Assembly (NCBI GenBank): GCA_964354795.1
Contig: CAYHBB010000003.1
Span: forward strand, 5,887-69,886
Origin: an uncultured Planctomycetales bacterium
Lineage (GTDB): Bacteria > Omnitrophota > Gorgyraeia > Gygaellales > Profunditerraquicolaceae
Length of the DNA: 64,000 nucleotides
Direction: 5' to 3'
Position numbers and translations under genes: made by a program. Under the pieces are notes generated by a model that was not told the DNA's origin, made no database searches, and was given only the letters and a program-made list of their open reading frames with translations. Numbering within the stretch: the first letter of the stretch is position 1; every line of letters starts with the position of its first letter. This document shows, piece after piece, positions 1 to 64,000 of the stretch.

Positions 1-2
1 CG

Positions 3-2501
3 TTGATGGAACTTGGCGCTGGTTTTAATCCTGAGTTTACGGGGCGTGAAAATATTATTATTAATGCGCGGGTATATGGTTTGCATGAGGATGTTCTTGC
101 GCAAAAGATTCCGGAAATCCTTGAGTTTTCAGGGCTGGGAAGATTCATTGATGCGCCGATAAAATATTATTCGCAAGGCATGTATATGCGTTTGGCGTTT
201 GCTCTTGCTGTATTTGTCGAGCCCGATATTTTTTTGGTCGATGATATATTGTCAGTAGGGGATGAGGATGCGCAACAGAGGTGTATTAAGAAGATATTTG
301 AGTTAAAGAAATCCGGTAAGACTATAGTTGTTGTCAGTCACGACATGAACATAGTAAGCAGGCTCTGCGACCGCGTTATACTGTTGGATCACGGAAGAAT
401 TGTCCAGGAAGGCCAACCGGGGAAGGTTCTTTCATACTATTTGGAAACAGCTGGTGAAAAGAAAGGAATTGCTTCTTTTGAGCATGACGGGATAAGGGTC
501 GTGTTTAATAATGGCAGGCTAGGCGTTTCATATCGCGGCAACCTGATTACTAAAGGCGTCGGTGCTCATACCATATTCTATGATCGTTTGCTTGGCAGTT
601 ATGTAACTTCCGAAAATCTTTCTTGGCAGATAAGCTCTATTTCTGCAACTGAAATCATCGCTGAGGGGTGGATGCATGAAGGCCAGCTTTCGCAGGTATG
701 GTCAATAGGGTTGTCTTGCGGTGATTTGTCATTTCAGGTCAAGATAGAAGATCAGTGTAAGCAGGAGTTTCATATGGATTTCTTGCTTAAGCCTCAATAC
801 GTATCCTGGAATACATTCGATGTAAGCGGTATATTCCCGCCGTATGTTCATAAAACTAATTGGCAGAGTTTGAATATTGGTGTTCCGGAAGAAGGATTGG
901 TCGCGTTAAGTCCAGGCTCGCAGGAAGAAAATACGCCTTCTATTGTTTTTGAAAATACTTATAAGGACAGCGAGATACGATTATTTAATACGGGTTATGA
1001 TCAGGAATCACGGGGTTTGCAGTATTTTTTAGGGCAGGAGGGGGCAATTTCAATCCGTTTAAAAACGATCCCTAGCATAAAAGACTATCAAAACTTTGTT
1101 GAGTCTAAGAAGAAAGAGCTATTGCTAAATAAAGACCTGAAAAAATGGAGAGCGTTAGCAGTGCAAAGAATTTCCTGCGGTGATATAAGTTTTTTTGTAG
1201 ATATCGAAAATAAAATTTTGCGGATTTTCTCAAAAGATGCAGAGATAACCAGCGGGGGCGGTTTGCGGGCATTGATAACCGTAGGGGGCTCTTTGTATAG
1301 CTCTAAAGATGCGCAGTGGCAGGTTCGCAAAATTTCAGGGCAATTGTTGGAATTGACAATGGAATATGGGGCAATGCCATTTACTCAGCGGTGGATATTC
1401 AATGCTGAGCAGGAAAATACAATTACCTACTCAATAAAGATGGAGTCTGAGCAACGAATAGTTTTTAAAAAGCAGGATGTGGTCCTGGAGGTTGTTGATA
1501 GTTATATTAGTTGGCGGACACCATACGAAGAAGGAGGGTTTACTGAGGCTCAATATGTTTTGGGGATCCTTCCTGTGCGTTTGCGTGAAAGTAAAGTCAG
1601 GGAGATATCGCTAGCGTCTATGAGCAATGGAGCGTCAGATTATTTATTTCTCCAGGTAACACCGAGTCCGCATAAACAATTATTGGGGATTTATAAACAG
1701 AATTTATCGCAAAAAGAAAGCGTGTGTGTGAATTCCTCGATTATCGTTTCGAAAAATAATGAACTGCTTGAAGGCGGGATACATGAAGTTTTTGATGCGA
1801 AGATAGTCTTACATAGAGATATTAGTCCACGGAGTTCTTCAGTATTAGGCGAGGATATAACATTAGAGAATAAAAAATTGCGGATTGTTTTTGATCAAGG
1901 AAGAGGGAGAATCTTTTGGGGAGAGACAGAGGTGACTGTTGGATTAGGCCTTTTTACATCCGTGCGTTCATCCGGCATTTGGCATGATTCTTATCAGGCG
2001 GCATGGGATAAGGATTATGTTCGGGATAATAAAATAAGCGTTACTGGCTATTGGCCGTATATCCCCATTGTCCAGACATGGCAGATCCAGCTTTTAGATA
2101 GCAAAACAATTTACTGGAAAGTGGATGTGAAGGTTCTTGCTCCTTTTAATCTGGAGTTAGAGCAGTCGAATCTTATGCTTTCTGCGGAATATAAAAAATG
2201 GTCTGTTGACGGTGGTATTGGTGGTGACTTTTTAGATGAGTTTACCCGGCAATACGATATTCTGCCGTTTCGGTTTTGGTATGGCAAGTCTTTGCAAAAT
2301 GGTATAGTCGTTCGTGCTAATCTTTCTTCAGTCTTGTTCCAGGATAAATCAGGCAATGAAGATACCAGGGGAATTGTAGAGAATAGCGATTATCTATATG
2401 GGGCCCGTATGCTGCAATATCAGAATTCTCCTAAAGCGGATGCGTCCCTTGGTCAATATACGTATTTTGAAGGGGTGATACACGTTGAGTCTGAAGAATA
2501 A
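3..2501 (+). CDS. Wzt/TagH-type polysaccharide-export ABC transporter ATP-binding protein, 5'-truncated at the window edge, with a ~680-aa C-terminal extension of three ~120-aa W-rich repeats
   Basis: The first ~150 aa match the C-terminal half of TagH/Wzt nucleotide-binding domains: signature YSQGMYMRLAFALA, Walker B/D-loop FLVDDILSVGDEDAQ and H-loop VVSHDM. The ORF runs to base 3, so Walker A lies outside the window. Three repeats follow with the pattern F..G.G...G..T.G.GL......G.W.DS..A.W......PI.Q.W.I....I.WK. Confidence 0.85.
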   Translation: MMELGAGFNPEFTGRENIIINARVYGLHEDVLAQKIPEILEFSGLGRFIDAPIKYYSQGMYMRLAFALAVFVEPDIFLVDDILSVGDEDAQQRCIKKIFELKKSGKTIVVVSHDMNIVSRLCDRVILLDHGRIVQEGQPGKVLSYYLETAGEKKGIASFEHDGIRVVFNNGRLGVSYRGNLITKGVGAHTIFYDRLLGSYVTSENLSWQISSISATEIIAEGWMHEGQLSQVWSIGLSCGDLSFQVKIEDQCKQEFHMDFLLKPQYVSWNTFDVSGIFPPYVHKTNWQSLNIGVPEEGLVALSPGSQEENTPSIVFENTYKDSEIRLFNTGYDQESRGLQYFLGQEGAISIRLKTIPSIKDYQNFVESKKKELLLNKDLKKWRALAVQRISCGDISFFVDIENKILRIFSKDAEITSGGGLRALITVGGSLYSSKDAQWQVRKISGQLLELTMEYGAMPFTQRWIFNAEQENTITYSIKMESEQRIVFKKQDVVLEVVDSYISWRTPYEEGGFTEAQYVLGILPVRLRESKVREISLASMSNGASDYLFLQVTPSPHKQLLGIYKQNLSQKESVCVNSSIIVSKNNELLEGGIHEVFDAKIVLHRDISPRSSSVLGEDITLENKKLRIVFDQGRGRIFWGETEVTVGLGLFTSVRSSGIWHDSYQAAWDKDYVRDNKISVTGYWPYIPIVQTWQIQLLDSKTIYWKVDVKVLAPFNLELEQSNLMLSAEYKKWSVDGGIGGDFLDEFTRQYDILPFRFWYGKSLQNGIVVRANLSSVLFQDKSGNEDTRGIVENSDYLYGARMLQYQNSPKADASLGQYTYFEGVIHVESEE

Positions 2502-5500
2502 TATTGAGAAGCTTAGAAAACATTTGGAAATCGGTGGAATCGGTTACGCCTTTCGCCGTGCCATTAAATATTTCTTGTATTTGTTAAGGGCAATTTTTCT
2601 ACGTTTTCAGAAAAAGCCCGCGGAAATTACCCTGGGGTCAAAAGTTAAGCTTTGTTTTGAGCAGTCAGCTGTGCATCTATTTTTTAATGGAACGCAGGTC
2701 ACCTCGGGGCCCGGTCTGCATGTGGCAATAAATAGCTTGGGCGTCTGGGAGGATTTAACGCAGGCTGACCTTAAAATTGTTAAAAAGCAGCGGGATTCCG
2801 TCACTTTACGGATACGACACCATAAATTTCCTATTACTCAGTTTTGGACTATTAAACGAGAGGCAGAAGAAAAGATATCTTGGAAGATTAAAATACAAAT
2901 AAGAGAAACTATGCATATTGACGAGATATGCATAGCCTGTGGGGTCCATCCTCAATATAAGAGTTGGGTAAAAGATTATTTGCAGAATGATTTTCCAGCT
3001 TTTGGGGCTCAATGGCGAGATATTTATCTCGAAGATGTATCTGTTTTTTTGTTGGGAGTGAGAATCCCGGTCCAGGGCGCTACTTTACCCTCGTTGGCTT
3101 TAGAATTAAATGATTCCCAGTTGTTTCCTTTTATTAGGAATTCTACGCTGGGAAATAGTTTTCACGTCATTGGTACCAGGCACACCGTGCTTAAATCTAT
3201 CTCAAAATGTAGCCGGGGAATGTCAGTTTCTTTTTCGCAGGCCATAAATTTCTTCGAGAACGATGCAGACCTAGATTTAAAAATCGAATTATTTAGAAGA
3301 AAATTGGTGGCCAAGGCAATTAGTGAGAAGACTGGATTATTAGCGCCCTACCGCAAAAGAATTCTTTTGGTGAATCTCCCGTGGCAAAGACGCGGCTGTT
3401 GGGGGGTACGAGCTGGTTCGCGGTGGCCGCATATAAAGGACGTAAGTGAAGGGGACTATTTACCGTTCCCTTTTTTTCTTAGCTATGCTACTGCATTGTT
3501 AAAGAATAATGATTTTAGTGTCACTATTATTGATGCCGTTGCAGAGCAGATGCCAGAAGCCAAATTATTAGAGTTTATCTCGGGTAATAAATTCGATTAT
3601 GTTGTCGCTGAGACATCTATTCCGTCGTTTAGCAATGATCTTCGTATTCTTGGGGGTATTTCCAAATTAAGGGTTTCAATAATTTTATGCGGCCCGAATT
3701 ACCAGATTTACAAACCTGAGTTTTTACAGCAGCATCGGTTTATTGACTTTGTTCTTTACGGAGAATATGAATTCAATCTTCTTCAGTTAATGCGCTGCTT
3801 TAAAGACAAGGGTGATGTTTCAGGTGTGAGTGGCTTATTATATAGAAAAGACGGGAAAGTTTACAAGACCGAATCCGGACAGCCGTTTGATATAAACCTT
3901 CTACCTTGGCCTGAGCGAGAAAGCCTTCCGCTTTTAAAGTATTTGGATGCCCCGGGAGGAATGTTGACACCCAGCGCGCAGATTATTGCATCGCGCGGTT
4001 GCCCGTTTGGGTGTAAGTTTTGCCTGTGGCCTCAAGTGGTCTATCAGGGCCGGCACTATCGAACGCGGAATGTTATTGACGTTGTTGATGAAATGGAATA
4101 TTTGATCAGGGAGAAGGGATCCAGGTCAGTTTATTTTGACGATGATACATTTAATATCGGCAAAGAACGAATGTTTGAGTTTTGCGATCAGATTATTAAA
4201 CGAGGATTGAATCATACTCAGTGGGCGATCATGGCGCGTCCGGACCTAATGGATGAATCACTATTGGACAAATTTAAGGAAGCCGGATTATACGCCGTAA
4301 AATACGGTGTTGAATCGGGCGTCCAGGATTTATTGGATAATATCGGAAAGGCAATGGACCTGGAGTATGCACAGAGGATGATTCGCTATACGCAAAAAAT
4401 AGGCATCAAGACACATCTGACATTTACCTTTGGACTTCCTGGGGAGACCAGGGAAACTATCGAGAAGACGATTGCTTTGGCAAAAAGCCTGGACCCTTTC
4501 TCTGTGCAGTTTTCTTTAGCTACCCCTTTTCCCGGGACCGAGTATCATCGAATATTAGAAAAATGCGGCTGTATCATCTCTAAAGATTTATCCAGTTATG
4601 ACGGTCATTCTAGCAGTGTGATCAAACTGGGGAATCTGGGTTCAGGCGATCTTGAAGAAGCTAAAGTCAGGGCTTATCAGGTATGGTTTGAGTATGTAAA
4701 GAAAAGAAGGGGTTTTCTGGGTAATATAAAGAGGGTTTATGATTTTTTGAAAAGAAACAATATTTCTTATGTGTTGAAGAGGGTAGTTGGCTATCTTACG
4801 AAAGCGTTGCTTAAGAAAGGTATTTCTGAAAATAAGCATAAGGACAATAGTCCGGATATTCTCCTTATTCAGTGTCCACCATGGGATTTTAGTATGGCAC
4901 CTCTGGGGGTTGCATACTTGTCTAGTTATTTGGAGAAACTTGGTTACAAAGCTGACGTTTTTGATCTTAATATAAAATTATATAATTCGGTCGCGGAAAA
5001 ATACCGGCATTACTGGGAGCAAAAAAATATTTGCTTATGGTCTGTAGAGGATTTATTTGAGAACACGTGGTCTGTCTTACAAGATGAAGTGCTATCTCTT
5101 ATGGAAGATGTGATTAAAAATGGTTCGCCTTGTATTGGGCTTTCGGTTAATTTCGGTGGTATTCGCTTTGCCATTAAACTTCTTAATATAATAAGGCAAA
5201 AGAATAAGAGCATAAAAATAATTGTTGGTGGATGGGGGGTTATTGACGAGTACATGCGCGGACTATTCCCGAAAGAAATGCTAGATGCTTTTGTAATAGG
5301 TGAGGGAGAGCAGACTCTTGTTGAAGTGATTGACGTTTTTAGAGGAAAACGCAAGGATAGAAACGTGCTCGGCGCAATATTTACAGAAAATGAAAATTCT
5401 GAATTTAAGCTGCGTAAGCCGATTGCGGATATTAATACCATTCCCTGGCCGACATTTTCTGATTTTGATCTGAAATCTTACAAAAATGTGCTTATACCGT

Positions 5501-6237
5501 TGTTTACCAGTAGGGGATGCATAGGGCATTGTACTTTTTGCAATGACTGGGTCTATTCTAAGCCGTACCGTTACCGTAACGCCAAAAATATCTTTAAGGA
5601 GATCAGGTACCATGTGGAAAATAACCGTGTGAACGCGTTCTCTTTTAAGGATTTGCTATGTAACGGAAACCTTAGGGAGCTAGGGAATCTGTGTGACTTG
5701 CTTATTGAATCAGGCCTTGAGATAGCCTGGGATTCGCAGGCTATTACCCGTAGGGAGATGACGTATGAGTTTCTGTGTAAGCTGAAAAAAAGCGGGTGCA
5801 CGACCTTGATTTATGGAATAGAAAGTTTTTCTGATAACGTGCTTAGGCGTATGGGTAAAATATTCGATAGAGAGACAGCGGAGCTGGTGCTTAAAAGTAC
5901 CCATAAGGCGGATATAGGATCTTTGATCAACATTATCGTTGGTTTTCCGGGCGAGACTGAGCAAGATTTTCAAGAGACCCTGGACGCGTTAGAGTTAAAC
6001 CGGCCGTACCTGAGTGGCGTAGGCGCAGTGAGCGTCTGTTTGGTAAACGGCAATAGTCCATTATGCTGTAAAAAGAATGAATTCGGTATAGTAACTCCAT
6101 CCGAGATCAGCAGTTCGGCTAAACAATGGATGAGCAGTGACGGAAAAAACACCTATGAGATCCGGAAGCAAAGAGCGGAAAAGGTGATAGAGCTAATAAC
6201 GCATTTGGGGTTATCCTATGAAACTGCGACTATTTGA
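2485..6237 (+). CDS. 1250-aa protein with an N-terminal W-rich repeat domain like those in the upstream Wzt tail, followed by two tandem B12-binding radical SAM (class B) modules; probable TTG start overlapping the upstream stop by 17 nt
   Basis: Module 1 has a Rossmann-like B12-binding segment (RILLVNLPW...VTIIDAVAEQ) and then CPFGCKFC (CxxxCxxC). Module 2 has ILLIQCPPWD...KADVFDLN and then CIGHCTFC. Residues 40-160 follow the same pattern as the three repeats in ORF 3..2501. The first in-frame ATG is more than 130 codons downstream. A GGGGTG Shine-Dalgarno-like tract lies 8 nt before the TTG. Confidence 0.8.
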   Translation: MSLKNNIEKLRKHLEIGGIGYAFRRAIKYFLYLLRAIFLRFQKKPAEITLGSKVKLCFEQSAVHLFFNGTQVTSGPGLHVAINSLGVWEDLTQADLKIVKKQRDSVTLRIRHHKFPITQFWTIKREAEEKISWKIKIQIRETMHIDEICIACGVHPQYKSWVKDYLQNDFPAFGAQWRDIYLEDVSVFLLGVRIPVQGATLPSLALELNDSQLFPFIRNSTLGNSFHVIGTRHTVLKSISKCSRGMSVSFSQAINFFENDADLDLKIELFRRKLVAKAISEKTGLLAPYRKRILLVNLPWQRRGCWGVRAGSRWPHIKDVSEGDYLPFPFFLSYATALLKNNDFSVTIIDAVAEQMPEAKLLEFISGNKFDYVVAETSIPSFSNDLRILGGISKLRVSIILCGPNYQIYKPEFLQQHRFIDFVLYGEYEFNLLQLMRCFKDKGDVSGVSGLLYRKDGKVYKTESGQPFDINLLPWPERESLPLLKYLDAPGGMLTPSAQIIASRGCPFGCKFCLWPQVVYQGRHYRTRNVIDVVDEMEYLIREKGSRSVYFDDDTFNIGKERMFEFCDQIIKRGLNHTQWAIMARPDLMDESLLDKFKEAGLYAVKYGVESGVQDLLDNIGKAMDLEYAQRMIRYTQKIGIKTHLTFTFGLPGETRETIEKTIALAKSLDPFSVQFSLATPFPGTEYHRILEKCGCIISKDLSSYDGHSSSVIKLGNLGSGDLEEAKVRAYQVWFEYVKKRRGFLGNIKRVYDFLKRNNISYVLKRVVGYLTKALLKKGISENKHKDNSPDILLIQCPPWDFSMAPLGVAYLSSYLEKLGYKADVFDLNIKLYNSVAEKYRHYWEQKNICLWSVEDLFENTWSVLQDEVLSLMEDVIKNGSPCIGLSVNFGGIRFAIKLLNIIRQKNKSIKIIVGGWGVIDEYMRGLFPKEMLDAFVIGEGEQTLVEVIDVFRGKRKDRNVLGAIFTENENSEFKLRKPIADINTIPWPTFSDFDLKSYKNVLIPLFTSRGCIGHCTFCNDWVYSKPYRYRNAKNIFKEIRYHVENNRVNAFSFKDLLCNGNLRELGNLCDLLIESGLEIAWDSQAITRREMTYEFLCKLKKSGCTTLIYGIESFSDNVLRRMGKIFDRETAELVLKSTHKADIGSLINIIVGFPGETEQDFQETLDALELNRPYLSGVGAVSVCLVNGNSPLCCKKNEFGIVTPSEISSSAKQWMSSDGKNTYEIRKQRAEKVIELITHLGLSYETATI

Positions 6238-7483
6238 TTTGTTTATGGGCAGGTTTTTAGGTTCAGGCTATCAAAAACATCAAGAAGGCAATTTTGTCGC
6301 AAAAAAAGACCTTGTCTTAGAGGGGATACTTGATGGTTCTCTGGCTTTTTCTGGGCCTCAGACAGTCCAGTTCGATGTGACTAACCGTTGTAATAATAAT
6401 TGCTTGTGTTGTTGGAATAATTCTCCCTTTTTAGGCGATTTACCTGAGGATAGGCTAAAGGAAAAGGAAGACGAGCTGCCGTTAAAGCTCATAAAGAAGA
6501 TTTTCGCAGAATTGAAAGGCCTCGGTACTAAGAATTTGGTTCTTGCTGGAGGCGGAGAGCCATTTATGCATCCTAAGATTATTGATATTTTAAGCGCAGC
6601 AAAGAAATGTAATTTTCGCGTTTCTATTAATACGAATTTTACGCTTATTGATGAGAAAATTGCAAAAAAACTTGTAGATTTAAAGATCGATTTGATTCAT
6701 GTTAGTCTTCTCGCAGGTACTCCTAAAACTTATGCAGTGGTTCACCCCAATAAGACTGAGGAGACTTTTTTGCGGATAGTTCGGGTACTTAGATATATGG
6801 TTGAAGAAAGAAACAGGCGCTACCAAAACGGGCCTATACCTCAGCCGCACGTAGATCTTTATTATGTGATTTTTAATCAAAACTATCGTGACATACGGGC
6901 AATGACTGATCTTGCCATGGATTTGCGGGTCAATACGCTTGAATTTACACCTATTGACGTTATTCCCGGAAAGACAGATGTTCTGCTGCTTAATGAGCCC
7001 CAGAAAAGAGAAGTGCTCGAGTCTGTAATTGCGCAAAAGATTAGGCTCGAAGAGTTTAACCGGCAAAATGGGGGAAAAGTTACTTTTATTGAACAGTACG
7101 ATCCGTTTATAAAGCGCCTATCTGCAGAGAATGCCGTAAAAGGTCAATACGAGTCTACTACAATAGTGCAGCAGCCTTGTTATGTAGGATGGGCCTTTGC
7201 GCGCATACTTGCTAACGGTAATGTCACCCCTTGTCTTAAGGCCCATCGGGTGACAACGGGTAATATTTATAAGCAAAAGTTCAGGAATATTTGGAACAGC
7301 CCAGAGCAGCAGTTGTTTAGGAAGAAGGCTTTTATGCCCCAGAAAAACGATCAGTATTTGAGAAGTATTGGCAATAACCCCAGCGAGGACTCAGGTTGCC
7401 TTAGTAGTTGCGATAATATCCAGATTAACATTGAAATGCACGCAAAATATCATGCTGTAACTAACAAAAATGCGAAATCTTAA
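6218..7483 (+). CDS. radical SAM enzyme with a C-terminal SPASM/twitch-like Cys motif (paralog 1 of 3 in tandem)
   Basis: VTNRCNNNCLCCW (CxxxCxxC), GGGEPFMHP SAM-binding GGE motif, C-terminal PCYVGWAFARI...PC...GCLSSC cysteine cluster; overlaps the upstream gene. Confidence 0.75.
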   Translation: MKLRLFDLFMGRFLGSGYQKHQEGNFVAKKDLVLEGILDGSLAFSGPQTVQFDVTNRCNNNCLCCWNNSPFLGDLPEDRLKEKEDELPLKLIKKIFAELKGLGTKNLVLAGGGEPFMHPKIIDILSAAKKCNFRVSINTNFTLIDEKIAKKLVDLKIDLIHVSLLAGTPKTYAVVHPNKTEETFLRIVRVLRYMVEERNRRYQNGPIPQPHVDLYYVIFNQNYRDIRAMTDLAMDLRVNTLEFTPIDVIPGKTDVLLLNEPQKREVLESVIAQKIRLEEFNRQNGGKVTFIEQYDPFIKRLSAENAVKGQYESTTIVQQPCYVGWAFARILANGNVTPCLKAHRVTTGNIYKQKFRNIWNSPEQQLFRKKAFMPQKNDQYLRSIGNNPSEDSGCLSSCDNIQINIEMHAKYHAVTNKNAKS

Positions 7484-8696
7484 GAAATTCATAGCGGATA
7501 GAGATAAATTTTTTTTAGTCAGCGGAATACTTCATTCCTCAAGAGCTTTTATCGGCCCAGAAGTCCTTCATGTTGATTTAACTAACGTTTGTAATTTTAG
7601 TTGTATTGCATGCTGGTGTCGTTCCCCACTCTTGGAAGAAAAGGGAATGCCTGAATGGGAAAGGAAGCTAGCGCTGTCCACAGAAGTTGTAAAGAAAGCC
7701 TTTGACGATCTGGCAGGAATGGGGGGATTAAAGCAGGTCAAATTGGTTGGCGGCGGAGAGCCATTTATGCACCCGGACATCTTGGAAATCGTTGAATATA
7801 TCAAGGGAAAGAACAAAAATATCGCAATTGACATCAATACAAATTTTAGCCTTGTTGACCGATCTATTATTGGGAGGCTGTTGGAGCTTGGCGTTGATTC
7901 ATTAACCGTAAGCCTCTGGGCAGGAACTTTTAAAGCATATGTCGCAGTCCATCCAATGCAGAAGGAAGATATATTTTATAAAATAAAAGATAATCTTAAG
8001 TTCATATCTACAGAAAAGAACAGGCTAAACATTAAGAGACCCCGGATTGTCCTGCACGATGTCATTATGAACCTGAACTATGGGGACATGTGGGAGATGC
8101 TGCAATTTGGTCTTGATGTAGGAGCGGATGACATTCAGTTTGTCCCTATTGATCCTGTGAAGGGAAAAACAGAATCGCTGTTGCTTAATGATAGTCAAAG
8201 GGCTGAGTTATTGCAAGTAGCCCATAAAATATTGACGCGATACAATAGGAATAACTTTGAATATTTATCCGAGGATGGCCGTAGCATTACTCTTTCAGAT
8301 TTTGAGGGGTTTATCAGGCGTATCGAAAAGCTTGATACAAAAAGCGGCGTTTATGACGAGCTCCGTGTTGCGATGATACCTTGTTATGTTGGTTGGCTTT
8401 TTGCCCGGATAATGGCAACCGGAAATGTTGTGCCCTGTTGCAAGGGGCACCGTATGACTATGGGCAATGTCAATGAAGACAGCTTTAAGAGGATTTGGAA
8501 TGGTAAGCGATACCGTGAATTTAGGAATAAAGCCAAGAATATGGATAAATCAAATCCATATTTCTCCCTTTTTGGGAATGACGCCTCGACAGATACGGGT
8601 TGCTATAATTGTGATAATTTGTGGCAGAATGAGCCTATGCATAGGTTGATCAAGTCTTTACCCTTGCATAAACGTAAATTCTTGTTTTTTAAATGA
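7470..8696 (+). CDS. radical SAM enzyme with SPASM/twitch-like C-terminus (paralog 2 of 3)
   Basis: LTNVCNFSCIACWC, GGGEPFMHP, PCYVGWLFARI...PCC...GCYNCDN; clearly paralogous to the flanking genes. Confidence 0.75.
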   Translation: MRNLKKFIADRDKFFLVSGILHSSRAFIGPEVLHVDLTNVCNFSCIACWCRSPLLEEKGMPEWERKLALSTEVVKKAFDDLAGMGGLKQVKLVGGGEPFMHPDILEIVEYIKGKNKNIAIDINTNFSLVDRSIIGRLLELGVDSLTVSLWAGTFKAYVAVHPMQKEDIFYKIKDNLKFISTEKNRLNIKRPRIVLHDVIMNLNYGDMWEMLQFGLDVGADDIQFVPIDPVKGKTESLLLNDSQRAELLQVAHKILTRYNRNNFEYLSEDGRSITLSDFEGFIRRIEKLDTKSGVYDELRVAMIPCYVGWLFARIMATGNVVPCCKGHRMTMGNVNEDSFKRIWNGKRYREFRNKAKNMDKSNPYFSLFGNDASTDTGCYNCDNLWQNEPMHRLIKSLPLHKRKFLFFK

Positions 8697-10090
8697 AAGA
8701 CTATTCAAAAGAAAAATCAGTGATTTCTTTTCTTAACCACTATTGCCGAGATCACGGCGCAAAACGCACTTTACAAGGCTTCAGGCGCAATCTTAATCTA
8801 TGCAATCTTTTTGATGAATACCGTATTTTGAAAGGCATTGATAGCAGAATATATGCTTTTTGCTCGCCTTTATCTGTTCAGATCGATCTTACAAATGACT
8901 GCAATAATGATTGCCTCTGCTGCTGGTGTAATTCTCCTTTACGAAAAAATGAAGAAGTACGCCCTGACAAGTTATCGCTTGATTATGAAGTTATTTTGGG
9001 TGTTTTCGATGAATTGCAGCGTGCGGGGACGCGGGAGATCATTCTTTCCGGAGGAGGAGAACCATTTCTATACCCTCGATTATTCGAGGTAATTGCTGAG
9101 ATCAAGAAAAGAGGATTAATTACTCAGTTATATACAAATTTTACGCTAATCAACAAAGAATCAATCAAGAGTTTAGTTGAATTGGCTGTTGATCGCCTGA
9201 CAGTAAGCCTGTGGGCAGCAGATCCCAAGATGTATTGTATTTTGCACCCCAACAGGCAAGAGGCTGACTTTCTTAGGATTAAGGATAACCTAATTAACCT
9301 AAGAATAATGAAGCAGGGGCTTAAGAAGAATAAGCCAATTGTTTGCCTGCACAATGTTATTAACTCAAAGAATTTTCGTCAAATAAATGAGATGACTGAT
9401 TTTGCTATTTTGGTTGGCGCAGATGAAGTAAGGTTTTCAGTTGTAGATGTCATACCAGGCGTTACGGATGAGCTTTTACTTAGCGATGAACAGAGGCAGT
9501 TTGTAATCAAAGAATGTAAGGGGCTAAATAATAATAGCCGCATAACCGATCTGGGTAGGTTTATGCAGATGGTTTCTTCTGATGGCGCATCCAAAGGAGA
9601 ATATGATAGAGGTGTAGTTAATAATTACCCCTGCTATACAGGGTGGCTATTTGCTCGGATCAGGGCAGACGGAAGCGTTAACCCTTGTCTAAAGTCGCAT
9701 CGTATCAGTCTCGGGAATATCTACCAGAATAGTTTTAAAGAGATCTGGAATTCGCCTTTCGCGCAAGAATTTAGATCACAGGCCCAGAAGTTGAAGTCCG
9801 GAAACCCATATTTTTCTATGGTAGGTAACGGCAGCGGCACTGATATAGGCTGTTTCAGGGTATGTGATGATCTATCAAGGAATATTTTTATGTATAGAAA
9901 GCTTAAGTTCTATCCTACTACAAAAGTTCTCCGTGTGTTTATCGGCCTTAAGAGTGCAGTTGTCGGTAACTTTAAGATAATAAAACGCTGGTTTAATTTA
10001 TTTTATTTGTTTGGAGTGGTTATTTTATATAGCGTTATACTTAAACTGCGCAGGCTGGTAAGCAATATTACTATTTTCCCGGGAGAGTAA
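8693..10090 (+). CDS. radical SAM enzyme with SPASM/twitch-like C-terminus (paralog 3 of 3) and an extra hydrophobic C-terminal tail
   Basis: LTNDCNNDCLCCWC, GGGEPFLYP, PCYTGWLFARI...PC...GCFRVCDD; C-terminal VVILYSVILKL looks like a TM segment. Confidence 0.75.
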   Translation: MKDYSKEKSVISFLNHYCRDHGAKRTLQGFRRNLNLCNLFDEYRILKGIDSRIYAFCSPLSVQIDLTNDCNNDCLCCWCNSPLRKNEEVRPDKLSLDYEVILGVFDELQRAGTREIILSGGGEPFLYPRLFEVIAEIKKRGLITQLYTNFTLINKESIKSLVELAVDRLTVSLWAADPKMYCILHPNRQEADFLRIKDNLINLRIMKQGLKKNKPIVCLHNVINSKNFRQINEMTDFAILVGADEVRFSVVDVIPGVTDELLLSDEQRQFVIKECKGLNNNSRITDLGRFMQMVSSDGASKGEYDRGVVNNYPCYTGWLFARIRADGSVNPCLKSHRISLGNIYQNSFKEIWNSPFAQEFRSQAQKLKSGNPYFSMVGNGSGTDIGCFRVCDDLSRNIFMYRKLKFYPTTKVLRVFIGLKSAVVGNFKIIKRWFNLFYLFGVVILYSVILKLRRLVSNITIFPGE

Positions 10091-10093
10091 GCA

Positions 10094-11266
10094 GTGAATA
10101 TCCTGATGGTGCATCCACACGAGGTTTATTCTTCTTTAGAGCCTTGGACAACGCGGGTTATAAATCTGGCGCGCGTTTTGGCAGCCGGTGGGCATGCTGT
10201 AAAAGTAATATATTTTCCGTTTTTATGGAATGCCAAGTTGAAAAGTTTTACAAGGGATGGTGTAGAGTTCCTTCCTTTTTCTAGAAGAACTGGGATATAT
10301 AATATTGCATTTAATTGCAATAAGTTTTCATCGATTGTCAAATGGGCGGATATTGTGCATTTCCAGAAATGTTTTCATTACGCGTCTTTGCCTGCGATAC
10401 TCAACGGTATGCTTAAGAATAAGCCATTGCATTACGACTGGGACGACTGGGAAGAGATGATCTATTATGAATCCGCAAGGCCGGCAATCAGGGGAGTAGG
10501 CTCATTCTTGAGGACGCTTGAAAAAAATATTCCTACTTTGGTAGACACTATTTCGGTTTCAAGTGAATGCCTGCGCGGATTATGCTTGGAGATGGGCCTT
10601 GACGAAGAGAGGGTCTTTACTGTCCCTGTGGGAGCGGATCTCGATAAGTTCAGTCCTTCAGTTTCAGGAGATAGAATAAGGAAGATGTATAACATTAATC
10701 GTCCCTTAGCCATGTATATTGGCCAGCTGCACGGTGGCCAATATGCCAGCCTTTTTATCCACGCGGCTAAAATCCTTATTGAAAAAGGCGTTGAGGCTGA
10801 TTTTATGATTGTTGGTGACGGTTCGAGGGGGTATGAATTGCGTAAACTTACGAGAATGCTTAAGCTTGACCGTAAGATCATCTTTACCGGGGCAGTTGAT
10901 ACAGATCTTATGCCGGAATATATCGCTAGCTCAGATGTGGCGGTGGCTTGTTTTGAGGATAACTTAGTCACACGTTGTAAAAGCCCGCTAAAGATCGCTG
11001 AATATCTGGCTTGTGGTAAGGCTATAGTTGCAAGCCGGGTAGGGGAAGTAGAGAAGATGGTTGGTGATGCGGGGATACTAGTTGATCCGGGGCAGAGCAA
11101 GCCGCTTGCTGAGGGAATATTGAGTTTATTAATCGATGATAGATTAAGAATAAAGCTTGGGGAAAAAGCGAGAACGAGGGCAGAAGAAGTATATAACTGG
11201 AAGAATTCTGCTAATACGCTTCTTAAGGCGTATGAGTTTGGTAGGAAACAAAAATCCAATGCCTAA
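10094..11266 (+). CDS. GT4-family (GT-B fold) glycosyltransferase; GTG start
   Basis: C-terminal EYLACGKAIVASRVGEVEKMV matches the GT4 E-x7-E donor-binding motif, with a retaining-GT-like N-domain. Confidence 0.75.
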   Translation: MNILMVHPHEVYSSLEPWTTRVINLARVLAAGGHAVKVIYFPFLWNAKLKSFTRDGVEFLPFSRRTGIYNIAFNCNKFSSIVKWADIVHFQKCFHYASLPAILNGMLKNKPLHYDWDDWEEMIYYESARPAIRGVGSFLRTLEKNIPTLVDTISVSSECLRGLCLEMGLDEERVFTVPVGADLDKFSPSVSGDRIRKMYNINRPLAMYIGQLHGGQYASLFIHAAKILIEKGVEADFMIVGDGSRGYELRKLTRMLKLDRKIIFTGAVDTDLMPEYIASSDVAVACFEDNLVTRCKSPLKIAEYLACGKAIVASRVGEVEKMVGDAGILVDPGQSKPLAEGILSLLIDDRLRIKLGEKARTRAEEVYNWKNSANTLLKAYEFGRKQKSNA

Positions 11267-11281
11267 CGAAATCAGAAAGCC

Positions 11282-12877
11282 ATGTTCATAAAAAAATCGC
11301 ATATAGCTATTTTGATTATTTTAGTTTTGTTTCTTGGAATCTCTAACCTTGTTTGGCTTTCGCTTAATCAGATGCCTCCCCTTGATGATGAGGGCTTTCA
11401 TATAGCAAGGTGTATAAAAATTCTAAACATAATAACTCATTCGCCATTCTTTGATTCTCCTAGAATAATTTTTGATAACAATTTGTACCCGCCTCTTTTT
11501 CATTTTGTTGCAGCTATTTGTGCTTTTATTTTTGGTAAGAGTATCGTAGTTTTGATCATGAGCAATCTTATTTTTGTTTCTCTGGCTTTTTTCTCGCTTT
11601 ACTTGATCGGTTTGAAACTAGGAGATGGAGGGATTGGCTTATTGGCCTCGTTTCTGTTATTGTTATATCCCATGTTTTTCTATTTGAGTCGTTGCTTTTT
11701 GCTGGAAATCGCGGTTTGCTCTATTGTAATAGCAAGCATAGCAGCTTTAATGTATTCTGAAGGATTTAGAAAGGTTATCCCTAGCGCTATATTTGGTTTC
11801 TTTCTGGGATTAGGGATGTTAACGAAACAGTATTATGTTGTATTTATTGCTGGTCCAGCTTTCTTTTTACTATTCGATTCCTTGTTAAAAGAAAGATCAA
11901 AAAAAAGGGTTTTTCTTAATTTTATCTTTGCTTTATCCCTTGGAGTTGCTATAGCTGCTTTGTGGTATGTTCCGAATTTCAGCAAAATGTTGCCGTTACT
12001 TATTTCTGCAGCAAGTGATTCAAGTTTGGCACCCTTAGATTTATTAGGTTTTTCGTTTAAAAACATATTATTTTATTTTAATTTAATATTTAACGGACAA
12101 ATATTATTGTTTTTCTTCCTAACATTTCTTTTTTCAGCTTTCATATTCTTTAGAAAAGTTGAGCGTAGATATTCTTTCTTGTTATTAAGCTGGATGATTA
12201 TCCCATATATTATTTTTACTTTATTTCGCAATAAGTATTATTACTACACTCAATCGTATCTGCCGGCGATAGCATTGATTACTGCGTACGGACTTTTGAA
12301 TATTCGAAGAGCTTTTTTTAGAAGAATCGTCATTTTGTTCGTTGTCTGTGCTGGCTTATTTCAGTTTATTGTCATCTCTTATTTTAATTTAAAACAAAAT
12401 AAGCTGACGCTTAGCTTGAGAAATCCTTACGTAAGAATTCTACCTATTAATTTGACTAGTATCCAGGCAAAGAAAGAATATTACCCTCAGTCAGAGAGGC
12501 AGGGTAGGGATGTTATGGGGAAGATTGCTGCGAAGATTAACCATAACTGCCCTGGCAAAATCGCCAAAATATTAATTATTGAGCATGATGCAAATTATCT
12601 TTTAAGGAGGGGGATAAAGATTAGGGATAACTTTGAGGTAGTAAATTATGGAGGGTTTAAAGGTTATTCGTATTTAGTCGGGTCTCGCTTTGATATTTTT
12701 GGTGTAAATTTTAGCAAAATGAAAATAATTGAAGATCAGCTTGATTTTATAATAAGCCCAGAGAAATTAGAAAACATAGATGTTTATTCTTCAAAAAAAG
12801 GAGATTATGCACTGTTTGACAGTTTTATAATGCGAGACGGAAGCGTAGTTTATCTATATATGGCGACAAAGAGTTGA
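11282..12877 (+). CDS. polytopic membrane glycosyltransferase of the GT-C superfamily (ArnT/PMT/GT39-like)
   Basis: More than 10 predicted TM helices; a DE motif (PPLDDEGFH) in the first extracytoplasmic loop after TM1, as in ArnT/PMT enzymes. Confidence 0.55.
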   Translation: MFIKKSHIAILIILVLFLGISNLVWLSLNQMPPLDDEGFHIARCIKILNIITHSPFFDSPRIIFDNNLYPPLFHFVAAICAFIFGKSIVVLIMSNLIFVSLAFFSLYLIGLKLGDGGIGLLASFLLLLYPMFFYLSRCFLLEIAVCSIVIASIAALMYSEGFRKVIPSAIFGFFLGLGMLTKQYYVVFIAGPAFFLLFDSLLKERSKKRVFLNFIFALSLGVAIAALWYVPNFSKMLPLLISAASDSSLAPLDLLGFSFKNILFYFNLIFNGQILLFFFLTFLFSAFIFFRKVERRYSFLLLSWMIIPYIIFTLFRNKYYYYTQSYLPAIALITAYGLLNIRRAFFRRIVILFVVCAGLFQFIVISYFNLKQNKLTLSLRNPYVRILPINLTSIQAKKEYYPQSERQGRDVMGKIAAKINHNCPGKIAKILIIEHDANYLLRRGIKIRDNFEVVNYGGFKGYSYLVGSRFDIFGVNFSKMKIIEDQLDFIISPEKLENIDVYSSKKGDYALFDSFIMRDGSVVYLYMATKS

Positions 12878-13983
12878 ATATTATGAAAAAAGTAATTTTT
12901 ATAAGTCGTGAAGGATACAGGCTGCCAGGAGCAAGGGTGCGATGTTATAACTTTGCTAGAGAGCTTGCGAATCGTGGCGCTGATACAGGAGTTTTGTCTT
13001 TTTCCGATACATTAGGAGCTTTCGATGGCGAAAAAGAATCCAGCTTAAATTTAGGAAATAAGATTTATTATAATTTTAAAGCTTTTAAGATGTTGTTAAA
13101 AGATAAAAGCTTTATTTTTTATATCCAGCGGTTGAATTATCATTTTCTCGGACCATACCTAGCGCATGCTTTTCGAAGAAATAAGATTATTCTAGATCTT
13201 GATGATTGGGAGATGAGGGAAAATCCTCGCTATCATTTGGGAGTATATCCTACTTCAAAAGCGCATTATCTTACCAGGCGTCTTGCCAAGGAGAGTATCT
13301 TTTGTGTTGCTGCAAGCCATTTTCTGGAAAGTTTCTTACTGCAGTTTAATAAAATAGTATTTTACTTACCCTCTGCTGTGGATACCGGTTTATTTTCTCC
13401 GAATAAGGTGCTAAAAGCTAAAGAGAAAGTGGTTTTTTCTTGGATAGGTACGTTTCATAGACCAGAGTATATCGAGAATATTGCATTTGCTTTAGATTGT
13501 TTTAAAGTTTTGCGTAATCGTTATGCAAATATTTTCTTTGAGATTGTTGGAGATGGGATTTTTAAAAAAGATTTGGATAGGATAGTTTCTGGTTTTTACG
13601 ATGACCATATTGTTCTCAAAGGCTGGATTGAGCCAGATGCTATCCCCGAATACTTGGATGGTGTAGATGTCGGGCTTTTTCCGGTTTTGAGGAAAACAAA
13701 GTTTAACCTAGCTAAGAGCCCTACTAAGCTTTTTGAATATATGGCAATGGCAAAGCCAACGATTTCAAGCGCTATCGGAGAGCCTGTCTCCATAATAGCT
13801 CAAGAGGAGAATGGGTTATTGGCTCAAACCAAAGATGAATTTATTTTTCAGATGGAAAGGCTTGTTAAAGATGCTGCTTTGAGAGAGCGTCTTGGCAAAA
13901 ACGCTCGAAAAACTGTAGAAGACTTCTATTCTCTTAAGGTTTTGGGAAATAAATTAAGAGAAGCATTGCTTCAATACGCATGA
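12874..13983 (+). CDS. GT4-family glycosyltransferase
   Basis: EYMAMAKPTISSAIGEPVSIIAQEENGLLA C-terminal GT-B/GT4 motif; overlaps the upstream stop. Confidence 0.7.
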   Translation: MNIMKKVIFISREGYRLPGARVRCYNFARELANRGADTGVLSFSDTLGAFDGEKESSLNLGNKIYYNFKAFKMLLKDKSFIFYIQRLNYHFLGPYLAHAFRRNKIILDLDDWEMRENPRYHLGVYPTSKAHYLTRRLAKESIFCVAASHFLESFLLQFNKIVFYLPSAVDTGLFSPNKVLKAKEKVVFSWIGTFHRPEYIENIAFALDCFKVLRNRYANIFFEIVGDGIFKKDLDRIVSGFYDDHIVLKGWIEPDAIPEYLDGVDVGLFPVLRKTKFNLAKSPTKLFEYMAMAKPTISSAIGEPVSIIAQEENGLLAQTKDEFIFQMERLVKDAALRERLGKNARKTVEDFYSLKVLGNKLREALLQYA

Positions 13984-14846
13984 TTAGAATCTCAGTCGTT
14001 ATCCCTACATTTAACAGCGAAAAGTATATTGTCCCTTGCGTAGAGGCTATAAAAGCTCAAGAGCGCAAGGATATTGAGATCATTATTGTTGATAATGGTT
14101 CAAAAGACAATACTCTTGCTTTGATAGCCCGGAACTGTTCACAAGCTGTTTTGATCAAAAATAACTATAATTTAGGGGCATGTAAAGCGAGAAATCAGGG
14201 AATTGAGATTGCTTCTGGGGATTGGGTCTTGTCTTTAGATTGCGATTGTGAGCTCTCCAGCGATTTCTTTTCAGTTTTTGATGCCCTTTGCCCTGATTTA
14301 TCGGCAGATATCGGTTTGGTTCAGCCGAAGGTATTGCAACAAGATAGGAAAAAGATCTATTCCGCGGGAATATCGCTGTCATTCCTTAGGAGGTTTTATG
14401 ATATTGGTTACAATCAGCTCGATTGTGCTGAGTTTCAGATTCCTAGAAATGTTTTTGGAGCTTGTTCTGCCGCCTCGCTATTAAGAAGGCGGATGCTTAA
14501 TGAAGTTGTGGATGATTTTGGCTATTTTGATGAAAGATTCTTCTTTTTGGTAGAAGATGTAGATCTATCTTGGCGGGCGGGGAAGAAGGGATGGAAGACA
14601 TTATTCAGGCCAGAGCTGATTTGTTATCACTATGGCAATAGCTCCGGCCACCATAAGAAAACACGTCAGTTTTTGAGCTTTCGCAACCGTTTTTATACTA
14701 TAAAAAAGAATGAAGGGATGTTGAAATATTCTGGAAAGGCGCTGCCTCTATTGTGCTATGATTTTCCGCGTATGATTTATCTTTTTATGACCAATCCGTA
14801 TATGTTTATGGGAGACGCGAGATTATTACGAGAGGGTTTTAGATAA
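13980..14846 (+). CDS. GT2-family glycosyltransferase (rhamnosyltransferase-like)
   Basis: ISVVIPTFNSEKYI...IIIVDNGSKDNT GT-A N-terminus, DCDC and EDVDLSWRAGKKGW motifs; paralogous to 54884..55813. Confidence 0.8.
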   Translation: MIRISVVIPTFNSEKYIVPCVEAIKAQERKDIEIIIVDNGSKDNTLALIARNCSQAVLIKNNYNLGACKARNQGIEIASGDWVLSLDCDCELSSDFFSVFDALCPDLSADIGLVQPKVLQQDRKKIYSAGISLSFLRRFYDIGYNQLDCAEFQIPRNVFGACSAASLLRRRMLNEVVDDFGYFDERFFFLVEDVDLSWRAGKKGWKTLFRPELICYHYGNSSGHHKKTRQFLSFRNRFYTIKKNEGMLKYSGKALPLLCYDFPRMIYLFMTNPYMFMGDARLLREGFR

Positions 14847-14847
14847 G

Positions 14848-16356
14848 ATGTTTAAGAGTGTTTCAGAGTTGATTTATAAACGACGCATATCAAGCACGCT
14901 AATTATTACTTTGGTACTTGTTGCATCATTTTTATTGCGCATCTATAAATTAGGGTCGCATGATCTTTGGTATGATGAAGTGTTTTCGGAATTTTTTTCT
15001 AGGGCCCCGCTAGATAACTGGAATGCCCCGTTATACTTGTCACTGCTTCATTTTTGGGTAAAAGTCTTCGGTGTTTCTGAGTTCAGTCTTAGATTTCCTT
15101 CAGTGCTGTTTAGTTTTTCAACAACAATGATCGTTTATTTAATCGGCAAAGAGCTTTTTAATAGAAAAACGGCAATATTAGCTACTTTACTCATTAGCCT
15201 ATCGTCATTTCATCTTTGGTATGCCCAGGAGGCGCGTGATTATAGTATGGTGTTATTCTTTGGCACATTATCTTCTTACTTTCTAATCCTAGCGAATAAA
15301 AAAAGTAGTTTTAAACTATGGTTATTATTTACATTGATTTCTTTGTGTGGCATATATACTAACTATTTTTATATTTTTTTAATTACGTCACAATTTCTTT
15401 ATGTTTTATACATTACAAGAGCACTTAATAATAAAGTATTTTTAGCTTTTGTATTTATTTTGGGATTATCCAGTTTTTATGCGCCGCGTTTTATATCTAA
15501 ATTTATTGAGGTTTCGAAGGGATTCTGGATATTTAAGCCGGATTTACAGTCTTTAAGTATTACCTTTCAGAATTATATGTTAGGTTATAGTGGAACGTTT
15601 TTTCTATATACACTTTCATCTGTTTTAATTTTGGGATTCTTCATCATGCTATTTATGATCATGCGAAAGAGAAAGGAGGTTATTCGGAGTGTTTCCTTTT
15701 GCGTATTTCTACTATTTATTCCTATAGGATTAGCTTTTCTGTTTTCTTGCTTATTTTTTTCAATATACTTAAATCGCGCCCTGCTACTATTTAGTCCGTA
15801 TTTTTATCTTTTAATATCCTGCCTTGTGATGGAATTACCCAAGAAAGCGTCGGTAGCTATGGCAAGTGTTTTAATTCTGATTTTTAGCTGTGGGGCCGCG
15901 CTATATTTTCACGATTATATGTATCCACCTTTGGAATATCACATGGGGGCGTATCTTAAGAAACCTGTTAAGCCAGTTATTAGTTTCTTGCGTAGCAACT
16001 ATATTGATCGTGACGATATCATTGCGTTTACTAATGAATCAGTTATGCCGGGAATCAATTTTTATAGTAATCAAGGGATCTGTATGTATTATTTATTCTC
16101 TTCTCAAGTCCTAGTCCTAGACTCGAGTTGGCATAGGCCAATAAAGGAATCTGTAAATTCTATACCGACGCATAAAATACTTAGCCTTAAATTTAAGAAA
16201 ATATGGGTTATTTGCTCGGATTGGTCAAGAAACGGGCAGTTGGATGAGAATTCAACTGCTGTAAAACAATGGCTTGATAGCAACCTAAAATTAATATCGA
16301 GCCGGGAACTTGATGGCTTATGGATTTATTGTTACGAAAGAAGGAGCACTTACTAG
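14848..16356 (+). CDS. polytopic membrane glycosyltransferase, GT-C superfamily (ArnT/PMT-like)
   Basis: LWYDEVFSEFFSRAPL DE motif after TM1; about 12 TM helices. Confidence 0.55.
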   Translation: MFKSVSELIYKRRISSTLIITLVLVASFLLRIYKLGSHDLWYDEVFSEFFSRAPLDNWNAPLYLSLLHFWVKVFGVSEFSLRFPSVLFSFSTTMIVYLIGKELFNRKTAILATLLISLSSFHLWYAQEARDYSMVLFFGTLSSYFLILANKKSSFKLWLLFTLISLCGIYTNYFYIFLITSQFLYVLYITRALNNKVFLAFVFILGLSSFYAPRFISKFIEVSKGFWIFKPDLQSLSITFQNYMLGYSGTFFLYTLSSVLILGFFIMLFMIMRKRKEVIRSVSFCVFLLFIPIGLAFLFSCLFFSIYLNRALLLFSPYFYLLISCLVMELPKKASVAMASVLILIFSCGAALYFHDYMYPPLEYHMGAYLKKPVKPVISFLRSNYIDRDDIIAFTNESVMPGINFYSNQGICMYYLFSSQVLVLDSSWHRPIKESVNSIPTHKILSLKFKKIWVICSDWSRNGQLDENSTAVKQWLDSNLKLISSRELDGLWIYCYERRSTY

Positions 16357-16368
16357 CGAATTTGACAG

Positions 16369-17496
16369 ATGAATAAGGAAGAAGAGCTGATTGTATCTTT
16401 ATTAAGAAGGGTTATTTCAGGCGAGAATGAGGGTTTCTGCGCTCAGGAGCATATTGAACGCATAAACTGGAATAGGTTTAAAGAATTAGTCTCGCACCAC
16501 GAGATACACCCGATATTATATCCTGTGGTGTTGGATTCCGCGTTTTTATTTCCTCCTGGTATGATTATTTTCTTAAAAGACAATTATTTCTATAATTTAA
16601 TTATTAACCAGAGGTTGTTAGGCGAATTTTCGTGTATATCTGAAGCTTTTAAGCAAGTCAAAATCGCAATAGTCCCCTTAAAAGGCGTAGCTTTTTTACA
16701 GGATATATATATGAATATTCCTTCGCGGCGGATGTCGGATATCGATTTACTGGTAGAAAAGAATAATCTGCCGCGCGCAAGAATAATTTTATCAGATTTA
16801 GGTTTCGTGGAACGTTTGGAAGGTCTTAGTCAAAACTATTGGTTAGAAAAACAATGCCACATCCCACTTTTGAAAAAGAATTCAGATAATGACATGATTG
16901 AACTGGATTTGCACTTTGGCCTTGATTTTAAGAGAGAGAAAGGGGAGATTTTGCCCCAGCTTTGGTCAAGGGCATGCAGCGGGACGCTGTCACCGGAGGA
17001 TTCGCTTTTCAGCCTGGCGCTTCATCAGCGCAGATTCGGAAAGGCGCTTTGCTTGAAGAATGTAGTTGACACCGGGCTAATCCTAAAAAAATACCAAAAT
17101 TCATTCGATTGGGATTATGTGATCAAGCAAGCGAAGTTAGGGCGGATGTGCTCAACGGTGTTTTTCTTGTTGGCGCAGGTAAAAAATATTTTTGATTCAG
17201 AAATAAACATGCCGAATTTAAACGTATTATGTTCAAGTCATCTTAAAAGAAAACTAATCTCGTCTTTTATTAAGAAAAATGTGTTTATCGATTCTTCTGC
17301 CAGAAAGGCAAATGAGCTGTATCTAAAAAGCCATTTTCTTCTGTATGATGATTTTTTTGAGCCCATAAAGTATATTTTAAATATTCCACAAGAGCAATTC
17401 GCCAAGTTTTATAAACTCAAGCCTTATAGCAAAGAAACTGTTTTTTTGTATAATAATAGAATATTGTATATATTATTTAGGTTAGTTTTAGGTTAG
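16369..17496 (+). CDS. uncharacterised nucleotidyltransferase-family protein (PF14907-like)
   Basis: LKGVAFLQDIYMNIPSRRMSDIDLLVEKN matches the Pol-beta-type [S]-x-D-[IL]-D-[LV] nucleotidyltransferase motif in a ~370-aa protein of the PF14907 type. Confidence 0.5.
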   Translation: MNKEEELIVSLLRRVISGENEGFCAQEHIERINWNRFKELVSHHEIHPILYPVVLDSAFLFPPGMIIFLKDNYFYNLIINQRLLGEFSCISEAFKQVKIAIVPLKGVAFLQDIYMNIPSRRMSDIDLLVEKNNLPRARIILSDLGFVERLEGLSQNYWLEKQCHIPLLKKNSDNDMIELDLHFGLDFKREKGEILPQLWSRACSGTLSPEDSLFSLALHQRRFGKALCLKNVVDTGLILKKYQNSFDWDYVIKQAKLGRMCSTVFFLLAQVKNIFDSEINMPNLNVLCSSHLKRKLISSFIKKNVFIDSSARKANELYLKSHFLLYDDFFEPIKYILNIPQEQFAKFYKLKPYSKETVFLYNNRILYILFRLVLG

Positions 17497-17526
17497 GATC
17501 TAGTAAAGACTGGGTTAATTACTAAA

Positions 17527-18306
17527 ATGAAAATTATCGTTTTAATGGCAGGAGAGGGTAGGCGTTTCGCAGGTTTTCAGAATATACCTAAACCTCTTGT
17601 AAAGCTTGGAAACGCCGAATTAATAAAATGGGCGGTCAATTCTTATAATTTTTTAGGATTAAGCGTTGACTGGTCGGATGTTTTTTTTATTACAAGAGAG
17701 GAATATATAAAAGATTTCTATATTGATCAAAAGTTAAAAGAGATGTTTTCACCCAAAGTTAATATTCGTTATGTCAAACAGACGACCCGTGGTCCTGCTG
17801 AGACTGCCATGTTGCTTGAAAAAGAAATACCTGCTGATGAGCAGGTAATAATCAGTGATTGCGATATGTTTTTTAATAGCCTGCCGTTATATATGGAAAT
17901 GATGAAAGTTAGAAATAATCCTTTAATCTGGGGGATATTGCCTTATGTGAAAAGAGATGATGACCAGAACAGCTGGAGTTATGCTCAGCTTGATAAGGAT
18001 AAAAAGTTAATTAAGGTTAATGAGAAGGATGAAAATATGTTTAAGGCAGGCTGTCCCGGCATTGTTGGCGCCTATGTTTTTAATCGGTGGAAATATTTCA
18101 CGAATGAAGCGAAGAAGATGATTGATGAAGATGATTTGAGCGGGGAAGAGCATAAAAAAGAATTCTATATGTCAAAAGTTTTTCAGCGTTTTATAAAGCA
18201 GGGGCGGACAGTAATCGGGGTAGATGTATATCCTGCATGGATCTTAGGTACGCCAGCGCAATTTGTCAGGTTCGAAAGCTTACTTAGGGGTGTAAAGGGA
18301 GAATGA
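17527..18306 (+). CDS. sugar- or alcohol-phosphate nucleotidyltransferase (GT-A-like NTP_transferase family)
   Basis: N-terminal IIVLMAGEGRRF...PKPLV glycine-rich loop, typical of RmlA/IspD/LicC-type nucleotidylyltransferases. Confidence 0.55.
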   Translation: MKIIVLMAGEGRRFAGFQNIPKPLVKLGNAELIKWAVNSYNFLGLSVDWSDVFFITREEYIKDFYIDQKLKEMFSPKVNIRYVKQTTRGPAETAMLLEKEIPADEQVIISDCDMFFNSLPLYMEMMKVRNNPLIWGILPYVKRDDDQNSWSYAQLDKDKKLIKVNEKDENMFKAGCPGIVGAYVFNRWKYFTNEAKKMIDEDDLSGEEHKKEFYMSKVFQRFIKQGRTVIGVDVYPAWILGTPAQFVRFESLLRGVKGE

Positions 18307-19559
18307 TGGATATAGATAAGTTTATATTTACGCAGGACTTTAATCCAGAGGATTATATAGTTGCAAGTTACTTTTTAGAGTCTACTGCAAATCTTAGCCT
18401 TTATGATATTTCAAGGCAGCTTGCTTTGGGGCAATCTATAGGGAATCCCGAGATAAGGTCTGTTTATGAAATAGAGGATCTTTTCCGGGATGTCTCAGTT
18501 AAGATTATGGCAGAATCTGGGGAGTTAAAAAGAGGGAATAAGGGTGAGGTTAAGTTCGCATTTCCTATTGCTAATCTTAATTTAAAAGAGGATGGGATTA
18601 ATCAATTATTATGTCATCTTATGGGAGGGCATCTTGATATTAATGCTATAAGCAAATGTTGGCTTTTTGATATAAAATTTCCCAAGAAATTCCTTGCTGT
18701 CTTTAAAGGGCCAAGGTTCGGGGTTACCGGAATACGCGAATTTATGAAAGTATATAATAAGCCTATTTTAGGGAGCATTATCAAGCCAAAAATCGGCTTA
18801 AATAAATATAAACTTTTGGATATTGTAAAGGAGCTAATTGATGGAGGGATAAATTTTATAAAGGAAGATGAGATTATGTCTAATCCTTCAATTTGTCCTT
18901 TAGAGGAAAGAGCTTCATATGTAATGAAGTATATTAATAATTCTTCCAGAAAGATTGTGTATGCTTTCTGCATAAATAGCGATTATCCTTACTTTATTGA
19001 TAGGGCAAAGAGAGTATATCAGATGGGAGGAAATTGTGTGCACTTAAATATCTGGTCAGGCCTTTCTGCATATAAATCTTTGAGAGATCTAGATTTGCCA
19101 ATAATGATATTCTTCCAGAAGAGCGGAAACATGATTTTCACCAACCCAAAGCACGATTTTCACATCAGTTGGAATGTTATATGTTATTTAGCTCGGCTTA
19201 TGGGAGTAGACTTTATGCATGTAGGGATGTGGGGAGGGTATTCTCATGATGAAGAATTTAGATTGCATGAGGCCATTAAAATACTTACTGATGTAAGTGA
19301 TGGTTTTAGGGGAACTTTGCCCTCGTTGTCTTGTGGTATGCATCCGGGGTTAGTCAATGCTATTTTAAACAGGTTTGGAATTAATGTGATGCTCAACGTG
19401 GGAGGCGCTATTCACGGTCATCCAAGCGGATCTAAGGCGGGTGCAGTCGCAATGAGACAGGCTATTGAATTATCGGTACAGAATAAATTTACTAAGGAAA
19501 ACATATATCAAGCTAAGGAATTAAGAGAAGCTATACAGAAATGGGGTTATATAGAATGA
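18303..19559 (+). CDS. RuBisCO large-subunit superfamily protein, most likely a RuBisCO-like protein (form IV) and not a carboxylase
   Basis: IIKPKIGLN matches the catalytic KPKLGLS motif; GGINFIKEDEIMSN matches GGLDFTKDDENVNS (carbamylated Lys and acidic residues); DFMHVG matches DHLHSG; NVGGAIHGHPSG matches GGGTLGHPWG. The loop-6 Lys334 equivalent appears replaced (GMWGGYSHDE versus GTVVGKLEGE). Confidence 0.7.
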   Translation: MMDIDKFIFTQDFNPEDYIVASYFLESTANLSLYDISRQLALGQSIGNPEIRSVYEIEDLFRDVSVKIMAESGELKRGNKGEVKFAFPIANLNLKEDGINQLLCHLMGGHLDINAISKCWLFDIKFPKKFLAVFKGPRFGVTGIREFMKVYNKPILGSIIKPKIGLNKYKLLDIVKELIDGGINFIKEDEIMSNPSICPLEERASYVMKYINNSSRKIVYAFCINSDYPYFIDRAKRVYQMGGNCVHLNIWSGLSAYKSLRDLDLPIMIFFQKSGNMIFTNPKHDFHISWNVICYLARLMGVDFMHVGMWGGYSHDEEFRLHEAIKILTDVSDGFRGTLPSLSCGMHPGLVNAILNRFGINVMLNVGGAIHGHPSGSKAGAVAMRQAIELSVQNKFTKENIYQAKELREAIQKWGYIE

Positions 19560-20278
19560 AAGTAATTATACCCTTGGCTGGCCCAGAGACAGAGGTGGAA
19601 AAAACATTTGGAGATTTTAAGAATTTAATTAATGTCTATGGCAAGCCTCTTATAAAATATGTTGCCGATAAAAGGCCGTATGATTTATCCAAAGCGGTAT
19701 TTATTTTAGTAGAGAAGACAAATAAAAAATATAACATTGCTTCAAGGTTAAAGAAATTGTTCGGTAATCGTATTGAAATATTTATTCTGGATAAAGTTAC
19801 CGAAGGCGCCCCTTGTTCAGTTTTGAAGTATCTCAAAGAGAGCGATACCAAGGGAGATATATTAATCGATTTAATCGATCAGCACCTTGATTTAGGGAGC
19901 GGTTTTATTAGTTTTATAAGGGATAACAGGCCTAAAGTAAAAGGAATAATTCCTACTTTTAAAAGCAAATATTGGAAATGGAGCTATGTGAAATTAGATA
20001 AGGGGGGTTTTGTAACGAAGGTTAAAGAAAAGGTAAACCCGCCGATATCTAAGGATGCTACTGTAGGGGTATATTATTTCTCGAGTGCTAAGGATTTTAT
20101 TGCGGCTACGGAGCAGATGATCGGTCTTAATAAAAGGGCAGAGTTTAATAACAAATTCTTCATTAGCTGTGTATACAACGAATTTCCACGGAAAACAGTT
20201 TTAGCTTATCCTGCAAACATAATATGTCCTCTGGGCTCAGTTGAGGGAATAAGAACCTTTTCGCAAGTAACATGGTAA
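19541..20278 (+). CDS. nucleotidyltransferase-like (GT-A fold) protein; the start may be the internal ATG at 19556
   Basis: MKVIIPLAG...GKPLIKYV resembles the N-terminus of cytidylyl/guanylyl-transferases but the glycine loop is degenerate. Confidence 0.35.
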   Translation: MGLYRMKVIIPLAGPETEVEKTFGDFKNLINVYGKPLIKYVADKRPYDLSKAVFILVEKTNKKYNIASRLKKLFGNRIEIFILDKVTEGAPCSVLKYLKESDTKGDILIDLIDQHLDLGSGFISFIRDNRPKVKGIIPTFKSKYWKWSYVKLDKGGFVTKVKEKVNPPISKDATVGVYYFSSAKDFIAATEQMIGLNKRAEFNNKFFISCVYNEFPRKTVLAYPANIICPLGSVEGIRTFSQVTW

Positions 20279-20889
20279 TATTTTCGCATAGAGGTATAAG
20301 TTTCGGCAGTAAGGAAAACTCACTTGGCAACTTTAAGAATGCAATTAAAGAAGGGTTTTCTATTGAAGCGGACTTAAGGATAAAAGGTGCAAGGGTTATT
20401 CTTTCGCATAATGAGAGAGGGGAGAATATATTTGAATTTGAAGGTTTGATAGAGTTGGCATTGGAGTATCCGGATTTACTGTTTGCTCTTCATCTAAAGG
20501 AGGATTCAGAAGTATTAATAAATAGAGCCAGCCAAGCCATTAACGGAAAAAAGAATTGTTTTCTTTTTTGTACAGATTTCCCGCAGGAATCTTTTATTAG
20601 AAAGTTTTACAAAGAAATTGCTAAGGATAATTTAGCTTTGTATATTACAGAAAGAGAAATATGCCCTGATCTAGTTAATAAAGTGGATTATTTATGGCTG
20701 GATGAGACAAAGCAGGAGATTTATAGAGATTTAAGTCATTTTAAGAAGTTTAACAAAAAAATTATCTGCTGCTCGCCGGAATTATCTCTAAGATGTATTA
20801 ATGATAAAAAAAATGCTTCTTTCGAAAAAGTAGTTAAGGATCAGGGTCTTTTTGGTATCTGCACAGATTTTCCTGGAAAATTTAGATAA
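20272..20889 (+). CDS. glycerophosphodiester phosphodiesterase (GDPD) family protein
   Basis: IFSHRG...ENSLGNFKNAIKEGFSIEADLRIKG...ILSHNE follows the GDPD HRG...EN...E.D...HD pattern. Confidence 0.6.
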   Translation: MVIFSHRGISFGSKENSLGNFKNAIKEGFSIEADLRIKGARVILSHNERGENIFEFEGLIELALEYPDLLFALHLKEDSEVLINRASQAINGKKNCFLFCTDFPQESFIRKFYKEIAKDNLALYITEREICPDLVNKVDYLWLDETKQEIYRDLSHFKKFNKKIICCSPELSLRCINDKKNASFEKVVKDQGLFGICTDFPGKFR

Positions 20890-20932
20890 AAGTATGTGCC
20901 AAGGCAAATGAAGCCATAACTACCTAAAAAAT

Positions 20933-22600
20933 ATGGCCATGGATATCGAATTTAAGAAAACTATAGTTTATATCACTTTGATTATCTTGTGTATAGCAAT
21001 ACTTAGGCTTCCGACTATTTTTTGCCCTTTTTATAATGTGGATGAGGGCGTAAGCGCTGTGATTGGCAATACCATACTGGATGGTGGCATTGTGTATCGG
21101 GATGCCATTGATCATCGAGGCCCGATCACCTACTTTATTTATGCTTTAATTTTTTCGCTTTTCGGTAGAAATAATATGGTGGCAGTTCATTTTTCGTTGA
21201 TTTTATTAATTTTGCTTATTTCCATTATTTTGTTTCTTATAAGTAGTTTGGCTTGGAATAGAAGGGCCGGTTACTTTGCCGCTTTATTTTTTGGGATATT
21301 TTCATATGCTTACTCTTCTAAAGATATGTGGGCTTTCCATACAGAATGGTGCGCTGTACTTTTTAGTACAATAGGAGCCTATTTTTTCATAAGATTCATT
21401 TTTAAGAGCAAAACATATTTTCTTTTTCTAAGTGGAGTTTTTTTTGGGTTATCCTTTTTTTCTAAGCAAACAGCTTTACTTGATTATTTAATTACATTAT
21501 TATTTTGTGGTATTTTCGTTTATTTTAAGCGAAAAAGTATAGACACTTTAATCAAGCCCCTTGTTTTAATGACAGGAGGGTTTTTTATAATAACTATAAT
21601 ATTTGTCTATTATTTTTATATTAATAATGCTTTAAATGATTTTTGGTTTTATTTTTGGCAATACAATACTAAATACTATTTACCGGCAGTTCCTGTTTTA
21701 TTGAGAATAAAATTAGCTTTTGGTTATTTGTTGAATGCGCAATCTTTTTTAGGACGAAATTATCTATTATTGGTTTTTTTTGTTTGCGCTAGTTTTATAG
21801 CGGTCCGTAATTTTTTAAATAACTATAAACGACTTAATAGAGAATTGGTTATTAGTTTCTATCTTATTTGTTGGGCTATTTTTTCTTATATTGGTGCGGT
21901 TTTTACTGGAAGGAACTTCGGTCATTACTTTATTATGACTCTTCCTTCATTATGTCTTCTGAGTGGGAAAACGATAGAGGATATAAATATTTTTATAAGT
22001 TCTTATGCAAAGTCTGGCGATTATAAGAATAAGGCTGAAGCATTTAAAAAATACATTATTAAGATATTTCTAATGATTTTTTTAATAGTTGGTATTCTTT
22101 ATTCGCTGCGCCCTGTTTATTGGATGAGGAGTTTTAAGAAATTAATTTCTGATAAAAACGAAGAAAGAAGATTTTTATTAGAGAAGGATTTAGTTATGCT
22201 CACCGAGTACATAATAAAGAATAGCAGTGAACATGATAAAATATTAATATGGGGGTTTTATCCACAAATTTATATTTTAGCTAAGCGTATGCCTGCTACT
22301 CGGTATACATATTCCAATTTCTTGACTGGCATGATAACCCGTTCAAATGCACAGCCATTTATAGATACTCCTGAAACTATCGTTCCTGGAACTTGGAAGA
22401 TATTCATTGATGAGTTAGGAAGAAATAAGCCAATTTATATTGTTGACACTAGCGTTGGAAACCACTACGGGTATGGTATTTATCCACCTGATAAATTCTC
22501 AGATTTAAATAACTTCTTAAAAGAAAATTATATTATAGAGAAGGAATTTTTTAACGAAGAAGGAGCTATTTCTTTTAGGCTTTTTAAAAGAAATAAATAG
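20933..22600 (+). CDS. polytopic membrane glycosyltransferase, GT-C superfamily
   Basis: FYNVDEGVSAVIG DE motif after TM1; more than 10 TM helices. Confidence 0.5.
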   Translation: MAMDIEFKKTIVYITLIILCIAILRLPTIFCPFYNVDEGVSAVIGNTILDGGIVYRDAIDHRGPITYFIYALIFSLFGRNNMVAVHFSLILLILLISIILFLISSLAWNRRAGYFAALFFGIFSYAYSSKDMWAFHTEWCAVLFSTIGAYFFIRFIFKSKTYFLFLSGVFFGLSFFSKQTALLDYLITLLFCGIFVYFKRKSIDTLIKPLVLMTGGFFIITIIFVYYFYINNALNDFWFYFWQYNTKYYLPAVPVLLRIKLAFGYLLNAQSFLGRNYLLLVFFVCASFIAVRNFLNNYKRLNRELVISFYLICWAIFSYIGAVFTGRNFGHYFIMTLPSLCLLSGKTIEDINIFISSYAKSGDYKNKAEAFKKYIIKIFLMIFLIVGILYSLRPVYWMRSFKKLISDKNEERRFLLEKDLVMLTEYIIKNSSEHDKILIWGFYPQIYILAKRMPATRYTYSNFLTGMITRSNAQPFIDTPETIVPGTWKIFIDELGRNKPIYIVDTSVGNHYGYGIYPPDKFSDLNNFLKENYIIEKEFFNEEGAISFRLFKRNK

Positions 22601-22686
22601 TCTGATCCGTGTAAAAAAAAGGGGGGGAGGAGGAGTTTTTCTTTATTGCCTGATTTAGATAGCGTATTTAAGGATGTTGGCACGAA

Positions 22687-24000
22687 CTAATGACCATTAA
22701 GTAATAATGAGTTTTGGTTGATAAACTTTTGTATATTTAAAATAACCCCATCCATATTAATATAATCCCAATTACCGCTTCTGCCTAACAAATACAAATT
22801 ATGTTCTTTTAATATATTACGTATATTATCCCTGACTTCTTCCATGCCAACGGTTGGAATCGGATAGGTGTATTCTTTTAATTTTATTTCAGTTTTCTCA
22901 ATCTCATTCTCAGATTTGATTATCCCCTTTCTAATAAGATCTCTTATAACTCGGGATACTATCTCTTCAACACTAGTATTAATAATATAGTCTTTTTGGG
23001 TTATCTCTGCTACGAGTACAGGCAAGAATTCGTGGCTAAAATTATGCATAAGAGTAACACGATAGAAAACCTCATCTTCTTTAAAGAATACCCAATGACA
23101 ATTATTAATTAATTGAAATGTTGCCCCTTTTTTAAGCCCTATCATTACAAAGAAAGTATTATTCCACTTTAATACATTATATTCTTTTTTCACGCCATTT
23201 ATGTTTATTTTTGTGAGAAGTTCCGGCAATGGAATTGTCGAGATTACAATGTCAGCCTCTTCTTTTAAGTCGTCTTTCGTAATAATAGTCCATTTATTGT
23301 TATGTTTGATCAACTTTTTTACACAGGAATCCAATATTATATTATTACCTATATCTTTTGCGGTATAATCTATTAATTTCTGTATGCCTTGTTTCGGGTA
23401 TATAAATTTTGATTGATATTCTCTTCCAGCAACTTTCTTACCAAGGATAGAAGCTATGAAATTAATGATTGATACCGGTTCAACCCTTGAATTAACCAAT
23501 GATTCTGATATTTCAGACAGATCACAATTCCAGATCTTGGAATTATAAGGAATCATAAAATTTCTAGCGATGCCTTCTCCAAGTCGATTATCTATCCAGT
23601 TTTTCAGATTAGAACTTTTTTCTTTGCGTCTTTTCTGAGCAGTTAAATATCCTTTGATGCACTCCAATTTATCACTTAGAGGTAGATTCTTGATTCCGAT
23701 TTCAAACGGGTATTCGATTATATATCTTCTTCCATCACTACCGCTGTGGAATATTTTAGCATTTCTGTTTAAATGTTCGTAATCAAGCGGTAGAGAAAGA
23801 AAATAATTTGTTACCTCGCTGTTTTTGCTACATATAGCGTGAACTGCAAAATCCCAATAGTAGTCACCTGTTTTATTGGTTTGACATAGGCCGCCTATTT
23901 TGCACTCCTTCTCAAAAATAATAAACTTATTTCCTAATTCTTTGAGATGTCTTCCTAGCTCTATACCCGTAAGACCTGCGCCTAATATTGCTATTTTCAT
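22687..24000 (-). CDS. FAD-dependent oxidoreductase, UDP-galactopyranose mutase / amine-oxidase-like
   Basis: MKIAILGAGLTGIELG...IIFEKECKIGGLC dinucleotide-binding fold followed by a GG...H..... segment resembling UGM. Confidence 0.5.
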   Translation of the reverse strand: MKIAILGAGLTGIELGRHLKELGNKFIIFEKECKIGGLCQTNKTGDYYWDFAVHAICSKNSEVTNYFLSLPLDYEHLNRNAKIFHSGSDGRRYIIEYPFEIGIKNLPLSDKLECIKGYLTAQKRRKEKSSNLKNWIDNRLGEGIARNFMIPYNSKIWNCDLSEISESLVNSRVEPVSIINFIASILGKKVAGREYQSKFIYPKQGIQKLIDYTAKDIGNNIILDSCVKKLIKHNNKWTIITKDDLKEEADIVISTIPLPELLTKININGVKKEYNVLKWNNTFFVMIGLKKGATFQLINNCHWVFFKEDEVFYRVTLMHNFSHEFLPVLVAEITQKDYIINTSVEEIVSRVIRDLIRKGIIKSENEIEKTEIKLKEYTYPIPTVGMEEVRDNIRNILKEHNLYLLGRSGNWDYINMDGVILNIQKFINQNSLLLNGH

Positions 24001-24728
24001 ATTTTTCGATAAGTGAGTTTTATTTTAATGATATCATTTAATAATTCAAAGATTATGGAAGGTAATTTGGTGGGCCTGAATATTCCGGTTGTGCCATATT
24101 TACGCGGGTAATGCGTAATTGGGATTTCTTTGATCTTATATCCCTTAAGGTGGGCTTTCAAAATAAATTCCGACATTACGCAATATTTAAAGTTTAAGCC
24201 ATCTTGTAAAATATCTTCTATTACCTTTCGCTTTATTATTTTGAATCCGGAATCGGCATCTTTCATTTTTAACCGAAATAATATAAAAAGCAGGAAATTG
24301 TACATTTTTGAAATAATTACTCTATACGTAGGATCATACCTGGACATTTTGTACCCGCTTACTATGTCATTTTTGTCTATTTCCTTTAATAATTTAAATA
24401 TATCCGCAGGATCATGTTGTCCGTCTGAGTCACTAAATAATATCAACTCCGTTTTAGGTATTCCTAAAGCATCTATGAAAGCGGTTGTATACCCTTTTCT
24501 TTCTTTGCTACTTATCAAATCAAAAGGTATCTCTTCATTGAGCTTATGCAGTATTTCTTTTGTCCCGTCTACGCTTCCATCTTCAGCTACTATGAATTTG
24601 GTGCCCGGTATTTTTTTTATCACCTTCCCATATATGTCTCGTATGACCGTCTCAATGATCCGTGCTTCATTATAAACAGGAATCACTAAAGTAAGACTGA
24701 TGTTTGTATTTTTTACATTTTTATTCAT
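23997..24728 (-). CDS. GT2 polyprenol-phosphate glycosyltransferase (DPM1/GtrB-like, soluble form)
   Basis: LVIPVYNEARII...VAEDGSVDGT, DSDGQHDP, C-terminal RKYGTTG; overlaps the upstream gene by 4 nt. Confidence 0.7.
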   Translation of the reverse strand: MNKNVKNTNISLTLVIPVYNEARIIETVIRDIYGKVIKKIPGTKFIVAEDGSVDGTKEILHKLNEEIPFDLISSKERKGYTTAFIDALGIPKTELILFSDSDGQHDPADIFKLLKEIDKNDIVSGYKMSRYDPTYRVIISKMYNFLLFILFRLKMKDADSGFKIIKRKVIEDILQDGLNFKYCVMSEFILKAHLKGYKIKEIPITHYPRKYGTTGIFRPTKLPSIIFELLNDIIKIKLTYRKI

Positions 24729-24927
24729 TTTTAATTGAACTTATATTCATTATGATGCAACTCTTGTCTGGGCCTGCCGTTTAAAGCTATACACCTAAAC
24801 TTTTCAAGTGATTCTACCACATGCAAGCCTATTAGGGAAGCAATCGCTTTCAGCATAAGACATTTCGATTTAAAATATGGCTTATGGGGATCTTCCCATG
24901 ACTAATAGGGAGCATTACAAAAAGGTA

Positions 24928-24955
24928 TTGATATAGTTTTTTTTAGTGGTAAAAT
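24928..24955 (+). promoter_or_regulatory. sigma70-like promoter TTGATA-N16-TGgTAAAAT (extended -10) upstream of 25021
   Basis: hexamers read directly; 65 nt upstream of the ATG; AAGGAGGAAAAG RBS before the start codon. Confidence 0.35.
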
Positions 24956-25020
24956 AAAGAAAAGATGTAAACAATCTGTTTTTGTGGTGCTGGAAGCAGT
25001 GGTGAAAAAAGGAGGAAAAG

Positions 25021-25743
25021 ATGGAGAAGAAAAAGTTAAGCGTTTTAGTATTAGTAATATGCATGTGTTTCTCAGTCTCCGCTTCTGCTGAGACCATTGT
25101 GCTCAAGTCAGGACAAACCGTAGAAGGTAAAATTTTAGAAAAAACAGATAAATATATAAAGATGGATTGTAAAGGAGAGACACTGTATTATTTCTTTTCT
25201 GAGGTAAAAAGCATCGATGGTAAGCCAGTTAATATTTCAAAGGAATCCGTTGTGCCTGATATTTCGAATGCAGAATCTGCGAAGTCATCCAACAGAGTTG
25301 ATAATGTGGATATTACTGCCGAATCTACTGTCGAAGATATGTTAATGAAAGCCGATTACTGTTATTCTATTAAAGATTTTGATAAAGCTATTAAATTATG
25401 CGAAGCAGCTCTCAAGAAAACTGATGACAAAAACCTTATTACAAAGATTAACCTTAGTTTAAGCTCTAATTATCTGGAAAAGGGGAGAGAAGCTTATAAA
25501 ATAAATAAAGACGACAGTTTCTATAAATTATCAATTCAGTCCGCTAAAAAATACTTAGAAGCGGATCCATATAGTTGTCTTGCTTTGAGTAATATTGGTT
25601 TTGCCTATTTCGAGATGCAAGATTGGAAACAGGCTGTCTTTTATTTTACGGAAGTAGAAAATTACGTTGACAAGAGTGATCCTAGTAATGCAGCAATAGA
25701 GACTGCCCGTAGTACCGCAGAAGAAAATATGCGGGCACAGTAA
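25021..25743 (+). CDS. secreted/lipoprotein-like protein with TPR-like helical repeats
   Basis: N-terminal signal peptide (LSVLVLVICMCFSVSASA); the C-terminal half has TPR-like A/Y/F periodicity. Confidence 0.45.
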   Translation: MEKKKLSVLVLVICMCFSVSASAETIVLKSGQTVEGKILEKTDKYIKMDCKGETLYYFFSEVKSIDGKPVNISKESVVPDISNAESAKSSNRVDNVDITAESTVEDMLMKADYCYSIKDFDKAIKLCEAALKKTDDKNLITKINLSLSSNYLEKGREAYKINKDDSFYKLSIQSAKKYLEADPYSCLALSNIGFAYFEMQDWKQAVFYFTEVENYVDKSDPSNAAIETARSTAEENMRAQ

Positions 25744-25979
25744 TAAAGAAACAGTTTAAGTGATTTTTGGTGGTGTAAACCAAAGCACGTTTTTTGAGTG
25801 GACGCGTTGCGTGTTTATCCCGCATTATAAATTTCCTAACGTAATTTGAAGTTCTGGTGTGTTTTGTTGTTAATCTTCTTTTCAAGCCTTCCTGTAATTT
25901 ACCTTGTGAATGAAATTTTCCCTCGTGACATAGTAGAAGGGCCCAATAATTTCTAATTGCGATAAAGCATGAGTGGACG

Positions 25980-27002
25980 ATGATGAGATTAATGAAAATT
26001 ATATTTATAGAGATAGTTGTAATTTTTATTCTGGCTGAGATAGTTTTCAGGCTGACATTCCCAAACTACCCCGTTTATGAAAGAACGCAGCCTGGCGAAT
26101 ATAGCAATTACGCCTCGGTATATTTTGAACCTGAAGAGGACCTCGGTTGGGTTTTGAAAAAAAATAAAACTTTATATGGTCTAGATGGAATTTATTATAA
26201 AGCGAATAAACAAGGATTCCGCAATAATAAGGATTTTGTTTTGGATAATCTGAGCTTAAACAAAAAACGCATAATGCTTTTAGGCGATTCTTTTCAATTT
26301 GGCTATTTTATTAATGAAGATCAAACATGTGCAAGGTTGCTTGAGAAAAAACTTGGAGAAAAATATCAGATATTTAATCTAGGAATGGTGGGCTATGGCA
26401 TTGATCAGATGTATTGGGCATATAAGAAATATGAACCTGTAATAAATCCGGATATAATCGTATTGGCATTTATAGATGAAGATATTGTTCGGGTTTTTGA
26501 AGCCTTTCGCAGCAATGAAAATATGGACAAGCCCAGTTTTACGATTAAAGATAATAAGCTTGCGTTAAGGAATCTTAGCGACCCCGTTATTTTCAGAAAC
26601 ATAATTAAAAGCAGTCGTATAATTAATTGGTTTTATATGCAATTCTATAGATGGCATTATTGCAAAATGATCACTGATCTAATTTTCTCAGATATGGTAA
26701 AATCAGCTCAGAATGATAAAAAGGAATTAATTATTATAAGATGCCCTATGCTAGCCACGTTTGGTAAAAAATCCATTGCAAAACTAAATGAGTTTTTAAA
26801 GAATAGATATCTTAACTATAAAAGTATTATTAAAGGCGAGGAAGTGGTCTATTTAGATCTTTATGATAAAATAGCGGTATTGACTGAAAATCAACGAGAA
26901 GAGCTATATCTCAAGGATGATGTTGTGTACCATCACCCTTCTGGAAAAGGAAACGATTTTATTTCTGATTGTATTTATCAAATAATTTCTAGTAAGAAAT
27001 GA
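25980..27002 (+). CDS. membrane-anchored SGNH/GDSL-type hydrolase (candidate polysaccharide esterase or O-acyltransferase helper)
   Basis: N-terminal TM helix; MLLGDSFQFGY is a GDS(L/F) block I motif. Confidence 0.45.
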   Translation: MMRLMKIIFIEIVVIFILAEIVFRLTFPNYPVYERTQPGEYSNYASVYFEPEEDLGWVLKKNKTLYGLDGIYYKANKQGFRNNKDFVLDNLSLNKKRIMLLGDSFQFGYFINEDQTCARLLEKKLGEKYQIFNLGMVGYGIDQMYWAYKKYEPVINPDIIVLAFIDEDIVRVFEAFRSNENMDKPSFTIKDNKLALRNLSDPVIFRNIIKSSRIINWFYMQFYRWHYCKMITDLIFSDMVKSAQNDKKELIIIRCPMLATFGKKSIAKLNEFLKNRYLNYKSIIKGEEVVYLDLYDKIAVLTENQREELYLKDDVVYHHPSGKGNDFISDCIYQIISSKK

Positions 27003-27081
27003 GTGGCACGCAAGATATAATCTCCGAGGAATTATCCCTCCAAATTTACAACATTCTTGATATATTAAACAGTACAACTTA

Positions 27082-27109
27082 TTGACATTAAAGGTGTTAG
27101 CTTTATAAT
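27082..27109 (+). promoter_or_regulatory. near-consensus sigma70 promoter TTGACA-N16-TATAAT
   Basis: TTGACA at 27082-27087 and TATAAT at 27104-27109, about 70 nt upstream of the ATG at 27182. Confidence 0.5.
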
Positions 27110-27181
27110 GGATTTAGCGACGAGAGTTAGCCAAATAAGCTCGGCAGGCTTCTTGATCTTTAGTGTTTGGGGCGTCAATTT

Positions 27182-27763
27182 ATGAAAAACAAGAAATCTA
27201 TTGGAATTGTTATTGTTGGGTGGATTTTTGTAATATATGGTTTCTTGGGCCTTATAGGAAGCATTCTTTTTAGTCAATCATTCTGGAAGAATTATCTATG
27301 GATTAAGTTCGCTAATTTATCATTCAGAATTTATCCTGCTCACATAAATTCTGAATGGGAAAAGTATTTTAAAATACTTTTTGATAAACTTTTTTCAGAG
27401 CATCCCGCACTATTGATTTCTTATTTTTTCCTTATCCCGGGTTTATTTTTTATTATTTTTCTAGGAGGCATAGGCATTATAAGGTTAGGAAAGAAATGGA
27501 GGATGGTCACCATAAGTACTTTTATTGTTTTGATGTTCACAAAATTTGTTTTTGAAATATACCTAAAGTCGTATATCTTTATGGCGCTTATAGTGGGCAG
27601 GCTCGTTGATCCAAGTAACAAAGAAGTTGTTTCCGAGACCGAAGAGGCAATTTTAATGCTTCCGAGAATTATAGTTCAAGATCTATTGATCAAGATTTTA
27701 CTGATTAGTATAGTTATGTTTTATTTAACTCGTCCTAAAATAAAGGAGCAATTTTATCGCTAG
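27182..27763 (+). CDS. small integral membrane protein, function unknown
   Basis: 4-5 hydrophobic helices; the ATG at 27182 is preferred over the upstream alternative start in the ORF track. Confidence 0.4.
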   Translation: MKNKKSIGIVIVGWIFVIYGFLGLIGSILFSQSFWKNYLWIKFANLSFRIYPAHINSEWEKYFKILFDKLFSEHPALLISYFFLIPGLFFIIFLGGIGIIRLGKKWRMVTISTFIVLMFTKFVFEIYLKSYIFMALIVGRLVDPSNKEVVSETEEAILMLPRIIVQDLLIKILLISIVMFYLTRPKIKEQFYR

Positions 27764-27818
27764 GCTAACAGAATGTGGTAATAAGTGCGAGAGCATTTTA
27801 CATACTTGCCAAGAATAT

Positions 27819-28688
27819 ATGGTGAGTTTGCCTGACTGTAAGAATATATCAAGGATCATGGGTAGGGAATCATTGGTCCATGGCGGAATAAATTTTACAG
27901 ATTTACATGTGGCGGCCGCGGTTTTGGGTCCGGATAAATTGAATTTAATTGGTAGCGGCGATAGCATGAGGCCAATTTTAGTGAGCCGAGAAAGGCTTTG
28001 TATTGAGAGAAAAACTGATTTTCGAGAGCAAGACATAGTGTTATTTATACGAAACAGAAGATTAATAGCCCACCGTGTTCTTAGCATTAAAAAACAGGAA
28101 AACCTTTTGATTACTCAGGGGGATAATTGTGCTGAGTCAGAAAGTGTGAGTTTTAATGATGTCATAGGAGTTGTTGCTAGGTATCCAATACAGGGAAGAG
28201 GCATTGTCTGGATGCAGCTGAAAGAAATGGCCTTAAGATATTGCCGACATATTCTTGAGAATGTAAAGATAAAGGCTATTTTACGGCTTCTTAAAAGTTC
28301 TCCACTTTTTCGGTATTATGTTTGTGTATATGAGAACGCTTTTTCTTTACAAGGGAGCGTTAATTTATCTGTTGAAAAACCAAAGAATAAATATATGGTT
28401 TCCGGTTATTTTCTCACAAAAAATATCGCTAATGGTGAATTAATAAAGATGCCAGATTATTGCGAATTTAGTGGATGGTGGCTCAATAATCTATTTATTT
28501 ATCCGCTTTTTCGAGATACGGGCGTAGAAGAGAAATTATTGTTAAAACTTATAGATATAGCTCAAAAGCTGGGGATAGATAGTATTCGATTCATTCCTCC
28601 TCACAACAATGTTCTTGCTTATCTGAGAAAGCTAGTTCTGGTAAGAGAATGTCAAAAGTGGCATGAAATTATACTTTTAACAACCTAG
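27819..28688 (+). CDS. fusion of an S24/S26 (signal-peptidase/LexA-like) Ser-Lys peptidase domain with a C-terminal GNAT-like acyltransferase domain
   Basis: GSGDSMRPIL (box B Ser), QDIVLF, IAHRVLSIKK (general-base Lys region), GDNCAESESVSF...VIGVV (box E); C-terminal FRDTGVEEKLLLKLIDIAQKLGIDSI GNAT motif A-like. Confidence 0.45.
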   Translation: MVSLPDCKNISRIMGRESLVHGGINFTDLHVAAAVLGPDKLNLIGSGDSMRPILVSRERLCIERKTDFREQDIVLFIRNRRLIAHRVLSIKKQENLLITQGDNCAESESVSFNDVIGVVARYPIQGRGIVWMQLKEMALRYCRHILENVKIKAILRLLKSSPLFRYYVCVYENAFSLQGSVNLSVEKPKNKYMVSGYFLTKNIANGELIKMPDYCEFSGWWLNNLFIYPLFRDTGVEEKLLLKLIDIAQKLGIDSIRFIPPHNNVLAYLRKLVLVRECQKWHEIILLTT

Positions 28689-28695
28689 GTTTAAT

Positions 28696-29604
28696 ATGAG
28701 AATTATAAATAAAGTTAGGATTGTTGATAGTGCTTTTGAGTTATGTTCTTGGCTTAGAAATGACCGATTCGTTACTTTTAATAAAAAGAACTATAAACTG
28801 TTTGCTACTAAAGAAGAACCTAACGTAATCGTTAGGTTATTGCCTAAGAAGTTTACCATTGATAATAAAGCTAAGCTTGTATATCAAGCGACTATGCATG
28901 ATCGCGATGCTTTAGATTCGGCTATAGGGCATAATTATTCACAAATCTCAAAATTTGAGGCGCCAGATATGGTTGTGTATAGGTATCTGGCTAGAAGGTT
29001 AGGGATTTCAAATCTTTATATTGTATACCATAAGAAGAAAGATAATCTTATAGATATTTTTGTTGAAAATGAAAAGCTCACTATTTGTCATCCCCTTGAC
29101 CTTGTGGTTAAGAGGTGGTTATATAGTGATTTTATAAGAAGAAATAATGGCTTAATCATGCACGGGAGCGCGGTATCGCTTGGTAATAAGGGGATAATAT
29201 TTGTCGGTGACTCTGGTTGTGGAAAAACTACGCTTGCCCAATTATTTAAAGCTAGTAATGAAACTGTAATTAATGACGACATGCTTGCCTTGAAGCTTAA
29301 GGGGCACCACGTCTACGCGTATTCTTTGCCATGGGTAAAAAATACGGAGTATGTCAATAACGCAGCGCTTAAGCTGCACTATATTATTTTCCCGCATTTC
29401 AGTAGTAAGGAAAGATTGAAGGATGTCGAACCGGGTACAAAGTTTAAGAGCCTGCTCAGGAATATTTATCTTGAGCAGGAGAGTGCAAACTATTTCGTAA
29501 AATCCGTAGACATATTAATTACTATTAGCAGTATTTTGAAGCAGGTAAATTTATACTTTTCAAAGTCGAAAAGGACATACAAGTTTTTGAATAATAACCT
29601 ATAA
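28696..29604 (+). CDS. HPr kinase/phosphorylase C-terminal-domain-like protein (HprK-related P-loop kinase)
   Basis: HGSAVSLGNKGIIFVGDSGCGKTTLA matches the HprK_C core HG..v...g.GvLi.G.SG.GKS..A. Confidence 0.55.
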   Translation: MRIINKVRIVDSAFELCSWLRNDRFVTFNKKNYKLFATKEEPNVIVRLLPKKFTIDNKAKLVYQATMHDRDALDSAIGHNYSQISKFEAPDMVVYRYLARRLGISNLYIVYHKKKDNLIDIFVENEKLTICHPLDLVVKRWLYSDFIRRNNGLIMHGSAVSLGNKGIIFVGDSGCGKTTLAQLFKASNETVINDDMLALKLKGHHVYAYSLPWVKNTEYVNNAALKLHYIIFPHFSSKERLKDVEPGTKFKSLLRNIYLEQESANYFVKSVDILITISSILKQVNLYFSKSKRTYKFLNNNL

Positions 29605-29610
29605 GAAATT

Positions 29611-30996
29611 ATGAAAATACTTTTTGTCCAATTTGAACCTCGCGAAAGCTTAGCAGTCGAGTACCTTTCTGCCTACTTGCAAGGATTTGGACATTCCACC
29701 AGCGTACTTATTGTTGGTATTACGTCTCCTTCTAGGATTATATCGCAGATTCAATCGAATCAGCCTGGCATGATTTGTGTTACTGATTCGGGTTCTGATG
29801 CTGAAAGAATCAAGGTCCTTTCAGCTTTGCTAAAAAAGAATAGTAGTGCGAAAATTGTAATAGGTGGCTATATAACTATAAATAAAGAAGAAGTCTTTGA
29901 GAAAGATAGTAATGTAGATGCCTATTGCATAGGAAGCGGATTTTATCTTTATGGGTTGATACAGTATTATGAGGGCAATTATCCAGCTGAAAATATTCCT
30001 AATTTTATTATAAGACGCAATGGCACGTTAATAAGGAATAAGCTCGATAGCGATTCACATTTTTGCGATTTTAAGGATAGGGATATGTTTATTTATCGCG
30101 AGTACCCATTCCTGTATTACAGTATATTTCCTTTCGTTATGGCATCTTATGGTTGTATTAATAATTGTAGTTTTTGTTTCTATTCTGGTTTTAAAAGTAG
30201 ATTTGGCAAAAGGGCAGGACTTTGCTATAAAAAGCCGGATCTCGTTTTAAAGGAAATACTTCAGATGCAGAAAATTAATAGGTATTTCAAGTGCTTTAAT
30301 TTTGTCGACGACAATATGTCAAATGATATTGGTTGGCTCACTGACCTAATGAGTATTATTAAGCCATTAGGACTGAGGTTTTTTGCTAAAATAGATATTA
30401 ATAGTTGTACCGAAGAAATGATAAGGATGATGCGGGAGGCTGGCTTATTTGGAGCAACTATCGGAATAGAGCATATAAATCAGAATATAAGAGAGTCATT
30501 GTTAAATAAGAATTTCACTAATGATAAGCTTATTCAAGTGATTTCGTGGCTTAGGAAATATGGTGTGCATATCCGGGCGTATTTTATAATCGGCCTACCC
30601 TATCAAACTGCAGAAGATGTCTCAGAAAATGTTTCATTTGCAAGGAGGCATGGCTTAAAAGAGGCAGCATTTACTTTTCTAGCCTTACTTCCTAATACCG
30701 TGCTCAGAGAAAAAATAATGAATGAATATAGGGATGAGGATTTAAAGAAAGTGTTTCCTCTCTCAAAAGCACTGTTATCGCGCTTACAGCTTCAGCAGGA
30801 GCCGATGTTTTTGTCTGGCGCCCCGTTATATATTTCACAACTCATATGCAAAGCTTACTTTATTTGTCTGAAATTAAGGTATTATCCTCTTGGTGCCATC
30901 AATTTATTTTTATACGGCTGTCGTTTATCCAGCTACTTTATAAAAGAATATGTATTAAATATCTTCGATTCCGTCAGTTTAAAAAAATGTCGATAG
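29611..30996 (+). CDS. B12-binding radical SAM protein (class B)
   Basis: N-terminal B12-binding-like domain (MKILFVQFEP...), CINNCSFC CxxxCxxC, followed by a TIM-barrel-length domain. Confidence 0.8.
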   Translation: MKILFVQFEPRESLAVEYLSAYLQGFGHSTSVLIVGITSPSRIISQIQSNQPGMICVTDSGSDAERIKVLSALLKKNSSAKIVIGGYITINKEEVFEKDSNVDAYCIGSGFYLYGLIQYYEGNYPAENIPNFIIRRNGTLIRNKLDSDSHFCDFKDRDMFIYREYPFLYYSIFPFVMASYGCINNCSFCFYSGFKSRFGKRAGLCYKKPDLVLKEILQMQKINRYFKCFNFVDDNMSNDIGWLTDLMSIIKPLGLRFFAKIDINSCTEEMIRMMREAGLFGATIGIEHINQNIRESLLNKNFTNDKLIQVISWLRKYGVHIRAYFIIGLPYQTAEDVSENVSFARRHGLKEAAFTFLALLPNTVLREKIMNEYRDEDLKKVFPLSKALLSRLQLQQEPMFLSGAPLYISQLICKAYFICLKLRYYPLGAINLFLYGCRLSSYFIKEYVLNIFDSVSLKKCR

Positions 30997-31017
30997 AGCC
31001 AGGGAATATTTAAGAGA

Positions 31018-31761
31018 ATGAAAAGCATTTCAATTGTTTATCCAGTTTATAATGAAGAATCCTATGTTAAATTGACCATAGAGCAAGCGCTAGCAACTAT
31101 TTCAAAAATAACCAATGATTTTGAAATAATTGTTGTTAATGACGCAAGTTCAGATAATACCTTGGCCCTATTGAGAGAATATTCCAGAGATAATAACAAG
31201 ATAAAGATTTATTGTAATGAGACTAATAACAAATTAGGTGGGACTTTAAGAAAAGGCTTCAAAGAGGCGACTAAAGAGCTAGTGCTTTATTCTGATTTTG
31301 ATATGCCATTTGACCTGAAGGATGTCAATGAAGCCCTAGAAATATTTAATAAAGAAAAAGCCGATTTACTATCTGCATACAGAATAAATAGGGAAGTCGA
31401 TGGCTTAAAAAGAACCGTTTATAGCATTATTTATAATTGGCTAGTTAATTTTCTATTTAAAATTAATCTAAAAGATATTAATTTCTCTTTTAAGCTATTC
31501 AATAGGAGGATATTGGATAGTATTATTTTAGAATCGGAGGGGTCATTTATTAGCGCAGAGTTCCTAATAAGAGCGAAAATGCAAGGTTTTAAAATCGTGC
31601 AATTTCCAGTTATGTATTATTCTAGAAGTAAGGGACGCTCTCGTTTAGCTTCTATCGGTGTAGTGGTAAAGATAATAAAAGAGCTTTGTATTTTTTATTT
31701 TGTAAATTTTAACGCCATTATAAAGAGAAATATTTTGGGGGGGAAAGTCATTGGGTATTAA
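31018..31761 (+). CDS. GT2 polyprenol-phosphate glycosyltransferase-like (DPM1/GtrB-type) protein
   Basis: SIVYPVYNEESYV...IIVVNDASSDNT, DFDMPFD, RSKGRSRL. Confidence 0.7.
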   Translation: MKSISIVYPVYNEESYVKLTIEQALATISKITNDFEIIVVNDASSDNTLALLREYSRDNNKIKIYCNETNNKLGGTLRKGFKEATKELVLYSDFDMPFDLKDVNEALEIFNKEKADLLSAYRINREVDGLKRTVYSIIYNWLVNFLFKINLKDINFSFKLFNRRILDSIILESEGSFISAEFLIRAKMQGFKIVQFPVMYYSRSKGRSRLASIGVVVKIIKELCIFYFVNFNAIIKRNILGGKVIGY

Positions 31762-31808
31762 AGTTATTATAGGTCAGAAGCTACTAAGCCCGGGGAGGGT
31801 GCTGGACC

Positions 31809-33185
31809 TTGGATAAAAAAAGAATCCTGTTATTGGTTCCGCCAGCTGGTAAGCAGTATATCCGGGATTATTACTGCAGCTTCTCTTCTAAGGCGGGCTA
31901 CTATTGGCCACCGCAAGATTTAGTCGTTTTAAGCGGCAGTTTAAGCAAAATGTTTGAGCTAGAGGTGATTGATGCTATCGCCTTAAAGTTGAGTTTGCAA
32001 GATTGCCTTAAAGCGGTTTCGCGCAGTAATGTTGATATGATTATTGCTGCGACCGGGACTGCAACCTTGAACGATGATCTTAATTTCCTGGAGCTTGTAA
32101 AGAACAATGATCCGCTAATAAAAATAGTCCTCTCTAGCTCGATATTTCTCTCTCTCGGAAACAGGTTTTTGCTTGAGTATTATTTTATTGACGGAGTTAT
32201 GCTGGACTTTACAAATGATGATGTTGCGAACTATATATTAGGTAAATATGACGCTATCGTGAGCATGTATTTTAGAAAAGGCGGCGAAATCATTAACAGG
32301 TGCTCTGAGCCTGACAAGTCATTTAGCATAGCGATACCTCGACATGATTTATTTATAGATAAAGGATATAGGCTCCAGTTATTTAAAAAAGAAAACTTTG
32401 TAATAACTATTACTTCAATCGGCTGTCCTTACAAATGTTCTTTTTGCTGCGCTGGGGCCGTGAGATACAGGACCAGGACAATCGATAACGTTATGGAAGA
32501 ATTAAAATTCGTTAAGAATGCCTTGGGAATTAGAAACATTTTCTTTGCTAATCCTATCTTTTTTGTAAGTAAAGAATACGCTGTAGAACTTCTTAATTCA
32601 ATAATTAAAAATAAGTTAGCCGGAATTGAATGGATTGCAAATGTGCGCGTAGATATCTTAGATGAGGAATTGATAAGCTTAATGAAACAGGCTGGATGCA
32701 AGGCGTTATTGTTTGGCATTGAGAGCGGTGATCAAGATATACTGGATAAATACGGGAAAGGCATTTCTTTATCTGAAAGCAAGATTATTTTTAAGCTATG
32801 TAAGAGGCATAATATCTCTACTTTGGCCTATTTTATGCTAGGTTTTCCTGAAGACAACCAAACATCTATTGATAAGACTTTAAGGTATGTGAAAGAGGCG
32901 GCTTGTGATTATATTTCAGTCGGCTTTGCCGTACCGGACATAGGCACTAGATTAAGGGGCAGGGTTATTGAAGAAAATTATTGTTCGGTAGACTTTCTGA
33001 ACAGTTGGGACAGTTCCGCAGCTCCGTACATCAAAAATATCTCATTTTCACAAGAAGAGTTAGTAAGGATAAGAAAGAGAATATACCGCAGCTTTTATTT
33101 GCGTCCTGGGTGGATTATGCGGCATTTACTTGAACTAAACCTCAAGGATTTAATCAGCGGTGGAGCGAGGATATTAAGCAATTAA
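31809..33185 (+). CDS. B12-binding radical SAM protein (class B)
   Basis: RILLLVPPAG B12-binding domain; CPYKCSFC CxxxCxxC. Confidence 0.8.
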   Translation: MDKKRILLLVPPAGKQYIRDYYCSFSSKAGYYWPPQDLVVLSGSLSKMFELEVIDAIALKLSLQDCLKAVSRSNVDMIIAATGTATLNDDLNFLELVKNNDPLIKIVLSSSIFLSLGNRFLLEYYFIDGVMLDFTNDDVANYILGKYDAIVSMYFRKGGEIINRCSEPDKSFSIAIPRHDLFIDKGYRLQLFKKENFVITITSIGCPYKCSFCCAGAVRYRTRTIDNVMEELKFVKNALGIRNIFFANPIFFVSKEYAVELLNSIIKNKLAGIEWIANVRVDILDEELISLMKQAGCKALLFGIESGDQDILDKYGKGISLSESKIIFKLCKRHNISTLAYFMLGFPEDNQTSIDKTLRYVKEAACDYISVGFAVPDIGTRLRGRVIEENYCSVDFLNSWDSSAAPYIKNISFSQEELVRIRKRIYRSFYLRPGWIMRHLLELNLKDLISGGARILSN

Positions 33186-33187
33186 TC

Positions 33188-34030
33188 ATTAATGCCGATG
33201 ATTTCGGGCTTTCCTCAGTCATCAACCAAGGCGTAATTGACGGCTTTGAGGGTGGCGTTATAACGAGCGCTTCCATTTGCGCGAATGGAGGCGCTTTTGA
33301 AGAAGCGGTTGTTTTATGCAAGCAAAACCCATGCCTGGACATAGGTTTACATGTTACTTTAATTGATGAAAGAGCAGTCTTGCCAGCAGAGCGGATACGG
33401 TCATTAGTCGAGAGTGAGAATCTTTTTTTCAAAAATACTTTTAGATTCTTATATAGGTATTTTTCGGGACGGATTTATATAAAAGACATTGAGTCAGAGA
33501 TAAGGGCGCAGATAGAAAAAGCTCTAGGTTCGGGACTAACTTTATCCCATATTGACAGTCATCGCCACTTGCATTTGTTGCCCCGAATACAAGATTGCAT
33601 ATTGAGCTTAACTAAAGAGTATAAAATACCGTATATTAGGTGCGGGAATTCACGTTGCTTGTCGATGTTTTCTTCAGGGATGCTAAAATGTTTATCATTC
33701 AATATTTTATCAAGATCTTTCAGAATGAAGCTTAGGAATAATCGTATTGCTTCTTGTGATGAAACAATCGGCCTAGAGTACAGCGGGCACTTGACAGAAA
33801 CACGCTTATTAGGTTTATTATCTGTTTTGCATGATGGTTTTACGGAATTAGTCTGCCATCCGGGCCGCGGAGAAATTGCATTGGAAAATCAGTATAAAGG
33901 CTGGGGTTACAATTTTGAAAATGAGCTCAAGGCTTTATTAAATATTAAAATAAGAGAGTTGATTAAAGAAAAGGGCGTTATTCTTACTAACTTTACTAAC
34001 TTAAGTAACGCTTTAATTAATGGATCTTAA
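33188..34030 (+). CDS. YdjC/ChbG/HpnK-family carbohydrate deacetylase with no canonical start codon; the conserved N-terminus begins exactly at the stop of the upstream gene, in another frame
   Basis: INADDFGLSSVINQGVIDGFEGGVITSASIC... and SHIDSHRHLH (YdjC-type metal-binding His/Asp motif). The reading frame is open from 33134, yet there is no ATG/GTG/TTG before the ATG at 33380, which would remove ~65 conserved residues. Confidence 0.55.
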   Translation: MNADDFGLSSVINQGVIDGFEGGVITSASICANGGAFEEAVVLCKQNPCLDIGLHVTLIDERAVLPAERIRSLVESENLFFKNTFRFLYRYFSGRIYIKDIESEIRAQIEKALGSGLTLSHIDSHRHLHLLPRIQDCILSLTKEYKIPYIRCGNSRCLSMFSSGMLKCLSFNILSRSFRMKLRNNRIASCDETIGLEYSGHLTETRLLGLLSVLHDGFTELVCHPGRGEIALENQYKGWGYNFENELKALLNIKIRELIKEKGVILTNFTNLSNALINGS

Positions 34031-35435
34031 ATTAGTTAATAATCGATTCTTAAAAAGGGCTGTATTTGCGCTTCCATTCTTAATATGTTTTTTTATTCAG
34101 CTCAGTAAAATCAATAATGACATCGTTAGCTTTTCTGAAGTATGGTGGATATTGTCGCCATTTAGGTCCCTTGAAACAGTGCAGGGAGGGCATACTCCTT
34201 ACTACTATTACTTAGTCAGATTTATCCAGATCTTTAATGTATTTGATATTGCGCCGTACGCGTATTTGAGGTTTATTAATTGCCTTTTTAACATTGCCGC
34301 GCTGGCTTATATATATAAGGCATTTAAAGAGTTTTTGGATCAAAAAACCGCCTTTTTAACAATCCTTTGTCTTAGCCTTGGTTCGTTCTTTTTAGGTGCT
34401 ACGGTCACTACAGTCAGGTATCCACTTGTTAATTTGCTGTTCTTTTTTTCCTTGTATAATTTCTTTGCCTATCTACGAATCAGATCAAACCGATATTTTG
34501 TTTTATTTTTTATATCTGAGCTTATTGTAACTTCACTGGATACACATGCTGTATTCGGATGCATTTTTAAAATATTTTATCTGGTATTTTATAAGTTGCG
34601 AATTGATAGAAAACTAATAATCGCGGCTATATTGCTTGGAATAAACTTTATTGTAACTAATTTTTTTATTTATATTGTTGCAAGGCCATTTATTTGGTCG
34701 CACGTAGGGTGGCTGGCATCGCAGAATAATTTTATCTATTTTGTAAACGAATTCTTGCCAAATTTCTTTTTTAATACGCTGTCTTTCGAGTTTCCATTGA
34801 TTGCTTGGTTAGCTCTTATTGTACTATTTATCTTTTTCATTTTCATTCTAATCAAGATCCGGGATCGTGGCGTAAAGACTATTGCATTATTTATTTCAAC
34901 TTGCTTCCTATTGCTTGGCTTGATTCAATATGCGACTAAACTCCAATGTTTTACTACAAAGCATTTTATTTTCTTGGTTCCTTTTATACTCTCTTTGTTT
35001 TTCTATGTTATTCCGGAGCGCAGACGAATATTATCTTATCTTTTTTGCGCGTTCATCGGCTATAATACAGTAATTTCATATTCAGCCATTTGCGCATCTA
35101 ATTACACTTATATCTTTAGGGCTATTGAAAGATATAGGCCTACTATTTGTTTAAGTCTCCATGGGTCCGGATTCGTTCCTGAGACCATTTTAAAGAGCCT
35201 ATACCCAAGCATTCAGATTGAGCGTGTCGAATCCATAAAAAGTAACAGTTCTTATTCTGCTAAAACTCTTATGGTTGTTTCAAGTTATAATTCTAATGAT
35301 TTTATTGGGAGTAGTATTGAGATTTTAAAGGTCCCATTATCGGGATATACCAAGATTTTGGACTATTATTTCGAATATTGTCCGGGTTATACGTGTGTAT
35401 ATTCGATATATAAGCGCGAGATAGATCGATGGTAA
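34020..35435 (+). CDS. large polytopic membrane protein (possible GT-C-like glycosyltransferase or polymerase)
   Basis: More than 10 hydrophobic helices; no diagnostic motif recognised. Confidence 0.35.
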   Translation: MDLKLVNNRFLKRAVFALPFLICFFIQLSKINNDIVSFSEVWWILSPFRSLETVQGGHTPYYYYLVRFIQIFNVFDIAPYAYLRFINCLFNIAALAYIYKAFKEFLDQKTAFLTILCLSLGSFFLGATVTTVRYPLVNLLFFFSLYNFFAYLRIRSNRYFVLFFISELIVTSLDTHAVFGCIFKIFYLVFYKLRIDRKLIIAAILLGINFIVTNFFIYIVARPFIWSHVGWLASQNNFIYFVNEFLPNFFFNTLSFEFPLIAWLALIVLFIFFIFILIKIRDRGVKTIALFISTCFLLLGLIQYATKLQCFTTKHFIFLVPFILSLFFYVIPERRRILSYLFCAFIGYNTVISYSAICASNYTYIFRAIERYRPTICLSLHGSGFVPETILKSLYPSIQIERVESIKSNSSYSAKTLMVVSSYNSNDFIGSSIEILKVPLSGYTKILDYYFEYCPGYTCVYSIYKREIDRW

Positions 35436-36241
35436 TTAAGTCAGGATTAGAAACAGATAAATCTGATATAACTAGCCTTCGAGATCTTTGGGATCGGGAG
35501 TCTGAGAAGTGGGAGAAGCAATCCGGGAGTTCCGATTCAAGGATTTTCTTAACTCATGAAAGGATAGACTATATTACCGCCCTGATAGCCAGGAACCGAA
35601 AAGCGTGCAATGTCCTTGATGTAGCTTGTGGGCCAGGTTTTATAAGCTTGAGGTTGACAGAGGCAGGATTTGATGTTTACGGGTTTGATATTTCAGTGAA
35701 ATTTATAAACCACACTATTAAACGTATTGGCAATAAAATTAATGATCCGGAATTACATTTTCGAGTCTCAGAAAATGGCGAAATCCCTTTTGACGGAATG
35801 CGCTTTGATTTAATCTTAGCCATAGGTATTTTACCTTTTTTAAAGAACAATAGTGTTTACATAGGGGGCCTTAAGTCTTACTTGAAGGAAGATGGGTATA
35901 TTATAGCCTCGTGTGTCAATGGCTCAAGCGTGTATATTTTTAGAAGCATACTTAAGCTTTGGCGTAGTATATCATTATTTACTATAATACGCCTACTTAG
36001 AACGGGAATCTGGTATGAAGAATATGACGCATATTATAAGTTTAAACAGGCGCATAATATTCGACAGCTGGATAAGCTCTTTCTGGCGAAAGGCTTTGAG
36101 AAGGTTGATGACATGATTCTTTTCGGCCTTGATCGCTTAGAAAGAAACCCGTTAAAAAGAACCGGGTTTAATAAAGTGCTTTCAAAATATTTTGGTTGGT
36201 TGCATTACGGAGTGTACAGGATAAGAAACAAGAACAGTTAA
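35429..36241 (+). CDS. class I SAM-dependent methyltransferase
   Basis: VLDVACGPGFISLRLTEAGFDVYGFDIS motif I / post-I. Confidence 0.7.
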   Translation: MVIKSGLETDKSDITSLRDLWDRESEKWEKQSGSSDSRIFLTHERIDYITALIARNRKACNVLDVACGPGFISLRLTEAGFDVYGFDISVKFINHTIKRIGNKINDPELHFRVSENGEIPFDGMRFDLILAIGILPFLKNNSVYIGGLKSYLKEDGYIIASCVNGSSVYIFRSILKLWRSISLFTIIRLLRTGIWYEEYDAYYKFKQAHNIRQLDKLFLAKGFEKVDDMILFGLDRLERNPLKRTGFNKVLSKYFGWLHYGVYRIRNKNS

Positions 36242-36371
36242 ATATGTAGAATTTCCTATATATGGTGATGTATACTGTTTTTAATGAGAAGATTGACTGG
36301 TGCTCGGAATTCTTTGTATCTAGACGCGAAAGTTTCGCAATTTCAGAAAATAAGGTATCGACATAAATTAT

Positions 36372-37037
36372 ATGGATATAATACTCGCTAATATTAATAA
36401 AAGTTACATCATAACTCGTTTCCCCTTCCTGAGGAAACGTGTAATCTTTGCTCTTAAGAATTTTTCGATGCACTTTAAAGGAGGTAATATTTATGCTTTG
36501 GTTGGAAGGAATGGCGCTGGCAAAACTACTTTACTTAAAATTGTATCGGGAATTATATTACAGGATAGCGGAAGCATACAAATTAATGGTAGTGGTTCTT
36601 TAATAGGGCAAGTTGTTTATGTCTCTTCTAATGAAAAGATATTTTATGAAAATTTAACTGCTAAGCAGAACATATATTTTTTTAGTGAAATTTCGGGGCT
36701 AACCCACAAAGTTATAAAATCTAGGCTCAGCGTATATTCAAAAATGTTTTGTTTAGATGGGGACCTTTTGAGAAAATGTTGGCAGCTGTCATCAGGTACG
36801 AAGAGAAAGCTAGCTATAATTCTAGGGCTTATGAGAGAATCCAAAGTTATTTTGATAGATGAAATATTCGATAAGATAGATAGGGTTAGTCGTCATGTAC
36901 TCATGAAGCATTTAAGAGAAACTGCGCAAAAAGAGGGAAAGATCATTGTTTATACGTCCCATTTAACAGAGTATATGCCTGAGTTTTATGATGAGATTGT
37001 CGAAATTGATGAAGGAGCATTGGTAAATGTTAGCTAA
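36372..37037 (+). CDS. ABC transporter ATP-binding protein (ABC-2 exporter type)
   Basis: Walker A GRNGAGKTT, signature LSSGTKRKLAI, Walker B VILIDEIFD. Confidence 0.8.
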   Translation: MDIILANINKSYIITRFPFLRKRVIFALKNFSMHFKGGNIYALVGRNGAGKTTLLKIVSGIILQDSGSIQINGSGSLIGQVVYVSSNEKIFYENLTAKQNIYFFSEISGLTHKVIKSRLSVYSKMFCLDGDLLRKCWQLSSGTKRKLAIILGLMRESKVILIDEIFDKIDRVSRHVLMKHLRETAQKEGKIIVYTSHLTEYMPEFYDEIVEIDEGALVNVS

Positions 37038-37848
37038 AACAATCAGAACTTACCTTGCTTTCTTTAAGTTTAATATAGCATGGTATTCATCACATAGAAT
37101 TCAAATACTTGTTGGAGCTATAAATTCGCTTTCTTTTATGGTAGCGTTTTGTTTTGTATCTAAAATGCTAACAAAAACTGATATTCCTAATTTCATTCTC
37201 GGTAATCAAAACGAATACTTTTTATCAGTTTATATTGGGTTAGTCAGCTCCCTGTATTTTATAAATTCTATAGTAGCCCTAAATTCTAACATTAAAAATG
37301 CACAGATGACAGGTGTTCTTGAGCACATAATTGGGGTTGGTGTGCCTGTATGTACTTACGTTATGATACATGTAGTAGAAGATTTCTTAAGAACTACATT
37401 TATGATCATTCTTTACATATTCGTCGGAGTAATTATATTTGGGCTCCATGTGAAAGCTTTTAATTTTCCTATTTTGATAATATACTTTCTTTTAATCGTT
37501 CCATTTTATTATTGTATTGCAGTAATTGTCGCTGAATTAACTTTATTTTTCAAAGAAATCGGCGGTATTGATTTTTTTGTGCGAAACTATATTTCACTAT
37601 TTTCGGGAATTTTTTTCTCGACTTATCTCTTACCGTTTCCTATAGATATAATAAAGGATGTAATTCCTGTCTATAGGTGTGTTGATGTTGCAAGGATGAT
37701 TTTTATCGCTAACGTTAATTACGCAGAATTGTTTTATAATATTAAGATCATCGCACTTTATTTTCTCGTATTTCTTTTCATAAGCGTAATTTTAATGCGT
37801 AAAGCTACTGAAGCCATAAAGAAAGATGGCTCTATTGTATCGTATTAG
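37027..37848 (+). CDS. ABC-2 type transporter permease
   Basis: six-TM protein translationally coupled to the upstream ABC ATPase. Confidence 0.6.
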   Translation: MLAKTIRTYLAFFKFNIAWYSSHRIQILVGAINSLSFMVAFCFVSKMLTKTDIPNFILGNQNEYFLSVYIGLVSSLYFINSIVALNSNIKNAQMTGVLEHIIGVGVPVCTYVMIHVVEDFLRTTFMIILYIFVGVIIFGLHVKAFNFPILIIYFLLIVPFYYCIAVIVAELTLFFKEIGGIDFFVRNYISLFSGIFFSTYLLPFPIDIIKDVIPVYRCVDVARMIFIANVNYAELFYNIKIIALYFLVFLFISVILMRKATEAIKKDGSIVSY

Positions 37849-37927
37849 TCTGATAAAAAACCTATTAATATATGAATGGGTATGAACTTGTTAGTGTTCA
37901 AGGCTGTATCTAATTGGTGAAGGTGCT

Positions 37928-38626
37928 ATGAGGTTTTCTCTTGTTATTCCTTGTCACAATGAAGCAGCTAATCTCCCTTTGTTATTACCTCGATGTAAGG
38001 AAGTAACTCGCCGCTCTGATATTGAAATTATCCTGGTAGATAATGGCTCAACAGATAATAGCCCAGATATTTTCTTCGATTTGCTTCCACAGTATCCTGG
38101 ATGTCGTAGTATTCGCATTGAAGAAAATAATGGTTACGGGCGCGGTATTCTCACTGGCCTCAGGGCGGCAAGAGGTGAAATTCTTGGTTGGACTCACGCT
38201 GACATGCAGGCTGATCCTCAGGACTCATTGCGAGCATTAGAATTGTTTGAAAAGTATGGACTGGATATCTTTGTAAAAGGACGACGCTACGGCCGTCCTT
38301 TAGGGGATGTGGCGCTCACCGTAGGAATGAGTGTTTTCGAAACTTTGCTATTCGGTAAGTCAATGTGTGACATTAACGCCCAGCCTACCATGTTTTCACG
38401 AACATTTTTCGATACTTGGATAGAGCCACCATATGATGATTCTCTTGATCTCTATGCTTATTATCAGGCCCGCTGCAAGCGTCTTAAGATACATCGTTTT
38501 CCTGTGAGGTTTGGTAAGCGTGCGTATGGTGTTTCACACTGGAATGTGAATTGGGCTGCAAAACTTAAGTTTATTCATCGCATAGTGAATTCTAGCTTAA
38601 AGTTAAAGAAAAGGATTAAAACATGA
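37928..38626 (+). CDS. GT2-family glycosyltransferase
   Basis: FSLVIPCHNEAANL...IILVDNGSTDNS; GC noticeably higher than in neighbouring genes. Confidence 0.75.
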   Translation: MRFSLVIPCHNEAANLPLLLPRCKEVTRRSDIEIILVDNGSTDNSPDIFFDLLPQYPGCRSIRIEENNGYGRGILTGLRAARGEILGWTHADMQADPQDSLRALELFEKYGLDIFVKGRRYGRPLGDVALTVGMSVFETLLFGKSMCDINAQPTMFSRTFFDTWIEPPYDDSLDLYAYYQARCKRLKIHRFPVRFGKRAYGVSHWNVNWAAKLKFIHRIVNSSLKLKKRIKT

Positions 38627-38693
38627 AACTTGCCTTTAAACAGATTACAAAATTGCTAAGCCAAAGATACCACACATTGTGAAGGAGATGGTT

Positions 38694-40451
38694 ATGGCGC
38701 ATTTATTTATATTCTTATTACTTATTTTTTTTGGTACTACAACTGGTTATGTTTTATTAACATGGAGCATGAAATGGAAGGAAGAGGTTCCTTTTTCACT
38801 GAGAATCGGAGCGTCTTATTTTATCGGGATTGCATTCTATATCTTTCTAGTACGCACTTTGTCGACAGTGTTAAATCGTGCTGATTGGGCTGTCTGGATC
38901 GTGCTGTTATCAACTATTTTTATATTTATTTGGTTTAATAAAAGGTTACTTCTGTTCCTTCGAGAGTTTTTATCCAAGAGATCTGTGATTTATGTAATAT
39001 TGGGTTGGATTCTTTATGCCCCGCTAATTTTTATTTATTTGTATCCAAACAGCTATAAACTGGATGATTTTTCGCATACCTGGACTTTGCCTTATGTCAG
39101 ATATTCGTGGTTTTCTAATCTTATAAGTGAGTGTAAGTTTATCCCCGTGATAGGCCAAAATTACGGTCAGTCAATTTTAAGCTTTATGGGGGGAGAGATT
39201 TCCGGAAAAAGTCCTTATCTGTTTATTTTTCTATGGTTTCTTTCGTCCATTATTTTCTTAGGGTCATTCTTTTATGGATTTATTAATCTTTATGAGAAAA
39301 AGCCTTGGCTAATTTTATCTGCCGTTTTATTAATGTTATTTGGGACCACCGCGCTTTCGATAACACATGTTATAGTAATCGATACTATTAATCCGTTTGC
39401 CCTTTGTGGTTATACTGACGTGTTATTCGGTGTTTTTTCAGTTTTAATGCTTTTACTTTTTCACGCTGAAATTCAGAAAAGAACAAGTAACTTTTTACCC
39501 TTGTTTGTTGTTGCCGCATTGATAATTATCACTAATTTCTTTACTGCTCCTCAGAATATAATATATCTTTCGATGTTAGTCCCGGTATTATTTTTTAATT
39601 CGTTAAGGACTACGAAAAACATGAGTGAACCAATTTTCTGGTCTTCTGTTTTAGTCTTCGCGGCATTAGTTGCAATACCACAGGGTGGAATGTTGACCCC
39701 TAAGTTTATGCAGTCTGGTATATATCCCGTTCTCTTGACTACGTTTGTTGGCCCTGAAAGTAATTCAGGGATCCGTTTTTTACTTGGGATCCCTTTCCAT
39801 ATAAATGGGGTGCTGGGGATGGGGACTCCCGGGGGAGGCGTAGGAGAGGGTCAGCTCGCCTTCCTTAAAGAAGTTTTTATTTATATGAAAGATTGGAAGG
39901 CAAATTTCATGCCAATCGCCTGGATTACAGAACAAATCTTTTTCACATCACTTAGAGTTTTATTTTTTCCAATCATTGGGACTCTGGCGCTTTTCTTTAT
40001 GTATAAACGTGTGGATATTACCGATTTAACAAAAAGAACTATCGCAATACCAACATATAAATCATTATGGATTATTGGGGCTTATACTTTTATTATTGGA
40101 TTTTTTATTAGCTTTACTTTTATGATAGAAGGATATAAGTGGGAGTTAATCAGGCTTCTTATCCCAGGCGTGACGCTTGGGATGTTAGGGGTTTCATTAG
40201 GTCTATTAAATATATTTAAAAGAGGAAAAAGAAATAGTCGCTATTTGTTTATCTTTATTTTATGCTTGGTAATATGCGGTCCTGTGTGGGCCCTTTTGAG
40301 TTCTTTTGCGATGAATATGAATGATTTTTCTAGTGATAAGTTTATCAGGTTTCAAGCATTTTTAGGGGAAGGGCCAAAGATCGATCATAAATTATGTTCA
40401 GGTGCTACGGTTAGTATAGAGACTAGTACAAATACACCTGGCTGCAAATAA
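38694..40451 (+). CDS. large polytopic membrane protein, unknown function (possible polymerase or GT-C-like)
   Basis: About 14 hydrophobic helices; start chosen at the ATG 6 nt after the AAGGAG RBS. Confidence 0.4.
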   Translation: MAHLFIFLLLIFFGTTTGYVLLTWSMKWKEEVPFSLRIGASYFIGIAFYIFLVRTLSTVLNRADWAVWIVLLSTIFIFIWFNKRLLLFLREFLSKRSVIYVILGWILYAPLIFIYLYPNSYKLDDFSHTWTLPYVRYSWFSNLISECKFIPVIGQNYGQSILSFMGGEISGKSPYLFIFLWFLSSIIFLGSFFYGFINLYEKKPWLILSAVLLMLFGTTALSITHVIVIDTINPFALCGYTDVLFGVFSVLMLLLFHAEIQKRTSNFLPLFVVAALIIITNFFTAPQNIIYLSMLVPVLFFNSLRTTKNMSEPIFWSSVLVFAALVAIPQGGMLTPKFMQSGIYPVLLTTFVGPESNSGIRFLLGIPFHINGVLGMGTPGGGVGEGQLAFLKEVFIYMKDWKANFMPIAWITEQIFFTSLRVLFFPIIGTLALFFMYKRVDITDLTKRTIAIPTYKSLWIIGAYTFIIGFFISFTFMIEGYKWELIRLLIPGVTLGMLGVSLGLLNIFKRGKRNSRYLFIFILCLVICGPVWALLSSFAMNMNDFSSDKFIRFQAFLGEGPKIDHKLCSGATVSIETSTNTPGCK

Positions 40452-40514
40452 TCTAGATGGCGGTCAAGTTATTATGAATAAATTAATCAGCTATATTATA
40501 GATGGAGAGTAAGC

Positions 40515-42137
40515 TTGGGTAGTAATAGAGATAGCAACAGATTAAGAGGATTGGCGATTGTTCTGATTTTAGTTATTCTTGTCATTGGATTCGCAATTCG
40601 TCTATTGAGCATACTAAGATATACATCTTTTGATTTTCCTGGTTATGCGCCTGATGCGGCTATTCATTCTTTTGCTTGCATGGAATCAAAAGATGCTTTA
40701 GTGGCAAAGTTTTCTTCCGTAGTAGGGGAGGAGGGTAAATGGCATTGGCTGGGGCCACCTGTCTCCCAGGCTAAATATTTCCTGCCTCCACTTTTCTATT
40801 ATCTTGTTCTTCCAGTGACTTTTTTCGGAGCAGATCCTATTATACTAGCGATACCCAATGTTCTCTTTTCATGGTTGAGTATTCCTTTAATCATGATCTT
40901 TATCTATCAGTTACTGGAAAATACTCAAAGAATGAAGCGTATTTTTTTGAGTATTCTATCAGGGTTCTGGTACAGCATATTCTTTGTAGATATATTTTTT
41001 AGCAGTTATCTCTGGAACCCAAGTATGATCCCCTTTTTCTTACTCTGTTTTCTTCTGCTTTATAGGTACCAGATGGAATCAAAGGCTTCATTTACTGTCC
41101 AGATAGCCTATTGGAGCCTATATGGGATAGTTTTAGCTATTTTGGCGTCTTTACATTCAGCTAGCTTGTTTGTAATGCCTGTGGTCTTTGTTTTAAGTTG
41201 TATTGTTTTTCTTGTAAAAAACTTAAATAACTCCAAAAAGTGGCTGCTTCCACTAATCTCTGTTTTTACAGCACTAGTGGCATTATATCCTTATCTGTAT
41301 TCGGATTATTTTAGAGATTGGTGTAACACTAGATTAATATTCGCTAAATTGACTACAGTTACTAGTGAAGCAAATGCAATACCCTTGGTTAAAAAACTGA
41401 CTATGATAGCGCAAAATTATCTGGGCCTAGGATGGCAGGCATATTTTATAGGTTTAAATAAATGGGGGGTTATTTTTTCATATATATTTTTACCTACTAC
41501 AATTATTATGGGGATGTTGAGATTCAAGGGCAATAGGATACTAGGTGGGTCTTTATTACTTATATTGTTTGTTTACTGTTTAGCAGTATCGAATTATACT
41601 GGTCGGCAGCTTGTTCATTACAAATATCTTATACTTTTGTTTCCTTTGATATTTACTATTTTAGCGCTTGCTTATCTTGATTATTCCAGGCTTTCCGCAA
41701 AGATTATATGCTCTTTTTTGATCCTTGGAATATGTATATCAGCCCTAACGAACATTTACCATAGCTACAGGCATCTTGAGGCAAGGTATGGTAGAGAACG
41801 CTTAATGAGTAGCGGTGATGTGATAGAAGTATTAAGAAGAATACCAGAAGGGTCTATTATATCGCCACCAGAATATACTTTTTTAATAAAGAAGGAATAT
41901 CATCCATTTAAGTTTATTAACAGATATGTTACAAAAAAGGTTATTAATTTTGTGGGTTTAGAGGATCTACAGCCTGGCTCTTATGTGATTGAAACTAAAA
42001 GAGAATTTCGATTTATCGATGAAAATAAATTGGGCCCTGTTTTTAATATCTTTGAAAAAAAACCTTGCGTACAGAAAGAGTGGAGTCTATTCTGGGAAAA
42101 TCCATCTCTATATGTATATTGTGTTGAGAAAAAGTAA
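40515..42137 (+). CDS. large polytopic membrane protein, unknown function (possible GT-C-like)
   Basis: About 12 hydrophobic helices followed by a C-terminal soluble domain; TTG or other alternative start. Confidence 0.4.
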   Translation: MGSNRDSNRLRGLAIVLILVILVIGFAIRLLSILRYTSFDFPGYAPDAAIHSFACMESKDALVAKFSSVVGEEGKWHWLGPPVSQAKYFLPPLFYYLVLPVTFFGADPIILAIPNVLFSWLSIPLIMIFIYQLLENTQRMKRIFLSILSGFWYSIFFVDIFFSSYLWNPSMIPFFLLCFLLLYRYQMESKASFTVQIAYWSLYGIVLAILASLHSASLFVMPVVFVLSCIVFLVKNLNNSKKWLLPLISVFTALVALYPYLYSDYFRDWCNTRLIFAKLTTVTSEANAIPLVKKLTMIAQNYLGLGWQAYFIGLNKWGVIFSYIFLPTTIIMGMLRFKGNRILGGSLLLILFVYCLAVSNYTGRQLVHYKYLILLFPLIFTILALAYLDYSRLSAKIICSFLILGICISALTNIYHSYRHLEARYGRERLMSSGDVIEVLRRIPEGSIISPPEYTFLIKKEYHPFKFINRYVTKKVINFVGLEDLQPGSYVIETKREFRFIDENKLGPVFNIFEKKPCVQKEWSLFWENPSLYVYCVEKK

Positions 42138-42259
42138 ATAAGCAATTCTTGCGAACATGGCAAATCGTCTTTTGAGATGTTACATAACTGGGCTATAAAT
42201 GGAGAGAAGATTTGGTCAACGATAAATCGGAATATTTTTCTAAGGTGGCTATGCATGTA

Positions 42260-43891
42260 ATGTTTGTCATACCCCGTTTTGCTGCGCCTAGCCAATTCTA
42301 TAATTATCCAGCAGGGTTAGCTCATATCTATGCTTTTCTTAAACAGCATGGTGTTTCGGTATCGTGTCTGAATCTTTGTCATGAATCTCAAAACACCCAT
42401 GTATTATTAAAGCGTGAGTTTGAGAAACAGCGAGTGGATATAATCTGCACTGGGGGGATGTCTTCGCACTGGGGATTAATCGAGGACATTCTTGTGAATG
42501 CCAAGCGTATTGACCGGAATGTTATCGCAGTGATCGGAGGGCCGATCATAACTGCTGATCCTGAGCTTGCCATGGCAAAACTTCCGATTGATTACGGTGT
42601 CATCGGCGAAGGAGAATATACAATAATTGAATTACTTGAGATCATTAAACGACAGGCTTATCCTAGTATGGTTAAAGGACTAATTTTTAAGAGTCCCGAC
42701 GGCCAGCTGGTGTTGACAGAAAAGCGGGAGGAAATTGAGGACCTTGATTCTCTGCCTATTCCAGAGCGTAAAGATTTTGGTTACACTATGGTTTGGGAGC
42801 CATTAAAAAAATATGCCGAACAGATACCTATTTTGGAAACTTTGCGTTACGCCGAGATTATAGGATCGCGTTCTTGCCCTTTTTCCTGCACTTTTTGCTA
42901 TCATCCTTTGGGCAAGAAATACCGCCAACGCTCACTCGATAACGTTTTTGCGGAGATTGATTATCTACACAGAACTTTCGGAGCAAACGTTATCGCTTTT
43001 AATGACGAGCTTTTTTCTCAGGATCAAACTCGGATGCTAGCATTAGCAAAGCGTATCAAACCCTACAATATTAAGTGGACGGCTCAGTTTAGAGTAACAA
43101 ATGTGCAACGCGAGGTAATGAAAGAATTGGTTGCTTCCGGTTTGATAGTCGCTCATTTTGGCATAGAGAGTATGAATGACGAAGTTTTAAAGAGCATGGA
43201 GAAGCATACTAGTAGGGCTGATATTATCAATGCTCTGGAGATTTGCCGGCAGGAGAAACTAGCATGCTCCGGAAATATTATTCTCGGCGACTCGGTTGAC
43301 ACTATTGAAACGATCAATGAGTCTATAGAATGGTGGAAGAATAATTCCATCTACCAAATCACTTTGGATTTTATCCGGGCGGTTCCTGACGCCCCAATCT
43401 ATCGCCTTGCGCTTGAGAGGGGGCTCATCAAAAACAAGCTGGGCCATGTTAGGAACTTACCGCTGATAAATTTGTCGAAGATGTCAGGCAGGCAGTATTA
43501 TGCCTTAGTGTTGAAGGTATGTTGGTGGAATCTTATGTGTACGTATAAGACTCCGGGGGCACTCATTACTACGCTTCGGCTTGATGAGCGTTTTGGCGAT
43601 AAACATTTCTATGAGCTTAAATTACGTTGCCCATTTTGTGGTAACGAACAGGTTTATAAGAAGCTTATGATCCTTCCGGCTCCTAATCTGGTAAACATCT
43701 GTTTTTGTTGTTTCGCGGATTTTAAGATTTCGCAGAAACAAGCATTTCCTGGAGACTATTCATCGGTGGCAACGTTTAGGTATATGCTGGTCAAGTTAGC
43801 AGGAGCTTACATGATGAGGTTTTCTTTCTTCAGAAACTATAGCCACGTACTCAAGAAGTTATTAAAAAAATATTCTACTAATTATGAATGA
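42260..43891 (+). CDS. B12-binding radical SAM protein (class B)
   Basis: MFVIPRFAAP...B12-binding domain; CPFSCTFC; start moved to the ATG with an AAGGTGG RBS about 11 nt upstream (the ORF track gives 42212). Confidence 0.75.
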   Translation: MFVIPRFAAPSQFYNYPAGLAHIYAFLKQHGVSVSCLNLCHESQNTHVLLKREFEKQRVDIICTGGMSSHWGLIEDILVNAKRIDRNVIAVIGGPIITADPELAMAKLPIDYGVIGEGEYTIIELLEIIKRQAYPSMVKGLIFKSPDGQLVLTEKREEIEDLDSLPIPERKDFGYTMVWEPLKKYAEQIPILETLRYAEIIGSRSCPFSCTFCYHPLGKKYRQRSLDNVFAEIDYLHRTFGANVIAFNDELFSQDQTRMLALAKRIKPYNIKWTAQFRVTNVQREVMKELVASGLIVAHFGIESMNDEVLKSMEKHTSRADIINALEICRQEKLACSGNIILGDSVDTIETINESIEWWKNNSIYQITLDFIRAVPDAPIYRLALERGLIKNKLGHVRNLPLINLSKMSGRQYYALVLKVCWWNLMCTYKTPGALITTLRLDERFGDKHFYELKLRCPFCGNEQVYKKLMILPAPNLVNICFCCFADFKISQKQAFPGDYSSVATFRYMLVKLAGAYMMRFSFFRNYSHVLKKLLKKYSTNYE

Positions 43892-45590
43892 TTATGAGTT
43901 TCAAATAAAATATGTAAAAGATAGCTCCTTAAGAATGCTATGGATGCAAGATTTGCAATCCGTAACTCCTACTTTCGGCTGTTTCCACTATCCGTACTGG
44001 AGGGATAAGGTTGCTGATTTTGCAGATATCCGTTTTCAGGAGGCGGGTGCCGCCTTGGGGTTACTTATTCATCCTGAACTTTATGATGATTCGCTTCCTG
44101 GAAAGGAAATTTTATATACCGCTTTTTCTAGCGGTTTAGAGTTTTGGTGCAAACAGCAACATAGTGATGGAAGTTTTGATGAATGGTATAAGAACGAGCA
44201 TGGTTTTGCCGCAACGGTTTTTCCCATAATCGCATACGGTCTTGCCATCAATTTCCTCGGCGATTCTGTTAAAAATAAAGATAAAGAAATATTCTTACAA
44301 ACGGCCAGTAAGGCATCTCACTGGTTACTGAGGCGCGATGATTTTGTGAAAATGAACCATCAGGCTGCAGCTGCTTGCGCGCTTTCGATTATTTATCGTC
44401 TGACCGGTAACAAAATATTTGCCAATGGAGCGGCTAAGAAGCACAGAGACGTATTATCTTCCCAGAAAGATGAAGGATGGTTTAATGAAATAGCAGGCAT
44501 GGATTTTGGTTATTGCGGTGTTTTGTTGGACTATATGATGCTTTACCGCTATATGACGCAGGATGACTCGGGTTTAATCCCCATGCAAAGATTGTACGCT
44601 TTTATGTATCCTTTTATACAGCCGGATATGACTCTTTCTGCAGAACCAAGTATATGTCTTAATACTTATCTTTCCCGGATCGGAACAGTGTTATTATCGG
44701 AATATTCCCATGAATCCGCTGAAATAGCCAAAATTCTTTCTGAACAGAATAGCGGCTTTAGGGGCGTGGAACCTTATTTGGCTGATGATTTGAGGCTTTG
44801 CCGATGGGCTTACTTTCCGTTAGTTTCCGGATTGATTAAAGCAGAGATGTGCCGGAGAAATTCTTTTATTAAAGCATATAATAGTTTGAAAATCTATAAA
44901 GGGGATATTTTTCACCATGAGGCCAATGTTTTTTCTTACAGAAATTCTGGTTTGCAGGTTAATTTCTTTCCTTCGGGCGCAGGGGCAGTTAGGTTCTTTT
45001 TGCACGAAGGCAATATAAACGAAGTTCATCAATACCATGATGCTGGCTATAGCTATTCCGATAAGCATATATCAAAAAATAAGTTATTTACTGGCGGCTA
45101 CTCTAATTTACGTAAAACCGACAGGAAGATCAATACTATTACTACATGCGTTAATTTTATCCCTGCGAAGTTCTTCTTTCCGCCATTCTTCGCCAAAGTG
45201 ATTCTAAGGATAGGCTGTATTATCCCTTTTTTGTCGTTTTGCCTAAGGAAACTCATTGATTCATACCGAAAGAAAAAAGGTACGGCCATTAACCAATCCG
45301 TAGCACCTCTTTCAGGCAAAAACTCAGGGATAGTTCTTTACAGAACGCTTGCTTTTCAAGAGGACAATTTTAAGATTATTGATTTGATTAAGAGTGAAAG
45401 AAAAGGAACTAAATTACAGTTATCCAATCTGAGTCCGCGCATCTTCATTGACGGCGTGGAAATGAAAGCAGAAAATATGTTTGATCAGTTTGTTAGCTCG
45501 AATATTCAGGCAGTCACTATTACAAAAGTAATCCGGTTTTTAAAAGAGAAACATAAATTTGATGTGTCTTTCTCGATAGGGGGGAACTAA
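43884..45590 (+). CDS. 568-aa hypothetical protein (possibly an alpha/alpha-toroid polysaccharide-modifying enzyme)
   Basis: No diagnostic motif; W/Y/H-rich segments (HSDGSFDEWYKNEHGF) vaguely like heparinase/alginate-lyase-type folds. Confidence 0.3.
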   Translation: MNDYEFQIKYVKDSSLRMLWMQDLQSVTPTFGCFHYPYWRDKVADFADIRFQEAGAALGLLIHPELYDDSLPGKEILYTAFSSGLEFWCKQQHSDGSFDEWYKNEHGFAATVFPIIAYGLAINFLGDSVKNKDKEIFLQTASKASHWLLRRDDFVKMNHQAAAACALSIIYRLTGNKIFANGAAKKHRDVLSSQKDEGWFNEIAGMDFGYCGVLLDYMMLYRYMTQDDSGLIPMQRLYAFMYPFIQPDMTLSAEPSICLNTYLSRIGTVLLSEYSHESAEIAKILSEQNSGFRGVEPYLADDLRLCRWAYFPLVSGLIKAEMCRRNSFIKAYNSLKIYKGDIFHHEANVFSYRNSGLQVNFFPSGAGAVRFFLHEGNINEVHQYHDAGYSYSDKHISKNKLFTGGYSNLRKTDRKINTITTCVNFIPAKFFFPPFFAKVILRIGCIIPFLSFCLRKLIDSYRKKKGTAINQSVAPLSGKNSGIVLYRTLAFQEDNFKIIDLIKSERKGTKLQLSNLSPRIFIDGVEMKAENMFDQFVSSNIQAVTITKVIRFLKEKHKFDVSFSIGGN

Positions 45591-45591
45591 A

Positions 45592-46563
45592 ATGCCTTCT
45601 AAATATTCTCTTATAAGCATAGTGGTACCGTTTTTAAATGAGTCTCAGAGTCTTCCGATATTATATAATGCGTTGGAAGAGGTAAGAAAGATACACGAAC
45701 TTGATCTTGAGTATATTTTTGTTGACGACGGTTCGGTTGACAATGGTTTTGAAAAGCTTGCTGATTTGTCTAAAGGAAACAATTGTTGCAAAATATTGCA
45801 GCTCAGGAGGAATTTTGGCAAGTCTAAAGCTTTATATTTCGGAATGCTGCATAGTAAAGGCGATATTTTAGTTACCATGGACGCTGATTTGCAGGATAAC
45901 CCGGAAGATATAGTGAAATTGATCGAAAAACTCCAAGAAGGTTACGATCTGGTAGGAGGATGGAAGAAGGTAAGGCGGGATCCGGCCACAAAGACATTTC
46001 CTTCTTTGGTGTTTAACTGGATAGTGCGATCTGCTACCGGAACAAATTTCCACGATATAAACTGCGGACTCAAAGTTTATAAAAGATGGGTCATTGATAA
46101 TGTAACGTTTAGAGGAGAGCATCACCGTTTTCCTATGGTTTTGGCAGCATCAATGGGAGCGCAGGTTACCGAGGTTCCCGTAAATCATCGCCCAAGAAAG
46201 TATGGTCGTTCTAAATTCGGCTTTGAAAGGTTTATTTGCGGTTTTCTAGATCTAATTTCAGTACTTCTACTAACCAAGTACTTTGAAAGGCCATTACATT
46301 TTTTTGCAAAGCCGGGGTTATTACTGTTTTCTATAGGAAGTTGTATTTTTTCCGTTCTTTTAGGAGAGCACATAGTTTATCTTTTTACCGGAATTGCTAA
46401 ATTTCAGTTAGTAAATAGGCCTCTATTAATAGTAGCCACAATTTTAATTATTGCTGGGGTTCAGATAATTTCTGTTGGCTTAACACTGGAGTATGTGTTG
46501 ACTCTTAAGGGCAGGAATAATTCAGAAGCAGCTTTTATAAAGAAGAAGATACATATCGATTAG
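45592..46563 (+). CDS. GT2 polyprenol-phosphate glycosyltransferase with C-terminal membrane anchor (GtrB/ArnC-like)
   Basis: ISIVVPFLNESQSL...IFVDDGSVDNG, DADLQDNP, RPRKYGRSKFG, two C-terminal TM helices. Confidence 0.75.
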   Translation: MPSKYSLISIVVPFLNESQSLPILYNALEEVRKIHELDLEYIFVDDGSVDNGFEKLADLSKGNNCCKILQLRRNFGKSKALYFGMLHSKGDILVTMDADLQDNPEDIVKLIEKLQEGYDLVGGWKKVRRDPATKTFPSLVFNWIVRSATGTNFHDINCGLKVYKRWVIDNVTFRGEHHRFPMVLAASMGAQVTEVPVNHRPRKYGRSKFGFERFICGFLDLISVLLLTKYFERPLHFFAKPGLLLFSIGSCIFSVLLGEHIVYLFTGIAKFQLVNRPLLIVATILIIAGVQIISVGLTLEYVLTLKGRNNSEAAFIKKKIHID

Positions 46564-46608
46564 CTATTTATTTAAAAGAGATCTTTTGATAAGAACAAAT
46601 TAATCTCT

Positions 46609-47442
46609 ATGGATATAAAAAGAAATGCTAAGTTTTGGGATGATAATCCTGTAGATGGTCTTTTGCATGATGCTAAGTCTAGGTTGGAATTCCGGAGAAA
46701 TAAGGACCGCTGGATAAATGTTTTTCCGGATAATCTCAAGGAAGGCGAACGGATGTTGTCTGTTGGTTGCGGACAAGGAACAGATGTATTTCTGGCTTTA
46801 GGCAAAGTAAATCACGATACTAGAATTGTAGGTTTAGATATTTCTTTAAGCTCCCTTAAATCAGCGGTTAATGAAATTAAGCAGACTGCTTTAAATAATA
46901 ACCTAATATTTATTAGTGCTGATGCTCAAAAGTTACCCTTCAGAGGTGAGTCCTTTGATACGGTCTGGTCATTAGGCGTACTCCATCATGTGTCTGATAT
47001 AGAACTGGCGTTATCGGAAATAAAAAGGGTGCTTAAGCCCGGTGGCAAGCTATTTTTAATGTTGTATCGCAGGAGCTGTCCAAAAGGAATCCTGGTTAAT
47101 ATGGCACGTAAAATATCAAGGTTTATAGATAAGGTAATGCAAAAGGATTATTATATATACAACAAGATTAGAAAATCAAATATTGAAAATAAGCTTGGAA
47201 CAGCTATTTATGAGCTATTTGGTTGCCCAACTTTAAATCTGTATTCAGGCAAGCAAGTTCATAAGCTTTTACGTAACTTCTTGAACATTAAAATCGAGTC
47301 ATATGAAAGCGGTATTTATGGATTAAATGTTTTTCTGCCTATTAGGTTAAAAAGATTTTTTTTGCCAATTTTAAACTTATTCGATCCTTCAAGAAATTGT
47401 CTTGGTTTCCATTGGTTAATCACTATTAAGAAAGATAGCTGA
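46609..47442 (+). CDS. class I SAM-dependent methyltransferase
   Basis: LSVGCGQGTD motif I; VLKPGGKLFL. Confidence 0.7.
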   Translation: MDIKRNAKFWDDNPVDGLLHDAKSRLEFRRNKDRWINVFPDNLKEGERMLSVGCGQGTDVFLALGKVNHDTRIVGLDISLSSLKSAVNEIKQTALNNNLIFISADAQKLPFRGESFDTVWSLGVLHHVSDIELALSEIKRVLKPGGKLFLMLYRRSCPKGILVNMARKISRFIDKVMQKDYYIYNKIRKSNIENKLGTAIYELFGCPTLNLYSGKQVHKLLRNFLNIKIESYESGIYGLNVFLPIRLKRFFLPILNLFDPSRNCLGFHWLITIKKDS

Positions 47443-47448
47443 TAAAAT

Positions 47449-49368
47449 ATGTGCGGAATATTTGGTTGGTTAAGAGAAGATGGGCTGCCGGATTACGAGA
47501 TAGGCAAGAGAATCACCGATTTATTAAAACATCGCGGTCCCGATGATTCGGGGTACAAAATTGTCAACAATTGTTTCTTGGGCCACAGGCGTTTGTCTAT
47601 CATAGACGTAAGTAAAGCCGGGCACCAGCCGTTTTCTAGCGCTGACGGAAGGTATAATATTGTCTTTAACGGCGAGATTTATAATTATTTGGAATTAAGA
47701 AAAGAACTTAATGCAGAAGGAGTTAGTTTTTCGACCCAAACCGATACTGAAGTATTATTGTATGCTTATTTAAGATGGGGAAAAGAATGTTTGAAGAAAC
47801 TTGAAGGAATGTTTGCTTTTGCTATTTTTGACAGGAATGCTCAAGAATTGTTTCTTTGCAGAGACCATCTTGGTCAAAAGCCTCTATATTTTACTCAACA
47901 GAAAGGCAATTTTATTTTTTCTTCCGAGTTAAGGTGTATTATCAAGCATCCCCAAGTTGATCCGAGAATAGAATTAAAATCAATATTGAAATATCATGTT
48001 TATGATTTTCTTCCTCGCAATCTTACGCCTTTAAGGAATGTATGGAAGCTACCCCCTGGGCATTTTCTTGTTTTGAAGAATAATTCTATTGTCATTCATG
48101 AATACTGGAAAAGTACCCCTGGGCATAATGAGAGTAAGATAAATATTGATAAGGCAATTAGTCAACTGGATGCTTTATTATTTGATTCTGTAAAAAAACA
48201 TTTACGTTCCGATGTCCCTTACGGTATTTTCTTAAGCGGCGGGATAGATTCTTCTCTGGTTACGCATTATGCTAGGAGTGTTCTCGGTAAAGATGATTTA
48301 AAGACGTTTAGCGTTGCATTTGAGTATAAGAATTTTGATGAATCTAAAGTTGCCCAAGCAGTTGCTAGAAAATACGGGACCAACCATACGGTAATACCAA
48401 TGACAAAAGAAAGCATTTTAAATTCAATTCATAAAATCTTGGATCATTTGGATGAGCCTTTAGCTAACCCGGGCTTAGTAAACTCTTATTTTATATCTAA
48501 TTTTGCCGCTGGAGATATCAAGGTCGCTTTGTCCGGAAACGGTGGCGATGAATTATTCGGCGGTTACGTTACTTTTAAAGCTGATCTTGCTTCAAAGATT
48601 TTTTCAGCCCTACCAGATCCGTTTATAAATTCATTTAAATTTCTTTCATCTAAAGTTTTATTTGCCAGTAGCGACTATATGAGTTTTGATTTTAAAGTAA
48701 ATAATTTATTGAAAGGCTTTCCCGGGCCTGATATTTTAAGGAATCAATGCTGGTTAGCCGCGATCCCCCCGGAAGAAATACCGGGACTATATAAAGGATT
48801 AAATTTACCGGACTTATTTTTTAAAAGAGCTACTACTAAGGACAATATCTTCGAAGAAGTGATGGAGGCAGCATATCCTGTGGAAAAAAGTAATTTAAGA
48901 AATAAAATGCTTATTCAATATCAGAAGTTGTTTTTGCCTGAATTTGTTTGCGCCAATACCGACCGTGCGAGCATGAGCGTTTCATTAGAGGTGCGTTCTC
49001 CTTTTATTCATAGGCCAATTATTGAGTTTGCTAATACCCTTCCGCAAAATCTGAAAATAAGGAAGAATAAATTAAAGTATCTGCTTTTTGAATTAGGAAA
49101 AAGAATAGGTTTGCCAAAAGAGGTCTTGAGTCATCCCAAGCAGGGGTTTACCTTTCCGGTTGCCGGATGGCTTCGTACCGACCTAAAAGATACAATGGAA
49201 GAGGTATTTTCCCAAGAAACTGTATCGAGATTTGGCATTATAGACAAAAATAGAATTTCGCTTCTAAGAAAAGAGCATCTTTCGGGCAAGCGGAATCATT
49301 ATAAGGCTCTCTGGAATTTACTTACGCTTTTTAAATGGATGCAGAACTTTCCGGAGGTGTATGTTTGA
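47449..49368 (+). CDS. asparagine synthase (glutamine-hydrolysing)-family amidotransferase
   Basis: MCGIFGW N-terminal nucleophile Cys2; GIFLSGGIDSS PP-loop; 639 aa. Confidence 0.85.
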   Translation: MCGIFGWLREDGLPDYEIGKRITDLLKHRGPDDSGYKIVNNCFLGHRRLSIIDVSKAGHQPFSSADGRYNIVFNGEIYNYLELRKELNAEGVSFSTQTDTEVLLYAYLRWGKECLKKLEGMFAFAIFDRNAQELFLCRDHLGQKPLYFTQQKGNFIFSSELRCIIKHPQVDPRIELKSILKYHVYDFLPRNLTPLRNVWKLPPGHFLVLKNNSIVIHEYWKSTPGHNESKINIDKAISQLDALLFDSVKKHLRSDVPYGIFLSGGIDSSLVTHYARSVLGKDDLKTFSVAFEYKNFDESKVAQAVARKYGTNHTVIPMTKESILNSIHKILDHLDEPLANPGLVNSYFISNFAAGDIKVALSGNGGDELFGGYVTFKADLASKIFSALPDPFINSFKFLSSKVLFASSDYMSFDFKVNNLLKGFPGPDILRNQCWLAAIPPEEIPGLYKGLNLPDLFFKRATTKDNIFEEVMEAAYPVEKSNLRNKMLIQYQKLFLPEFVCANTDRASMSVSLEVRSPFIHRPIIEFANTLPQNLKIRKNKLKYLLFELGKRIGLPKEVLSHPKQGFTFPVAGWLRTDLKDTMEEVFSQETVSRFGIIDKNRISLLRKEHLSGKRNHYKALWNLLTLFKWMQNFPEVYV

Positions 49369-50404
49369 CATGCTTAAGAAAATAATAGATTTGGTTAAAT
49401 TAGTAAAGAATATTTCTTGTATTAAACTCGGTTTTCCGCGGCCCATAATAGCGGTTTGGGAGGTGACCTACCGTTGTAATATGCGTTGTGTTTTCTGCAA
49501 TGAAAAAAACCTTATTGCCGAAGAAATGAATACATCCGAGGCACTAGTGATGATTGAGCGTCTCAATAAGTTAAAAACTAATATTATTCTGCTTACCGGA
49601 GGTGAACCGACTATTAGGGGTGATATAGGTATTTTGGTGGATGCAATTAAAAAAAGCGGTTTAACTTTAATATTTACTACTAATGGATTAACGATAAAAG
49701 AGAATCTTGCAACTCTAGTTAAGGCTGATTTAATAAGGCTTAGCGTTGATGGTTATGGTGATATCCATGATCAAATTCGAGGGACGCCGGGTGCTTTTAA
49801 GAAAATTGAAGAAGGCGTGTCTTTGCTGATAAAGGCCGGAAAACCTCCCATGCTCGTTTGTGTAGTTACTAGTATAGTCAATAGAGATAATCTAAGGCAG
49901 TTGTTTCTTAGGGCCCGGGAATGGGGAGTGCAAATCGATTTTTCCATGGTCACCTATTCATTAAAAACCGAAAAATTCCTTAATGAATTAAATGCCGTTA
50001 GCGAGATTCAAGAAAAAAGCAAAATAAGTGAGGAAGAGTTCCTAAAGATGCTTGAAGAATTTAAAAATGATTTTCCCGATGTCCTGGCCAATCCCAGATT
50101 CTATAAGCATCTTATAATGTCTGGTGGATTGGGTAGAAGATGTAGGGCTTTGGATGTTTCTTTGAATATCAGGCCAAACGGTCATATATCGATTCCCTGT
50201 GATGCATATACCTTAAAAGAGTTGGAAGGTGATATCCGCGATAATTGGTCAAAGATGCAGCAGTTAAAGGATGTCAAGGCTAAGGTAGGCGAATATTATT
50301 TTTGTAAAAAATGTTATAAAAGATGCATTGCCTTTCCTTCAATGTTTTTAAGTTTTAATAATTTTGTAGACTTATTGAGGTCTTATTTTCCTTCGTTAAA
50401 ATGA
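49361..50404 (+). CDS. radical SAM enzyme with SPASM-like C-terminal Cys cluster
   Basis: YRCNMRCVFC, LLTGGEPT, C-terminal C...C...CKKCYKRC. Confidence 0.75.
   Translation: MFDMLKKIIDLVKLVKNISCIKLGFPRPIIAVWEVTYRCNMRCVFCNEKNLIAEEMNTSEALVMIERLNKLKTNIILLTGGEPTIRGDIGILVDAIKKSGLTLIFTTNGLTIKENLATLVKADLIRLSVDGYGDIHDQIRGTPGAFKKIEEGVSLLIKAGKPPMLVCVVTSIVNRDNLRQLFLRAREWGVQIDFSMVTYSLKTEKFLNELNAVSEIQEKSKISEEEFLKMLEEFKNDFPDVLANPRFYKHLIMSGGLGRRCRALDVSLNIRPNGHISIPCDAYTLKELEGDIRDNWSKMQQLKDVKAKVGEYYFCKKCYKRCIAFPSMFLSFNNFVDLLRSYFPSLK

Positions 50405-64000: not shown

Follow-up and report, generated by a model that had tools for sequence, protein, structure and literature searches.

Why should the ATPase of a Wzt-type ABC exporter and the B12-dependent radical-SAM (rSAM) enzyme encoded directly behind it carry the same domain? 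The question is raised by a 64,000-nucleotide stretch of DNA from an uncultured Planctomycetales bacterium (the window), in which a preliminary description had recognised a Wzt-like ORF followed by a 1250-residue double B12-rSAM ORF, both of which are borne out by our ORF list. To our knowledge, the choice of polymer by Wzm/Wzt exporters is understood in a few Proteobacterial and Aquifex systems, all with one small cap-reading carbohydrate-binding domain (CBD). The present locus departs from known exporters in that the shared domain belongs to a different, much larger family, forms arrays on the exporter, is also found on rSAM and GT-C enzymes, and occurs in a gene order kept across an uncultured phylum. 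It offers a handle on the coupling of tailoring to export in ABC-dependent glycan pathways, and on what the numerous radical-SAM genes of Omnitrophota glycan islands for the cell surface do. Searches of the literature on Wzt with radical SAM and on Omnitrophota with radical SAM found no account of such a system.

The Wzt-like ORF (positions 3-2501, plus strand) is cut at its N-terminus by the window edge, and 832 residues are visible. Residues 1-159 align with residues 88-249 of Aquifex aeolicus Wzt (8dku; E = 5e-42), and because this alignment begins at residue 88, about 88 N-terminal residues are missing from the window protein; the Walker A motif lies upstream of the window, within them. 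The C-terminal two thirds of the nucleotide-binding domain (NBD) remain (positions 3-452, plus strand), as identified by the A. aeolicus match and the NCBIfam TagH/Wzt models. The best NCBIfam models, TagH and Wzt/RfbE, cover residues 3-150, and in homologues the stretch corresponding to the visible NBD is residues 81-230. This ABC NBD is a member of the Wzt/TagH subfamily. When the whole Wzt model was compared with the PDB by Foldseek, WzmWzt and TagH were the top matches; NBD matches swamped this list, which is uninformative on the remainder of the protein.

Behind the NBD, HMM envelopes delimit three units on the plus strand: unit 1 (residues 139-382, positions 417-1148), unit 2 (residues 364-607, positions 1092-1823) and unit 3 (residues 599-832, positions 1797-2498), which represent a "first", an "internal" and a "last" class, the last being the most conserved. 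In the AF2 model, unit 1 is all-beta (strands between residues 156 and 356, pLDDT mostly 80-94), as is unit 2 (pLDDT about 90), and a predicted 30-residue alpha-helix (residues 359-388, positions 1077-1166, plus strand; AF2 secondary structure) links the two. Unit 3 displays the motifs G.W.DS..A.W, YDILPFRFWYGK and ENSD..Y.AR.LQYQ. The maximum KD19 value of Wzt is 1.64, at residue 64 in the NBD, and that of the rSAM protein is 1.33; the unit region lacks a strong hydrophobic segment, indicating that the Wzt and rSAM units are cytoplasmic.

The adjacent rSAM gene (positions 2485-6237, plus strand; 1250 residues; ORF list, two Pfam Radical_SAM and two B12-binding matches) starts 17 nt inside the end of the Wzt gene, an overlap also present in related loci. 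Its product consists of one unit, referred to as the "R" class (residues 36-285 by HMM envelope, positions 2590-3339, plus strand) and located within an unassigned N-terminal stretch of about 300 residues, followed by two B12-binding/radical-SAM modules. The first module comprises residues 310-735 (positions 3412-4689, plus strand; NCBIfam HpnJ-like and Pfam matches), and the second comprises residues ~800-1202 (positions 4882-6090, plus strand; Pfam, and NCBIfam TIGR03975 at residues 869-1202), with a Pfam B12-binding domain at residues 804-948 and a second Radical_SAM stretch. The CxxxCxxC motif occurs twice, as CPFGCKFC at residue 506 and CIGHCTFC at residue 1012. A B12-binding domain followed by an rSAM core with CxxxCxxC is the architecture of class B cobalamin-dependent rSAM enzymes. 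The best NCBIfam matches of the protein were HpnJ (309 bits against a cut-off of 577.6), BchE and PhpK, all far below cut-off; these models differ in chemistry and include non-methylases.

Three tandem rSAM/SPASM paralogues follow on the plus strand (positions 6218-7483, 7470-8696 and 8693-10090; Pfam). They are without the unit in the window, whereas their counterparts elsewhere are unit-bearing or fused; the order of the paralogues is kept in five related loci (L003, L004, L015, L016 and L031), and the trio is often fused elsewhere into single chains of 1300-1500 residues. The next gene of the conserved operon encodes a GT4 glycosyltransferase (positions 10094-11266, plus strand; Pfam), a homologue of which comes after the rSAM genes in many related loci. 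Beyond GT4, the window contains GT-C (PMT_2) enzymes, further glycosyltransferases and more B12-rSAMs, and is a very large glycan island.

The relationship among the four units was evaluated using BLASTP. The rSAM N-terminus gave three collinear matches to Wzt: the strongest, of 54 bits (E = 1e-12, 30% identity), covers residues 618-736, and those at residues 402-513 and 164-317 score 42 and 32 bits, respectively. They confirm the earlier observation, at the positions it had named, that the three Wzt repeats share a domain with the rSAM enzyme. The Wzt units matched one another more weakly (E = 2e-4 to 5e-6). In 200 shuffles of the rSAM segment, scores against Wzt had a mean of 17.3 and a maximum of 24.6 bits. 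In addition, an exhaustive profile search of 1.84 billion cluster representatives with the four-unit alignment retrieved 558 members at E<=1e-3 and 181 at E<=1e-30. Because the shuffles score lower and the family is large, the similarity of the units reflects homology. Chance or purely compositional similarity, on which the claim of a shared domain could have foundered, is ruled out by the 24.6-bit maximum and the 558-member family.

The size of the domain had been put at ~120 residues. In both the Wzt and the rSAM copies, HMM envelopes give a unit length of ~220-245 residues, about 230, and the envelopes and the models together describe a single ~230-residue domain, which rules out a 120-residue repeat as the unit; the tryptophan-containing pattern first noticed is its better-conserved N-terminal half. 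The term "W-rich" holds for a few positions with near-invariant tryptophan, a notable feature of the units, but the overall content is modest: tryptophan makes up 2.5% of the Wzt units and 2.0% of the rSAM unit, compared with 1.7% of the rSAM catalytic part. The value of the Wzt units is about twice the average of a typical protein.

Pfam and NCBIfam yielded no match of the units to Aldose_epim or any other enzyme family, a profile search of PDB sequences with the unit gave no match, and PF14524 (Wzt_C) was absent from the whole Wzt at E<=0.1 and from the isolated units at E<=10. At the sequence level, the units are thus unrelated to the canonical Wzt C-terminal CBM and, being absent from Pfam, NCBIfam and PDB sequences, form a new domain family, whose 558 cluster representatives (E<=1e-3) could be curated and used for annotation. 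The predicted structure of the unit is an all-beta supersandwich, a large two-sheet fold superposable on GalM-like domains. Sugar-handling domains were overwhelmingly the nearest folds in the Foldseek search, for which the single-unit model had a mean pLDDT of 59.5 and the E-values were weak (best 2.7e-3, none <=1e-3); the YidC P1 domain, which is not known to bind sugar, was also among the matches. The beta-sandwich that had been anticipated is therefore found in a broad sense only, as an all-beta supersandwich near sugar-handling folds.

Comparison of units between different loci revealed that they group by position and not by genome. Mean scores were 124 bits among first units, 95 among internal units, 203 among last units and 159 among R units, and between-class means ranged from 31 to 55 bits. 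The nearest class to R is the last one (55 bits, versus 42 to internal and 32 to first units), and in comparisons within the same locus, 29 in number, R scored best against the last unit 18 times. At ten positions of the alignment (T, G, W, Q, W, Y, W, F, P and I) the residue is identical in all four classes; residues of the G.W.DS..A.W motif are common to the R and last classes alone, and the last class has motifs of its own, YDILPFR and ENtD..y.aRllQyQ. Since the units group by position across genomes, the Wzt array and the rSAM copy are old and individually constrained. The same clustering rules out recent duplication or gene conversion between the Wzt and rSAM units within a genome.

The gene neighbourhood was then compared among genomes. 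Terminal-unit patterns from eight close sequences, run against one genome for each GTDB species, returned 49 loci, which were read by six-frame ORF analysis and a 243-unit HMM. Nearly all derive from Candidatus Omnitrophota MAGs and a few are labelled Planctomycetia; three others, from candidate division B38, Aminicenantes and one uncultured bacterium, are outgroup loci in which Wzt bears just one unit. Among the 47 loci with enough downstream sequence, the window included, 40 contain an ORF that starts with one unit and begins a few codons at most from the stop of Wzt. This ORF is usually fused to a B12-rSAM, as unit-B12-rSAM (~790 residues), as unit-B12-rSAM-SPASM-rSAM (~1150-1330 residues) or, in the window, L003 and L004, with two B12-rSAM modules; in L024 it is a unit-SPASM-rSAM. 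In L015, L016 and L031, the unit is a free-standing protein of ~300 residues, and the B12-rSAM, SPASM-rSAM and GT4 are encoded behind it by genes of their own, ordered as in the window; unit-only ORFs in L035 (243 residues) and L038 (306 residues) precede a B12-rSAM of ~970 residues. The exceptions are L026, L029 (GT-C gene next), L044, L045 and the three outgroup loci; in L044, unit-bearing rSAMs lie 2 kb further downstream. Of 37 related loci, 36 have Wzm immediately 5' of Wzt (e.g. ABC2_membrane in L002); the adjacency is known from these loci, as the window begins inside Wzt. Whether other genomes pair the domain between Wzt and rSAM genes had been suggested as a check, and the 40 of 47 loci answer it strongly in the affirmative.

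Domain architectures were inspected in the best 150 of the 558 cluster representatives. About 90 of these 150 consist of a Wzt NBD with 2, 3, 4 or 5 units. Each of these copy numbers is common, while 6 and 8 also occur (eight units in P0065, a Wzt of 2244 residues), so that the triplication, originally regarded as unusual, is ordinary within the family. Moreover, units are found on other carriers: two to four precede rSAM/SPASM enzymes at the N-terminus (P0047, P0124, P0126, P0127, P0128 and P0133), and P0091 is a B12-rSAM/unit/SPASM-rSAM/unit chain. GT-C PMT_2 glycosyltransferases carry two to four units at the C-terminus (P0027, P0072, P0112, P0114, P0117, P0119, P0138 and P0140). Kyte-Doolittle analysis and positive-inside counting gave 8-12 segments for these GT-C fusions, with a charge bias that is not clear. 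In P0041 (1856 residues), an ABC NBD, five units and an rSAM/SPASM enzyme form one chain, and genes for a Glycos_transf_4 initiating transferase, an amine-oxidase-like flavoprotein and Wzm lie upstream. These fusions and fissions among NBD, units and rSAMs indicate a functional, probably physical coupling. The proposal that exporter and modifying enzyme are coupled is thus well supported, by the pairing of their genes in the 40 loci as well as by fusion of the P0041 type.

On this basis, we consider it about an even chance (probability roughly 0.5) that the window contains the 3' portion of an ABC-transporter-dependent glycan operon of the Omnitrophota type, whose shared unit recognises the lipid-linked glycan of the cluster. 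The operon would follow the order of the related loci, namely flavoprotein, Wzm, Wzt, unit-B12-rSAM, SPASM-rSAMs and GT4, with the three tandem ~230-residue supersandwich units taking the place of the canonical Wzt CBD. In the cytoplasm, the unit would serve to recognise a ligand, namely the lipid-linked glycan that the cluster produces: the rSAM-borne copy may hold the nascent polymer for radical tailoring, and the Wzt dimer, whose tandem array amounts to 6 units here and to 4 to 16 in relatives, may use this array to take up the polymer and pass it to Wzm. A single substrate would thereby link tailoring with export, and the units of the R and last classes, with their common G.W.DS..A.W, may recognise an identical feature or closely related ones. 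From the fold and the context, we infer that the units bind glycan, and the direction of hand-over is proposed in the same spirit. The occurrence of units on GT-C (PMT_2) enzymes, a third class of glycan-handling enzyme, argues for a glycan role, while the units are without a sequence link to any characterised CBM, which argues against it. The phylum-wide conservation of the terminal unit (203 bits) is unlike that of serotype-variable CBMs and would also fit a conserved protein partner.

Such a partner is at the centre of a different reading, in which the units are protein-protein modules. The rSAM-borne or free-standing unit would pack on the Wzt array, the rSAM tailoring complex would assemble on the cytoplasmic face of the exporter, and the glycan would be recognised elsewhere. 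NBD, units, B12-rSAM and SPASM-rSAM are often fused or split relative to one another, which points towards one physical complex, and the existence of free-standing ~300-residue units also speaks for docking; high conservation of the terminal and R classes throughout the phylum is expected of a protein interface, and the supersandwich of YidC P1 offers a precedent for this fold outside known sugar binding. However, the predominance of sugar-handling domains in the fold search argues against this reading, and 2-8 tandem copies are more in keeping with avid binding of a polymer than with one site for docking. Furthermore, soluble C-terminal domains of ArnT/PMT-type enzymes are periplasmic, and the C-terminal units of the GT-C glycosyltransferases, if periplasmic, would lie beyond the reach of a cytoplasmic Wzt. 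We regard a docking scaffold as rather unlikely.

The model first put forward for this locus, by analogy with O8/O9a, held that the B12-rSAM, probably a methyltransferase, adds a terminating cap, which the Wzt units would bind to license export; mainly the terminal unit would come into question for this. Class B rSAM enzymes are mostly methylases, and the domain architecture of the B12-rSAM fits this class; the tight, overlapping arrangement of the Wzt and rSAM genes is also in line with such a model. Nevertheless, the best family matches (HpnJ, BchE and PhpK) lie below cut-off and have non-methylases among them, the enzyme and the exporter bear different unit classes with only ~30% identity, the five or more rSAM domains of the operon far exceed the needs of a cap, and reading a single terminus requires no multi-unit array. 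Wzt proteins with extra C-terminal domains are indeed readers of terminal modifications, but the O9a terminator enzyme is not described as having the binding module in common with Wzt (PMC3482155). Taken as a whole, this model appears improbable for the present operon. It is more improbable still, to the point of being hardly credible, that the units are mutarotase-, epimerase- or lyase-like enzymes acting on the glycan and not binding modules: residues typical of a catalytic His/Glu pair are not among the ten positions universal to the four classes, and neither Aldose_epim nor another enzyme family matched the units in sequence.

A larger scheme may also be envisaged. Tentatively, and with some doubt, we suggest a "tailor-and-export" machine distributed throughout the phylum Omnitrophota, in which the module, diversified into its positional classes and present on Wzt, on up to five or more rSAMs and on GT-C transferases, would physically organise radical chemistry on a surface glycan at the mouth of the ABC transporter through multivalent glycan capture or unit-unit docking. 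If true, polymer modification would be coupled to export by a new logic, and the units would constitute a new family of cytoplasmic CBMs.

The system shares features with several known ones. The B12-binding domain and CxxxCxxC rSAM core of HpnJ, BchE and PhpK are also present here, twice, while the combination of an N-terminal supersandwich unit with tandem B12-rSAM modules gives an above-cut-off match to no NCBIfam model. By fold, the predicted unit resembles the galactose-mutarotase-like domains of GH97, GH63, GH15, GH94, GH149, GH38, heparinase II/III and rhamnogalacturonan lyase, in which the domain is N-terminal or accessory, as well as the aldose 1-epimerases. Sequence identity to these domains is only 5-14%, and a relationship at the HMM level was not found. 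Galactose-mutarotase-like domains sit on hydrolases and lyases, whereas the carriers here are an ABC ATPase, rSAM enzymes and GT-C transferases, and, unlike those domains, the units are cytoplasmic and arranged in tandem arrays.

The canonical Wzt CBD of E. coli O8/O9a, Klebsiella/Raoultella O12 and Aquifex aeolicus is likewise cytoplasmic and appended C-terminally to the NBD of a Wzm/Wzt-type exporter. It measures roughly 150 residues, versus ~230 per unit here, and the small beta-sandwich of its solved structures is not the fold of the units; the sequence match of Aquifex aeolicus Wzt to the window Wzt stops at the NBD. In contrast to the canonical CBD, the units occur in 2-8 tandem copies and are also placed on tailoring enzymes. 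In known cases, the Wzt C-terminal domain binds the finished polymer and licenses its export (PMC3482155). WbdD, the terminator enzyme of O9a, is a kinase/methyltransferase, the binding module is part of Wzt, and a module shared with WbdD is not described in that paradigm (PMC3482155). The O8/O9a analogy of the preliminary description consequently survives in the pairing of a tailoring enzyme with an exporter that has an appended reader domain, but not in the domain family or in the sharing of the module (PMC3482155). As with WbdD of E. coli O9a, whose action is coupled to export, the tailoring enzyme here is encoded with the exporter; WbdD, however, is not an rSAM enzyme, and here a shared domain, together with gene fusions, signals the coupling.

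The glycan island is rich in radical SAM genes. Three tandem rSAM/SPASM paralogues occupy positions 6218-10090 of the window (+ strand), and three stand-alone B12-binding radical SAM genes were located at 29611-30996, 31809-33185, and 42212-43891 (all + strand). With the latter included, the island has five B12-rSAM domains and three SPASM-rSAMs inside 45 kb. In many other Omnitrophota genomes, the homologues of the three rSAM/SPASM paralogues form one fused chain of ~1300-1500 aa (related loci L010, L011, L020, L032, L037, L041, and others), and in yet other genomes 2-4 supersandwich units are attached to these homologues. Moreover, the sequence of the first rSAM/SPASM protein of the window was found to be identical on a 3664-nt contig (L001) from Logan run ERR4334728; the exact-match index yielded no other trace of the source organism.

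The R-class unit, the class borne by the rSAM enzyme that directly follows Wzt, also occurs as a free-standing gene. In four related loci (L015, 10671-11537; L016, 1364-2275; L031, 3808-4707; and L038, 10620-11537), a single R-class unit and a C-terminal helix make up the entire protein of 289-306 aa, and this gene lies immediately after Wzt, replacing the fused unit-rSAM gene. On Wzt itself the arrays can be long: six-unit Wzt genes were observed in L009 (3-4376) and L024 (5702-10702), and P0065, a Wzt of 2244 aa recovered in the profile search, bears eight units. The L009 contig carries the label 'uncultured Mariniplasma', yet the locus looks Omnitrophota-type, and the label is possibly a binning error.

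Several further genes of the window were also assigned. An amine-oxidase/NAD_binding_8 flavoprotein gene lies directly 5' of Wzm, the exporter permease, in many related loci among L002-L046, whereas its homologue in the window (22687-24000, - strand) lies on the other strand, 20 kb downstream. A second ABC-2 type exporter pair, comprising an ATPase and an ABC2_membrane permease, was found at 36372-37848 (+ strand); its ATPase, of 221 aa and devoid of any C-terminal extension, is encoded in the same island as Wzt, and the pair may serve another polymer. Within the glycan cluster, a RuBisCO large-subunit-like protein (18303-19559, + strand; PF00016 catalytic domain, E = 7e-40) has a MobA-like nucleotidyltransferase on one side and two unassigned ORFs on the other. 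It is presumably a RuBisCO-like protein with a role in sugar-phosphate chemistry and not in CO2 fixation. Towards the right-hand edge (window positions 56000-64000), the GC content rises from ~0.33-0.39 to 0.44-0.47, suggesting a boundary of the low-GC glycan island at about 56 kb.

Outside Omnitrophota, relatives were found in candidate division B38, Aminicenantes, and one uncultured bacterium (L047-L049). In these loci, Wzt is 472 aa long and has a single unit; an unassigned ORF of 621 aa comes next, and then a B12-rSAM of 644 aa in which no unit was detectable. This arrangement may represent the ancestral, unpaired state.

Follow-up and report, generated by a model that had tools for sequence, protein, structure and literature searches.

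The window analysed here is a stretch of 64,000 nt from an uncultured Planctomycetales bacterium, and its first part is occupied by a series of genes, all on the plus strand, in which a large radical SAM gene (2485–6237) follows an ABC exporter gene (3–2501). Only the 3' part of the latter is present, its 5' end lying outside the window, and the best NCBIfam matches of the encoded ATPase are TagH and Wzt/RfbE; the orthologue in the related locus L009 is full-length (912 aa) and follows a Wzm-like ABC-2 permease gene. Downstream of the large gene are three paralogous radical SAM/SPASM genes, S1 (6218–7483, matching PF04055 and PF13186), S2 (7470–8696) and S3 (8693–10090), followed by a GT4-type glycosyltransferase (10094–11266), which is conserved as the final gene of the cassette, and by further glycosyltransferase genes of the GT2 and PMT_2 GT-C types. 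The GT4 gene occupies the same position in L001, L003, L007 and L009, where S1 also has positional orthologues, and elsewhere S1 is fused to one or both of the modules described below; in L003, a WecA-like phosphoglycosyltransferase and a WaaL-like Wzy_C protein are encoded upstream. As judged from its gene content, the locus context is that of glycan synthesis and export.

The large gene, which encodes 1250 aa, has TTG as its start codon. Its first 17 nt also belong to the exporter gene, in a different frame, and its 3' end in turn shares 20 nt with S1. Both the TTG start and the out-of-frame overlap had been proposed in the first-pass annotation. The overlap is borne out by the ORF coordinates, and the start by homologues that keep the N-terminal sequence MSLKNN..KF.KHL starting at residue 1, and by a GGGG-rich Shine-Dalgarno-like stretch located about 9 nt upstream. 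The same annotation had described two complete B12-binding radical SAM modules making up the polypeptide; the protein has instead three parts, the two modules (M1 and M2) being confined to aa ~301–1250 and preceded by a third, unannotated domain (N) in aa 1–300.

Each module contains its own radical SAM core, M1 at aa 500–665 (3982–4479) and M2 at aa 1008–1168 (5506–5988), and when the halves were scanned separately PF04055 was matched with 72.6 bits (E 5.6e-20) and 66.2 bits (E 5.1e-18), respectively, against a gathering score of 29.5. The cluster motifs CPFGCKFC (4000–4023, aa 506–513) and CIGHCTFC (5518–5541, aa 1012–1019) align with profile positions 1–3 and with each other in a direct BLASTP comparison. 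The cysteines of M1 (C506, C510 and C513) are kept by 97% or more of 120 homologues, those of M2 (C1012, C1016 and C1019) by at least 95% of 34 M2 modules, and the cores are flanked by invariant motifs that differ between M1 (FDDDTFN, GVES and GLPGE) and M2 (FKDLLCNG, GxES and GFPGE). Each core is preceded by a Rossmann-type segment. In M1 this region (aa 301–499, 3385–3981), supported by alignment to the HpnJ profile and by conservation, includes the invariant motif GVRAGSRWPH (aa 307–316) and a match to the B12-binding family PF02310 at aa 332–429 that remains below the gathering score (20.8 versus 32.1 bits); in M2 the corresponding domain (aa 804–948, 4894–5328) reaches 32.9 bits, marginally over the same score. 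In the AlphaFold2 model of aa 301–1250 (mean pLDDT 85.5) two Rossmann-plus-barrel modules are formed, both Rossmann-type regions folding as α/β, and the top Foldseek matches are the class B structures AprD4, TsrM, MgmA, OxsB, CysS and TokK; the pTM of 0.53 is uninformative on the mutual orientation of M1 and M2. A single polypeptide thus carries two intact and different radical SAM modules, each with its own CxxxCxxC motif after its own B12-binding-like segment. Their mutual identity, 28% over 248 aa in the direct comparison (E 5e-24), is to be compared with 50–65% to their own orthologues and, because it is so low, M1 and M2 are distinct modules by sequence and not duplicates.

The connector between the modules (4642–4845) is a long helix (aa ~720–777) that runs into a disordered linker (aa ~772–787; pLDDT below 50 at model residues 472–487), and it corresponds to a former gene boundary: in the split orthologue of L001 the junction consists of TAA, one nucleotide, and then ATG. 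An assembly or sequencing frameshift that joined two adjacent genes has to be considered, since the modules are mostly adjacent genes in relatives and, with a single nucleotide between them, a 1-nt error could fuse them. The junction in the window, however, is an in-frame linker of about 65 residues with no stop, and the independent JGI assembly L009 contains the same uninterrupted ORF of equal length, at 96% amino-acid identity, with 120 nt differences and no indel. Moreover, fused orthologues with 46–55% identity recur across many samples and data sources, archaeal MAGs included, and an artefactual origin is effectively refuted. The comparison with L009 gives a dN/dS of 0.19 overall, 0.10 for M1 and 0.26 for M2, and of about 1.2 over the linker (aa 736–800), the last value being based on 11 differences only.

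The N-M1-M2 architecture was found in 14 of the 120 top homologues, retrieved from JGI, ENA, NCBI and Logan data, all of them 46–55% identical to the window protein except the near-identical P0001 (96%). The M1 ORF contains a single CxxxCxxC motif in 54 of the top 80 species-level loci and at least two in the other 26; what is conserved is the gene pair, whose fusion is optional, and not a unique enzyme type. N-M1 and M2 are encoded by separate adjacent genes in L001 and L002 (in L001, N-M1 of 798 aa and M2 of 468 aa, the latter 56% identical to window aa 789–1250), in L007 N is a gene of its own (234 aa) that lies ahead of an M1-M2 fusion, and the archaeal locus L005 has M1-M2 without N. Further homologues show the arrangements N-M1-S, N-M1-S-M2, N-M1-M2-S and M1-M2-S, in which S is a radical SAM/SPASM unit. 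This Rosetta-stone pattern of fusion and fission, which extends to the downstream radical SAM/SPASM enzymes, indicates that the modules are functionally linked. The suggestion that the fusion implies two sequential radical steps on one substrate is supported as far as two radical steps in one pathway are concerned, given the recurrent fusion and fission, while the substrate and the order of the steps are only inferred. A precedent for such an organisation is FbiC, the F0 synthase in which the radical SAM domains CofG and CofH are fused; other organisms encode the two in separate adjacent genes, and each domain provides a single 5'-deoxyadenosyl radical for its own step of the pathway (PMC11917521). 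Unlike the protein described here, FbiC has neither B12-like domains nor a targeting domain and is homologous only at the superfamily level; the analogy is organisational only.

The N-terminal part begins with a long basic amphipathic helix (aa 3–42, 2491–2610), recognised from the AlphaFold2 secondary structure and the hydrophobic moment and conserved in homologues, which may anchor the protein in the plane of the membrane or mediate dimerisation. The N domain proper (aa 46–257, 2620–3255) did not match any Pfam or NCBIfam family and is modelled as a β-supersandwich (pLDDT 86.8), a carbohydrate-binding-type fold according to the model, with structural neighbours that are almost all carbohydrate-active. 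The Foldseek matches (E 7e-7 to 1e-4, TM ~0.5) comprise N-domains of glycosidases and phosphorylases, OpgD/G, aldose epimerase and the P1 domain of YidC; they are moderate, at 7–10% identity, YidC P1 is not a carbohydrate domain, and a viral capsid protein is also among them.

Domains of the same kind occur in the exporter, whose long C-terminal tail contains three N-like β-domains (roughly nt 480–1130, 1170–1790 and 1830–2498) that align with the fused protein's N domain and match it at E 2e-12, 3e-8 and 2e-5. The N family comprises 615 clusters. Of 147 additional representatives, 71 show a Walker A motif in their first 120 residues, which is the expectation for an ABC ATPase; these carry one to eight N-like copies, and the two that were scanned against Pfam are ABC_tran proteins. 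The remaining representatives include radical SAM enzymes and one PMT_2 glycosyltransferase. A parallel is offered by the carbohydrate-binding Wzt_C domain (PF14524) of O-antigen ABC exporters, likewise a C-terminal extension of the Wzt ATPase, and for both the proposed role is to recognise the polymer before export. The N-like domain differs from it in being a larger supersandwich, repeated one to eight times and present also on tailoring enzymes, and in the Pfam scan PF14524 was not matched by the N domain or by the exporter repeats, the tail matching no Pfam family. In the archaeal locus L005, where the enzyme lacks N, Wzt carries a classical Wzt_C and no N-like domain, whereas Omnitrophota exporters have N-like repeats; that an enzyme with N goes together with N-like domains on Wzt is a correlation drawn from five inspected loci.

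The best family match of M1 is HpnJ (TIGR03471), with 233.9 bits over profile positions 18–433 of 472, and the whole fused protein reaches 308.7 bits; both values are below the cut-off of 577.6, and an assignment of M1 as an HpnJ equivalog was rejected. HpnJ, a hopanoid-associated class B enzyme, has the same Rossmann-plus-radical-SAM layout. It is proposed not to methylate but to contract the glucosamine ring of a hopanoid glycoside, a lipid-linked amino sugar (PMC9204698). It differs from the protein of the window, which has the additional N domain and a second radical SAM module, and its chemistry is itself only proposed. By sequence and fold alike, the closest solved structure to M1 is AprD4 (6fd2; E 9e-27, Foldseek TM 0.77–0.79 of AprD4, 22–23% identity), the radical SAM 1,2-diol dehydratase of apramycin biosynthesis. 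AprD4 shares the N-terminal Rossmann-related domain and acts on a sugar substrate, paromamine, but it is a single-module enzyme without cobalamin binding and its substrate is a small soluble aminoglycoside; membership of M1 in the AprD4 family was also rejected (NF033070, 104.1 bits versus a cut-off of 500). A separate HpnJ-like/HpnK-like gene pair lies at 31809–34030, 26 kb away from the fused gene, but the scanned ORFs showed no cyclase.

The description of both modules as B12-binding is supported by similarity of fold and HMM matches and is weakened for M1, given that AprD4 binds no cobalamin although it has a Rossmann-related domain (PMC12931638); AprD4 and ArsL indicate that the fold by itself is no proof of cobalamin binding. 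It is conceivable, though below an even chance, that M2 alone is a true cobalamin enzyme and that M1 is an AprD4/HpnJ-like module with a Rossmann-like domain devoid of B12. The sub-threshold PF02310 score of M1 agrees with this view, as does the fact that the part played by cobalamin in HpnJ-type non-methylases is not established (PMC9204698). On the other hand, M1 can be aligned with nearly the whole of the HpnJ and BchE profiles, both of which include the B12-binding domain, BchE function needs cobalamin biosynthesis in vivo (PMC9204698), and M1 also matches TsrM and CysS. A restriction of cobalamin to M2 would refine the interpretation preferred below without contradicting it.

The nearest relatives of M2 in profile, sequence and structure comparisons are TIGR03975, PhpK, MgmA (9ccb), CysS (9n1b) and OxsB. 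The cobalamin-dependent methylases in this neighbourhood (MgmA, CysS, TokK, the PhpK family and TIGR03975) are the closest to M2 by sequence and fold, at identities of only ~15–20% and with every family cut-off missed, and they act on peptides, proteins or small molecules and not in a glycan cassette. Since all NCBIfam matches fall far under the curated cut-offs, the reaction types of M1 and M2 are guesses from nearest neighbours. By this analogy, M1 probably catalyses a non-methylating rearrangement or dehydration, being close to HpnJ, BchE and AprD4, and M2 probably a C-methylation with methylcobalamin. Between the two chemistries initially envisaged, methylation combined with a different, non-methylating step is favoured over iterative methylation by duplicated modules.

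The top NCBIfam match of M2, the RiPP maturation radical SAM C-methyltransferase TIGR03975, raises the question of a peptide substrate, in which B12 radical SAM C-methyltransferases and SPASM maturases would modify a precursor peptide that is then exported by the ABC transporter. SPASM enzymes are typical peptide maturases and are present here, and ApyD and WgkB are also among the matches. The score of 114.8 bits, however, is far under the cut-off of 281.85, the genes between 2485 and 11266 overlap or are separated by 3–15 nt, so that a precursor gene would not fit between them, and conserved small ORFs are absent from L001, L003, L007 and L009; on these grounds M2 was rejected as a TIGR03975 enzyme. 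In addition, the exporter belongs to the Wzt/TagH type and has a Wzm-like permease, the N domain is found on a GT-C glycosyltransferase too, and a RiPP pathway appears very improbable.

A lipid substrate is also unlikely, if less so than a peptide. According to this hypothesis, the cassette would modify a membrane lipid or the polyprenyl carrier by a hopanoid-, ladderane- or tetraether-like radical chemistry and the ABC-2 transporter would move the lipid; it draws on the proximity of M1 to HpnJ of the hopanoid pathway and to TIGR04072, a "lipid biosynthesis B12-binding/radical SAM protein" (107.6 bits), on weak matches of the SPASM paralogues to the tetraether synthase Tes (~36 bits) and on the amphipathic character of the N-terminal helix. 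HpnJ itself, however, works on the sugar of the hopanoid glycoside (PMC9204698), the N fold is of the carbohydrate-enzyme type, and glycosyltransferases, a WecA-like initiating enzyme and a WaaL-like protein are encoded in the window or in related loci, in none of which, as far as examined, a squalene/hopene cyclase or a lipid-synthesis gene was seen. A hopanoid neighbourhood was not found around the fused gene, which is accompanied by the exporter, the SPASM radical SAM genes and the glycosyltransferases.

The fusion joins three units, each separable in related genomes, and is genuine and selectively maintained. The interpretation that we favour, with moderate confidence, is that the protein works close to the membrane and tailors a lipid-linked glycan for Wzm/Wzt export in two radical steps. 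The fused enzyme would reside at the cytoplasmic face of the membrane, where the N domain would hold the lipid-linked glycan destined for Wzm/Wzt and the two radical SAM sites would then each act on a sugar residue by a different radical reaction, probably the non-methylating rearrangement or dehydration in M1 and the methylcobalamin-dependent C-methylation in M2. M1 and M2 would act jointly with S1, S2 and S3, and the N-like copies of the exporter would then recognise the same polymer.

The fused gene N-M1-M2 (2485–6237, plus strand) is a single open reading frame of 1250 aa without interruption, in which an N-terminal domain (N, aa 1–300) is followed by two radical SAM modules, M1 and M2, and whose first possible start is a TTG codon. 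The use of this start, proposed in the first-pass annotation, agrees with the conservation of the N-terminal sequence from residue 1 in the homologues and with a G-rich Shine-Dalgarno-like stretch located 5' of the TTG; the 17-nt overlap with the upstream exporter gene is also correct, as the ORF of this Wzt/TagH-like ABC ATPase ends at 2501. The whole protein matches two Radical_SAM and two B12-binding domains in Pfam, and the presence of two radical SAM modules in one ORF holds when the halves are scanned separately, the M1 (aa 301–760) and M2 (aa 761–1250) pieces reaching 72.6 and 66.2 bits with PF04055 (gathering score 29.5). The cluster motifs CPFGCKFC of M1 (nt 4000–4023, aa 506–513) and CIGHCTFC of M2 (nt 5518–5541, aa 1012–1019) are in register in the direct alignment of the two modules (28% identity, E 5e-24), as the CxxxCxxC reading of both predicted; in both modules the Cys triad and the radical SAM motifs around it are invariant across orthologues, and neither module looks degenerate. 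The B12-binding-like segment proposed before each core is recognized directly in M2 (PF02310, 32.9 bits, just above the gathering score of 32.1), whereas M1 on its own stays below it (20.8 bits), yet aligns with positions 18–433 (of 472) of the HpnJ profile and 22–411 of the BchE profile, both spans including the B12-like domain. A recent tandem duplication of one module is ruled out by the low identity between M1 and M2; the five B12-type modules of the window share only 20–28% identity among one another.

An exact-sequence look-up gave no database record for the protein, and its closest database protein (P0001, 96% identity) derives from an independent JGI metagenome. In the locus encoding the latter (L009) the 3753-nt ORF recurs with 120 substitutions but not a single indel, and it again overlaps the exporter gene by 17 nt. 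Between the two loci dN/dS is 0.19 overall, 0.10 in M1 and 0.26 in M2, and rises to ~1.2 at the junction (aa 736–800), a value based on only 11 differences; this profile is typical of two domains under constraint with a free linker between them. The AlphaFold2 model of aa 301–1250 (mean pLDDT 85.5, pTM 0.53) shows two Rossmann-plus-barrel modules; exactly at the junction, a long helix and a segment of pLDDT <50 connect them. The same N-M1-M2 architecture is found in 13 further homologues from four data sources, 12 of them at 49–55% identity with ~100% coverage and one at 46% with 96% coverage. An assembly frameshift, named at first as a possible origin of an artificial fusion, is ruled out by the L009 ORF without indel and by the fused homologues in other data; an artefact therefore retains practically no probability.

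The initial reading of the protein as a two-module enzyme was right about the two radical SAM modules but missed N, of which the exporter ATPase carries three homologous copies in its C-terminal tail (E 2e-12, 3e-8 and 2e-5; confirmed in alignment). Neither aa 1–300 nor the exporter tail has a significant match in Pfam and NCBIfam scans. The AlphaFold2 model of N (pLDDT 86.8) consists of a long, basic, amphipathic helix (aa 3–42), a β-supersandwich (aa 46–257), and a connecting helix. Foldseek searches against the PDB retrieve mainly β-supersandwich domains of carbohydrate-active proteins (E 7e-7 to 1e-4, TM ~0.5), including blood-group galactosaminidase, chitobiose and cellobionate phosphorylases, OpgD/OpgG, aldose epimerases, GH63, and heparinase, in addition to YidC P1 and a PBCV-1 capsid protein. 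A profile search across 1.84 billion representative proteins recovers N-like domains, i.e., copies of this supersandwich, in only 615 clusters at 50% identity. Of 147 further N-like representatives, 71 (1–8 copies each) have a Walker A motif among their N-terminal 120 residues, where an ABC ATPase should have it, and the two of these 71 scanned against Pfam were both ABC_tran; other carriers are radical SAM or SPASM enzymes, in which the domain lies at one end or the other, and a PMT_2 (GT-C) glycosyltransferase (P0235) with four matched stretches. The Wzt-type ATPases that bear N-like arrays (window 480–2498; P0121–P0267) have protein lengths that cluster near 460, 690, 910, 1140, and 1355 aa, and a single one reaches 2244 aa.

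Neither module is assignable to a named family because no curated family threshold is reached by M1 or M2. The first family match of M1 is HpnJ (233.9 bits, cut-off 577.6), followed by BchE, Sden_1168, ApyD, PhpK, a ladderane-type protein, and AprD4; the last is also its closest solved structure (sequence E 9e-27; fold TM 0.77–0.79 of target). M2 matches TIGR03975 first (114.8 bits, cut-off 281.85) and also PhpK, its closest solved structures being MgmA (9ccb), CysS, and OxsB. HpnJ and BchE are non-methylases, and for HpnJ a glucosamine ring contraction on the hopanoid glycoside has been proposed (PMC9204698), while AprD4 catalyzes a sugar diol dehydration and, although it has a Rossmann-related domain, does not bind cobalamin (PMC12931638). 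The architecture is solid, while the chemistry is read only from nearest neighbours; on this analogy the most economical reading is that M1 would perform a non-methylating sugar rearrangement or dehydration and M2 a methylation. That M1 works independently of B12, as the AprD4 precedent and the low PF02310 score would allow and the HpnJ and BchE alignments would not favour, is a tentative but appreciable possibility, compatible with the same model.

When domains are mapped on the 120 best homologues, the fusion proves to be an optional state of a modular system. N-M1 alone is the prevailing architecture (78/120), followed by N-M1-M2 (14), N-M1-S (9), N-M1-S-M2 (8), and M1-M2 (8), where S denotes a module of the type of S1–S3, the three radical SAM/SPASM genes directly 3' of N-M1-M2 (6218–10090, plus strand); N-M1-M2-S, M1-M2-S, and N-M1 with an intein occur once each. 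In the last (P0062, 1236 aa) the intein (PF14528 and PF14890) interrupts the radical SAM core, at most ~35 residues 3' of the conserved FDDDTFN. In two related loci (L001/L002) an N-M1 gene of 798 aa ends with TAA and is followed after 1 nt by a separate M2 gene (468 aa, 56% identity to window aa 789–1250) and then by three S genes, orthologues of those in the window, and in L007 N is a gene of its own (234 aa) directly upstream of an M1-M2 fusion. In the best 80 loci of species-representative genomes, M1 ORFs contain one CxxxCxxC motif in 54 cases, two in 24, and three in 2; these counts rely on a stop-to-stop ORF check, because tblastn spans join adjacent split genes into one match. The host genomes are overwhelmingly Candidatus Omnitrophota, with a few MAGs labelled Woesearchaeota, Methanosarcinales, Aminicenantes, Margulisiibacteriota, or Patescibacteria. 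In particular, an archaeal MAG (L005, GCA_043826135.1, 8001–13916) carries two tandem M1-M2-type genes (964 and 971 aa) without N, downstream of Wzt and adjoining SPASM radical SAM, sulfatase/phosphodiesterase, and PAPS-reductase genes; its Wzt has a weak classical Wzt_C match, and an N-like domain was not found in it. A neighbour-joining tree of M1 domains mixes fused with unfused forms, which suggests repeated fusion or fission of the modules, although the number of events is not to be read from a tree without bootstrap support. The coexistence of separate and fused states is a classical Rosetta-stone pattern, by which M1, M2, and S would act in one pathway; FbiC, in which CofG and CofH are fused, is a known organisational precedent (PMC11917521).

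The locus is a cell-envelope glycan locus in which the radical SAM block lies between the exporter and glycosyltransferases. The ATPase domain of the exporter is most similar to TagH and Wzt/RfbE, and the permease upstream in L009 has Wzm/RfbD as its sole NCBIfam match; upstream in L003 (GCA_028718085.1) there are a WaaL-like Wzy_C protein, a GT4, and a WecA-type phosphoglycosyltransferase. In the window, the region 3' of the block encodes GT4, GT2, and several PMT_2 GT-C enzymes, nucleotidyltransferases, SAM methyltransferases, an asparagine-synthase-like amidotransferase, and five more radical SAM genes, three of B12 type. The overlap of the fused gene with the exporter ATPase is kept in L001, L003, L007, and L009 and suggests translational coupling. 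The genes between 2485 and 11266 overlap or are 3–15 nt apart and therefore leave no room for a precursor peptide gene, so that a RiPP pathway is a highly improbable reading of the cassette. The context points instead to an exported glycan of the cell surface that radical enzymes tailor in Omnitrophota; a lipid, in place of a sugar, is an improbable target.

Omnitrophota are a mostly uncultured phylum, often of host-dependent nanobacteria. The enzyme is one polypeptide that combines a carbohydrate-fold domain with two radical SAM modules, both intact and different from each other, and fusion with S enzymes recurs among its homologues. In the proposed mechanism, the amphipathic helix and the N domain would place it on a lipid-linked glycan at the inner membrane face, where M1 and M2 with S1–S3 would successively modify a sugar. 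In Escherichia coli O9a the carbohydrate-binding domains of Wzt read the chain terminus; by analogy, the N-like repeats of the exporter may recognise the same polymer, and the domain common to enzyme and exporter offers a concrete hypothesis for matching modification with export. A bolder and rather unlikely extension is that the N-like β-supersandwich is a portable "glycan recognition element" directing radical SAM tailoring enzymes, GT-C glycosyltransferase, and Wzt ATPase to the same lipid-linked polymer, with radical C-H chemistry on a sugar residue (e.g., ring contraction or dehydration, then C-methylation) as an export-licensing mark. If true, the domain would be for carbohydrates what the RiPP recognition element is for peptides, and the system would be the first case in which a multi-module radical SAM assembly line, whose polypeptides hold as many as three radical SAM domains, tailors a polysaccharide.

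Already known are the superfamily, the class-B layout, and the principle that consecutive radical SAM enzymes can be fused. Class B radical SAM enzymes have so far been studied as single-module catalysts on small molecules, peptides, and proteins, and two recent reviews apparently describe no fused or tandem forms (PMC9204698, PMC12931638). Literature searches on tandem or two-domain B12 radical SAM enzymes, on radical SAM with Wzt/polysaccharide or O-antigen, and on Omnitrophota radical SAM found no relevant paper; in a preprint on Omnitrophota giant proteins, radical SAM figures solely as one of the domains that multi-enzyme giant proteins contain. New relative to the literature searched are thus the tandem class-B architecture with its triple-radical-SAM relatives, its position inside a Wzm/Wzt glycan cassette, and the putative targeting domain common to enzyme and exporter, which has no Pfam or NCBIfam model. 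Natural two- and three-module radical SAM polypeptides whose modules also occur as separate genes are an unusually clean system for the coupling of consecutive radical steps.

Other features of the window concern the glycan locus as a whole. About 10 radical SAM domains are distributed over its ~53 kb (2485–53104), a region encoded almost wholly on the plus strand: M1, M2, and S1–S3, the B12-type genes 29611–30996, 31809–33185, and 42212–43891, and the plain radical SAM genes 49361–50404 and 52046–53104. An HpnI/HpnJ/HpnK-like set (31018–35435) comprises a GT2 resembling polyprenyl-phosphate sugar synthases (31018–31761), a second HpnJ-like B12-type radical SAM protein (31809–33185, 164.8 bits), a YdjC/HpnK-like deacetylase (33380–34030, 126.8 bits), and a weak PMT_2-like GT-C (34020–35435), and suggests, by its gene content, that an amino sugar is made on a lipid carrier in deacetylated and possibly ring-contracted form. 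Among the glycosyltransferases, directly 3' of two nucleotidyltransferase genes (16369–18306), a RuBisCO large-subunit-like protein is encoded (18303–19559), whose best match is type III RuBisCO (213.5 bits, below cut-off) and which also resembles enolase- and OiaX-type RLPs; it may act as a sugar-phosphate isomerase or decarboxylase in precursor supply. A second ABC-2 type exporter pair consists of an ATPase without C-terminal extension (36372–37037) and a permease (37027–37848). The G+C content, ~0.32–0.41, increases up to 0.44–0.47 past ~56 kb (56000–64000), which suggests either an end of the glycan locus at this point or a base composition of the locus unlike that of the genome around it.

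Follow-up and report, generated by a model that had tools for sequence, protein, structure and literature searches.

Organization of the four-gene cassette

Four co-directional ORFs (nt 17527–18306, 18303–19559, 19541–20278 and 20272–20889) were found in the window, i.e. the whole stretch of 64,000 nucleotides analysed, with two glycosyltransferase genes in their vicinity. The features are:

17527–18306, + strand: NTaseA, canonical sugar-phosphate nucleotidyltransferase (NTase), 259 aa (G-loop, PF12804)
18303–19559, + strand: RuBisCO-like protein (RLP), 418 aa, assigned to a predicted non-carboxylating orphan clade (PF00016, AF2 model)
19556–20278, + strand: NTaseB, NTase-fold paralogue without the GxGxR NTP loop (homology to the NTase domain)
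20272–20889, + strand: predicted minimal GDPD-fold phosphodiesterase, 205 aa, cytoplasmic (AF2 model, Foldseek)
20933–22600, + strand: GT-C (PMT_2/ArnT-like) membrane glycosyltransferase (PF13231, E 2e-11)
23997–24728, − strand: polyprenyl-phosphate glycosyltransferase (GT2, DPM1/ArnC/GtrB-like; PF00535, E 1e-20)

As indicated in the initial annotation, the RLP gene overlaps the NTase-type genes on both sides: the NTaseA stop overlaps the RLP start (4 nt), and the RLP stop is shared with the NTaseB start in the sequence ATGA (nt 19556–19559). Owing to this ATGA, and in agreement with the start of an 86%-identical orthologue, nt 19556 is likely the true NTaseB start, and not the ORF opening at nt 19541. 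NTaseB and the GDPD-like gene are in turn joined by a stop/start overlap, ATGGTAA (nt 20272–20278). The same four genes accompany an 87%-identical RLP in another locus.

The glycan-island setting ascribed to this region is genuine, the window coding for GT1, GT2 and GT-C glycosyltransferases, an ABC-2 exporter, a Wzy_C (O-antigen) ligase and methyltransferases. Radical SAM genes, whose products release 5'-deoxyadenosine, are also abundant in the window. The GT2 has as best PDB match the Dol-P-Man synthase 5MLZ (6e-13), followed by ArnC and GtrB, and in 13 of 48 cellular loci a GT2 of the same cluster, c1, is encoded no more than a few genes away from the RLP; we infer that it is a candidate first acceptor enzyme for the cassette product. 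The GT-C is likewise a candidate user of this product, and the gene after the Turneriella cassette (locus L042) codes for a similar multi-pass membrane protein.

The RLP belongs to the RuBisCO superfamily but lacks the complete carboxylase active site

The RLP matched PF00016 with an E-value of 7.4e-40 (residues 141–414), which places it inside the RuBisCO superfamily, while the N-terminal domain, weakly matched in Pfam (E 0.0096), was visible in the AF2 model (pLDDT 88). The best PDB sequence match was a form III RuBisCO (E 3.7e-44), and the model superposed on form III RuBisCO with TM 0.85–0.89 over ~420–440 columns. The protein is thus a full-length homologue of the RuBisCO large subunit, with a superfamily membership far beyond chance. 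The hallmark motifs reported previously were all recovered (IIKPKIGL, GGINFIKEDE, DFMHVG and GGAIHGHP), as was the loss of the loop-6 lysine, due to a 5-residue deletion at the GKLEG position.

Spinach numbering, mapped through the well-known motifs, was used to score the 19 active-site residues. Ten are kept and nine changed (E60G, T65N, W66P, N123G, H294Q, R295K, H298N and G380C, with K334 deleted), so that the full carboxylase site is not retained. The Mg2+/carbamate core (K175, K177, K201, D203 and E204) and the P1 glycine (phosphate) loops are preserved. The resulting signature (G60, N65, P66, G123, I173, K175, K177, K201, D203, E204, Q294, K295, N298, H327, S379, C380, G381, G403 and G404, K334 being deleted) is near-invariant among 116 family members. 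Within the family the P2 site R295/H298/H327 reads K/D(N)/H(Q), and because of this alteration the classical bisphosphate binding mode is not preserved.

Since nine of the 19 classic positions are changed, including the deletion of K334, the protein is predicted, as initially proposed, to be a form IV-type RLP and not a carboxylase. This is in accordance with the generic sequence criteria of form IV, namely a conserved K201/D203/E204 metal site with replaced carboxylase residues. Every NCBIfam match (form III, MtnW, OiaX) fell far below its cut-off. A bona fide form II/III carboxylase of the nucleoside-salvage (AMP) pathway would be favoured by the top curated model and the nearest structures, which are form III RuBisCOs. 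This possibility is nevertheless effectively refuted by the scores against the carboxylase models (rubisco_III 213, cut-off 497; PRK04208 195, cut-off 438; PRK13475 98, cut-off 489), by the replacement of the above residues nearly throughout the family, and by the partner genes: neither AMP phosphorylase nor R15P isomerase nor PRK was found among the 49 window ORFs scanned, in line with what had been noted from the sequence. OiaX, the 3-oxo-isoapionate-4-phosphate decarboxylase, was also rejected (score 162, cut-off 700; 27.5% identity to annotated oiaX), and so was the MtnW/YkrW enolase, as both its curated models remained below cut-off (PRK09549 193, cut-off 409; TIGR03332 168, cut-off 514) and no mtn genes lie near the window RLP. 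Judged from sequence, the RLP is part of a compact orphan clade outside all curated families.

This clade is probably the 'form IV-like' group of Jaffe et al. (2019), matched by description, shared taxa and viral habitat. That divergent group, found on ~80 putative phage sequences (one of them a phage genome of ~200 kb) and in Beckwithbacteria, has a branch outside the remaining RLPs and has lost part of the key residues (PMC6389311). The family studied here similarly includes a Beckwithbacteria MAG (50% identity) and 369 IMG/VR contigs. The function of the 'form IV-like' group was called 'unclear' by Jaffe et al., and neither the NTase/cupin/GDPD cassette nor a glycan context was reported (PMC6389311).

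Only one of the two flanking NTases carries a canonical nucleotide-binding loop

The RLP had been described as flanked by two NTase-like genes. Homology to this fold holds for both, but the catalytic GxGxR loop is present in NTaseA only (MAGEGRRF). NTaseA scored 28 bits against PF12804 (cut-off 27) and reached no NCBIfam equivalog cut-off; archaeal GlmU and MurU are similar to it in their N-terminal domains, its best PDB match is the NDP-sugar pyrophosphorylase 4EVW, and an 89%-identical orthologue occupies the same position in loci L001–L003. The canonical NTase is nearest to RmlA, GlmU, MurU and AglF, with E-values of 1e-13 against RmlA/GlmU types, 0.013 against IspD and 0.04 against KdsB. 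By these comparisons NTaseA resembles sugar-1-phosphate NTases (RmlA, GlmU, MurU) more closely than CDP-alcohol enzymes such as IspD.

In NTaseB the G-loop is replaced by LAGPETE and no Pfam match was obtained, yet the canonical NTase domain found in an RLP::NTase fusion is clearly homologous (29% identity, E 2e-21), so that NTaseB can be regarded as an NTase-fold paralogue. It is conserved in about 45 homologue clusters (63–86% identity), and degenerate NTases of this class also form part of the cassettes of SAR11 and DPANN. In locus L008 such a protein is fused to the GDPD-like domain.

The fourth gene codes for a putative minimal GDPD-fold phosphodiesterase

The annotation of this gene as a GDPD phosphodiesterase is borne out by fold and catalytic residues, although not by Pfam, where PF03009 gave 15.3 bits against a cut-off of 23.6 (E 0.022, residues 6–48 only); a precomputed PF03009 match was present in 5 of 22 homologues. 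The AF2 model (pLDDT 86) is an 8-stranded TIM barrel, and 18 of its 19 top Foldseek matches in the PDB are GDPDs (E down to 1e-8, TM 0.62–0.74), the remaining one being a phage spike protein. Conservation extends to the catalytic residues H-R / E-N / E-x-D / H: H6, R7, N16, E32, D34, H46, K76 and E170 are invariant in long forms and in short forms of 140–165 aa, and E15 is conserved within the window lineage. The protein is accordingly modelled as a minimal GDPD-fold phosphodiesterase.

The catalytic HR occupies residues 6–7, leaving no room for a leader peptide, and no signal peptide was found in this protein. In other loci its fusion partners comprise NTase-fold, methyltransferase and putative transferase domains. 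Any trimming by this enzyme would consequently act on a cytoplasmic intermediate, and the trimming of the finished envelope polymer, as first envisaged, is not supported, given the missing signal peptide and these fusions.

The cassette is conserved across cells and viruses

The RLP, a canonical NTase and the minimal GDPD-fold phosphodiesterase travel together in ~127 loci (genes from simple greedy ORF calls, labelled by BLAST), in hosts as distant as SAR11, Patescibacteria, DPANN archaea, Legionella, phages and giant-virus MAGs. An adjacent NTase was present in nearly all of 45 GTDB loci, which include SAR11, Patescibacteria, DPANN, Verrucomicrobia, Elusimicrobia and Legionella. The RLP was also found on 369 viral contigs in IMG/VR, which are predicted and not cultured viruses and include phage-like contigs of 190–430 kb; no match was retrieved from cultured phage genomes. 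In the 80 IMG/VR contigs examined, the NTase was present in about all, the cupin in 63 and the GDPD-like gene in 64–74.

Cassettes differ in their fourth component: some have a small metal cupin, others, like that of the window, an NTase-fold paralogue without the GxGxR loop, and the two almost never occur in the same cassette; no cupin was found in the window itself. Architectures counted among the 127 loci were cupin, NTase and GDPD (65), NTase and GDPD (16), and degenerate NTase, NTase and GDPD (15). The cupin (~107 aa) reaches no Pfam cut-off and carries an H-x-H...E metal triad; a profile search retrieved no solved close relative, the nearest solved relatives including dioxygenases.

Five fusion types link the cassette parts: RLP::NTase (27 of the best 120 homologue clusters), NTase::cupin (15 of the 80 viral loci), degenerate NTase::GDPD, GDPD::methyltransferase and GDPD::c6. 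The cassette is conserved and horizontally mobile, and gene order, translational overlap and fusion show that the RLP is tightly coupled to the canonical NTase and the GDPD-fold phosphodiesterase. The functional link to its neighbours put forward in the initial annotation therefore stands, its basis being ~127 loci spread over viruses and distant taxa, together with several independent fusions. Recurrent neighbours are GT2, FkbM, Methyltransf_24, Methyltransf_11, WavE, SDR dehydratase/epimerase and DegT genes.

Comparison with known systems and proposed pathway

A search of the accessible literature retrieved no paper on a role of RLPs in envelope glycan synthesis, in agreement with what had been stated initially; the cassette and its glycan context are a new point about this clade. 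We consider it probable that the RLP is the signature enzyme of a cassette making an unusual nucleotide-activated sugar for surface glycans. Starting from a keto-sugar phosphate of central metabolism, the RLP would use Mg2+-stabilised enediolate chemistry for an isomerisation or epimerisation, and the fused or adjacent NTase would convert the product to an NDP-sugar; the cupin, if present, may tailor this NDP-sugar, and the GDPD-like enzyme would take a late step, coordinated with methylation or transfer, on a cytoplasmic intermediate linked through a nucleotide or phosphodiester. In the window, the product would go first to the polyprenyl-phosphate GT2 and from there to the GT-C transferase of an envelope polysaccharide island of the ABC-transporter/O-antigen-ligase type.

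Parts of such a route have precedents. In AlgA/ManC, the type II phosphomannose isomerase/GDP-mannose pyrophosphorylase, an NTP_transferase domain is fused to a cupin isomerase, coupling a sugar-1-P-activating NTase to a metal cupin that isomerises the sugar phosphate. The NTase::cupin fusions of the viral loci have the same domain architecture, but the cassette cupin is small and below all Pfam cut-offs, the RLP and the GDPD-like enzyme are also required, and the window cassette has no cupin. In the ArnC/ArnT (L-Ara4N) and GtrB/Gtr routes a DPM1-like GT2 turns the NDP-sugar into a polyprenyl-P-sugar, which a GT-C passes to the acceptor; the mycobacterial methylthioxylose cap (Rv0539/Rv0541c) is also a polyprenyl-phosphate sugar route. 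The GT2 and GT-C beside the window cassette recall these systems, although to our knowledge no polyprenyl-phosphate sugar route makes its sugar with a RuBisCO-family enzyme.

Several observations count against the proposed pathway. No kinase, mutase, phosphorylase or MtnA-type isomerase that might supply a sugar-1-phosphate is recurrent near the cassette; a simple NDP-sugar route has no obvious place for a phosphodiesterase; and the altered P2 site does not preserve the classical mode of bisphosphate binding. Moreover, in four Legionella/Tatlockia loci the gene immediately preceding RLP and NTase codes for a member of LicD (PF04991, E 6e-44), a family of phospho-alcohol transferases, which fits a CDP-alcohol donor better. 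In the latter case the RLP would reshape a sugar- or polyol-phosphate, the NTase would supply a donor of the CDP-alcohol type from which a LicD- or WavE-type transferase would attach phospho-X to the glycan, and the GDPD-like enzyme would trim or uncover the phosphodiester, possibly coupled with methylation. This scheme, a serious although less probable alternative, supplies the phosphodiester that a phosphodiesterase needs, and it is in keeping with the GDPD::methyltransferase fusion and with the WavE-family or DUF7796-like genes recurring beside the cassette, one of them GDPD-fused. However, no LicD, WavE or c6 homologue is present in the window, where the Dol-P-Man-synthase/ArnC-like GT2 and the GT-C are found instead, and the canonical NTase is much closer to RmlA/GlmU than to IspD or KdsB. 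The Legionella proteins, besides, are only 34% identical and without GDPD-like and cupin partners, and may thus act differently. Given the resemblance of NTaseA to RmlA/GlmU/MurU and the nearby GT2 and GT-C, a glycosyl donor is favoured over a phospho-substituent. The short pathway of the initial annotation is hence partly supported, in the association of RLP, NTase and GDPD and in its glycan setting; a single flanking NTase has the catalytic loop, a phospho-substituent on the polymer is the less favoured outcome, polymer trimming is not supported, and sugar- or polyol-phosphates are candidate substrates.

Cupins and phosphoesterases also accompany RLPs in salvage routes. In B. subtilis methionine salvage, the cupin dioxygenase MtnD takes the step after MtnX. 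Upstream of it, the 2,3-diketo-5-methylthiopentyl-1-phosphate enolase MtnW (YkrW), an RLP with K175, K201, D203 and E204, is followed by the MtnX phosphoesterase (PMC6302742). These four residues are kept in the window RLP, whose model superposes on the MtnW structure with TM 0.84; identity is, however, 27–29% (28.9% to annotated mtnW), a GDPD-fold phosphodiesterase takes the place of the HAD phosphatase, and the cassette always includes an NTase. In Rhodospirillum rubrum, an RLP acting as 5-methylthioribulose-1-P isomerase by proton transfer works with a cupin methylsulfurylase in the MTA-isoprenoid shunt (PMC6302742). The RLP–cupin partnership is shared, whereas the cassette cupin is of another family, no sulfur/isoprenoid context occurs in the cassette loci, and the cassette, situated in glycan loci, also codes for an NTase and a GDPD-like enzyme. 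By analogy, the cassette might be envisaged as a module that salvages or detoxifies nucleotides or by-products of SAM, with an RLP enolase/isomerase, a GDPD-like phosphoesterase and a cupin dioxygenase/lyase, the glycan neighbours being coincidental. Both precedents, the metal triad and dioxygenase relatives of the cupin, and the many radical SAM genes of the window as a source of 5'-deoxyadenosine are consistent with it. We hold it improbable, as the tightest partner, even fused, is an NTase, unneeded in salvage routes; the neighbours, in viruses as in the different phyla, are consistently glycosyltransferases, sugar methyltransferases and SDRs; mtnK, mtnA, mtnB and mtnP-type genes are not recurrent; and the MtnW score is less than half its cut-off.

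Returning to the favoured nucleotide-activated sugar, a bolder version, speculative and rather unlikely as a whole, is that the RuBisCO fold was recruited to nucleotide-sugar biosynthesis, with a novel surface sugar as the outcome. The RLP would convert a common ketose phosphate, or else a pentose-1-phosphate derived from SAM or nucleosides, to a rare sugar phosphate, directly activated by the fused NTase, bypassing the usual kinase/mutase steps, while an intermediate with a nucleotide link or a cyclic phosphodiester would be processed by the GDPD-like enzyme. The sugar, probably methylated, would be a product common to SAR11, CPR bacteria, DPANN archaea, jumbo phages and giant viruses.

Implications

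RLPs are a classic case of functional divergence within an enzyme superfamily, and several of their clades are still orphans. The clade described here is abundant in viruses and also occurs in SAR11, among the most numerous organisms of the ocean. Its repeatedly fused NTase–RLP–GDPD(–cupin) cassette ties it to a testable context of glycan biosynthesis and points to an undescribed role of the RLP family in the synthesis of cell-surface sugars. Experiments are made straightforward by the compact cassettes of 4–5 genes and by the distant members that cultured Legionella species carry. Such a role, if true, would introduce a new reaction type to nucleotide-sugar biochemistry, would account for a common viral auxiliary gene, and would define a surface sugar relevant for how phages and hosts recognise each other, both in the ocean and among ultra-small symbionts.

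Gene Organisation of the Cassette

The four genes of the cassette were found where the initial annotation had placed them, as co-directional ORFs each overlapping its neighbours (positions from the ORF listing):

17527-18306, + strand, NTaseA, canonical nucleotidyltransferase (NTase) gene
18303-19559, + strand, RLP, RuBisCO-like protein gene
19541-20278, + strand, NTaseB, NTase-fold paralogue gene, likely real start at 19556
20272-20889, + strand, GDPD-like, gene for a minimal GDPD-fold phosphodiesterase

The stop codon of NTaseA and the start codon of RLP are joined in a 4-nt overlap, and NTaseB and GDPD-like meet at ATGGTAA (nt 20272-20278). At the RLP/NTaseB junction an ATGA was detected (nt 19556-19559), thus making 19556 the likely real start of NTaseB, in agreement with the start of an 86%-identical orthologue. 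An antisense ORF of 119 aa within the RLP gene (18614-18973, - strand) is a purely mechanical call and is unsupported. Directly upstream of the cassette lies a PF14907 NTP_transf_5 gene ("uncharacterised nucleotidyltransferase", E 4e-33; nt 16369-17496), which is absent from the conserved cassette of the closest relatives (L001-L003).

The RuBisCO-Like Protein

The catalytic domain of RLP matched PF00016 (E 7.4e-40), and all the RuBisCO motifs quoted in the initial annotation were present. Among solved structures a form III RuBisCO came first (E 3.7e-44, 27% identity), with the MtnW enolase a close second. An AlphaFold model built from 20 homologues was confident (pLDDT 88, pTM 0.89) and superposed on form III RuBisCOs with a TM of 0.85-0.89 and on MtnW with a TM of 0.84.

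The 19 classic RuBisCO residues were mapped onto RLP through an HMMER alignment to 8DHT, the spinach numbering being set by the standard motifs. K175, K177, K201, D203, E204, H327, S379, G381, G403 and G404 were kept, and E60G, T65N, W66P, N123G, H294Q, R295K, H298N and G380C were changed; the loop-6 lysine, already suspected to be missing, is indeed lost, K334 being removed by a five-residue deletion. This pattern indicates that the carbamate/Mg2+ enolisation core and the P1 phosphate loops are retained, with changes in the CO2-handling residues and in the cationic P2 site. Judged from its residues, RLP is not a carboxylase.

No NCBIfam model of June 2026 captured the family, every curated score falling far under its cut-off (form III, 213 vs. 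497; MtnW, 193 vs. 409; OiaX, 162 vs. 700), and one family member is labelled "hypothetical protein" by NCBI. A scan of 49 window ORFs revealed no AMP phosphorylase, R15P isomerase or PRK. Active-site residues, HMM cut-offs and missing partner genes together rule out a carboxylase or a role in AMP salvage, and uphold the earlier assignment to a form IV-type protein. Membership of MtnW or OiaX was likewise ruled out, by the curated cut-offs and by an identity of about 28%. By its sequence, RLP belongs among the members of the superfamily that enolise but do not carboxylate. Its 19-site signature is near-invariant across 116 distinct sequences, cellular and viral, which argues for one conserved reaction. 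Speculatively, the G/N/P/G residues at four N-domain sites and the shorter loop 6 may leave room in the site for a larger substrate, perhaps one linked to a nucleotide.

Among characterised RLPs (PMC6302742), MtnW is an enolase whose step precedes that of the MtnX phosphatase, the R. rubrum protein is an isomerase with a cupin methylsulfurylase as its partner, and those of the apiose pathway are decarboxylases. None of these is associated with an NTase or with glycan synthesis. Novel groups of RuBisCO homologues were reported from ocean metagenomes in the GOS paper (PMC1821046), and Jaffe et al. described a divergent "form IV-like" clade from phage scaffolds and Beckwithbacteria, leaving its function unclear (PMC6389311). 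Matched by description, the window family very probably corresponds to the latter clade. Full-text searches retrieved no paper that connects RLPs with nucleotidyltransferases or with the synthesis of capsule, O-antigen or surface glycans, although the results for WavE were swamped by the word "wave".

The Partner Enzymes

Both genes flanking RLP had been described as nucleotidyltransferase-like; the homology holds for the two of them, the G-x-G-x-R loop for NTaseA only. NTaseA carries the loop as MAGEGRRF, as expected of a canonical nucleotidyltransferase, and just clears the PF12804 cut-off. It resembles the N-terminal domains of GlmU and MurU, its nearest structure is 4EVW, and the sugar-1-phosphate enzymes RmlA/GlmU (1e-13) are closer to it than IspD or KdsB. 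In NTaseB, LAGPETE stands in place of the loop and the Pfam scan gave no match; by sequence it is nonetheless clearly homologous to NTases, aligning with the NTase domain of an RLP::NTase fusion (29% identity, E 2e-21). Its homologues form about 45 clusters (63-86% identity), thus indicating a conserved and not a decaying gene.

The GDPD-like protein is under the Pfam GDPD cut-off, yet its assignment to the GDPD family was borne out by fold and catalytic residues. The model (pLDDT 86) shows a barrel of eight strands. Of its top 19 PDB matches one is a phage spike protein and all the others are glycerophosphodiester phosphodiesterases. The H-R, E-N, E-x-D and H residues are conserved. As the catalytic HR falls at residues 6-7, the protein has no leader peptide and is predicted to be cytoplasmic. 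In related loci this partner is usually only 140-165 aa long (e.g. L007:6272-6700, L029:5800-6258, L063:9436-9903); these short forms retain all the invariant catalytic residues of the 205-aa window form (H6 R7 N16 E32 D34 H46 K76 E170). For a barrel of the GDPD type this is exceptionally small, unless the short protein is a partial barrel that has to oligomerise, as is possible.

Distribution and Architecture

Database searches retrieved 2221 relatives of RLP. The four-gene order of the window is common to the group of 67-87% identity, a large set of homologues lies at about 50% identity, and a canonical NTase is fused at the C-terminus of RLP in 27 of the top 120 homologue clusters. When a 69-aa segment specific to the family was searched, just 30 representatives (50% clustering) were matched; the family is compact. 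The scan of GTDB species genomes yielded 45 loci with RLP, from Pelagibacter/SAR11 (including one complete genome), Patescibacteria (including Beckwithbacteria), Verrucomicrobia, Elusimicrobia, DPANN archaea, Turneriella, Azospirillum and three cultured Legionella species. In a quick distance (NJ) tree of 116 RLPs, the window lineage stood apart from a SAR11/DPANN block of like architecture. Plasmid RLPs belong to distant clades only (<32% identity to the window RLP).

RLP was also found on 369 viral contigs of IMG/VR, giant-virus MAGs and contigs of 190-290 kb among them, and an ENA assembly contributed a phage-like contig of 427 kb with the cassette; phage origin is supported by neighbours such as DnaB, PhoH, NT5C, RegA and Acb5. 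No match was retrieved from the cultured phage genomes of INPHARED. On the ENA contig (contig_137578, 427.5 kb; locus L132) the cassette lies beside Acb5 (anti-CBASS), RNA ligase and LAGLIDADG genes. The cassette is also carried by two GTDB MAG contigs (L047/L050, Balneola and Sphingobacteriales) that look like phage DNA binned into bacterial MAGs, having what by eye are PhoH-like, GroES-like and GT25-like genes.

Architecture was determined at 127 loci by ORF calling and BLAST labelling. A canonical NTase, a small cupin (about 107 aa, invariant H-x-H...E), RLP and a short GDPD-like protein (140-165 aa) were found in 65 loci, NTase, RLP and GDPD-like in 16, and the window type, with canonical NTase, RLP, degenerate NTase and GDPD-like, in 15, SAR11 and DPANN included. 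With a single exception, cupin and degenerate NTase (lacking GxGxR) do not occur in the same locus, which suggests that the same pathway slot is filled by different means or that two product variants exist. Further fusions join NTase to cupin (15 of 80 viral loci) and the GDPD-like protein to a degenerate NTase (L008), to a SAM methyltransferase (L136, 49% identical to the window protein) and to c6, a putative transferase (L109). The functional tie of RLP to the NTase and GDPD-like genes, first read from a single locus, is thus supported by a recurrent core and several gene fusions.

Glycan Context and Proposed Pathway

The glycan setting ascribed to RLP was recovered in the window, a 56-kb envelope-polysaccharide island with GT1, GT2, three GT-C (PMT_2), an ABC-2 exporter, a Wzy_C/O-antigen-ligase gene and many radical SAM and SAM methyltransferase genes. 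A GT-C gene comes next after the cassette, and the best solved relatives of the nearby GT2 are Dol-P-Man synthase, ArnC and GtrB. Across loci, recurrent neighbours were radical SAM enzymes, GT2, FkbM, Methyltransf_24, Methyltransf_11/23, WavE, SDR dehydratase/epimerases and DegT aminotransferases; these were searched for a kinase, mutase, phosphorylase or MtnA-type isomerase, and none was found. The window itself has no cupin, WavE, c6 or LicD homologue.

Radical SAM genes are unusually dense in the island, numbering at least 10 (2485-10090, 29611-33185, 42212-43891, 49361-50404, 52046-54762). Three SPASM-type enzymes are encoded one after another, several of the enzymes bind B12 (class B methylase-like), and one protein of 1250 aa combines a B12-binding domain with two stretches of radical SAM sequence. 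A 437-aa flavin amine-oxidase/NAD_binding_8 protein (22687-24000, - strand) could be an oxidoreductase or mutase of sugar nucleotides or lipid-linked sugars; its gene and that of the polyprenyl-phosphate GT2 share 4 nt, and the two are thus probably co-transcribed. GC content climbs from 0.32-0.39 to 0.44-0.47 at about 56000-64000, marking the island end just beyond the Wzy_C/O-antigen ligase gene (55775-56920, - strand); the sequence beyond has a sigma-70 family gene and encodes a CHAT-TPR protein (58419-60416) and a BNR/sortilin-like protein.

The fusions (RLP with NTase, NTase with cupin, GDPD-like with methyltransferase, putative transferase and degenerate NTase) suggest an order of steps from RLP through NTase and cupin to GDPD-like. 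RLP would form a rare sugar phosphate from a keto-sugar phosphate, through isomerisation or epimerisation, the NTase would activate it, the cupin would tailor the resulting NDP-sugar, and the GDPD-like enzyme would come in at a late stage, its substrate being a cytoplasmic intermediate with a nucleotide or phosphodiester linkage. The initial annotation had envisaged transfer of the activated product onto the polymer as a phospho-substituent, then trimmed by the phosphodiesterase. This is a live rival, in keeping with the very presence of a phosphodiesterase in the cassette and with the LicD gene directly upstream of RLP and NTase in Legionella; however, the closeness of NTaseA to RmlA/GlmU over IspD or KdsB, and the polyprenyl-phosphate GT2 and GT-C in the window, favour a glycosyl donor as the putative product. 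The observation of the initial annotation was confirmed, and its interpretation is supported in part. The Legionella/Tatlockia loci (L044-L046, L048) hold a compact LicD-RLP-NTase set with an RLP 34% identical to that of the window and no GDPD-like or cupin partner, and this set may be a functionally distinct offshoot.

In glycan loci RLP is linked in function to an NTase and to a phosphodiesterase of the GDPD fold, and what was seen in the window holds more generally for an uncharacterised cassette of wide distribution. The pathway setting of this cassette is now well defined and open to direct tests, and the LicD-RLP-NTase set of Legionella, carried by cultured species (L. drozanskii ATCC 700990, L. 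nautarum ATCC 49506 and L. maceachernii ATCC 35300), is experimentally accessible.
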